Part shown: positions 1 through 62,957 of the stretch, piece by piece
Position numbering within the stretch: the stretch's first letter is position 1
How the letters are laid out: each line of letters starts with the position of its first letter
Source: Folioceros fuciformis
Lineage: Eukaryota
DNA length: 62,957 bases
Direction of reading: 5' to 3'
NCBI GenBank assembly: GCA_049999805.1
Contig: JBNGIO010006382.1
Coordinates: 508,214 to 571,170 of the forward strand
Program-made: the position numbers and the translations under genes
Notes under the pieces: model-generated
What the model saw: the letters and a program-made list of their open reading frames with translations, nothing else
Database searches by the model: none
Told to the model about the DNA's origin: nothing

Positions 1-13
1 GCTTCCGCTAACA

Positions 14-25
14 TGGTATCAGAGC
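14..25 (+). promoter_or_regulatory. Primer-binding site complementary to the initiator tRNA-Met 3' end
   Basis: tggtatcagagc immediately after the LTR-terminal CA. Confidence 0.95.
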
Positions 26-229
26 AGAGTTAATCTTAGTGATTTTTCTGTCTATAGGATCTTGGGATGGTGTTTGTAATTAGCACGTCTTAAGTTGGAT
101 TTTCCATGTTTCTTATGCATTATTTTATGTAGTCATAAGAGTACAGGATTATGATTTTCCGGATGTTTGGATAATGTCCAATCTTTTGATGGGTAGTCGG
201 ATGTGTAGTGTTTTCTGTCAGGATTTGTG

Positions 230-834
230 ATGGCTCGAGGCAGGCAACGGTATTCATATGAGCCATTGCCACAATTTTTGATGAGACATTTTTCTCATAA
301 AAATTGTATGTCAGAAAGGCCTGAGCCATTTCGTGCACCTAATAGGCCAGCCACATACCTGAGGAATTATTATCCACCAGCATATTCTGGAGAGAATGAG
401 AGAGCTTTTCTGCATTCTCAATTTCAGCGATTTTTCTGTAAGAAGAAATCTAGGAGCAAGGTGGCAATTCCAACACTACAGCATTTGATTACCCGGCTTG
501 ACACTGTTGTATCCTTGTTACTGCGAGTTCTGGAGAATCAACGGGTTGAGGCGCTGCAGCTAGATGAGCTATCGTTGAAGATTGCAGCCCTGAGTGGAGA
601 ACGAGCAAAGACACAGAATACAAGTCATAATTCACCACAGAATTGGATTTGTACGTGTTCCATGCGTTCCTCAGCGGCGCCGGATTCCCCTTCAGCCCGC
701 GTGCCGATGCCCAGGCACATCTAGCAGCAGCCCGTGCGATTGAAGGTCCAGATCTGGAGCGTCGCGCGCGTGAGGTTGCTGCTTCAGTTGCTGGCCTCGA
801 CGGACTGCTGAAACGAAACGAAACGTTAAGTTAG
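230..834 (+). other. Extra upstream ORF(s) in the copia leader, coiled-coil-like, possibly one frameshifted ORF
   Basis: ATG at 230, open to 724; overlapping ORF 643-834; heptad-like Leu spacing (LQHLITRLDTVVSLLLRVLENQRVEALQLDELSLKIAAL). Confidence 0.45.
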
Positions 835-990
835 GTTTCCGGTGGCGGGCAAACTAACTTGAGTTTTGTCGTTTCGTTTTGTTTCGTTTTTATGGTGACT
901 GTTCTGTGTCTTACCTCTCGTTTAGTCAGCCATGGAACAGAATTCACAGCATAGACTCACCAGGCTGGTTGTGTCTGTGCTACTTGGTGA

Positions 991-3900
991 ATGGATGAGG
1001 ACCTTGATCTTGATACCTTGGCTGAATCATTAGCTCGTTTAGCGTTGACTTCAGTAGCTGTAGGATCAACTGTGTCCGCCCCTTCACCTGGTTTGCGTCC
1101 AGCTCTTCCTTTGCAGTCACAGATGGCTGTTCCCACAAGCTCTGCATCTGGTGCTACGGCTAGTTCATCTGCTCCTTCACCATCTACAGCCTTTATACAG
1201 TCAGGTTATGGTGGAGATTTTAAAGAAAAAGACAGGTTTGATGGCAAACCTGGACGCTTCGAAGGATGGAAAGCTAGGATGAGAGCTTACCTGGATGCGA
1301 GAGATGTCTGGGAGTATGTTGACGGGTCACTCCCAGATCCATCAGCAACAATTCCTAAGGGTACACCAGAAGAGATAGCAAAGTGGAACAAAGGAAATAA
1401 AGTTGCCTTTGCTATGCTACTATCAGGGCTGGATGAAACGACTGTAACTGAAGTTGAGTTTCTTGGCTCTGCTGCTGCTGTTTGGAGTCAGCTCAAGGAC
1501 ACCTATCAAGTGCAGAACATTCTGACATTAGTTGCTGCAAGGAATGAATTTTTTTGGTTTGAGGTTGAAAGAAGGAGATTCAGTTGGAACACATGTCACT
1601 CGTCTGCGTTACCTGCGTGCTCAGCTAGCAGCGTTGGGTTGCAAGATGACCGAGTTGGACGTGACTGCTCAGCTGCTTTCTAGCTTGCCTTCATCCTACC
1701 AGAATTTTGTGTCCAGTCAGAACTCCATTTTGCGAGATGCATATAAGGAAGTTGCTTCTGGTCTTCCTTCCACCTTAAGCTTGAATGAAGTGGTTGGTGC
1801 CCTGCTACAGGAGGAACAGAGCCGTCAGAGGTCTGGTTCCTCTCGCCTGCGAGGAGACAAGGTTTTGGTTGCTAAAGTGAAAGGGCCTTGGAAAGGAAAG
1901 ACTAAAGGAAAACAGCAGCAGATGTTCTCACCTGGACAGTCTGCTGGCTCCTTTTTGTCTACTCCAGTGAAGCGCCAGGGAAACTGTAACTGGTGTGGTG
2001 TAGCTGGACATTGGGAAAGAGACTGTAAGAAAAAGAAAGCAGGGAGTCCGAAGCGCGAGAGTAAACCTGAAGCACATGTTGCAACAAAGGACTCCAGGAA
2101 TCCTTCTTCTTCTTCAACTCTTCCCAGAAGTAGCAGTACTGCGTTGACAGTTTTTCTCACTTCTTCCTGCCATGGTCCATCATGTTGGTTTGTCGATTCT
2201 GGAGCAACAGCACATGTCTGCAATGATAGGGATCAATTTGCAGCTTTTCGCACACGGTCTTACCCACAATCTGTTTTTGTTGGTGACTCTCGTGCTATAC
2301 AAGTCAAGGGAGCTGGCATAGTACACTTGTCCTTGCCTGATGGTTCGTCCTTGACTTTAGAGAATGTCCTTTATGTACCTGACATGAGTAAAAATCTATT
2401 ATCAGTCCGAGCAATTGCACAAGGTTCTACTTACGGTTTTAGGTTTGAGGACAAGTGTTGTTACCTTTACATGTTGTCTGAGCCTGAAACCTACATAGCC
2501 AAAGCTACACTGTGTGAGGACTTGTATCAGTTAGAACACAGTGTCTAAAGACAAAGCTAGAGTTCTTGTTTCTTCTGTCAGTGCTCAAGCTTACCTCTGG
2601 CATGCTCGCCTAGGTCATGTGAATCGCTCTAAGCTGGATTTGATGTCCAGGTCTGATTGTTATCGGGAACGTCTTCCTTCTTGTTTCAAGCACTTGCCTG
2701 TGTGCAGCGCATGTGCCTTATCCAAACAGAAGGAGCTCCCTTTTCCTAAGTCTGCCACAAGAGCAAAGGGAATCTTGGATTTAATTCATGCAGACATTTC
2801 AGGAAGAATGCCTGTCAAATCAATTGGAGGCGCTGAGTATTATCTTACCTTGACTGATGATTATTCACGTTATACCTGGACATTCCCCATGGCTGTGAAG
2901 AGTGAGGTGTGTGACATCCTTTTAGCTTGGATTCCTATGGTTCATCTGCAGACAGGACAACAGGTTAAATGTTTCCGTACCGACAATGGGGGAGAGTTCA
3001 CAGGAGGAAATGTGGATGCCTTGTTTCGTCAGTACGGAATCACTAGGCAACTTGCTATTCCATATACCCAGCAACAGAATGGTGTGTCCGAAAGGAGGAA
3101 TCAAATTCTTATGGGTATGACACGGAGTGAGCTGTCTTGGTCTGGATTGCCTAAATCCTATTGGGCTGAAGCTATTGTCTATGCTACATATACTCTGAAT
3201 AGGGTTCTTACCTCTGCTGTCGTTGGTCGGACTCCATATGAGGCCTTCTGGGGTCGAAAACCTAGTATTCTCCATCTGCGAGTGTTTGGTTCACTTGCTT
3301 ATGCTTATATTCCTGCACCCAAGCGAAACAAGTTGGATGATAGGTCTCAGCCACTTGTGTTTGTTGGTTATTCAGAGGAATCTAAGGCTTACAAGTTGCT
3401 GGACCCTGCAACTAAGAAGATTGTTCTAGCTCGAAGTGCTACTTTCAAGGAACTTTTATTACCTCGTGTAGTGTCCTCTGTAGAGCAACTTGATGCAGGG
3501 AGTTCTGGTGAATCTGCAAGTCCAAGTCTGGAGCATGAGTCAACAGATGCTTTAGTTCCAGCTGTTTTTCCTATGTCAGATGGTGAACCAAGTGTTGTGG
3601 ATGATGCTTCAGACGTACATGGTTCCTCTACTTCAGCTGTGAATCAGAACTGTGAGCAAGACAGTGAGCAGATTTTAGTACCTGATGTACAAGGGGCTGA
3701 TGTTGTGGAGCCTCTTGACATTCCTCATGATGATGGTTCAGATTCCTTGTCAGTTGCCAGCAATGCAGAGTCTGTTGCTGATGATTCAGATACTTTGCCT
3801 CATGACACTACAGCTGCAGAGGGAGTACAACCATCTATCATTCATGAGTTAGTACCAGCTGAAGATCCTCCTCCTAGGTATCCAACAAGAGAAAGGAGAG

Positions 3901-5585
3901 GACGAGCTGACTGGATGGAGTCACCATACCAAGCTGTTGATTTCCGGAGGTCTTATGCCCATGTTGTTGATGTTCATGTGCCTGAGGTGAGGCCAGATCC
4001 ACAAAGCTATTCGGAAGCCTTGAATGGACCGGATGGTCATCATTGGCGTATCTCCATCGATGATGAATATAATTCTTTGATTAAGAATCACACATGGGAG
4101 CTTGCTGATCTCCCGCCTGGCCGTAAGCCTATCTCCTGCAAATGGGTGTTTAAAACCAAGTTGAAGTCAGATGGTACTATAGCACGCTATAAGTCACGCT
4201 TAGTAGCAAGAGGTTTTTCACAGATACCTGGTATCGACTATGGTGACACTTTTTCACCAGTAGTGAAGCCACCCTCTATACGTATTCTTCTTGCTATGGC
4301 TGCCGAATTTGACCTTGAATTGCATCAGATGGATGTGTGTACAGCCTTTCTGCATGGTGAGCTTGAAGAGGTACTGTACATGCTCCAGCCTGAAGGGTTT
4401 GTGGACAAGAAGTTTCCAAAGAAGGTGTGTAAGTTGTTGAAAACTATCTACGGTCTTAAGCAAAGTCCTCGAGCGTGGTATAAACGAATTACAGCTTTTC
4501 TAAGGAAACATGGCTTTATTCAGTCTCCAGCAGACTCTAATGTATTTTACCTTGCTGTTGGGTCTTCCTTTGTCATACTTGCCCTTTATGTCGATGATGC
4601 CATCCTCCTCAGTGACCAGATGGTACACATGGATAGGGTTAAAGCCTTGTTGCGTACTGAATTCGAGATGACAGACCAAGGCCCTCTTCAATACTGCTTG
4701 GGTGTACAGATTCTGCGGGACAGGAGTACACATTCCATTGTACTTCATCAGACAAAGTATATTAAGGAAATATTGAAACGCTTTCATATGGATTTAGCCA
4801 AGCCTTTATCTACACCTTCTGCAGTGGGGGTAAAACTTACTGTAGAGCAGTCCCCTCAAGATGCAGATGAGGTGGAGTATATGTCTACAGTTCCGTATGC
4901 AGAAGCTGTAGGCAGTCTTATTTTTCTGGCGAACTGGACCCGGCCTGATATCAGCTATGCTGTGAGTTCCGTTTCTCAGTTCCTGAAAAACCCAGGGAGA
5001 GCACATTGGTCAGCTGTTAAGCGTATATACAGATTTCTAAAAGGCACTCTTAATTATGGTTTACACTATATTTCAAGTGGAAATAGAGATCTTACACTTA
5101 CAGCTTTCACAGATGCTGATTGGGCATCAGACGCTGACTCTCGTCGTAGCTTATCAGCTTATGTTTTCACCTTGGCTTCTGGTGCTGTGAACTGGTCTTG
5201 TAAGAAGCAGTCTTCCTTAGCCCTGTCATCAACAGAAGCCGAGTATAAGTCTCTCACGGATGCATGCAAGGAACTTGAGTGGGAAAGGCGTTTCCTTGAG
5301 GCAATTCGCTTACCACAGACTGATCCGACTTTGCTCTTCTGTGACAATATGTCAGCAATTGCCCTAGTCTCCAATCCCAGGTTTCATGCTCGTACAAAAC
5401 ATATAGAGCTTTACTATCATTATATCCGGGATGTGGCAGATAGAGGCATAGCCCGCGTACAGTACATCAACACAGACTCTAATACAGCTGATATATTAAC
5501 TAAGGGCTTGCCTCAGTTCAAACATTATCAGCATACGGCAGCTATGGGACTGAAAGAGTTCTCCCTACCTCTGCCTAAAGCCTAA
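991..5585 (+). pseudogene. Copia gag-pol polyprotein with two frameshifts (~1549-1555 and ~2540)
   Basis: Gag RFDG..F..WK..M, zinc knuckle CNWCGVAGHWERDC, protease WFVDSGA, LWHARLGH, integrase IHADISG/RTDNGGEF/NGVSERRN, RT YVDD, RNase H FTDADWA. Confidence 0.95.
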
Positions 5586-5755
5586 AGTACAAAAAAAAAA
5601 GTGGCTACAGCCTGTCAGTCATGAGCAAACAAGTCTGTTTCTTACAGTTTCAGATAGCTGGGAAGGCTGCTTTCTGTCTGGAGGAAACTCTCCACCTACA
5701 CATGAGCTGACAGGCTTTCAGAATACACACAGTGGATGAAGCTGTAAAGCGCAAA

Positions 5756-6372
5756 TCAAGTCGTGGGTGTGTTCTGCAGTTTACCGTATCCCATTTGCTC
5801 CAGCCTTCCAACGATTGTCGTGAGTTCTTCTATGGTCGGAGGGATCTCGAAGCCGCAGTTGTCAGGAGTCTTTGCAAGCAGGTCCCTCAGCTCCAGGACC
5901 CTGTCGCGCGCCACGTCCATTGCCTCTCTGGCTTCTTCACACTTTAGGGCAGTCTTCTGAAGATGGCGCAGAAGCTCGAGGTCGGCTCTTCGGAGGATGC
6001 TTGCTGCCTTTGCCATGTCTGCCGCGACTGCTGCTGGGTTGGAGAGCTACGCCAGAGCCCTTGTGGAACGTCGACGCGAGTTGTCTGTCTTCAAGCTTCC
6101 ACCAGTCTCTGTCGAGATGCACCCGTCGCGATCAGAAACAGAGTTGCTGAGAGGCCCATGACGATCGCGCTTAAGAGCTCCAGAATTGCAGCGGGCTCCA
6201 TGCTCTGTGCTTGCGAATGTGAACCGGCGTCACGAGGTCTCAGGAAGATGCAGTGAGCGTAATGGTGGCACGAGTGGTAACGGCGAAGTAACGTGGCTTT
6301 AAATGGTGCCCGTTTACGTTCCGTTGAAGAAGCGATACACTCGGTGTAACTCAGAGCTGGTTTGAGTTGCAT
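5756..6372 (-). other. Antisense ORF remnants between pol stop and PPT
   Basis: 86-aa helical ORF 6016-5756 whose frame extends upstream past a single TAG (6047-6049); overlapping ORF 6372-6091 has a hydrophobic stretch. Confidence 0.4.
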
Positions 6373-6387
6373 GTGGTTATCCCTGGT

Positions 6388-6401
6388 AGGTTAAGAGGGA
6401 G
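6388..6401 (+). promoter_or_regulatory. Polypurine tract
   Basis: aggttaagagggag directly before the TG of the 3' LTR. Confidence 0.85.
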
Positions 6402-6572
6402 TGTTACGGGTTAGGTTAACCCTGATTAAAGTAACCTACCTAGGGTTAATATTATTTAGTTAAATTAGGTTATGAACCTTTTTGTATTTAAGTGACCTTT
6501 GAGTTGTTTTTTAATTAATGCAATATTCCTTTTTGCTTTAGTCTGGGTTTGGCTTCCATGCTTCCGCTAACA
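6402..6572 (+). repeat. 3' LTR (171 bp, TGTTA...TAACA)
   Basis: TG...CA termini with a short inverted repeat; last 13 nt match window positions 1-13. Confidence 0.95.
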
Positions 6573-7337
6573 GGGTCAGGGCATGGAACATGTACAACAA
6601 CGTAGGAGTAGAGAAAGGAGGACTAAAATTTTAACACCTTGTTCCGAGAAGAAGATGAGAGACCATGGCCCCATATTTTGATGCCAAATAAAGGACAAGG
6701 GATAATTAATATATCAAATAATCATTTTCGAAGGTTGATATTCATAATATTTATATGATATACAGCATGATATAAAGTAGTTGCAAAACCTATCCCCTTG
6801 ACAAGAGGGTAGGAGGCAAAAGAGGTCCAATTAAAGTTTGGGTCAAATAATGTGATCCAAGATAAATGTATATGCGGACTTATTCCATGACCTAAACCCT
6901 AAACCCTAAGCCCTATTAAGCATCATAATTAAATGTGCAATCTGAATCTTAAATGGGAACCTTTTGAGTTGAAATGCATGATCTTAGTTTTGTTAAAGGT
7001 AACATAAAAGCTTTGCAAAAAGTAGAGAGACATTGATGTTGTTGTATTGAAGAAGGTAAAAGAAGCACATCTTTAGCATATAGAAGCATAGGAATGCTCT
7101 TGAGCAACAAACGAACTCCCCCCACCGGAAGCTTGTCACATCAATCCCGCAGTGGAGCTGTGGACCCGGAGCTGGGCTTTACACCTCTTAGGATCGAAAG
7201 CTGGTTGTTGTATTCCGAACCGCACGCCAATTCGTGCGTATAACTTCCGCACGCCGGAAAGATGAAGGGACAAGAGACGGACTGTTGGGGGGCCTGATAG
7301 GCAGGGTGTTCTGCGCCTGCGCCTGGTGGTGCTAGCG

Positions 7338-9593
7338 ATGGTTGCGTGGCACGTCGCAATTGAGCCGAGCAAGGCGCAGCAGGGTCGCATTCAGGGATGG
7401 GATTATTGCACCCGACAGCTTTTTGTTGATGAGCCGACCTGGAAGGCTCCCCCTCACTGGACCTCAAGGGATCAGGCATGGACAGGCAAGGAAGCCGGGA
7501 GGTGCAGCACCTCTGCACGAAGGGCAGGCTGGGTTTATCGGCAGCTGACTGACGTGGATGCGTTGGTGGGTCGTGACGTTTGTCCGCCCAGCAGCTTGAG
7601 AGCGGGGGATGATGGTGAAGCAGGAAGTGACAGTGGCAGGCCTGGAGGAAACGGAAGGCGGATAACGGCCGAAAGTGTGAGCAAGCTTTGTGAGCAAGGG
7701 CAGCTCCCGGAGGCTGTTACAGCCCTGGGAGTTTTGGGGTACTCGGGCTGTCGTGTCTCAAAAGCGCTTGTGTACGCTGTTCTGAAAGAGTGTGTGGTGA
7801 AGAAGGATTTGGCATTGGGTCGCCGTGTGCATGCCCTCGCTGTAACGAAGGGGTATGAGTCGGACACGTTCTTGTGCAACCACTTTCTACGGATGTACGC
7901 TTCACATGGCAGGCTGCAGGAAGCTATGGAAGTGTTTAGGATGGGTGCAGAGCCAGATGCTTTCATGTGGTCTTCTGTCATTTCTGCACACGTTAGGCAG
8001 GGGGAAGATGAGCAGGCCATAGAGCTGTATCACGAGATGCGTGGGTCCGGTGTGAAGGCGGATGGTCATGTGTTTGTGGCTGCCCTTCAGGCTTGTGCGA
8101 GGGGAAAGGACTTGGAATCTGGGCTCCAGGTGCATGCTGATATCTTGGCTAGCGGGGTGGAGCCTGATTTGTTCGTCTCTAGTGGCTTGGTGGACATGTA
8201 TGCCAAGTGCGGCAGCTTGGAAGACGCTCAGAGAGTGTTTGACGGGCTTCAGGAGAAGAATGTGGTGACATGGAATGCCATGATAGCAGGTTATTCCCAG
8301 CAGAGCATGGGGGAGGAAGCACTGGGTCTGTACAAGGAAATGTTGGATGAGGGCATGACTGCACCTGATTCTGTGACCTTTGTGTGCCTCCTGCAGGCTT
8401 GTGCGAGTGAGGGAACCTCGAGTTTGGAGAAGGGGAAGGAATTGCACAGGCAAATCATACGACGCGGGCTTCAAGCTGATGTGTTTGTCGCAAACAGCCT
8501 GGTCAACATGTATGCGAAGTGCGGCAGCGTGGAGGATGCCCAGGGTGTGTTTGACACACTTGAGAGAAAGAATGTGGTGACATGGAGCGCCATGATAGCA
8601 GGATATTCCCAGCAGGGCGTGGGACAGGGTGCCCTTGGTCTTTACAGGGCCATGCAAGAAGAAGGCTTGGTTGCACCGAACGCAGTTACATTTGTGTGCC
8701 TCCTCCAGGCATGTGCAAGCGTGGCAGCCTTGCATGTCGGAAGGGAGCTTCACATCCAGATCAAAGACCACGGCCTTCAAGATGATGTGCTTTTAGCTGG
8801 CAGTTTGATAAACATGTACGGAAAGTGTGGCAGCATGCTTGAAGCACAACAAGTGTTCGAGGCTCTGCCAGAACGAGACCTCGTCGTGTGGAATGCTCTG
8901 ATTGCAGGATACGCCCGTCAAGGAGACAGCCAGAAGGTCTTCGACTTGCTTCTCAAGATGGGAGAGGATGGTATCCAGCCAGATGGTGTCGTATTTCTCA
9001 GTGTCCTAACAGCATGCAGTCATACGGGGCTAGTGGACAAGGGGCAGGAGTACTTCGAGGCTATGAGCAGGCTGTACGGCATCACTCCCACTGCTGACCA
9101 CCACACCTGCATGGTGGATCTCCTGGGCCGGTCAGGGCAACTGGACGAAGCTCTAGCACTAATACACAGAATGCCTGGAGAGCCTAACACTTCCATCCTT
9201 CACACGCTCATGAGTGCCTGCCGAAAGTGGAATAACGTGGACGTAGGACGCCGTGCCTTCGACGAAGCAGTGAAGCTAGATGAGAGGAATGCCGCATCGT
9301 ATCTCTTGATGTCGAGCATATACACTGGTGCCCAGATGTGGCAGCAAGCTCAGGAGATGCACGCTATGAGAAAGAAAATCAAAGCACGGAAGCAACCAGG
9401 CCAGAGCTGGTGGACTGACACGGATGGGTTGGTGCATAGTTTCTTGGCTGGGAATAATATACCTGCTTCCCCAACTGTGCGACGTGGTCGAAATGTTGGG
9501 CAGGCCTTTGCTATTACACCCAAGCACCCATCCCTGCTTTTTGTACATACTTCATTGAAAGCTAAAGTGGACTTCATTGACAGACTTTATTGA
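7338..9593 (+). CDS. PLS-class PPR protein with E1/E2 and a WW-type PG box; DYW deaminase truncated (organellar RNA-editing factor)
   Basis: Single-exon ORF with ~14 P/L/S repeats (YAKCG, VVTWNAMIAGY, FLSVLTACSH, CMVDLLGRSG) and E motifs. KQPGQSWWTDTDGLVHSF at ~9390-9445; no HxE/CxxC follows. Confidence 0.93.
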   Translation: MVAWHVAIEPSKAQQGRIQGWDYCTRQLFVDEPTWKAPPHWTSRDQAWTGKEAGRCSTSARRAGWVYRQLTDVDALVGRDVCPPSSLRAGDDGEAGSDSGRPGGNGRRITAESVSKLCEQGQLPEAVTALGVLGYSGCRVSKALVYAVLKECVVKKDLALGRRVHALAVTKGYESDTFLCNHFLRMYASHGRLQEAMEVFRMGAEPDAFMWSSVISAHVRQGEDEQAIELYHEMRGSGVKADGHVFVAALQACARGKDLESGLQVHADILASGVEPDLFVSSGLVDMYAKCGSLEDAQRVFDGLQEKNVVTWNAMIAGYSQQSMGEEALGLYKEMLDEGMTAPDSVTFVCLLQACASEGTSSLEKGKELHRQIIRRGLQADVFVANSLVNMYAKCGSVEDAQGVFDTLERKNVVTWSAMIAGYSQQGVGQGALGLYRAMQEEGLVAPNAVTFVCLLQACASVAALHVGRELHIQIKDHGLQDDVLLAGSLINMYGKCGSMLEAQQVFEALPERDLVVWNALIAGYARQGDSQKVFDLLLKMGEDGIQPDGVVFLSVLTACSHTGLVDKGQEYFEAMSRLYGITPTADHHTCMVDLLGRSGQLDEALALIHRMPGEPNTSILHTLMSACRKWNNVDVGRRAFDEAVKLDERNAASYLLMSSIYTGAQMWQQAQEMHAMRKKIKARKQPGQSWWTDTDGLVHSFLAGNNIPASPTVRRGRNVGQAFAITPKHPSLLFVHTSLKAKVDFIDRLY

Positions 9594-9835
9594 AAGCTAA
9601 GATGGAAAAACCATCTACGACAAGACATGTACCTCAAGACCATGCACCTCGAGAGAACAAGAAAAGACGACCACCGGAGGAACCCGAAAGAGAACTAGCC
9701 CCCAAGGCTACCCAGCGTCATCCAACATAGGCCAGGTGTCTCTACCAAAAGACGAAGAAAAAGACCTCTATTAGAGTCTACTAAGATGGATTTTCGTCCT
9801 AGTACTTAACAACGTATACTTTGGTACTTTAAGGT

Positions 9836-9844
9836 TTAGGGTTT
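9836..9844 (-). promoter_or_regulatory. Telo-box (AAACCCTAA) upstream of RPS30
   Basis: ttagggttt ~110 bp upstream of the ATG; telo-boxes are typical of plant ribosomal-protein promoters. Confidence 0.55.
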
Positions 9845-9952
9845 ATTCTTTCCTTTGTAACTGGGTTTCTCTTTCACTCTTTCCATTAGGCGTCCTCTCT
9901 GTTTTCTCCTAGGGTTCTTGCTGTCTTTCAAGGGAGTCTGCAGGCGGTAGCT

Positions 9953-10386
<434 letters not shown>

Positions 10387-11299
10387 ATGGAAGTATGCAG
10401 TCGCAGTTTTTTTTGTTGTTGAATAAGGTTTTGCTTTTAGGGTTCTGCGGTCTCCCTCTCCCATAGCCTTACGAGGGGTTCTTTCTGTTGCGGTCGCAGG
10501 ACTTTGACGTTGTAACATGATAATCGTTTTGTTATGGATGGGAGGACCTGGAAGGGACTCCTGTCGTCCCATGCTTACAGGAGGATGGGGAGTTGTTCAC
10601 GGCAACGGTACGAGAAGGAAAATCTTTTCGTAGAGGTTCAGATGTTCGCATGCACTGTCGTGGGCCTGTGACTCTGAGAATTTTGCTAGTTCAACCAGAC
10701 GGAAAGCTATCAGTGCTTCTCATTGGTGTCTTGTGTCTTGTTTTTTCATTGATTAATGATTATCTAGTACAACTTGTGGGTGACGCATTGACGTCCGTGG
10801 TTGCCAGTTCAATGAGGCGAAAGCTTGAGCGCAAGGTTGATGTGTTGTGTTCTTGTGTAAGAAGTCTACGGTAAAAGGTCCATTCCGTGTTGTATGAGGT
10901 CAGCTGATGGATGTTGATCACCAGATCATGCGTGCACTGAGGGATATTCTACTTTAATGGTCTTGCTTGATGAGGGTGGGTCATGTAAGCCTTAGGCATT
11001 TGTGCTATGTGAACCCGGAGTTCTGTGGACCTTAAATTTTGTTTTGCGCACGTAACGTGTGACTGACAGTTGTTGCCATTTGTTGCCGCCGGTTGTGGTG
11101 CCTTGCGTGGATGATGCTGAGTCTGTTGTCGTTGTCCTAATTCTTGGTGGGACGCATTGGGAGCGTGCCTGCTGTAAATATGGACGAAAATCAATGGCTT
11201 GTATGCCTGTGGTGATCTTTAGATGGGTGGCACCTGAGCCTGGTGCGCCCATAAAGGCCCTCCACACACTCTGAAGTTTCTTTAGTGTCATTGCCGTCT

Positions 11300-13320
11300 G
11301 TGGTTAGCTTTGTTGGAGCAGTGTAGTTCCTGTGTTTGTCTGTGGTACATGTGTGTGTGTGAGTGGTATATGATCCTCCTTGGTACCGTCGTTGCATTTG
11401 GGGGCCTCCTCTCAGTCTCCATCCTCCCAAGTGTGACTGCAAGTACCCCTCAAGTGAGGCTCCACCTTAGCACAGAAGGTAGGCGGGGCGTATTGGCTAA
11501 CGGCTGCGGTCTCTCTATTCTTGTGCCTCCAATAGCAGTCAAACGGTGACATCAAGTCAATATGCCTATGAATGAGCAAGTGCAATTCCTGCGTTAGGAA
11601 TGATCCCCTTTCTCAATCTGATGCTACTGGTCTTCCATCGCGTCCACAAGGGAGTGTTGTACTTGCTGTCTGAAGCTTTCAACTGGTCTAGATGCCGTGA
11701 AAGGAGTTCGAAACATCAAGGGAGAGTAATAACCGAGAACTACGCTATGCAGGCGCAGCCCCTGTTAAAAACTCTGTACCAAAGGTATGGAGGTTTGTGT
11801 GCTACAGAACACTGAGATTCTGCGAACGTTTCTTGTGACACGTATCACACCCAAGCATCTGTCTTGTTGTCTGAAAGTGTTCCCTCCTAATGAGTGAAGC
11901 CACCTTGGCTGCTCATGAGCCTTAGCTCGCGTAACGTGGTTGGACGGTGCAGTGCGTGAGCTGGATATTCCGGGTCCGCCACATCGATTACCAGAAGTAC
12001 GGGGATCCCGTCCCTTCCTCATGAACTTGTGTGTGTCTATGGGACGTAACCATCTCCTGGCCGGAATATCTAAACTCCCTTGTCAGAGCTTCTCACAGGC
12101 GCATGCCCGCGCTCTTACAGTTGGTGAAACCAGAATCACGAAATCAGAGCAAAGTTTTTGTGGTAAATACAGACGTTCCTATCTTTTCCCTTTTGGCACT
12201 CGGCGTGGGAGGTATGGCCGAGGACTCCGAATCCCTTCATTTCTCTTGTCTCGCTCCTGTTGTGGTAGGGCGATGCGTTTCTCTCGGTCTGTCCCTTGCA
12301 ATATATTATTGTATTTAAGGCGACACTATGTTAACAAAGACAAAAGATCATAGAATGATGTCGGTAGTTGGCGTGTAGGCAAACCCAGCGCCTACAGACT
12401 GGTTCACAACCTCCTGCTCATGCGTGTACTATGTACTGCAGCATTTGCATGGGAGCATACTACACGCGCACACATCGTCACATTCACAGCCCTGTAGGCA
12501 GCAGGACCTCTTATCCCTGAATCAGTGCTCCGACAATGCAAGAGAGGAACAAGCGTGTAGCACAGTCTTGTCATGGAAGAGAGCTAAGTACATTCATGGT
12601 CATGCACCAAGCTTATATGATGCAGGCGGAGACCCTGCCAGACACACGTTCGACCAAAGTCAGATATTGTATGCTGCAGAATCAATGACAATTTAGGTGC
12701 TGCGTCTCTCCACAAGCCAGAGACACCCGTAAGCTCTTAGCTTCATGGACCGATATTGCTCCGTCTCATACTCATTTCTGGCAGGGGTGATCATCAAAGG
12801 GCACTGATAGACGCTTTGACGTCACAAATAAGGAAACATGGTGTACATGTTTGGTACATGTGTAAATGTCACCACCTGATGGCCTATCGTCGTGTCCGAA
12901 GCCCGGGAGATTTGAGAGGAGGCGCGTCATGGAGATGTGCTGCTCTGAGGACCGCATTATGCTCCTGATGGGATAAGTGGCCGCCGAAGTGGGCGCGCAG
13001 GGAGGCTGCACTTCGTTGGTTGCGGTTTCAATCATCATTCGTTGATGAGCTTCATCTCCGAGAAGTGTGATGGTATACCGTCAGAGTCACTTGACTGCGA
13101 AAATTAAGAAGCTTTTGAAGAATATGACAGTATCCTAGTGTTCGGCTGAAACGCACTCATTTTGAAGTTGTTGTAGGCAGGGTTCAATCAAGTTACAGAC
13201 GCTATAGCGTGTACAAACGGATTAGCAAATACCATACAACGGAAGTACGTGATGATTCCAAAGCTGGGCACCAGTGTGCAGCCACCAGCGGAGACACGAG
13301 GGATCAGAGAGGCAACTTCA
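11300..13320 (+). repeat. Diverged local duplication block, copy A (degenerate gene remnants plus Mpv17 5' fragments)
   Basis: 11300-12200 matches the reverse complement of 22440-23200 (HKGVLYLL, RxRHxDxQKxGDPVP, GIxKLPxQSFSxAH). 12400-13320 matches 21000-21950 directly and 25070-25430 inverted. Confidence 0.8.
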
Positions 13321-13457
13321 GTGAGCGCTCAGATGATATGGCAGATGGACGATGCTCGATAAGTGAGTCAATTCACAAGGACATGTAGAAACGTATTTAT
13401 TAATCGTGTGGCTGATCCCCAGCCTTTCAGGTGAGTATGTAGTAGAGTATATAGCAC

Positions 13458-15633
13458 CTGGTGCATCTTGTACAACAGTGTACCCGGTCAGGGACCTCCA
13501 ACTACTCCACCCAGTATCACGTTCAGACCCCCAGGATCGAGGCCTCCACCACATGTGAGCCACATTCCCCTCAAATGTGGACTTGGATGGAAACGTCCTC
13601 CCTTGAGCAAAAGCGTGTGCACACATATGCATACACAACGTTCAGCACAAGAGCATGCGCAGCGAGATCGAAAGGCGGTGCAGCATGCAATCAGCCATTG
13701 TCGACAACAATAGCCATAGCAGCGCCAAAGATGCCGCCATCAGTAGCACAAACTGCACTCCCTCTTGCACTCCCTCTTCACTGCTATAAACCTATGGGGT
13801 TTGTGCAACATATCTACATTAGAGTCTAGAGATTATACCCAAGGTATATAGAATAGAACCACAATCGAGGTAACGTTTACCCTTTATTGAGTTATAGTCA
13901 TGTTTGAAGGCTATATATGTACGCATGAACTATCAATCTAGTTGTATTGAGATAAGGCTTATCTTGGGGCTTATCTTGAGATTCATCGTTTTTCTAACAT
14001 GCTATTAGAGCCCATGTTCTAAATCCCAACTCCCTTGGCTCAGCAGACGTGTAGAGTACTTAGCATTGCTTGTGTAAAACTATATGTGCTTCCTTTGCAT
14101 TGTGTACTAGGCTATGCAGACTATGTGTTTGTAAGAGCTCGTGCAAGTTAGAGGAGCTTGGTGATAGTTATCGGTGCAAGGACATGATCTTGTTTGGCTG
14201 CGAATTAGTCCACACTGACGTGAGCGGGCCCATGAGGAACCAAACCCAGGGTGGGAACCGCTATGATCTGTGGACGATTTTACACGGAAGACATGGACTT
14301 ACCTTTTAAAGGAGAAATCTCAGATGTTCTCAACCTTGCTACATAGGGAGAAGGAGAGACACTCCTAAGGCCATTGTGGTTAAAGACGTAGTTAGAGTCT
14401 TACCCCCAGCAGCAGGTATAGAATACGACATTAAGGGAGGAGAGAGAAAAACTCCGAATGTTACTGAAGAAGTAGAAGAAGACTATCGAGTTACAGAACC
14501 GCAATTTGCGTTATGTAGAAGCTCATAGAATCTCTTAATGAATGTGTTCATGAAGAGATGTGCGTTTTGCAGATTTTGGAAAACCCCGCAGCTTGACGGA
14601 GGCAATCGCAAGCCCTAAAGCAAAAGAATGGAGAGAAGTTGTGGACAGTGAGTATAACTCCCTCATTGCCAACAAAACGTGGATTATTACTCCTTTTCCT
14701 CTTAGAAGGAAGTGCATAGGATTGAAGTGGACTTNNNNNNNNNNTACTCCTTTTCCTCTTAGAAGGAAGTGCATAGGATTGAAGTGGACTTTTACTCCTT
14801 TTCCTCTTACAAGGAAGTGCATAGGATTGAAGTGGACTTTCAAGATCAAACAGAAGGCCGACGGCAGCATAGAGCGCTACATGCTAGGGCTAACCGAGTA
14901 ACTCTTAAATAGTCCGTAGATGTGTTGATTGGGAGTGTTAGAAACCTATGAGGTTTGTGCAACATATCTACATTAGAGTCTAGAAATTATACCCCAAGGT
15001 ATATATAATAGAACCACAATCGAAGTAATGTTTACCCTTTATCGAGTGAGTTATAGTCAAACTTGAAGGCTATATATGTATACATGGACTATCAATTTAA
15101 TTATATTGAGCTGAGGCTATTATAGTCAAACTTGAAGGCTATATATGTACGAATCGATTATCAATCTAATTGTATTGAGCTCAGGCTTATCATGGGGCTT
15201 ATCTTGGAATTCATCATTTTTCTAACATTCACCATCCGCAAATCGACACTAACTCCCTCCCTGAGAAACGTTAGACAATACGCACCCTCCTCAACGGTAT
15301 TGACCGTATCGAAGGTCCTGTCGGCAACTCCAGCTGCACAGACGTGGAGATCATTGGAAGAAAAGTCAAACTACACAATAGGGAGAATCCTTTTTCTCTT
15401 CAAGTGAGGCAGAGACGTGGGAGTAGGCACAGCAGCGGAAGACGTAGGAGAGTGACCGAGTTTACGGCCCGGTCCAGAAATCCCATCGGCCGTTGAGAAA
15501 TCACAGATCGCCATGGCAGGCTGTGCGAAGCAGGGGAAGAGCAGCAGGGGAAGAGCAGCAGGGCAGCACAGAGCATCACCATCAAGGTGCGGAAGACCCT
15601 AGGCCTAGGAGCGGTTTCTCCCGATCCAGCCAT
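13458..15633 (-). pseudogene. Pseudogenised paralog of the secreted Cys-rich peptide gene at 23495-24221
   Basis: Exon1 15633-15457 (MAGSG..RPR.FR.LM..L.AALLLF.C..GRKL), exon2 15333-15286, exon3 remnant from 13684 (VVYAYVCTR, GSERDTGWSSWRS). Lesions: 14-bp duplication frameshift, lost acceptor and an LTR insertion. Confidence 0.88.
13782..15227 (+). mobile_element. Internally deleted (non-autonomous) copia element with TTCAC target-site duplication
   Basis: LTRs 13782-13999 and 14936-15227; degenerate PBS tgctattagagc; integrase remnant ELVHTDVSGPM; RT remnant EYNSLIANKTW..CIGLKWTFKIK; ttcac at 13777-13781 and 15228-15232. Confidence 0.93.
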
Positions 15634-16519
15634 CGCCACAAGCGACTCTAAAAGCGTCGGGTGCACGTAGGCAGATTGCGATGACATCTGGGCAGCTGGG
15701 GGCCCGCCCTCAGATTGTAAAAGTGCTGGGCCACTTTAAAATCGCTATCGAAGAATCGTAGACGTTAAACTAGCCAGAACCGAGAATGCGGGGGCCCGCA
15801 TGACGCCCGACCCCGTAATGATAGGATTCTTTATTATTATTTTATACAATACTGTACGTGTAGCCGCCGGTTAGCTCGCAAACGGAATGGAATGGGCTAC
15901 GTATCATACGCGAACGACACATTCCACTGTCCGGTCCAGCTTTTCACGCAGACATTGTCTGCCGTTTCTCCCATTCAAACCACGACCGAGGCCCAGACTG
16001 GGCGGCCAGTTCTGGACTTCCCGATGCTTGGAACCGTGCATCGCGGCGCAGTTGCGTTCGGACGGCGCTGTGACAGGCCAAACTGCGGCCCAGTTCAAGT
16101 GCCGGGTCTAAAGTTTAAAATATATATTTTTAATTATAAACGCTAGATATAAATGTTTTTTTAATTTAGGAACTACATAGTTGGCCACAAGGCCATTCGG
16201 TGTTTCCTCTTTTCTATCCCTTCAACTTTATTTGAGTTTATCTCATTATATATATATATATATATATATTACTACGGTTGGTACGATCTCCTCATTATGA
16301 TGTACCTCTTGGATTTGGTAGTGACTTATTGTCTAAATTTTTTATTATTCTAGTTTTTATTATTCACATTGAATGAAGTTCTCTAGTAGATATCATCTAG
16401 TAAGAGTAAGCGGGGGAGGCAATAGCAGAAGCTTCCTCAATAAAATAGATTATGGAGAAATATACCAATGCAAGCATGACATAGTAATAGTGTTAAGGTG
16501 ATAGATTCTCAATGACAAT

Positions 16520-16827
16520 TTGCTTATGGAATGTTATTTTCCAACTTTCTGGTTTGCTCATACATACTTTGCACATCTATTAGACGGCCTCTTGAACAGC
16601 ACCAATGCAATTGCTATGGTCCTCCACAGACTTGCTNNNNNNNNNNTCTTGAACAGCACCAATGCAATTGCTATGGTCCTCCACAGACTTGCTGGGGGGT
16701 TGTCATCTTGAACAGCACCAATGCAATTGCTATGGTCCTCCACAGGCTTGCTAGGGGGTTGTCACCTTGTACTGTTCCAAAAATATATGGAGTAGGAGCT
16801 TTAGCTATGACTCAGCTTAAGATTTAG
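16520..16827 (+). pseudogene. PIF/Harbinger transposase N-terminal fragment
   Basis: AIAMVLHRLARGLSPCTVPKIYGVG parallels AMTMVLHHLARGLSSHIITNMYGVG at ~19800 on the opposite strand. Confidence 0.7.
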
Positions 16828-17459
16828 TGATATTGAGTGACAAAGAAAAGCATAAAACAAAGGAGGAACTCAAGGAGTGTTGGGACTCAATCCGCGACTT
16901 AAGGAGTACCAGGATTCAAGCCACTACTCAATGCCTTTCACAACCTAAGCATCTGAAGGAATAGCACTAGCACTATCATAGTTACTGACCATAAAGAAAG
17001 GAGACCATTGCTATAAACATCTTTTTCTCATCTTTCATCCCTATCAAGCTTATAGTGTAGTTTTTTCATATATGTCAAGGTTTTTCTACGTTCTGGTTCC
17101 AAGGGGTAGGCCAATGATCTATGATGAAACTCTTTAAGGAATTAAAGCGTGTGCTAAAACTAAAACATGCTCTAAGATTGAGATGTTGCTGTCATCTCGT
17201 AAGCATGTGTTTCTACGACTATAGACCATAGACCATCTTGCTTGGTGTGCCTAAGGCCTACATTATGTTTGTAGCTTGCCTTTAAGAAATTATTTCATAC
17301 TTGGTTAACAGTTAAAGTGATGGCTCTTTTCTCTCCACTACCAAATTAGGATTATGAGGTTATGATTTTAGAATTTGGAAGTCAATTCGAAGTAGTACAG
17401 AATAAATAGTCAAAATCTCTTAAGTCTTTTGGTTGGTGATTATATATATCTCTATACTA

Positions 17460-18485
17460 ATTAATGCATATCATGAGATGCATCTCGTGCATCTCAAAGC
17501 TCGAAATTTGGGGAACAAGTACTAGTTTAAAATAGCCAAAGAGGTGGCTAGTACTTGTCACATGGATGGTTTATATGGCAAGAAGTGCAAGCAGTAGCTA
17601 GAGAATCTAAAGAAAAGATGTTGCAAGGAGAAGGAGATTAGATAGATGGTTTATGTGGCAAGAAGTGCAAGCAGTGGCTAAAGAATCTAAAGAAAAGATG
17701 TTGCAAGGAGAAGGAGATCAGGTCAAGCAGAGGTCAGGTGAATTCTACTTGGCCTAATTTTCAAGCTATGGCTTCTTTTTATGAAGGCAACCCCAAGTTT
17801 GTAGGTATTCCTAACACTCAAGATCTAGGGAGTGGGGTTGACATCATTCTAGAGAGTCATTCTAGGAATTTCAGCACTCCGCTATTTGACTTGCATAATA
17901 CTAGCACTGTGGGCACTAAGGACAACTCTAAGATGCCACCCTCTTGTCCAAGCTCTATATTTCTTACATCAAACGTTGTTAGTTTACCAAGGCCACTATT
18001 AACGATCTCTCCTCTTAGATATGCGCTATACACCTTGTGTTTTTTCTGGAACCTCTCATGTATGATCCCTTTTGCATGCATGTAACATAGATTGATGTAA
18101 ACTTTGTTTTGGCAGTGAATCTCAAGAAGAAGATAGGGAGGAAACCCCTAATCGATATAGCAAGGAGTTCCTTGACTCTATGTAAGGAAGAAGGGTGAAG
18201 AGAAAATGGTCTTCTATAGGCCTTGGAAACCAACTGATCAACAGCCTTACGTCTTTTGCTCAAAGTTTAGCTACTATCGAATATGTGAAAATGTCAATTC
18301 AATTGCAGTTGCAGAAGCTACTATTAGAACTTGAGAGGAAGAACTAGTTGAAGATGCAGAAGCTCATGTTAGAACATGAGATTAGGAGAGAGCAAGTTCA
18401 GATGGAGAACCAAGTTCGCATGGTAGAAGCCTTAGCTGCAAGGAGGTCTCGTAAGAAAGCAAGGGCAAGACAAAGAGAGCCTTGA
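17460..18485 (+). pseudogene. PIF/Harbinger Myb/SANT-like DNA-binding ORF remnant
   Basis: KKCKQWLKNLKK...STWPNFQAMASFY trihelix-like pattern and C-terminal coiled coil; converges on the transposase; contains stops and an ~80-bp tandem duplication. Confidence 0.65.
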
Positions 18486-19034
18486 TGACAAGAACTTATG
18501 TTCCATTTTGAGGTTTAGGGTGTGAAAGCCTTCCAATTTCATGTTTGTGAAAGCCTTCCAATTTCACGTTACGAGTATATGCTTGTATGCTTCCATTTTG
18601 AAGTTTCCATGCATGTCTATTTCTCACAATTTCTACTTACAAGTTTATGAAGTTTGTATGCATGCTTGTGGGAGCCTTCCAATACCTACTTACGAGTATA
18701 TGCCAGCTCTATTTATGCATGTCTCCATTTTGAAGTTTGCATGTATATTTGTGAGAGCCTTGCAATTTCTACTTATAAGTACATATGAGAGTGGGTGAGA
18801 GGCTTTAGCTTACAGGTTCACAATGGACGTGAGCGTTTTGTGTCTTAGAAAATATCCACGTATATCAGGAATATTATAGTTAAATAAAATATATTTTATA
18901 TTTATAATAAAAAATAGCTTAATTCTATAGCAAATTTAAATTGTATATAAACTCAATTTCTCTCAATATTTGAGACTTTCTAGTGGTCAAACAATGTATT
19001 CCTCCGTTTCTTAGCTTCATTGTACAATAGTCTA

Positions 19035-20000
19035 TTACAATATTTTATTAGAGATACCTTGCAACAAATTGACATATCCCTCTTCAGGTAATGGATACAA
19101 ATCTGCAACATTAATGTCCCTAGGTTGTAGCTCTTTCACCATAATGCAAAAGTTGTGTAGAGCACAACATGCAATCACAACTTGAGAAGCATACTTCAAA
19201 CGCACATTCAAGTTCTTTAGAATTCTCCACTTGTTCTTCAAAAAGAGATATGCATTTTAATCTTCACTTGCCCTCGACGTATGTTCTTGTTGAACACGGC
19301 TTTGTCTTCCTATCTACTGGTTGAATGATAAGGTTTCAATAAAAATGGCATAAGTAGATACGCGGGACCACAATCCTTGCTTCAACTTGTAATCTTGGCT
19401 CAGTCAAAATGCTTTCATCCATCATCCTTTTCCATACACTACTCTCCTTTCAGTATTGTTGCATCATGTACTCCTCCAAGATGTGTGCAACATATATCTA
19501 GAAAGAATTTGTCTGCATCACAAATACCCGGCAACACAATAGATGGCAACACAATAGAATGCATATCATGTCGACACCAATATGCTACTGGGTTATCTTT
19601 TTTTATCGCGTTGTTGGGCTAGCTTGATATGAGATCCATCAATGTACCCCATCATGTTAGGTAACCCTATTGGCTGAAATAACCTGTTGCCTATGTTGGG
19701 AAAGCAATATGATGAAATGTGAGAATAATTTTTGTGGATTGCTCAACACTTCAGTAATGTATAAAGTGTATTGTATCACTGTAGTTGCACCAACTCCATA
19801 CATATTAGTAATAATATGTGACGACAAACCACGAGCAAGGTGGTGAAGCACCATTGTCATTGCATGATCTAGGTGTAAAGGTTTGCGTAATGAAGACAAA
19901 ACAATGTGAGGTTGTAGTAAACTAACCAATGTAATGAAATTGCGATAACACATTCTATAAGCAAATCGCTATTGAACATCGCAAACTCTCGCCCCATCCC
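19035..20000 (-). pseudogene. PIF/Harbinger DDE transposase remnant
   Basis: GYIDGSHI, GICDADKFFLDIC..GGVHDATIL, AYLLMPFLLKPY, KNKWRILK..VIACCALHNFC; frameshifts and stops. Confidence 0.9.
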
Positions 20001-20799
20001 TATGCCAAGCTATCATGTGCACATCCCTCCATAATGCTATTTGATGAGGATATTTCCACTAGGCTCTATGTTGGAGCTGAGTATTCTCCTCTTCAATTGC
20101 TATAGTCATTATAAATATAAAAATAACAATGATAACACAATCGAGATCACATCCCTCCATAATGATATTTAATGACAATATTTATATTAGGTTCTATGTT
20201 AGAGCTGAGTATTCTTCTCTTCAGTTGCTATATACATCATAGATATAAAAATAATAATGATAACACAATTGACAAAGAATTGCTATAGTCATTGCTATAG
20301 TCATTGCTATAGTCATCATAGATATAAAAAAAATAACAATGATAATTAGAAAGAATTGCTATAGTCATCATAGATATAAAAATAACAATGATAACACAAT
20401 TGAGAAAGAAAGATCATTCCAAAAATGAGAAGAAGATGAAATGATTCGTAAATGAGGAGAAGGAATGTATCTCATTATTGTAGAAAATAAATAAATAATC
20501 TATGATTATTTAAATAATTATGGATAAAAATNNNNNNNNNNNNNNNNNNNNNNNNNNNNNNNNNNNNNNNNNNNNNNNNNNNNNNNNNNNNNNNNNNNNN
20601 NNNNNNNNNNNNNNNNNNNNNNNNNNNNNNNATCTCGGCCATATTATTAAAAAATAATTAATATTAAATCTATATTACCAATACCGGGCTTTTCTCGGGT
20701 TTGGTGCTTGACCATTTAATGTAAGCTGCGCAGCTCAAACTGCGGGACTCTGCGCTGTGAAAGCCTAACAGCGATCGTCACTACGCTATCGCAGTTTTT

Positions 20800-21950
20800 C
20801 TTTGTTCAGCCTTTATAATGGTAACTATAAACGCTCTGTTCATTCGGTCGCTTACATTGTGAAAGGCGTTTTAAGTGTCCTGCAAGACTGTGCCTGGCCA
20901 AGTCTTGAATGCGGGTGAGAAGTCCGGGCGAGAGCTTTGGATTGGACGCAAAAGTTTGGGCTTGGACCGGGCCCAACTTTGCTCGGAGCCTGGCCTGTTG
21001 TCCATTGTGGGACATTTGTTTCTGAGGTTAGACGCGTGTCAGATGCACCATAATTGCAGAGCCTCCTACGCGTGGACATATCCTCACATCCACGGCGCTG
21101 TAGGCAGCAGGACCCATTCTCCCCACTAGGGTCCTAGTCTAGGGTTCAGACGATGCACTAGGAGAATAAGGATGTAGGATAGTCCTGTCGTAAGAGAACG
21201 TGAGCAAGAGAGCTAACTACACTCAGGTTCATGACCAAGCATGTCTCATCCAGGCGGAGCTCTTGCCAAATACTTTCCACGGTTTCCACCAAAGGTAGAT
21301 GTGCAACAGAATCAATGACAAAGGACTGACTCTCCACAAGAAAGGAAGAGGCACGTTACTTCTTGCTTGAAGGAGTCACTAAAGTTCTGGGTCTCACAAG
21401 CGCTTCTGGCAGAAGTGTGGCAGCTGTCACAGCGCACGTGGCGGTTTGTATGATGCAAACAAGGAGGCATAGTGTACATGTTTTATGCACATGTGTGTGC
21501 CACTACCCATTGCCCTATTATCATGTCCGAGACTTCGGAAACTGGATGGGACGAGTGTCATGCTGCCGATGGGCTAGAGCTGCCACTAGGTTTCGGCTGA
21601 CAGTACACTTGTAGAGGGATCCTGAAATGAACACGGAGGGAGGGCGCGGTTGGGGTAACAACCGTTATGTGAATGTTCATTGTATCCCTGAGATATGCGT
21701 TAGCACGCCATGATGATTACTTGACAGTACCAGGAGTCATGGAAAATCAAAGATCAAATTTGTGGAGCGCTGGTGTTTGGTTGGAACACACCCATCGTTG
21801 ATGTCATCACGTGCAGGATTCAATGGGACTCTGGCGTGTAGACACGGATTGACAGCCACTTTACAGCGGAGGTGAACAAGAATTCCAAGACACGGCAAGT
21901 TTGTGCAAGCATAGCACCAGGGACTCGAGCGGTAAGAGCTGCATCGTGAG
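20800..21950 (+). repeat. Duplication block carrying Mpv17 promoter and exon-1 fragments
   Basis: tcctcacatccacggcgctgtaggcagcagga (21081) vs tcctcacatccacagcgctatgggcagccgga (29417), 28/32 identical; also similar to 12400-13320. Confidence 0.8.
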
Positions 21951-22059
21951 GCAGTGCTCAGATGATGTAAGAGCTGGAAGAATCGGGGCAAGCGAATTGA
22001 ATGCTGCGAAAGACGACGACTTAAAAAATTGACGATGTTGCTGGTCCCAGCGTTTAAGG

Positions 22060-23230
22060 TGGCTACATGATATGAGTAGAGTGTTGTAGGTGGGTCTTGT
22101 GCAGCAGTGCCGGGTACAATCGCTCAGCACGCACATCTACACCACCCAGTCTTACAACAAGACACGTAGGCCGTAGGCCGTGGGCTGTGGGCTGTGGGCT
22201 GTGGGCTGTAGGATGTGGGCTGTAGGCTGTAGCTGTAGGCTGGAGTCTGTGGATTGCCTCCACGACACCGGCATCAATTCATGATCCAAAGATGGTCTTG
22301 CTGAATAGAGTGACGCCTGGTGTACGAAAAGATATTGCAAGGGGCACAGCAACGCATCTCCCTACAACGACAATAGCGAGAGAAATAAAGCGAGTACTCA
22401 GCCATGCCGCGCACGCGCATTGCCAAAAGGAAAAAGATAGGAACATAGTTATCACAACTTTTTGTGTGATTGGGTGATTCTGACTTCGCCAACTGTATGA
22501 GCGCAGAGATGTGCTTCTGAGAAGCTCTGGAAAGGGAGTTTACATATTCCGGAGGTGGTTACATTTACTAGTTCATTAGGAAGCGGCACGGGATCCCCGA
22601 ACTTCTGGAAATCAAAGTGGCGGGCCCGGTATTCTCTACCTACAGTAACCGGGATTCTGTTGCTCTGCGTTTGGTAGAAAATGTTCAACAGGAGCTTCGC
22701 CTGCACACTGTAGCTTGGTCCCCGGAAAACCTCGGTTTTCAAATGCCTGCATTTTATTACTACTTGATATACATATCCAGCTCCTTTCTATGTACTTCAA
22801 AGGAGGGCATGTAGACGAGTTGAAAACTCCAGCAAGCAGGTACAGTACTCCCTTGTGGATGCTACTGTATTGAACACCAGGGGCATCCGAGTCAGAAAGG
22901 AGATAAATTTCAAAGCAGGAATTGCACTTCCTCAGTCGTCCGCACAGTGATTTGATGTCTCCTTCTGAGTACAATCATAGCACATGCATAGAACGACGGC
23001 AGGTGTTTGTTCCTACGCCCCCCATACCGTTGTGCCAAGGGTACTTGCAGCGTCACTTGGGACGCTGGAAGTTGACAGTAGGCCCACAAATTCAACATCA
23101 GTACCAATCGTGGATCGTATACGACCATCGGTACCAAAGTGAATGCATTGTATACCATATACACAAATTTGCCATGGAGAACCACATAGACACAGGCGCT
23201 ACACTGTTACAATAAAGCTCACCACCGACA
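22060..23230 (-). repeat. Inverted duplication block with a degenerate, possibly kelch/beta-propeller-like gene remnant
   Basis: Reverse-complement match to 11300-12430; remnants GKFVYMV..VVYDP and SIHKGVLYLLAG; (GCTGTGG/GCTGTAG)n microsatellite at ~22170-22240. Confidence 0.65.
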
Positions 23231-23299
23231 TCAATGATTCTCCAGATTTTCGCGCATTTCCGGCTATGGCGAGTTTTAAATCTCTTCGGCAGCGTTCAT

Positions 23300-23338
23300 A
23301 AAGTGGCACAGCACTTTTACAATCTGAGGGCGGGCCCC
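23300..23338 (+). promoter_or_regulatory. Conserved upstream element of the Cys-rich peptide gene pair
   Basis: 38/39 nt identical to the reverse complement of 15699-15737, far above the identity of the flanking paralogous sequence. Confidence 0.7.
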
Positions 23339-23389
23339 ATGCTGTCCAGCCTGCGTGATCGCAATCGAGCTACGTGCCAGGGTATGACC

Positions 23390-23397
23390 TATATATA
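23390..23397 (+). promoter_or_regulatory. TATA box
   Basis: ccTATATATAgag ~100 bp upstream of ATG 23495. Confidence 0.7.
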
Positions 23398-23494
23398 GAG
23401 GCCAGGGTAACCTGACGATATATCACCTCGTCCCCGCAGCCGAGTTCGCGTCGTTCGAGCACTGCAATCGAAGCTGTCAGAGTCACTTCCGAAA

Positions 23495-24221
23495 ATGGCT
23501 GGATCAGGGACAACTGCTGCCTCCAGGCCCAGGGCCTTCCGCAGTTTGATGGGGCTGCTTTTGGCGGCCCTGCTTCTGTTTTCCTGCTTCACACAGCCTG
23601 CCGTGGCGACTGGCGGTATCTCAGCGAGCGTCCGAACTTTCGGACCAAGCCGTAAGCTCGGTCCGTCACTTGTGCCTTCCAGTGCTGTGCCTGCCGCCAT
23701 GTCTCTATGTCGCTTGAGAAACAAGAACATCTGCCATACTTTGTGATTGACTTCCATTTTCTTGATCTCCACGTCTGTTCAGCTTCAGTAGTGGACAAGG
23801 TCGTCGATGCCGGCGTTGATGGGGTCGACGGTGAGGGAGATGGTGCGTACCCTGTTTCACGTTGTTCAGGACGTCAGTGTCGATTTGCAAATAGTGAAGG
23901 AAGGACGTGTCTTGGGCTAGTGACGCGGTGGTTTGGATACTGGCGCCCGTGCCTGAGTGCTTCTGTTGCCGCTCTCGTTGACAATGTCTAACTGTAGGCT
24001 GCCATGAGTTCTATTCTTGCTGCAATTCCGTTGAAATTTGTGTCGTGTATGCATTCATGTGCAGTCGTTCTAAGTGCTGTGAAGGGTGCAGTCGACGGCT
24101 CCGGAGTGTGAGCTGGCGGATATGTTGGGGAGACCCTAATTCTGGGTCTCAGTGTGACACACTGTGGGGCAGATGTAGGTCTATCGAATGGACTCGGGAC
24201 TGCTACACAAGAGGCTCCTAG
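23495..24221 (+). CDS. Secreted cysteine-rich prepro-peptide, 149 aa; join(23495..23660,23783..23842,23998..24221)
   Basis: Signal peptide (LMGLLLAALLLFSCFTQPAVA), RKL motif, acidic exon 2 and a 74-aa exon 3 with 12 Cys. All introns are phase-1 GT-AG, with splice positions conserved in the paralog. TATA box upstream and AATAAA at 24272-24277. Confidence 0.85.
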
Positions 24222-24478
24222 ACTACACTTCTGAATAGTCACCTGAAACGCTGAGGACCAGCTACACAATCAATAAAGGCATTTATTACTGTCCTGCTCA
24301 GCACCTGACTCATTTGTCGCGCGTCCCTCATCTGGCAGATCAATTGAGCACTAGCTGACATTGAACCTGTCCTCTCATCGCTTTATCTCTGTTGCTCGCC
24401 ACGCACACATTTGCCTTCGCCTTGGAATTACTGCTTACCTCCGTTGCGCAGTGAACGTAATTCTACGCATACGCGCCA

Positions 24479-24816
24479 CAACAGCCTATGCATCTTGACT
24501 ACAATCACTCCCAAGAGTAGCACTGTGTCCTGGTCGAACACTAGTTCACATATCTGTGACTATCACCTGCATCTTCATTCGTCATCCCAGGGGAATAGAA
24601 ACTGCAACCGACATCATATATCTAGCAACTTCCGCAACAGCCTAGGCATCTTGACTACAATCACTTCCCAGGGAAGCACTGTGCGTCCTAGTCGAACACT
24701 AGTTCACAGATCTGTGACTATCACCTACATCTGCATTCGTCATCTCATCTTGTTGAAATTGGCGATTCCAGGGGAATAGAAACGACAACCAACATCATAT
24801 ATCAAGCAACTTCCGC
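24479..24816. repeat. Tandem duplication, ~2 x 160-180 bp
   Basis: caacagccta(t/g)gcatcttgactacaatcact... starts at ~24479 and ~24635. Confidence 0.85.
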
Positions 24817-24969
24817 ATACTTTCCAGAGCCCCTATCCAATCTCAAATGTAGCCCTAGCCTTTCTCCGAATCACGCGCCCAACAAAATTTCTGAGGTTCC
24901 GAACTCGACGAGAGGGCACTAACTACATATGTACAAAACAAGGACACTAGCCTCCTTACTCGTATCATA

Positions 24970-25440
24970 CAAGTGTCCCTAACTGCCCTTCGACACTCAT
25001 TCCCGCCAAGAGTAAGTATGACACTGAGCAATATCGTCCTCGAAGCTAAGGTCTTGCATACCTGTCTTGCTTGTGAAGATGAGCATGTTCATTGCCTTTC
25101 ATTCTGCAGCATATCTAACTTTGGTGGAACATGTTTGGCAGGAGCTCCGCCTGCAACATTTAAGCTCGGTGCAAGAATATGGCTGCGGTTAGCTCTCCTG
25201 CACCAGAAGACGGTCCTACAAACTTGTTCCTCTCTTGCATAGTCGGAACACGGCTCCGGACAACAGTTCCTGCTGCGCACAGCGCTGTGGATGAGACGAT
25301 GTTTGTGCGTGCAGTACGCATCGCAAATGGTGCAGTACATTGTACGGCAGCCGCAGGAGCAGAGCAGAGCAGGATCAGAGGTTCTTCAGCACTGTGTAGG
25401 CTGTTGGTGGCCTCCACGCCACCGGCATCATGATTTGTGA
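24970..25440 (-). repeat. Inverted duplication block with an Mpv17 exon-1-like fragment
   Basis: Minus-strand RTNIVSSTALCAAGTVV vs Mpv17 RTQVLTSTALWAAGDVI; DYAREEQVC vs DNAREEQAC at 12530. Confidence 0.75.
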
Positions 25441-25539
25441 TCTTTTGTGTTCGTGAATACAGTACAAAAAAACGAATGGATGGCCGTACAACGACAGCAG
25501 CCAAAGAAATGAAGGCACCCCAAAGTACTATGTACTAAG

Positions 25540-27150
25540 CCATGCCGCTTAGCCGTATAAATCAGGTGGCCAGGTCCAGGCCCCACTGACACAGTCCTTG
25601 TGCCCGAGTGTATATGGTGCATGTATGTGGCATCATACATGCACCATATACAATATAGGCTTGACTGGTTACCGGTTGTGTCTGCCAGCGGGTTGTAGGA
25701 ATTGGGTTTAGGTATTGAAATCTCATTTCAAATCTTGATTTGCTTCCATCGCGGTGCGCCAAATGGGTGCTCTTTAAATGGACAAGGGTGATCCTAGCTG
25801 ACCTCGTACCACTAACCACCAGATAATGGCCTGTCATGGATTTTGACTTGCCTAATGAAAGGTTTTTCCACATCTTGGCTTTAATAGTTTATTTTTTTCT
25901 CTAGTCATCATTAATCCTTGCACTAGTCACCACTAATCCTTGCATGTTATATACCATTTTGTTTGTCTCAACAAGGTAAACAGAATGATGTATTTTTTTT
26001 GCATTTTGGAGCACATTTGATCAAGATGCTACAATGCAAGGTTTTCTTCACATCTTGACTTTGGATATTTGTTTCTTTCTTCAATTTTCACTAATCCTTG
26101 CATTCTACACACCATTCTGTTTGTCTTGGTAAGGCAAACAAAATGGTATGTACCATGCAAGGATTAGTGAATGTGGAACAAGGGTGCAAGAACATTTAGG
26201 ATTGTGTGCTTGAGAATGCAAAATACTTTGTTGGCTGTGAAGTGACTCGTAGCCCAAATGCAAGATATGGGTGGACAGCCTCAATGTAGGCCATTGCAAC
26301 CTTTTATACCAGTTGAAGGACCAAGCAATGCAGCTAGGTTGAGGCCTTTCTTTTCCCCTCCCAAGGAGAAAACGAAGAAAGTCACTTGGTGGCAACAAGA
26401 AGGTGGCAACAAGAATGCATAGAGGACAGCGGTAGATAATTACATGCCTCGTTTTCCACGACAATGGCAAGGTTGCACTCATTGGTTTGTCTTCGTAGAG
26501 GAGTACCTTGGCTTCCATGATGTTTATGCTGCTTTGTGCATTTAGTTTCCATTCACTATAGTGTCGTATTGCCTCCATGACCTTCTTACCCGCAGGCTTC
26601 ATATCGATGGAGCTCAGGCTCCGGCGGCCTTCAAATCCATGGGCCTTAGACTCCTGCAGCCTTTAAATCCATGGGGCTAGGCTCCTACAATTTCAAATCC
26701 ATGGGGGTTAGGCTCCTGCAATTTCAAATCCATGGCAAACCTTCTCTCACGAACGCAGACACACACACCTACCTTTCTCTACCCCTGGAACCAAGTCCCT
26801 CTTTCTTCGTCATCCACGAGTAGAACCAAGTCCCTCTTTCTTCGTCATCCGCGAGTAGAACCAAGTCCCGCTTCTTCGTCTTCGTACTAGTCTAATAGTT
26901 TGCGCTGTAGACCAAGGACGGTAGTTCGCTCGTGATGTGCATTGCCAGCCCGTTTTTCGCGGCAATAACCCTCGGCTTGCCCGTGCCGCTCTGTTTCACC
27001 GGTTACCGGTGCCCTGCAAAACTTTACGTAGATGCTCACCGTATCCTTATGCACAAGCCACGGGATGTAATACATCAAGCATGGCAGTGCTCCACGAGTG
27101 GATCGGTCGGGCCTAGATCTGGCCACCTTATTTTTACAGCTAGCCGCCAT
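25540..27150. mobile_element. Putative TIR DNA-transposon remnant (MULE-like) with internal tandem repeats
   Basis: Imperfect ~50-bp inverted repeats at 25541-25590 and 27100-27152; ~30-bp x4 (26600-26735) and 35-bp x~3 (26788-26885) arrays; interrupts an otherwise continuous duplication block; no TSD found. Confidence 0.45.
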
Positions 27151-27179
27151 GCCACGCCACCCACGTGCAGTGCAGCAAG

Positions 27180-27390
27180 GAAGAAGACTGTTTTGTGTGG
27201 TTGTGTGATTCTGGCATCACCAAGTGTATCAGTGCCGGGATGTGCTTGCACTGTACAAAGCTCTTAAAAGGAAGTTGGTATCGGTACAGTACCCGTAATC
27301 CAACCTGGACATGGTCACATCCAATAGTTTATTAGCAAGCGGCGGGATCCCGGACTGTTTGAAAATCAAAGTGGCGGGCCCGGGATGCCC
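27180..27390 (-). repeat. Third copy of the duplication block
   Basis: Direct repeat of 22450-22635 (gtgattctg..caa.tgtat..., aaatcaaagtggcgggcccgg). Confidence 0.75.
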
Positions 27391-27599
27391 TGTCGACGCA
27401 CTGCCCATCAAACAAGGGTGTAANNNNNNNNNNNNNNNNNNNNNNNNNNNNNNNNNNNNNNNNNNNNNNNNNNNNNNNNNNNNNNNNNNNNNNNNNNNNN
27501 NNNNNNNNNNNNNNNNNNNNNNNGGCCCGGGATGCCCTGTCGACGCACTGCCCATCAAACAAGGGTGTAACCTACGTAACGGAATTCCTCTCTAAATGC

Positions 27600-29000
27600 C
27601 ACCTCCGATTCTACTCCAAGGATTAAATGGAATATTTTCCTGAACTGAATTATATTTTAACATCAATTTTATCTATTTAAACTATATTATTATTATTATA
27701 AAAATAAATCCAAAGCCTTTAATTATATTTTAATTTTTTCCCGGAAATAATAACTTTGTCTCATTATAAAGACCGCAGTGTGACTAAAGGCCAAAAGAAA
27801 ATTGCGTATCATGATATACTCTAGAAGATGCCACGAAAGATTAGACGTACCAAATACTCAATAAATACCACATGATAAAATAAAAAATTTAGAATTTTTA
27901 ATATCTTCAAGAATTACATGATCAGTCATCTTATCAAAGTATCACTATTAAAATTAAATTATTTTATTGTATAATAAATTTATAAATGTGATTAAAAATC
28001 TTTTTTTACAAGGGGGATAAAGTTCATAAGTATTCTCCTTTATAAGAATTTATAAGAAGTATATTTTCATCCCCTTTCTCTTGAAACTCATGGCGTTATA
28101 GGCAAGACTCTTTTTTTACTAGGGGGATATATGTTTGTATTGCTGATGTGGTTATTATAGATCATACACTAAGAATGTGATCAGCGACTACATCATCATA
28201 ACCCCTTGTTGGACAGCGAAGGGTTGTGCAAGTGCAAAAGTCCATAAGTATTCTCTTCTATAAGACGTATATTTTCATCCCCTTGCTCTTAAGATTGATG
28301 GGGTTATAGGCAAGAACTTCTTAAGGTTTATCATGGAACGCGCCAAGGTTTATCAAAGTCTTAGGAGTGTTGTTCTCCCTCTTTCCTTTGTGGTGGCCTT
28401 GTTGCCACAACGCACATCCATTACTTTGCAAAGAGCATTGGGCAACATAGTTTTTAGAAAGCAACAAGCATAGGTCAATTTATCAAAGTCTTAGGAGTGT
28501 TGTTTTCTCTCTTTCCTTTGTGGTGGCATTGTTGCTACAACGCACATCCATTAATTTGCAAAGAGCATTGAGCAACGTAGTTTTTAGAAAGCAACAAGCA
28601 TAGGTCAAGCGGTTCTTTTTTTGGGCAGCGGCTTTTTTGGTCACCAGTGGTAGGTAGATCTTTTGTTATTCCACATTATGACATTTTGGGAGCCATAGGT
28701 AAATTTCGAGAATGATATTTGAAGGGATTAATACCCTTTCTTGGCATTTGGCTATGTTAGAGTTGTTCCCTCAATCTTTGGAGTGAATGTTGTTTCACCA
28801 ATCTTTTGAGTAAATATTATTCCTCCATTCTTTCCAGTACACGGAACTTTCCCTCTCTTTTTCAACAATAGAAAATATACTTATGATTAGAACTCTTATA
28901 AGATAAGTGCCTCCATAGTTGTTACATAATTTTTTTGGAAAAATAACTTAAAAAAGAAATATAAATATATAATATAATAAAAGTATATAAATATATAATA
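27600..29000. repeat. AT-rich TE-derived segment with internal tandem duplications
   Basis: ~130-bp tandem repeat 28350-28610; repeat pair at ~28020 and ~28240; no coding potential. Confidence 0.55.
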
Positions 29001-29340
29001 TAGTCCAGTACGATGTAGACCATGTTCCATGCCATTGAAGCCGTTGCGAGTTCCGCAAGACTGCCGAGCGGCACACTTGACGCTGTGTTTATTCCATAAA
29101 CCACATCCCATTATTAGAGGATTGTGTGATATACATGTGTAAATATAAAACATAGCCCCTGAATGTCCGTGTCACCACCCGAATGCCTATCGTCGTCGCC
29201 GGAGTAGTTTCCCGTTCTCGGTGGACTGACCGGACGGCAGGGCAAGATGGGCTAGGGCTGAATTAGGGTTCTGATTGTGAAGACGCTCTGAAGTCCTCAG
29301 GGAATGCGCACTTCATTTGCTGGGTGCAATTGTCGTGGGT

Positions 29341-30230
29341 ATGTCAACTTTTTCTCTGAGAAGTGCATGGGCGCGCTACCAAAATCAGCTGCAATCGCAT
29401 CCTGTACGAACACAGGTCCTCACATCCACAGCGCTATGGGCAGCCGGAGATGTTATAGCTCAAACCGTCTCCGCCAGGGTCTCTCGATCGCGGATTCCGG
29501 AAACTTCTGATTCCTATAGGGTAAGGAAACCTGATTAAATGCCAATGTGCAGATCTAAGTTGCGGGTTGCAGATTCAAACTGTGACTGCTGAAAAATAAC
29601 CCGCCCATATTCAGGGAAAGCATGAGGCAAGGGAGAGCGGGATCAACTGGCAGAGAGTGTTGACAACCAGCGGATTCGGAACTTGTTTTGTAGGCCCTGC
29701 CGGACATTTATGGTGACTCTTTCATCTCAGCATTAGTTGATCTGTAGGTGTTGAAGGTCATGCTTCTAACCATGGCAGCCAGGGTAAACTTACGGCTAGA
29801 CACTTTCAGGTACGAAGGATTGGAGTATCTCGTGAAGGACAAGTTGAGACTTCGGCCCAATTCCGTGTCCTTCATTGCCACAAAGCTGGCAGCAGATGCT
29901 CTCATCTTTGGACCCATTCATTTGCTAGCCTTCTTCACCTACATCGGAGTTACAGCAGGAAAATCTTGGGATGCAGTGAAGGGGGACTTGAAGAAAGAAT
30001 TCATACCCGCATTCCTGACGGAGGGAATGGTTTGGCCAGTTGTGCAGGTGATTAACTTCAAGTATGTCCCTGTCAGGCATCAGCTTCTGTTTGTGAACGT
30101 TTTCTGCCTATTGGACAGTGCTTTCCTATCCTGGTTCAAGTACCAAGACGATGCTCCCTGGAAGAGGTACCTGCTATCCTTGGTCACGGGTGCCGACGGA
30201 GGTGCTGAGGTAAAAAAGAGGGGCCAATAG
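29341..30230 (+). CDS. Mpv17/PMP22 family membrane protein; join(29341..29520,29615..29712,29810..30230), 232 aa
   Basis: AWARYQNQLQSHPVRTQVLTSTALWAAGDVIAQ, INWQRV, FVGPAGHLWYEGL, WPVVQVINFKYVPVRHQLLFVN; GT-AG introns in frame. Confidence 0.94.
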
Positions 30231-30399
30231 GCTCCGCAACTTCTTTGTCCCTTAGGCGAGCACTTCACCGTCCTCGGTTCACAAGGATCTCTACAGTTAT
30301 TCGATTGCAACCATCCAGAGGCTTTGACAGCAAAAGAGAACATGCGTATTAAGGTTATGGGATGCTGGTCAGGGCCAAATTCACACTGAAAAGTGAGGG

Positions 30400-31624
30400 T
30401 CACAGAAACAGGCGACATTGATTTCTCGCAGCCGCTTGTTCAAAGTCCTTCGCCGCCTCTTCGGTATCCTTGTCGACCATCAATTCTTCTATAATGGTGG
30501 GAGGCAGTGCGTACGAGCTAATTCCTCGTGCTGCTAAGTTCAGGATGTCGTCGACTGACTTGATGCTTGCTACAAGAACTCGCATTTGACTGCCTACTCC
30601 AGTAAGGATCTTCTGCAAGAAGGCATCCAGACAGAGTTATTCCATAGACCTGGTTCGACAAAATTACAGTACCGATCAACCACGAACTAAAATGTCGAAA
30701 AACAGAACCTGCATGTCTTGAACGTCTTGCAGGCCACATTTGCCCTTTAGGATCATCCTGCCCAGGTACGGGGCTGCGTAGTCCGCACCCACCCCTGCAG
30801 CCAAAAGCACCTGCACCGGCACAGCATCAGCGAAGGGATACAGAAACCTGTACCCAGCCCACCTCCATGCTCCAAAATCAGCAGCTCACCTGATGTGTGG
30901 AGTAGAGCCCGGTCATCGTCACCCGCGCACCCGCGTCTACGAGTTTGCGAGCAGCGCAAAGGCCGATGCTTGTTACAGGAACTTTTACCACAACAGCGGT
31001 GTCAATGTCAGCCAGCTGCGATCCCATCCTGTATAACTCCCGCGCATCTGCTCCCCACGTCTGCAACTGCACCTCCTTTGCACCCTGTCGAGGAACGATC
31101 CACAGACATAATCAGCCCTATCGCCGGCCAACGTTAACAATATGATCGAAGAGGAGCAAGAGGCGCTGACCATGGACAAGGCTGTGTTCGTGAGCTTCCT
31201 CAGAGCTCCGTGGTCGTTGCTCAATTTAGCCCGTTCCAGCAGGAGAGGATTCGTGGTCACCCCTGGGCAGCAAACCATAACAAGAGCCTGAGTTCGACGA
31301 AACTGACGAAACACGGCAGCGTGAAAGGACGGGGAGCACACCGTGGAAAGCGCCTGTCTGTAGCCAAGTCTTCCAAATTTCCTTCTCGGCGGAATCTATG
31401 AACAGCCTCAGCTTGCCGTGATTTGCACCAGCTTTGGCGTTCGGATCGGGATTAGGATTAGCACTCCAGCGACCTGATCCATCGCTCGAATCTCCGGATT
31501 GTGCTCGGATCACCCTGTAGACTTGCTGCTCTTGTCTCACGGAAAATTCACATGTTGCACGAAGAGGCACACCAGCTTGGAAGGTCGGGCCCAAGGGTAC
31601 TTTGTGAGCCAGAATCCCAGCCAT
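30400..31624 (-). CDS. Plastid-targeted small transaldolase/fructose-6-phosphate aldolase (TalC/FSA) family protein, 294 aa
   Basis: Exons 31624-31342, 31262-31171, 31084-30890, 30810-30709, 30612-30400. Motifs LFIDSA, GVTTNP, VVVKVP (Schiff-base Lys), AAPYLGRM, VLVASIK; transit-peptide-like N-terminus. Confidence 0.92.
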
Positions 31625-31829
31625 GGACGGGAAAGAGCGCTCACAAAGGAGACAACTAAGCTAATGGTACACCCTAGCCTGAATTCAAGGCGTATGGCCT
31701 CTCATAAACATGCGGGAATAGCACAAGGCCGGGCTCAGGATGAGTTAACAGCAACCGTACTCAACTCTACGTGCCCCTGGCATACCTACCTCACCACTAC
31801 GACAAATGTTCATCAGCCGCTTGCCCCGA

Positions 31830-32480
31830 ACTCCCTACATGGTCTTGTTGACCACCCTGATTGCTTGTGCTTTCAACTTGCGGGCCTCGCTAGGGCTACC
31901 AGCTACTTTTAACTTGGTGCTTGCTCTGTTTCGTGCGGTGTTTGGATGATTCGTCTACTAGTGTCTCTCGTTTTTATCGCAGCTTCGGCTCCCTTGATTC
32001 CTACCAAGCTTGGAGCCTTGGCTTCAATAGCTTCCTCTGGAAGTAACAACGCCCCGTAGAAGATCATCAACGACACGTCATCCAATATGTAACGCTCTTG
32101 CTTCCGAGAAACACGAATTAGCACATCTAATTCAAGATGCAGCACCCGCCTTCCATCCGCAGGTACACTTGCTGCCACGATATCGGCTATGCCATTGGCT
32201 GCAATTCGAGGATCCACAGTAGCCATGGGCTCCTCAAATGACATGCCACCATCCTCATCCACCTTGACTCTTCTTGCAGCACTGCCAACGGCCCCTTTCT
32301 TTTTTCTTCTCAGCTTATCCTTAGGGACCAAAGACAAGTTTCCGGACAAGCTACTAACCACATCGATTCCCTGCAACCCGCCATCAAAGATGACAGTGAA
32401 CAGTCAAGAGGCAATACCGCTGCTGTCGGCGTTAGAGCCTTACTTTCCTCAACCTTTGTCTCATCCAAACAGAGTGACAG
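31830..32480 (-). pseudogene. Diverged tandem copy of the INO80 3' exons and introns
   Basis: Matches 33240-33900 (LDETxxE..TAA|gt, ag|DKL..KKxAVGS..RRVKxDEDGGMSxEEP). Confidence 0.85.
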
Positions 32481-32962
32481 TGGTTCATTCACACTGTCTC
32501 ATGTCCACAGTTTCATTCACACAGTCTTATGTCCACAGTTTCATGGACAGCTTCATTCACACTGGGTATCTGAAATTACAGGTACATGAGAAAGGTTACC
32601 ACGTTCGCAACCGAAAGTTCAATGAATTATTCTGAGACATGAATATCTAGAGACTGAGGGTCATTGTTTTGCGATCGTCGAGTAGACTGCAGCTACTGCA
32701 AGGTCGTTGGAGCGGAAGACGAGAAGGTCGCCACCATTACAGTGCAGGCCGAGAAGGTCGCCGCCGTCGTCAGGCAGAGCGCCGTGGGCGACGAAGGCAA
32801 AGCAAGCTGCTTTACAAACGTTTCAGCGACGCCCCAGCCTGAATTCAAGCGGGCATTCCTCTCTAAGAATGGGGGAATAGTACAAGGACAAAGCTCAGGA
32901 TATTTTACATCAGTGACCAACTGATGACAAATCCGATCACAACCGCCGCATTTGCAAAAACG

Positions 32963-40605
<7,643 letters not shown>

Positions 40606-42955
40606 TGCACTACGTCCGCAACCCTAATACTATCCTACACCGCCAAATCCGAGGCGAGGACGATGATCTACCGCGCTGGAGCTGAGGCAAGTGACAATAG
40701 TAACACAGCCTCGGAACTCCAAGCATGGAGGGTAGACATCTAACCAAATCTAGCTTTCACGCGGCACAAATAGGCAAAAAGGGAAAGGCGAGGCGAGGCC
40801 TGGGCCGGGCCCTCTGGAGCGGACAGGAAAGCGGGGCACTAGAGCGCCTANNNNNNNNNNNNNNNNNNNNNNNNNNNNNNNNNNNNNNNNNNNNNNNNNN
40901 NNNNNNNNNNNNNNNNNNNNNNNNNNNNNNNNNNNNNNNNNNNNNNNNNNNNNNNNNNNNNNNNNNNNNNNNNNNNNNNNNNNNNNNNNNNNNNNNNNNN
41001 NNNNNNNNNNNNNNNNNNNNNNNNNNNNNNNNNNNNNNNNNNNNNNNNNNNNNNNNNNNNNNNNNNNNNNNNNNNNNNNNNNNNNNNNNNNNNNNNNNNN
41101 NNNNNNNNNNNNNNNNNNNNNNNNNNNNNNNNNNNNNNNNNNNNNNNNNNNNNNNNNNNNNNNNNNNNNNNNNNNNNNNNNNNNNNNNNNNNNNNNNNNN
41201 NNNNNNNNNNNNNNNNNNNNNNNNNNNNNNNNNNNNNNNNNNNNNNNNNNCAGCCAGCACCTCGCCCTCGTGTCCCTCACTCTTTTGCAATCGCATCCCA
41301 TCGCATCGTGAAGACGCCAGCCACTCTTTACTGCACTCTTCTAAACTCTACACCACTCTTTAACTTCTATCCATAATATATATCAGAGACACCATCCATC
41401 CAAGCAGCTAATTCTTGTGTCCTTTGCCTTTTCCCTTCTTCGTCAGCTTTTTATTGTTCTTCTTCTTACAACCAACGATTATACCCTAAAGTATGCTAAT
41501 CAGCTCCATACTTACTACACTCACTCTTACACATAAGACCCATTTGAACACCAACAACTCTTTCCACTTACACACTATGCATTCTCAATCTTCATCCAAG
41601 CTTACCAATCATAAAGTTCATCACCCCTAGATCTATTCACCCACTTGCTTCCAACACCCATTTATACATCAACAACCCTATCCACATAGTACACATGTGA
41701 AGACTTTATCAATTCTATCCTATTAGTACACATATAGAGACTTCATCTCCCATAAGGAAAGAAGAGAAAACCCCACGAAAGCAACCACGCTTATGAGATC
41801 TAGCCTCAAGCCCACATAAATGTACTAAACTAAAACCCTTCCTGCTTTAGCAAAAGCTTAGAGAAGATCTTGCCAATTCTTACATGAAACCCAAGATCTA
41901 GATTAGGTAACTAAACCTTTCAATTTAGGTATGATTCCACCATCCATTTGGATTCTCTGTCACTTCCATCTTATTGTTGCCAAATTGAAGTGATTCACAG
42001 CTAGCTTTCTTACACCACCAAATTCTTCACTCCATAGAACATGAAGACCAAAAGAGTATGTCTCGCTTCGATGTCCTTTTGCTTTTCCTATAGAATTGTA
42101 ATAAGATGCATAGAGCCACCCCACAAAGCTTGAAACACACATTGCACTAATCTAATTTGATACAACCCTCTGTTAGACATGGAGTATGCAAAGATTGCTC
42201 TTTTAAGAAGACTCATCAACAAACATGTCCATAGGTTTGTTGTACTCGGACATATGAGATGTGGAAAAGCGTATACAGGAACGGATGTACGTATTGAGGG
42301 AGCTTCCTCGACGACGGGATCTGATGGAACGGCGGAAGGCCCACCTGCACACGGTCGGCGTATGTACCGTGGAAAAATCGGGGAAGCTACTTTGAACGTG
42401 CATTCGGACAGGCGGGTTGCCGCGTGCCAATAGGAGGAGCTGGTAACGAGGGCCCCTGATTTTGTACGCCCTTTTGATGTCCACAGTACGCGCCTCTTTA
42501 CGCGGCACAGGCCTCACCTGATGAGATACACAAAATGCCAATATATATGTGTAGGGGCGCTGTAGGATCGTCGCAGTCGCAGTCACAGTCGCCGGTGGAG
42601 GATCGCGGCCCTGGCCTTGGACGTGTCCCTCTGTTGTGCGGGCTGGTCTCAGCTCAAGGCGTGGGATGCGTCTCCAGGCTTAGAGCAGTGTCGGAATTGC
42701 AGGGCCGTTCGTTCCCCGCTACCTCCTCCTCGCATCCGATCTCCTGACGGATGGTGCCGCAGCGCGCTCTCTCGATGCTCGCTCTCTAGCCATCTCTGGC
42801 GGCTCGAAGAAGGTGGATTAGGAGGGGGAGCTCCGTGGTTTGGGAGCCGGAGTTGAGTGAGCGAGCGCCTCTTGTATCAAGCCAGGCACGAGATTGCCCC
42901 TGCCACTGCCACTGCAGTTCCCGAGTCTAAGGCACACTCAGGTTGTTGCAAGAGG

Positions 42956-44155
42956 ATGGAGTTTTTCGAGAAGGCCAAGTCGGTGCGGCTGAGGAATGGT
43001 CATGGCAAGTTTCTGCGCGCCGGGAAAGATCAGCTGTCGGTGGTTCAGGATAGGGAAGGCACGGGGGAGGATAGCGTGTGGGAAGTAGAGGTGTTGAAGA
43101 AGGGAGGGAAGCTTGTCCGGTTCAAGAGCTGCTATAACTGTTACTTGAGAGCCATGAGTGCCGCATTCATGATAGGAGTGACCGGAAAGAAGGTGCAGCA
43201 GGGAAGGCCGTATAAGCTGGATCGCTCCGTGGAGTGGGAGCCGGTGAAGGAGGGGGACATCTATGTGAAGATCAAATCGTATGTCGGAACTTTCCTTAGG
43301 AGTAACCATGCAGTTCCTCCGTGGAGGAACTCCGTCACGCACGATGTGCCGATCACGCTGCGGGAGCTGGTGCTGTGGGAAGTGCAGATTGTTGAAAACG
43401 TGCCTCTTGTGAATCCCAGTTTGGAGGTAAGGGGATGCCGGACTCCTGTAGCTACCTACCGCCTGTTTCTGCCGAGGTTGCCCTAGTTTGAACGTGTGGG
43501 AGCGTGGTTATCGTCGTTTTGCAGGTATTGTACAGCAAAGTCCCTTCTCCTCGAGCAGTCCGTCTGGTGTACTACACCCTCTGTGATGATAGTGGGAAAC
43601 CGATAGATCATGGTGACGACGTGTGGCCTCAACTCAATTTCAAAGGAAACTCTGTGGGGGAATTGGCGCTTAAGGTGAAGCAAGAGATCGAATCCAGGGA
43701 TGATGTTATCTTGTGTTCCAAGGGTTCGGCTGGATCTCTGCGTCCGCTGCGCCTGGCATTGCCGCCGCAGAATGCTCCCATGCATGTGTTTGTGGTGAAG
43801 GCTTCTTCTCCTGGTGAGTTTGCCCCCCTGACGGTGTCTGCCTTTTTAAAAGACAGAAGCTGTTGATACCGTCAGAGTGCTCAAGCTCACGAGGATGCTT
43901 TTTTTTTTTTTTTACAATGCAGCTGGCCAGAAGCTACTCGCGCTTGAGCACGACACTGAAGAGGATGAGGAAGCTGTCAATGGTGAAGCTGAGGCCAAAG
44001 ACGAGGACCCTGACTACTATTCCAACGAAGATGGAGCCGAGTCTGTCCTCTCCGATAGTCTGGAATCCAGACACGAAGGTGACAGCAGCAGCAGACACAG
44101 CTCCGCATCCAGTGGACCTCTGGCTGTGGGCACTGGCGACATTTCCGGCCGTTAA
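42956..44155 (+). CDS. DUF569 (actin-crosslinking-like beta-trefoil) protein; join(42956..43426,43525..43813,43923..44155), 330 aa
   Basis: MEFFEKAKSVRLR..HGKFLRA, PPWRNSVTHD, LWEV, C-terminal RLVYY..FKGNSV..L..LRLALPP; acidic tail. Confidence 0.9.
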
Positions 44156-45195
44156 AGCCGTGGCGCTTATCTCGCTCACTCTCCCTGCACCTGGTACTCA
44201 TTTTTTGTTCACGCAGCTGGTCATACTGTAGAGGAGAAGTGTGCGGGCGTCTCACTATCCCTGTTCTCCCTGCCGCATGACTTGTACAGCCAGCCGAGAA
44301 GGTGACCTCATCTTTCTGTATGTATGTATGTACACAAGCCTTAGGTTAGGTTTAGGTGATGAATCCAGCATCCAGCAGAGACTGGCGCCAGCATAGCCAG
44401 GACTGGATGTAATCATCTAATTGTACTCAGCATAAAATGATAAAAAAGGCCTGACGAATGCGGAGTATATTTGGTCAATGAGGCTACACACCTACTACCT
44501 ACCTTTACTGTGTTGTTGACGCCTAACGTTCCTGTGGCCCAGTACGACCGAATGCTCGTACATATCCTGCAAATCGTGCAGCCCGTTGTTGCAACGAATT
44601 AGCACGCCGATGCCGATAACTTATGGCTATGCAGCCCAACCACCATCATCATCGTGTGCAGAGCAAGAAGAAACCTGTCCTCGGCTGCCGCCATATCGCA
44701 CCTGTATCGAGGTTCTGTTAAAAGCATTGCTATCCTCTCGCATCGGTCCTCGTGACTTAACGGACGGCCAGGAACCGGACAGCAGCGACGCAGCCCGTTG
44801 TGCATGCCGCACCGGGCTGTCGCAGCTACTGCGACCTCTCGCAAGTGAAATCGTTGGAGACATATGGGACACAATCGTAGCGGCCTCATTGGCTACCTGC
44901 TATCTTGGTTTCTTGGTGATCGTCCTGGACTCTTGTGCCGTCTGGAGTTCCCTCGTCTCGGACTTAGCATCGTTGTTCGCACATTTCTGGAAATTTCGAC
45001 GTATGCCAGGTGGCCTTCGGAATCGTGGATCCGTCGGCGTCATCGATCCAAACACCTGCAGGGCGTACGCTACTGTTGAACATCTTCCTTGTGCATGCTT
45101 CCAAATTGAGCCGTCGTTCAAACACGTCATCGGGCAAATTTTGCGACTTCCTCTTATTTGAGGCGGCTCGCTGCGGGCTGCGACCGGGAGAAAAG

Positions 45196-48100
45196 ATGGA
45201 GAGCGTAATTCCCTTCCGAGGGATCCTCCAAGATTTGAGAGGCAGGCTCCCGTGCTACAAGGAGGATTGGAAAATCGGAATCCTCTCTGGCATCAGGTCC
45301 CTTCTGCTGCGTCCCCCAATCTATGTCCCGCTCAATCTTTTGGTGCGCAAGAACATTGAGAGCACGGAAGCGTCTGTGCATGCAGGATTTTGGCTCCGAT
45401 CTCGTACATATTTTTTGCATCAGCAATCCCCGTGCTCGCTTTTGGGGAGCAACTGCGGAGGGACACAGGTGGGTGCTGATATCTGGAGCTTATGCTCTCT
45501 GTCCAGTATCTCGTGTCTGTAGCGTGCACCAGCATTTGGACAAATGCACCCAGTGTTGGAATTTCAGATGGGATCTTGACTCCTGTGCAAACGCTCGCCT
45601 CCACGTCCCTTTGCGGAATCGTGCATTCCATCATCGGAGGGCAGCCTTTGCTAATCTTGGGCGTGGCCGAGCCTACAGTCTTGATGTACACTTTTATGTT
45701 TCACTTCGCCAAGAACAAAGCAGAGATTGGGCCCAGTCTTTTCCTGGCCTGGACTGCCTGGTACCTATTCCCCGAGCCCCGTTGGAGGTGGAACTGATAG
45801 CGTTGTTGTTTTCTGCCACCTATTATTTCTCTGGGACCTCAGACAGCTCGTCTGTCTCTAGGGTCTGCGTCTGGACATCTTTGATATTGTTCGCTTTTGC
45901 AATATTGGGAGCCTGCTCCTTCATAAACCGGTTCACAAGAGTAGCTGGGGAGCTTTTTGGACTGCTTATTGGTCTACTCTTTGTCCAGCAGGCGGTAAAG
46001 GTAAGGTTCCCGTAATCTCGTCTCGGCTGACATGTTTTACTTCTTCGTTGCGGCAACAATAGCTCTCAGAAATTGAACCCTTTCACGCGGGTTGCTTTGC
46101 AGGGACTGGTCAACGAATTTCGAGTACCCAAGCACGCAAATCCTGGAGAGGAAGCCTATCAACTTTCTTGGAGATTTGGCAACGGGCTGTTCGGACTTGT
46201 ACTATCTTTTGGACTCCTGTTTACTGCCCTGAAAAGTAGGCAGGCACGGAGATGGTGTTTCGGAACCAGTAAGGACGAGCTCGAACAATCTTGTGGCTAC
46301 TTTCCGGCACGGTGCTGGTGCTGACCTGCTGATACTTCGTCATTTTGTCACAATACTTATGCACCATTTGTAAAGGTAGACTGCGAAATTTCGTCGCTGA
46401 TTACGGAGTACCGCTCATGGTTGTCATCTGGACTCTCGTGTCCTATGCCCCTGCACAATCTGTTCCCAAGGCCATCCCAAGACGTCTTGAGTGCCCGAAT
46501 CCTTGGTCAGCGGGTGCATACAAGAGCTGGACGGTCATTACGGTTAGCAAACAACATCCTGTTTCATTGTGGAAGATTCTCATATTTGCTACTTTCTGGA
46601 CGATTCGCATACGAATACTATCTGTGCGTCTTAGCCAGCTGCTTGCATCTATTGCCAGGAAATGGGACAGTTGCCGGCAGCATATATTTTTGCTGCCATC
46701 GTTCCAGCTATCATGGTTGCAATTCTGTATTATTTTGATCACAGTGTAGTGGCCCAATTGGCTCAACAAGAGGACTTTAATCTGCGGAATCCATCATCAT
46801 ACCACTGGGACCTGTTTCTTCTTGGCTGGCTGGTACGTGGCTGCACAGTATTATAACATAAGCTGGAGACTTTGCCGAGAGTTAAGCAGCTATCCTCCCA
46901 ATCCGACTGTGTTGACTTTGGATGTGGAGGCATCCTGCTGTGGATATAGCTAATCTAACCACTGATAGTATGACACAGGTTCTTGTTTGTGGGCTTCTGG
47001 GAATTCCCCCATCGAACGGCGTGCTGCCACAGTCTCCAATGCACACGAAGAGCCTTGCTGTTCTCAAACAACAGGTGGGTTGAGTAATCTCATAATAGTG
47101 CCTTACCAATGTACTCTGTTATTTGTGTAAGGCTCCAGACTAAATGTGAAAGTGTCTCACCCGTTGGGCCGTATGTTTATGATGCATGATCTCTCAGATG
47201 ACACGAAGGAAGCTGATAAGTGCAGCTAAGAAAAGCATAAACCAACAGGTCACAGTGGAAGAGATGTGCAACAGGATACAAGATATTTATCATCAAATTG
47301 GAACGACTTTTGTGTACCCTTCGTCACGAGTATTAAGTCAACCTCACCACCACCATTTGTCTTGTACGTCCTGCAGCATGACTAAAATCAGAACTTACAA
47401 CCACCTTCTGTCGTGCAAATGGCATTGACAGAGTTCCAGGAGAAATTGTCCAAGCTGGCCTCACAGAAAGACAAACTAGGTTCTATGGTGAGTGAGAGTG
47501 TCTTTGATCCAGAAGTAGATGTTGACATGCTGCTTCCAATGGAGGTTCAAGAACAGCGTGTCAGCAATTTGGCACAAGCAATTCTGGTTGGGGGATGTAT
47601 TGCGGCCATGCCTTTGATACGAAGAATTCCATCTTCCGTGCTTTGGGGATACTTTGCTTTCATGGCAATAGATAGTTTGCCTGGAAACCAGTTTTGGGAG
47701 AGGATATTACAGCTCTTCGTGGATCCAAGCCGACGCTTCAAGTAAGTCGACACCACTTTATTTTTCTGTAAGTTGTTAGGCCAACTGCTGGTGCAATTGT
47801 AACGGTTGCATGCTGCACAAGTACTAAATGGCTTCTAAACTTGGCTTTGTAGGGTCCTGTCACAACCACACGCATCATATGTGGAGAAAGTTCCTTTGAA
47901 GATTTTGTCCACCTTCACCATTTTCCAACTCTTTTACCTGTGTGTCTGCTTTGGAGTGACATGGATACCCACAGTGGGCATCATGTTTCCTCTGGTCGTC
48001 ATGCTTCTCGTACCCATCAGGCAATACGTCTTGCCGAAACTCTTTAATCCCAAGTCTCTTCAAGAGTTAGATGCTGCAGCTTACGAGGAGGTCCCTGCTG

Positions 48101-48381
48101 TTCCATCTCTGGCGGTATGTTTCTGCCTCGTTCCCACGGGATTTACGTCATGTATGATTGGTGAGATGCTGATGGTTAGATGAGTGGTGCAGGTAGGTGG
48201 AGCATTGTACCGCGAAAGTAACCTAGAGGCTGAAGTGTTCGATGAAATCACAACAAGCAGAAGTCAAGCATTGATCCTCTGTGGAACTAGGTGCTGGCAA
48301 GATCAAGCTCTCGCCCCTTGCAGTGACACTCAATCAAACTCAACTTCAACCAGGCACACCGACAAGACAACCACTGATTAA
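45196..48381 (+). CDS. BOR1: Borate exporter, BOR1-like (SLC4/HCO3- transporter family), multi-exon
   Basis: [105 protein letters not shown]. Confidence 0.95.
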
Positions 48382-48728
48382 TCATCATCGTGAAGTACGA
48401 GACGTGTGTAGCCGGTGAAAGAGTGTAGCAAGTGCACACTTCGGTGGCCAACAATTGGGCACAAATGTGGTGTGCACATACATTCGAGACTTTGAGATCA
48501 GAAGAAAGGTTTGAATAACCATAGATACTACATGTTAGATCAACCAGTGCATACCAGTTGGCTGTCCCTGCTGGATCAACGTCCGATATCTTCCGCGTCA
48601 CCTCTAAAAAAAATTTTGAAGTTCCTCAAAGACGCTTGAGATGACAAAGTTGAGCAGAAACTTGGGGTCTACCTACGCACTAACCCAATTCACAGCGAAC
48701 CTGCTCCTCCTAAGTAGGAAATGGGGGA

Positions 48729-49258
48729 CTATGCTAGGAACCCCAACTTCTCCCCATTCTTCTTGGCCAGTCTAATCAGACCCTGTCTTTGTTTGGAATC
48801 AGCCCCAATCTGCTTGCAGAACTCAGTGATAACCTGCTCGAAAAACCCATGGAAAGTGTGAGAATCGTTTATTGCACCCCTCCATTACGACCAGAGACTA
48901 CTGACCGCAGCAAAACGCTGAAAGGCATGCAATCAATCCCAAACACGCGCCTGAATTGTACCTGAGAGTGCAGCGCAATGCCTTTGCCCCGGAACTGGTT
49001 GAACCTCTTAGTGCCAACGATGTTGCGGGTCAAAATAACAAGGGGCGCAAAGATGCCATCCCGGCTGGCTCCAGGCCCCATTCTAGGCTGCGCCCTGACA
49101 GGCCTGCAAACGTGCATTCTCTGCACGAAAGCTGAGCTGAGCTGAGCTGCTCCGCTCCCTCGCATCGACGACTCCCATGTGCCGCGCATTTCCGAGGTCG
49201 GCAGAGTCGAGCTGCGTGCACAACATACCACGGCGGAGGTGGCGGTCATGGCAGCCAT
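48729..49258 (-). CDS. PGR5: PROTON GRADIENT REGULATION 5; complement(join(48729..48833,48962..49258)), 133 aa
   Basis: GIFAPLVILTRNIVGTKRFNQFRGKGIALHSQ|VITEFCKQIGADSKQRQGLIRLAKKNGEKLGFLA. Confidence 0.97.
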
Positions 49259-50935
49259 GGAGGAGTGGACAGCCCTGAGGGCAAAGCGGCAGCAGCAATT
49301 GTTCTCTGGCCTCTGCAACTCGCGCGCCTCTAGAAGCAAATGTAAACGCTCTGTCCGCCCATTAACGGGGGGCGGAGAGCAGTTTCTGCATTTTGTGACG
49401 CCCCCGCCGCCACGTCGGCATTCTCGCATCCGTCCCTTCTCCAACGTGCCCTTCTACGCATTTTCGACTCGGTGGCCTATGTACCTAGCTACGTACTGTT
49501 ACACTCTACATGGATTCGATGTGCTAAATATTGTGTGAATCATCAAGTAACTACAACCAACACAACCGTAACATACAGTTTAGTATTTTCAACCTAATGG
49601 ACATGACCGGATCGGTAATGTGCAGTCATTGGAGCGTCCCATCTAGCCATCAATACTAACATAGACCGTTTTTCTTTCAAACACCATAATTGCAGCATGG
49701 TAGAGATCTTGAAGGGTAATCTATAGAAATTCATGATAAGACTATCAAAGAATAGAAGTGGAGGCCCCAATGGGTCTAAAGGTGCATAGGGTTAGGACAA
49801 GTTAGCCACATCCTACTTTGTAAGAGTTAGATTTCTCTCCCTATGTTTTCATGCGGATGTTGCAGGAACCATTTTGTTAAGAATGAGGTTCTATTTTTGC
49901 TTCATTTGCTTGTTTCCCTAAACATAAAACTTGTAGACCTTGGAAATGAATAACAACACTCCTCATCTTTGGTTCACTTAGTGCATCCGAACCCCTCAAG
50001 CTTAAGGAATCAGTTTAAATTGCTTGAATACAAACTATATGACTCTCGAATTGTTGTGCATAGACAAAAATGACACAGAATAGTGTGTCATTGCAAAGCA
50101 TGGACAACACTTCTTGAAGACCTAAGTACCTAGATCCTACCCTTGCTCGATTGTAATGCAAAATGCCCTATAGCACGAAGTCTGCAACAATGCCGGAACG
50201 AGAATAGAGAGTTTCCTACATGACCTAGGTTGTGGACCCAAGGCTTCATGCACATATGTGGGAAAGAAAACATGACCAAGGTTGTGGACCAATAAGAAAG
50301 AATGTTATGTGTTTGTGATGGACCACACAAAGAATCTTCATTGTTTCTGATGGGTCCACAACCTTGGTGATGTTAGGAGAGGAAAAACATCTACAGAGTA
50401 CGGCAATACATGAGGTGATGTGGAACCCTAAAACACATATGTAAGCAGGAGAACAATATTTTCTATGATTGAAAAAGAGATGGAAAGTCCCATCTACTCC
50501 AAACATGGGAGGAACAACCCCATTAGGGCCAAAAGGCAAAAAGAACATGCCCTAGAACATGATTGAGACATATGTCATACATATTGATATAGAACTCCAA
50601 TATTTACAGTTTCTTTTTATGTTAAATTTTTTTAATTCAATTTGATGACAGTAGGAATAACAGATCACAAGGAGAAGGAGAAGGGGAGACACTGCTAACC
50701 ATCCTTTTGCTCCGCTCATGGACTCAAAATGGGAGGGACCTTAGCTTCATTTTGGTCCTACTTAGCTAAGTAGGAGGATTTTGCGGTCAATAAAGTTGGT
50801 CATCTGGTCTATCTGACAGAAAGAAACACAATTCTTCAGAGAATCTCACGTAATGAAAGACTAGGTTCGAAGCTCAGTCGGAGAACATAAATGATCAAAT
50901 GACCAGCAGTTCAGAACTCGAGATGCACTCGCTGG

Positions 50936-51488
50936 CTAGTCATCGTATGAGATATGCGGGGACGTTTGGCAGCCAGTGTTGAAGGTATCTCTGCTGCCGC
51001 AGCAGTGCCAATATTGAACGATCTGACCGGAGCCCGGAGTGTCCATGGTGCCTCCTGTATACACGCTCTCAAATTTGCGTTTGGTTTCACCTGAGCACAA
51101 GCAGACAGTAGCTAGAGGATAGGAAATCGTCCTCTGAAAACCTGCAACTCATAGGCACGTCTTGCAATTACCTCCAAAGTGTGCTGGATGATACTGGCAA
51201 GAACTTGGGTGGTTTTGCAAAGGGTCGTATTGTCGTTTACAGTTTCGGCAAGTCCTGAGAACTGCAGCTGGTTGCTGTTGTGCGGATGCTCCGCAGCTGC
51301 TTGCTGCACAAACAAACATTGATCGTGCTTCCTTGAGCGCAAGAGTACGCAGCCCGAACGAATCTTAGCTTGACAGGAGCGAGCGTAGACGTACTGGGTT
51401 GAAGCCGCAGCGGCTGGCGCAGCAGCAACCAAGAACTGGTGCAGCTCACCGCAGGCGCCACGGGCGCGAATACAGCCTGACCAAACAT
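50936..51488 (-). CDS. Small conserved Cys/His zinc-motif protein; complement(join(50936..51090,51172..51303,51395..51488)), 126 aa
   Basis: Three GT-AG phase-1 exons give RTCRNCKRQYDPLQNHPSSCQYHPAHFGGETKRKFESVYTGGTMDTPGSGQIVQYWHCCGSRDTFNTGCQTSPHISYDD; transit-peptide-like N-terminus. Confidence 0.88.
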
Positions 51489-51947
51489 CCTGCTCACTCG
51501 CTTTCTCCAGACGTCGAAAGCAGAATGCCAAAACGTTCACTGGTAACACTGGCCACCGTTGGTGTTAGGAGGCGATTACACTGTGGTGGAGCAGCAATAG
51601 AGGTGGTGGAATTTGGGTTGAATGGACCGACCGCCTGTCCGGAAGGGTGGGAAAATGGTATCAGGTCTCTCTAATGGGTGCTTTAAGTAGCTGATTGCAA
51701 ACGACAGCAGTGACAGTTATGTTTAACTGCAGATTCCCGTGACCAGGACAATCGAACTTCCAAGATCTCTTGGGTGGCCTCCACAGCTGGAGGAGGGGGC
51801 AAACGTGAGATTGTGTCTGTTGAAGTTTTGTGTAAGTACAGGATGTACTGGGTTTGCCAGACTTGGCCCTGATGTGTTTGGGTTGCGATCAGGAGCACCC
51901 GGGAATGAGCTGATGAGCCAGCGTCAGGTATTGCATAAGGCACAAGT

Positions 51948-54900
51948 ATGCCGAAGAAATCATCGAAGAAGAAGGAAAAGTTGCGGGACCTGGATGTGGG
52001 TGAGGATGAAGGAGTGGAAGTGGGAATCGAGGACAGCATTCGCCGCTGCGAGGCTCTTCTTGCTTGCAAACCCTTGTCTTTCATGCCAGGCTCCTCCACG
52101 GATGCCAAAAGTATGTCGGCTTGTGCCCTTCCAGGCGGTTTGGAATATCACTGGTCGTTTGGCTGGCTTGCTGACTGAAGACTGTGAGAGCTTTGAAGGA
52201 GCTCATTGTGCTGCCTGTGCCTCAAACCACATTGCTTTGGTGCTGTAGGACAAGTGAGAGCAACGTAGTTGCGAGGCATGGCATTTGTTGAGCATGACGG
52301 TCTTCTTCGGTTTCTAAACGAGTTTGATGAGGACGATGGATTTTGACCGTGCCTTTTTCCTGCTTGTCACGTTTCACAGCTGCACACCTCAAGCCACGGA
52401 GAAACCTTGCCAGATTGAAGATGGAGAAAGCCAAACAAATTGTTGACATTGATGTTCAACCGGGGGCATGCATCCATGCTCCTGATGACTGTGAGTGGAA
52501 CAAGAACATGGGATTGCTTAGCCAGACTTCCAAGAAGGGTAGAGGAGTTTGCTTGAAGGATGAAGTTACCTGCCCAAGGAGCGGTGTTAGGGTGTTGACC
52601 ATAAAGACAATCCCGGTGGAGAATGAAAACATCAGTGTCACTAAGTCACACTTCCTGTCATTCCAGTGCGGTAGTAGCCCTGAAGGCAAGGATCGAGGCT
52701 CCTCAAGGTTGCTAACTTTTGGCTCTGGTTCGTCCTGCTTCGGGGGATCGCCACGGAGGAGAGCACCGGACGGAGGAGACTTTGAAACATCTAGTAATTC
52801 TAGCTCAAGGATTGGGGGAATTACTCTGCAGAATTTTCCAATGCCTGGGGAGATCACGAGCCAGAGCACTACTTTGGACATCATTAACATGGCAACTAAG
52901 AAAGGAACATTAAGGAAGAGAGTGTCATGTTTACCCTTCTGTGGAGTGCCAGGTGCGGATGACTCCAGTAGTTCTGACGACTGGACCCTGGATGGTTCAT
53001 CCCGCGCAGGAGTTTCATCACAAAAGAGTTGTGACCCACAGGATAAAACCGTGGATGTCAAGTGGACATCTGAGAAGAGTGCTCTGAAAGCTGTCAAGGT
53101 ACGTTACTCAGAGTTCAGTACAAACAGCATACAACACTGTTTGCTTGCAAGAAAGCCTGAGTTGGGTATTTCTTGTGACTTGTGAAGGATGGTGTGGAAT
53201 TTCATTTGGAAAAAGAGTATCACATGGACATGAATCAGCAATCAGAGACCACTTGTATGTCATTCTCTACGGTGATAGGCCGGACAGCTTCTGCAACGTG
53301 GAAATCCTGCATAGGTAGTGACTGCCAAGCAGAGAAAGATGGAGGTGAACGTGGTTGGGGAGGAGTTGGTTGTGGAGGAGGAGTTGGTCGTGGGGGAGGA
53401 GGTGGTGGTGGTGACGGAGGTGATGATGATAGTGGTGGCAAAGGTGACGTTGGGGATGGTGATGATGAGCAAAAAGGCTTTGGGACATGGAAACCACTGG
53501 ACCCCACGTATGCAAGTTCTATATTCTTGCCCTTTTAGTGTTCCAGCATGTCTTCGACCACCCATGACTGGCTTAACTGCATACAGAGATCAATTCGGAT
53601 GCAACCTGCACAGTGGACATGGAGATAGGGAGCCCAACCCCTTGAGATGCACCTGTAAGATACATGTTGCTCGTAGCAAGCGACAATCAAAGGGAGACCG
53701 ATGCAGTAGAAGTGTACCCAAAGAGTGGATCATGGTATTTGCACGTTGAAGGTTCCCTTGTGTCATTTCCTAGTTTTACATGGATGTTGCACCCACGGTT
53801 AAGAACCGTATGCGTGGAATATGCAGGGTCCGGGATACAAGAAATATGAAACAGTTGTCATCAGGGAGAGGCTAAGTGGAGAGGTGTGGATTCTCCCTTC
53901 GTCAATTTTCTGCTGTGGTTGATCTTTGCCTCATTTTGATGTATCTAGTCAAGGCTGAAATGACTGAAGCCTCACACCTGTTCAACGCACAGGAGAGGAT
54001 TAAGTATCTAGCAACTCCTAGAACTGATATGTACAAAAAGTTTGCTCAGCTGAAAGAAGCTTTGGACAACCAAGAATTTCTGAATGAATGCTCTTTCAAG
54101 GTAATTCACTGTGTGCGCTATGTCCTTCAACTACAACCTACTTCATGTCTCATGGTCGCAGAGGACGTAATTGATTGCCTCCGCTTTGCACTTCGAACAG
54201 CCCAAAATTGTTAATGACTACAGAGGGGGAATAGGAAGTCCCAGGCCAATGCTGGAGAGGGCTGGAAACTTGCAAAAGGTCATGGAAGAAAGGAAACGTG
54301 TAAGAAATCTGCTACTCATTGTGGATGTATACCTGCCGTTTGGACATTGTTTTGTTGTATTGACCAAAATTGGTCTGCATCTTGCAGGCTAGAATGGTGA
54401 ACGAGAAAGAGGCAATGGACATGCTTTCTTTCTGGCCACAAACAAACACGGAGTATGATCACGTCCCTTACCAACCTATACACGAGCGAACAGAGGACTG
54501 GCAGGTCCCAATTTCTCTGAGACAAAACTAGAATTGATTTGTCATTCCCTTCGTATCACCCATGGACTGAACCAAACCATTGAATCTCACTTAGCAAAGG
54601 AGAATGGAACGACTGGAGCTCATGAGGAAAAGAACTGACATTGCAGCTGGATGCACATTTCACCCTCAGATCAACCGGAGATCAATTCGACTGTTTAAGC
54701 AGGTTTGTACTGTGTAGAAAATACTTGGCCGAGCATTGGTGGTCCAGGATGCTTCTCCGTTGTAACATCATGAGAACTGCGGGATAGGCTCTTGGCCTAA
54801 TCTTGGCTGAATTGTGGCGGTCCCTTGTAATAATACTGCAGCGAGGGTATCGGCACATCACCTTCCAAGATCGTCTTTTACGAGATGTACGGCCTTCTGT

Positions 54901-57229
54901 GCATGAGGAGTGCAAAAGCCACAAAGGGGTAAGCGTCCTCCTCATCCGTTTCCCACCCTAGTACTTCGCGGGAGTGCCAAACCTGCTTTGATTTCTGGTC
55001 ATCAGGAATGTTACACGAATGGGAAATATCAATGCACATTCGCCCCAGTTATCAACAAGAACACGAATGAAATTGTCTGGAAATCTAAGGAGTACGGCTC
55101 TTGCCCAGATTTCTTCTCTCGGCAGCGAAGATTTGTAGAGAGTCATGACAAGGTAGGTGGGCGGATAAGGAGTTCCTGGCCGAATTGAACGAACTTCTCT
55201 GTAGACTATCTCGAGAGGAAGAGTCTAAGCTGCCTCTGACATACGAGTAACTTGTTTGCACGCATGGGCCAACAGAAGGTGAAGGAAAAGGAACAGCTTC
55301 CAAAGGATGCAACCTTCACTCCAAAAATAAGTGATTGTGATGCTATTCTCAGAAAATCAACAAATCATCTACATATGATGGGAGAAGGTCCTACACAAAG
55401 GTGGGAAAGGCTGTCTGTTCGTGATAAGGACAACCATGATCAACACCTCCAGACAATCGCTGTGAGATTCGTACTTTTGCCGGAAGTTGGAACACCTTTG
55501 TCACCAGGCTCCGTTTCATTTCTCTAGGTCAGGGCAGGGCATGAGGGCCAGGGCATATGCATTTCTATGCCACGTGTGCTTAGAGGCATATATATGTACG
55601 GGCAATGTTGCAGGCACGAGTGCAGAAACCGAGAGAACAGATTATCATAGAAAATTGTGTTGAAGGTGGTGGAGCTTGATCGTCCTCATACATGCATGCA
55701 CAAAGTTGCTGAAAAGTGCTATTTTCTGGTTCGAGGAGTTTTGATGTGCTTCTGGTTACAAGCAGGATGCTGTGGATTCAAAGTTCAAATATCGTCCAGA
55801 GATAGACGAGGTTTCTCGACTCCTAGGGAGACAACCTACCATTGACTTGCTGCACAAGGTGTGATTTGTTGGGCCATGCCTCAAGGTTTTTCTATCCTAC
55901 TTGAATCCTGTATCTGGCATGTCTTAACGGCAAGAGTATTATGAATCAGTAATTGGTAGACGTGGATGACATGCAGTCTTGGGAAATGGTTGCAGAATGA
56001 GAAGGCCACAAGGAAGAAAGCAGGCCTGATGTTAGCTGCTAAAGCAGCTTTCGATGAAAAGTTCTCATTCCAACCTCAGGTTCGCAGCCTCTACTTGCTC
56101 CAGGCGGAGAAGCATGTCATTGAATGTATGTCCTGTCCCCGGCAAGGAACTTGTGCAGAGGAGCATCGTTAGCTGTGTAGCTCACACGTGTATTCCTCGT
56201 AGATGAATCCTTCGTCTCTGCGGGTTATCAAAGACAGGAAAACCATGGAGATGGTTCGTCTGCGACGACATTGCCACAGAGAGGCATGCCTCTGTTCTCC
56301 ATTGCAGACGGTGAAAATGTAATAACTCAGTCAAAGGAGTCAAGTCTACAGTCTCACATTCACTCCATCGTTTATCAGGAGAAAGCCAGGAGGCAGAGGC
56401 TCGCCAGGGTATTAAAGGAATTGCAGGAAGTTCGAGAATGCACATTCCAACCTATAATCAACTCTGCACCTCGAATCAGGAGAAGGTTTGTGGTAATCAA
56501 AGGGTTGGAGAGGCACCTGGAACTTCAGCGCATAGCAAAGCAAATGAAGCGGGAGCAAGACGAGCTGGAGAAAAAGCTTTTCATGACACATGTGGGTTCC
56601 TTTCTCTGACTTAAGGTTTTTGGTTGCTCTCTTTCCGAGAGAAGCAGTTCACCTGCATGAATGCATCAAAGCCAAGCGCGCGAGACATTAACTTTTTCTT
56701 GGTTTTGTTCCAGGCAATCGCTTTCCCTGCCAGACAGTACACCATACCTAAGCCGTTTGTATTCCACACACAGCTGAAGAGCCAAAAATATAGTACCAGA
56801 CACAGTCCTGACGGTCATTCCACGAGTGACGGATGTATTTTGGGTTGTAAGCAAGGCAGCTGTGCATTGGACTTGGGATCTGATTGCGCGGCAGACGACG
56901 ACGTCACGAGAAAGTTTGAACAGTTCCGAAGAAACAGCGTGCGGAGAGAGAGTGCCTTGCTTGACAAACTACAATATCTGGAGGCGAAACATGGCAGCAT
57001 GGGAGTCGCTCACCAAGACGACTGGAGTGATGGAATGCTCAGCGCCGATGAAAGCTTGACGAAGTATGGCCAGACCGACACTGCTGAGTTTGAAATAGAG
57101 GAAGCCAAGGCCGAGGCGTCCACAAGCGTCTCAAGACGAGGCAACGGGGGCAACAGAGGCAACGGTCACAACCGCAACGGAGGCAACCGAGGCCAAACAG
57201 GACGCGATAGGAAAGTTTACGCGATCTAG
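51948..57229 (+). CDS. Large multi-exon protein of unknown function with ~8 (C)TFxPxI(N) repeats and a C-terminal TxPKPF motif
   Basis: ECSFK|PKIVN, CFSFWPQT, GCTFHPQIN, QCTFAPVIN, ATFTPKIS, FKYRPEID, FSFQPQ|MN, ECTFQPIIN, YTIPKPFVFHT in exons flanked by GT-AG; exact model uncertain. Confidence 0.7.
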
Positions 57230-57581
57230 AGGCCACCGCGTAACAAGCCGCCTTTGACTGTATTGTCATCGGATGGCTAAAGCTGGAAAATTTGAAGTCA
57301 TAAGAAAACGTCTACATCTCACAATTATATACAATATGTTTCGACAAATTTAATGACCTGGCCCCTTCTCTAGTCTACAACAACTCGGTTGCGAGCAATG
57401 TAAAGACACCAGTAAGTACAGTATCAGGTGGACTAGCCTGCAGGCTTTCAGAAGGCTAGATCATAGGAGAGGAAAACATACAGGAAGCAACTCCTCCTTA
57501 AATCAATGCAGATAAAGTACAAAACGGGGAACTTCTATCGGTACACCTTGAAAAATGGGTTACACTCTGGCCCCCGATTTG

Positions 57582-60586
<3,005 letters not shown>

Positions 60587-61387
60587 CGTCAGATGCGTGC
60601 GCAATCCCGCTAGAGCTGCCGAGCCCCCGAGGCCGAACCGGGGTGGTAGCAGCTAGCTACCACGCTCGCCGCATGAGGAGGAGCACTCCCGGCGGAAACA
60701 GCCGGTGCTTGTCACCACCTGAGACACGCGTGTACCACCCCGCACTCAGCACAGTGCACTCCCCACTAGGATCCACTATTAGCACCTGTGGGGGCGGGGC
60801 CTCATTCCGTTAACAGTAGCCCGAGTCTCCCAATCCGTCCTACCTTCCGCTCTGCGCTAACTTCCTAATCGTGCTACACGTCCCCGAATCGTCCTACCTC
60901 ATCAAGGCACCAATTCCAGGCGCAGCTGCTCCATCCTGGCCTTGAGAACACGAGACTCCCGTACGTCTCCGTCCCAGCCGCTACAGCAATTCCACTCCAA
61001 TAAGATGTGCGACGGCAGTGCGTCCTCTGTCCTTCGCCAACACGAGTGTGTGCACACTACATCACAGAGGCATCTGACGGGCTCACGATCAGCCAATGCG
61101 TCAACCAGACCAGAGGCCCCCCTCCTCCTCTATTCCACGGCATAAAGCGCCAGACCCCGCGTGCTGCTCTTTCACCAACACGGAAGGAAGGAGAGAAAGA
61201 AGAAGAAAAAAAGAAAAAAGAAAAACGCTGCAGTGCAAGCACACACGCGTCGCGGAGGCAGAAGCAAGGTCGGTGTCTCCCTCCCACAGTTTAGCTCCAC
61301 TCACAACCCCAGCCAACCTACATTCGAGGTTCCGACAGTCCAAATGCTCCTCCACAACACGGAACCTCGACACCACTACTCCGGATC

Positions 61388-61460
61388 ACTCACTCCACTC
61401 CCCTCCACTCCACTCCACTCCACGCCACTCCACTCACTCCTAGGACTCCACTCCACTCTT
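61388..61460. repeat. (CTCCA)n microsatellite
   Basis: Repeated cactc/ctcca pentamers. Confidence 0.8.
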
Positions 61461-61884
61461 CTCCACCCCGCAGCTGCTCCGTCCCCCAAACTGGAGCCAG
61501 AATCCAGCGCTCCCTTGCCCTCCGCGTCCGCAATCCCCACGCTCCGCCAAATTCGGCAGCGAGTCGAGGAAGCAAGCCCGAAATTTCCCCACCACAGCGG
61601 CAGGCACCGACGGTGCAATCCAGAGCGCTCCCAGCAGAGAGCCAGAGGCTGCGTCAAATGCCGCGGCAGCGACAGCGACCGGCGGAGCAGCAGCAGGAGA
61701 TAGACATGCGGCTGGCAGTAATTCAGCAAATCCACTAGCAAAAAGGGCGGCGAAACCGCAGGGAGCGTTACGCCGCATTCGCCCGGCTTCCGAGATGAGA
61801 GCGCCACGTCGACCTGTCAGAGGCTCCCATGCACGAGAGGCGGCGTGCGGAGGAGGGGGGGGTGCACGGGATCGGCACTCCCGG

Positions 61885-62406
61885 CTACAACCGGTAACCA
61901 CGCGCTCCCGCCAAGACCCACCGCCTGCTTCCGGTGGCGGCGCCCCATTCGTCAAGGAGACGCATCAGGCAGCTGGCATAACTAACCAGACCCGAGTCCC
62001 AGACCATGAGGTAATAAAAAGCGTCTAGTAGTAACCCAGGGCCGCAAACGACGTCAACCTTATCTCCCACATGAGGTAGAAAGCAGCAGGCTTGGGGTGC
62101 GGATATTTCCGTGCCGCCACCGACACGTGGCGGAGGCGGGACCGGAGGGTACCGGACCCGCCGGTCACGGAGCCCCCCTGCTTGGATATTTTCGTCGGCG
62201 ACTAGCACACAGCCTCGGGGCTTCAGGTGCTGCCCTGAGCTGCGCCGAGCTCCCAGAGGTGTACGTACATACTCTTCCTTGTTCCGAGGTGGACTAGCAG
62301 ACACAACAAACTTCTTCGTCCTTCCGCTTCCGCTTCGTCTGAGCTTCTCCGTTTTGTCGTGTTCCTTACCTAATATCTGACTCGGCGAATATTCCACAGG
62401 ATGCAC
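61885..62406 (-). other. 173-aa ATG-initiated ORF, unassigned
   Basis: Open frame with a basic N-terminus and Pro-rich stretch; no family recognised; GC-rich context favours spurious ORFs. Confidence 0.2.
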
Positions 62407-62957
62407 ATTTATTATGCAGATATTAAATCTTAACGCCTCCTGGGAATACGCGCGCCTGATTAGGCGCGAGTCCGCGGGAGGAACGTGAGAAATGGATGGC
62501 TCACAGGCCGCGCCAAACGAGCTCTAGGAGTGGGCGAGCCGAACCGGAACCGGAGCCGGAGCCGGAGCCGGATCCGGAGCGGGTGGAGCGAGGCGCCGTC
62601 GAACTTGGGTCACCGATTGGCCACGTGGTCGCCACCCTAATCTTCCGCCGGTCAACCTAACCGTCCAAGCCGGTGGTGGGACCGGGGAACCGGCTGACCC
62701 GGTCGTCGCCTCCGACGTACATGTATGTACATATTGCAAAATATCTACGTCCTGGATGTATCTCTCATCCGTATGCCCCAGACCAGAATACCTACGTATT
62801 CAGTGTGTGCGTACATACGGTGCAGAGGAGAGGAAATCGGCTACGTACATCCAGTGGCTGGCTGGCCGTGCAGTCTAGTCGGCCAGGAGGCCGGTCAGGA
62901 CGGGAGGGAAGAATCCTGGTGGTAACGGCTGAGAGCGGGGCAGGTGCGGCAGGAGAC

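Follow-up and report, generated by a model that had tools for sequence, protein, structure and literature searches.

Plants carry very many lineage-specific genes for Cys-rich peptides (CRPs), sets of which keep the signal conserved while the mature peptide diverges, and gene finders and ORF tracks routinely miss small multi-exon genes of this kind. Parts of two published accounts describe plant CRPs as numerous and under-predicted (PMC5557327, PMC7168108). In the sections that deal with the snakin/GASA family, its members are presented as small basic proteins in which a signal peptide and a variable region precede a C-terminal 12-Cys domain (PMC7711543, PMC4695807), and the GASA motif is given as CX3CX2RCX8(9)CX3CX2CCX2CXCVPXGX2GNX3CPCYX10(14)KCP in the relevant passage of one of them (PMC7711543). 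Passages of the other describe a signal, a Cys-rich mature domain, and an acidic pro-domain as typical of plant CRP antimicrobial families and place the acidic domain of thionins and of a minor defensin class at the C terminus (PMC4695807).

Here we analyze a locus in a 62,957-nt stretch of land-plant nuclear DNA (the window), which holds a three-exon reading frame for a predicted Cys-rich prepro-peptide and, on the opposite strand, a decayed second copy of it. We assign a probability of about 0.55 to the reading that the locus is a real, lineage-restricted land-plant nuclear gene for a small secreted Cys-rich prepro-peptide that belongs to no described family.

Layout and setting of the candidate gene

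Joining the exons listed in Table 1 gives a coding sequence of 450 nt, comprising 149 codons and a TAG stop, with both introns bounded by GT...AG and every junction in phase 1. This reproduces exactly the 149-residue model put forward in an earlier note on this DNA, and the anatomy described there, with a signal-like first exon, an acidic second one, and a last exon with 12 Cys, is present in the sequence. The TATA box and AATAAA claimed in the same note were located, starting at 23390 and 24272, respectively. TATAWAW occurs only once in the 295 nt upstream, and no ATG intervenes between the TATA box and position 23495. Exon 1 codes for a 38-residue signal-peptide-like segment followed by a 17-residue linker. 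The segment has a basic n-region and an uncharged hydrophobic core of 15 residues as well as the residues A-V-A, with small residues at -1 and -3, and signal-peptide cleavage is predicted after A-V-A.

The GT-AG borders that the earlier note gave for the first two exons exist, but they are not unique. Sixteen GT-AG pairs preserve the open frame across intron 1, and an alternative end of exon 1 at 23651 has a donor (GCC/GTAAGC) that is nearer to the consensus than the weak one at 23660 (TCG/GTCCGT) and would remove the R-K-L at the end of the linker. For exon 2, the alternative donor at 23830 that had been suggested along with 23842 also preserves the frame.

Table 1. Coordinates of the candidate gene, its paralogue, and other features of the window, with nucleotide identity between the two copies where calculated
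Feature	Position	Strand	Identity to paralogue	Description
Candidate gene				
Upstream box	23301-23340	+	93% (37/40)	~155-195 nt before ATG
TATA box (TATAWAW)	23390-23396	+		105 nt 5' of ATG
Exon 1	23495-23660	+	74%	ATG start in AAAATGGC context
Intron 1	23661-23782	+	62% (interior); 95% (last 20 nt)	122 nt, GT...CAG; borders uncertain
Exon 2	23783-23842	+	58%	Acidic middle piece, 20 codons, net charge ~-5
Intron 2	23843-23997	+		155 nt, GT...TAG
Exon 3	23998-24221	+	57%	74-residue domain, 12 Cys, then TAG
3'UTR (stop to AATAAA)			77%	
Poly(A) signal AATAAA	24272-24277	+		51 nt 3' of stop
Paralogue				
Upstream box and exon 1	15457-15790	-		ATG at 15633
Upstream box	15697-15736	-		93% identical to 23301-23340; adjacent non-coding sequence is at 62-77%
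Exon 3 remnant and 3'UTR	13237-13740	-		
Other features				
Copia-type LTR retrotransposon	991-5585	+		gag, Pol beta-barrel, integrase, and RVT_2 domains
PPR-E gene	7266-9593	+		Intronless, 775 codons, PPR protein with E motif
Mpv17/PMP22 gene	~29.7 kb			Pfam match at 29748-30230
INO80 DBINO piece	38431-39111	-		
DUF569	42857-43486			
Beta-amylase exon	59214-59825	-		

The upstream box contains a 6-bp inverted repeat (AAAGTG...CACTTT) and a GGGCCC core. The window holds exactly two copies of a 28-nt core of the box, a result seen in 0 of 100 shuffles. We regard the box as a putative cis-regulatory element, perhaps a site for a transcription factor.

The exon 3 peptide has a predicted mass of ~8.5 kDa, a pI of 8.3, and a net charge of +3, with 9 Arg and 4 Trp among its 74 residues; the previous description of the domain as cationic and Arg/Trp-rich is thus overstated. 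Its Cys spacing, recomputed as 5, 0, 5, 6, 4, 0, 2, 11, 9, 6, and 8 residues, agrees with the one reported before, and the reading frame stops 5 residues past the last Cys. The gamma-core is defined by the loose pattern GXC-X3-9-C, which occurs once in the peptide, as GXC-X8-C. We regard this gamma-core-like string as weak evidence.

The PPR gene on one side and the Mpv17/PMP22 gene on the other bound the ~20 kb of repeat-rich DNA in which the candidate gene lies, and dispersed repeat pieces flank it on both sides. The domains of the copia-type element are spread over three overlapping ORFs, which implies at least one frameshift between them. When 17 ORFs neighbouring the candidate gene, including an antisense ORF at 23389-23778 and an ORF at 23656-23991, were compared with Pfam, the sole match was Mpv17/PMP22, and Rfam gave no match inside the candidate gene. 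At 24476-24817, 250 nt downstream of the gene, a unit of ~160 nt is present in two tandem copies that are 79% identical. A near-perfect hairpin at 26065-26193 scored 33.5 bits with MIR1027 against a gathering threshold of 150 and matched MIR7504 on both strands, also far under the gathering threshold. It probably represents a MITE-like inverted repeat rather than a known miRNA.

A dead inverted paralogue and the pattern of divergence

A tblastn search with exon 1 was run within the window and found a decayed paralogue (E = 5e-10 and 2e-5, in two frames). This second copy extends from ~15790 to 13240 on the opposite strand, 8 kb from the candidate gene. The earlier note had inferred a lineage-specific family, which is not borne out in the window, where one intact and one dead copy are seen. 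The paralogue retains both candidate first donors, the acceptor region of intron 1, AATAAA in its 3'UTR, and a signal segment in which 27 of 37 residues are the same. Its exon 2 counterpart of 48 nt is open, has an in-frame indel of 12 nt relative to the candidate, and preserves the GTGCGTA donor. The paralogue lacks the 87-nt segment that carries the 5'UTR and TATA box, its exon 1 is thrown out of frame by a tandem duplication of 14 nt, and in exon 3 the acceptor AG is gone, five gap events have occurred, and 5 of the 12 Cys are left at aligned triplets. The paralogue is dead.

Intron 2 of the paralogue contains an AT-rich repeat insertion of ~1.4 kb (~13800-15230 in the minus-strand view, with an N gap at 14735-14744), which is probably a non-autonomous transposon. 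Direct repeats are found within it, with a unit of ~45 nt around the N gap and one of ~60 nt at ~15060-15190. An 83-residue ORF of the paralogue with 12 Cys (13488-13739, minus strand) was considered as a conserved protein and rejected, as it lies partly in another frame than the candidate exon.

The two copies have diverged unevenly (Table 1). The splice junctions, the upstream box, and the 3'UTR exceed the interiors of introns (62%) in conservation, and the dead copy, too, conserves the upstream box. Neither exon 2 nor exon 3 is more conserved than introns. Two of the three indels that distinguish the copies in exons 1 and 2 are multiples of three (3 and 12 nt).

Codon-periodic divergence was assessed by Nei-Gojobori counts on aligned triplets with a one-sided Fisher test and four MAFFT settings. 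In the predicted frame, dN/dS was 0.38 for exon 1 (P = 0.006), compared to 1.01 and 1.21 in the other frames, and 0.41 to 0.44 for exon 3 (P = 0.002 to 0.007 across the four alignment settings), compared to 0.73 to 1.29 in the other frames. Among control frames, P was below 0.05 in 1 of 36 from the duplicated flanks (P = 0.0034; 200-column chunks, both strands) and in 1 of 6 from intron 1 and the 3' region (P = 0.003). Divergence from the dead paralogue is therefore codon-periodic in both of the predicted frames and in 2 of 42 control frames, and this is the best evidence that, for much of the period after the duplication, the predicted frames of both exons were translated. We read it as a trace of past selection on the protein. 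The non-synonymous divergence of exon 3 (pN of 0.33 to 0.38) is close to the intron level, which indicates either that constraint on the mature part is weak or that the dead copy has long been drifting. With a dN/dS below 1, exon 3 gives no indication of positive selection.

The control hit in intron 1 (23662-23780) falls in the frame that is continuous with exon 2 in ORF 23656-23991 and has a dN/dS of 0.25. It could be due to chance among 42 frames, or part of the intron could be coding in some isoform. In the latter case the gene would be real with a different middle, in which part of intron 1 is read in the frame of ORF 23656-23991, for example from an acceptor at 23682/23683, with 3 to 5 additional Cys and an altered pro-piece. 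An acceptor (ttccag/TGC at 23683) and donors at 23603 and 23630 that keep the frame open are available for such a model. However, the matching donor and acceptor dinucleotides are absent from the paralogue, the introns would be merely 53 to 80 nt long, the acceptor region at 23782/23783 is the most conserved stretch of intron 1, and one such hit in 42 control frames is about what multiple testing leads one to expect. We consider a different middle quite improbable and retain the model in Table 1.

The flanks of the two copies are also duplicated, at 75 to 78% identity, with 22251-23125 and 24924-25463 corresponding to 12385-11363 and 12864-12325 on the minus strand. Their order is circularly permuted (gene-B-A versus A-gene-B), which points to either an old tandem array or repeats that were inserted independently, and pieces of them recur at 27191-27386, 21080-21321, and 29402-29454. 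The flanks were considered as a neutral yardstick for the exons and rejected because the recurrent and reordered pieces may be younger repeats. A chunk of piece B at ~25310-25463 (plus strand) has a low dN/dS of 0.27 (P = 0.0034).

The periodic substitution signal could predate the inactivation of a gene, and the locus might be a relic, in which an ancestral secreted-peptide gene was duplicated and the candidate copy is open but silent, drifting, or short-lived without a fixed function. The clear decay of the paralogue, the divergence of exons 2 and 3 to the intron level, the position of the locus in ~20 kb of repeat-rich intergenic DNA, and Pfam and protein-collection searches that returned no relatives (below) would all fit such a history. 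Nevertheless, the candidate copy keeps every signal and still has its TATA box, ATG, and AATAAA, all four splice dinucleotides, and an open frame of 149 codons, whereas its sister meanwhile lost TATA, frame, and acceptor through a promoter deletion, a frameshift, an acceptor loss, and five gap events in exon 3. The conservation of the upstream box and 3'UTR beyond the intron level argues in the same direction. We judge a relic to be unlikely, although it carries appreciable weight, and favor the reading of a real gene.

Searches for relatives and chance expectation

Homology and structure searches used single exons as queries. The earlier note had held that the Cys spacing does not fit defensins, thionins, nsLTPs, hevein-like peptides, RALF/EPF, or snakin/GASA, and our searches gave no match to a described family. 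Pfam-A hmmscan with exons 1 and 3, the latter a check that had been called for, returned 0 families at E ≤ 10, phmmer against the PDB returned 0 matches at E ≤ 10, and the GASA motif was not matched (below). A comparison of exon 3 with 1.84 billion protein representatives gave no credible relative. Three matches (E of 1.1e-4 to 9.5e-4) to repeat proteins of 604 to 1536 residues share only repeated short stretches with exon 3 and were rejected as spurious. For exon 1, 0 of 868 longer candidate proteins matched at E ≤ 1. No usable match was obtained from the ESM Atlas, and two metagenome scans gave 63 pattern matches with exon 3, of which 0 were confirmed, and 0 matches with the 28-nt promoter core. 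A search of the literature, in which a spacing is hardly text-searchable and whose scope did not extend to supplements such as Table S1 of PMC8462819, found no account of this Cys framework.

How much these results say depends on how well the lineage is represented. The PPR ORF of the window has a top identity of 54% in the protein collection, and its best named matches are from lycophytes at 45 to 46%. The beta-amylase exon is 85% identical to one assembly contig, followed by gymnosperms at 65 to 66%. These identities indicate that the lineage is barely sampled in the collections, so that finding no relatives argues only weakly for orphan status.

The ESM recognition value was 1410, compared to the 2300 reached by 91 of 100 known-family proteins, and is silent on whether the gene is real. 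The AlphaFold check suggested earlier was run with AlphaFold2 on exon 3 alone, as a single sequence without alignment, and gave an uninformative model with a pLDDT of 37.3 and a pTM of 0.19.

That neither the language model nor this single-sequence prediction recognized the 12-Cys domain would also be compatible with a chance construct, in which a signal-looking ATG-ORF happens to lie near a TG-rich Cys ORF, the two are joined by hand-picked GT-AG pairs, and there was never a gene. Frame-keeping models are indeed easy to find. Of the 11 signal-like ATGs that the window contains, 5 allow splicing to a tail with at least 10 Cys when GT-AG pairs are chosen freely, so the mere existence of a spliced ORF is cheap evidence, and the 16 alternatives for intron 1 point the same way. 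Exon 3 is TG-rich (0.128, versus 0.075 for the window), and the window contains two unrelated Cys-rich ORFs, at 5948-6253 (plus strand, 12 Cys) and 25089-25385 (minus strand, 11 Cys), neither with a signal-like start or a Pfam match, which shows that Cys-rich ORFs arise by chance in TG-rich plant DNA. GC content by codon position was uninformative.

Several observations set the candidate apart from this background. The exon 3 ORF has the top Cys count among the 419 stop-to-stop ORFs of at least 60 residues in the window, and its TGY triplets number 12 in frame compared to 3 and 3 out of frame. By a simple home-made heuristic for signal peptides, 11 of 572 ATG-ORFs qualify, and two of these are the candidate gene and its paralogue. 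The combination of an ORF with at least 11 Cys and a signal-like ATG-ORF no more than 700 nt upstream of it arose in 7 of 200 composition-matched shuffles (block-wise in 500-bp blocks, first-order Markov), and this count does not yet require the TATA box, poly(A) signal, or start context. At window-wide rates, P is 0.062 for TATAWAW and 0.042 for AATAAA, each per 120-nt stretch. Rough multiplication of these figures places pure chance well below 1 in 1000. A chance construct also has difficulty with the third-position-biased divergence in exactly the predicted frame of both exons and with a paralogue that shares the start, the signal segment, the junction sequences, and the poly(A) signal. We consider it highly improbable and continue with the reading of a real gene.

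Proposed function and comparison with known peptide families

For a real gene, we infer transcription, splicing, secretion, processing, disulfide formation, and activity along the following lines. Transcription would start ~30 nt past the TATA box at 23390, and two short introns would be removed, with the acceptor at 23782/23783 and the last exon as the firm parts of the model, 23651 or 23660 as the first donor, and 23830 or 23842 as the second. The N-terminal 38 residues would direct co-translational import into the ER and be cut off after A-V-A. In the ER, the 12 Cys would form six disulfides. The acidic middle piece would offset the mildly basic domain and be either removed or retained, and the resulting peptide of ~8.5 kDa would act outside the cell.

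Among possible roles, that of a defense-type (antimicrobial or anti-pathogen) apoplastic peptide would be the single most likely, at odds well short of even, and a role as a receptor ligand, although unlikely, would be nearly as likely as that. The "defence or symbiosis-control" role named in the earlier note is pure inference. Tentatively, and with somewhat less than even confidence, the locus may be viewed as the intact founder of an undescribed secreted six-disulfide family, with a 12-Cys framework unlike that of snakin/GASA, restricted to a land-plant lineage that is nearly absent from protein databases. Such a family would evolve in the manner of toxins and host-defense peptides. Its promoter box, signal exon, and UTR would be conserved, its mature exon would change rapidly, and its members would be born and die through local duplication.

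If expressed, the gene would add a new six-disulfide scaffold from a little-sequenced lineage to the plant secreted-peptide repertoire and could be put through antimicrobial or signalling assays at little cost. The pair of a living and a dead copy is suited to the study of the birth and death of peptide genes. As one more unverified lineage-specific CRP gene, the locus is of moderate interest.

The candidate resembles a generic plant secreted Cys-rich precursor in its size (149 codons, where such precursors have fewer than ~200 residues), in the even number of Cys in its C-terminal domain (12 in the last 74 residues, where such precursors have at least 4 to 6), and in its N-terminal signal peptide, as predicted by the heuristic. 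The closest architecture, going by the portions of the snakin/GASA accounts cited at the outset, is that of snakin/GASA, which likewise has a signal, a variable middle, and a C-terminal 12-Cys domain of ~60 to 75 residues. Both are small basic proteins, as the same portions describe for snakin/GASA, and a CC-x2-C element occurs in both. However, the candidate is without any conserved GASA residue. Regular-expression searches of the exon 3 ORF with the full GASA motif and with its Cys-only spacing matched in neither case, and with the Pfam GASA profile also unmatched, membership in snakin/GASA was rejected.

Thionin, some defensin, hevein-like, and knottin precursors, as presented in the sections cited above, share with the candidate the three-part layout with an acidic pro-domain. 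These families have 6 to 10 Cys, whereas the candidate has 12, and the acidic part, which those sections place at the C terminus in thionins and minor defensins, is encoded in the candidate by exon 2, between the signal and the Cys domain. No Pfam-A match at E ≤ 10 was obtained to the profiles of defensins and defensin-like peptides, thionins, hevein, nsLTPs, Bowman-Birk inhibitors, granulins, hydrophobins, or other Cys-rich domains. The first eight Cys of the candidate follow the order C..CC..C..C..CC..C, which is also the Cys order of hydrophobins, but the spacings of the candidate are far shorter.

Lineage-specific CRP sets such as the defensin-like/NCR peptides offer a further comparison. 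Those sets are large, whereas two copies of the candidate are seen in the window, one of them dead. In common with them, the candidate gene is small, has been duplicated locally, and carries a short intron behind its signal exon, and its signal exon (74%) is more conserved than its mature-peptide exon (57%).
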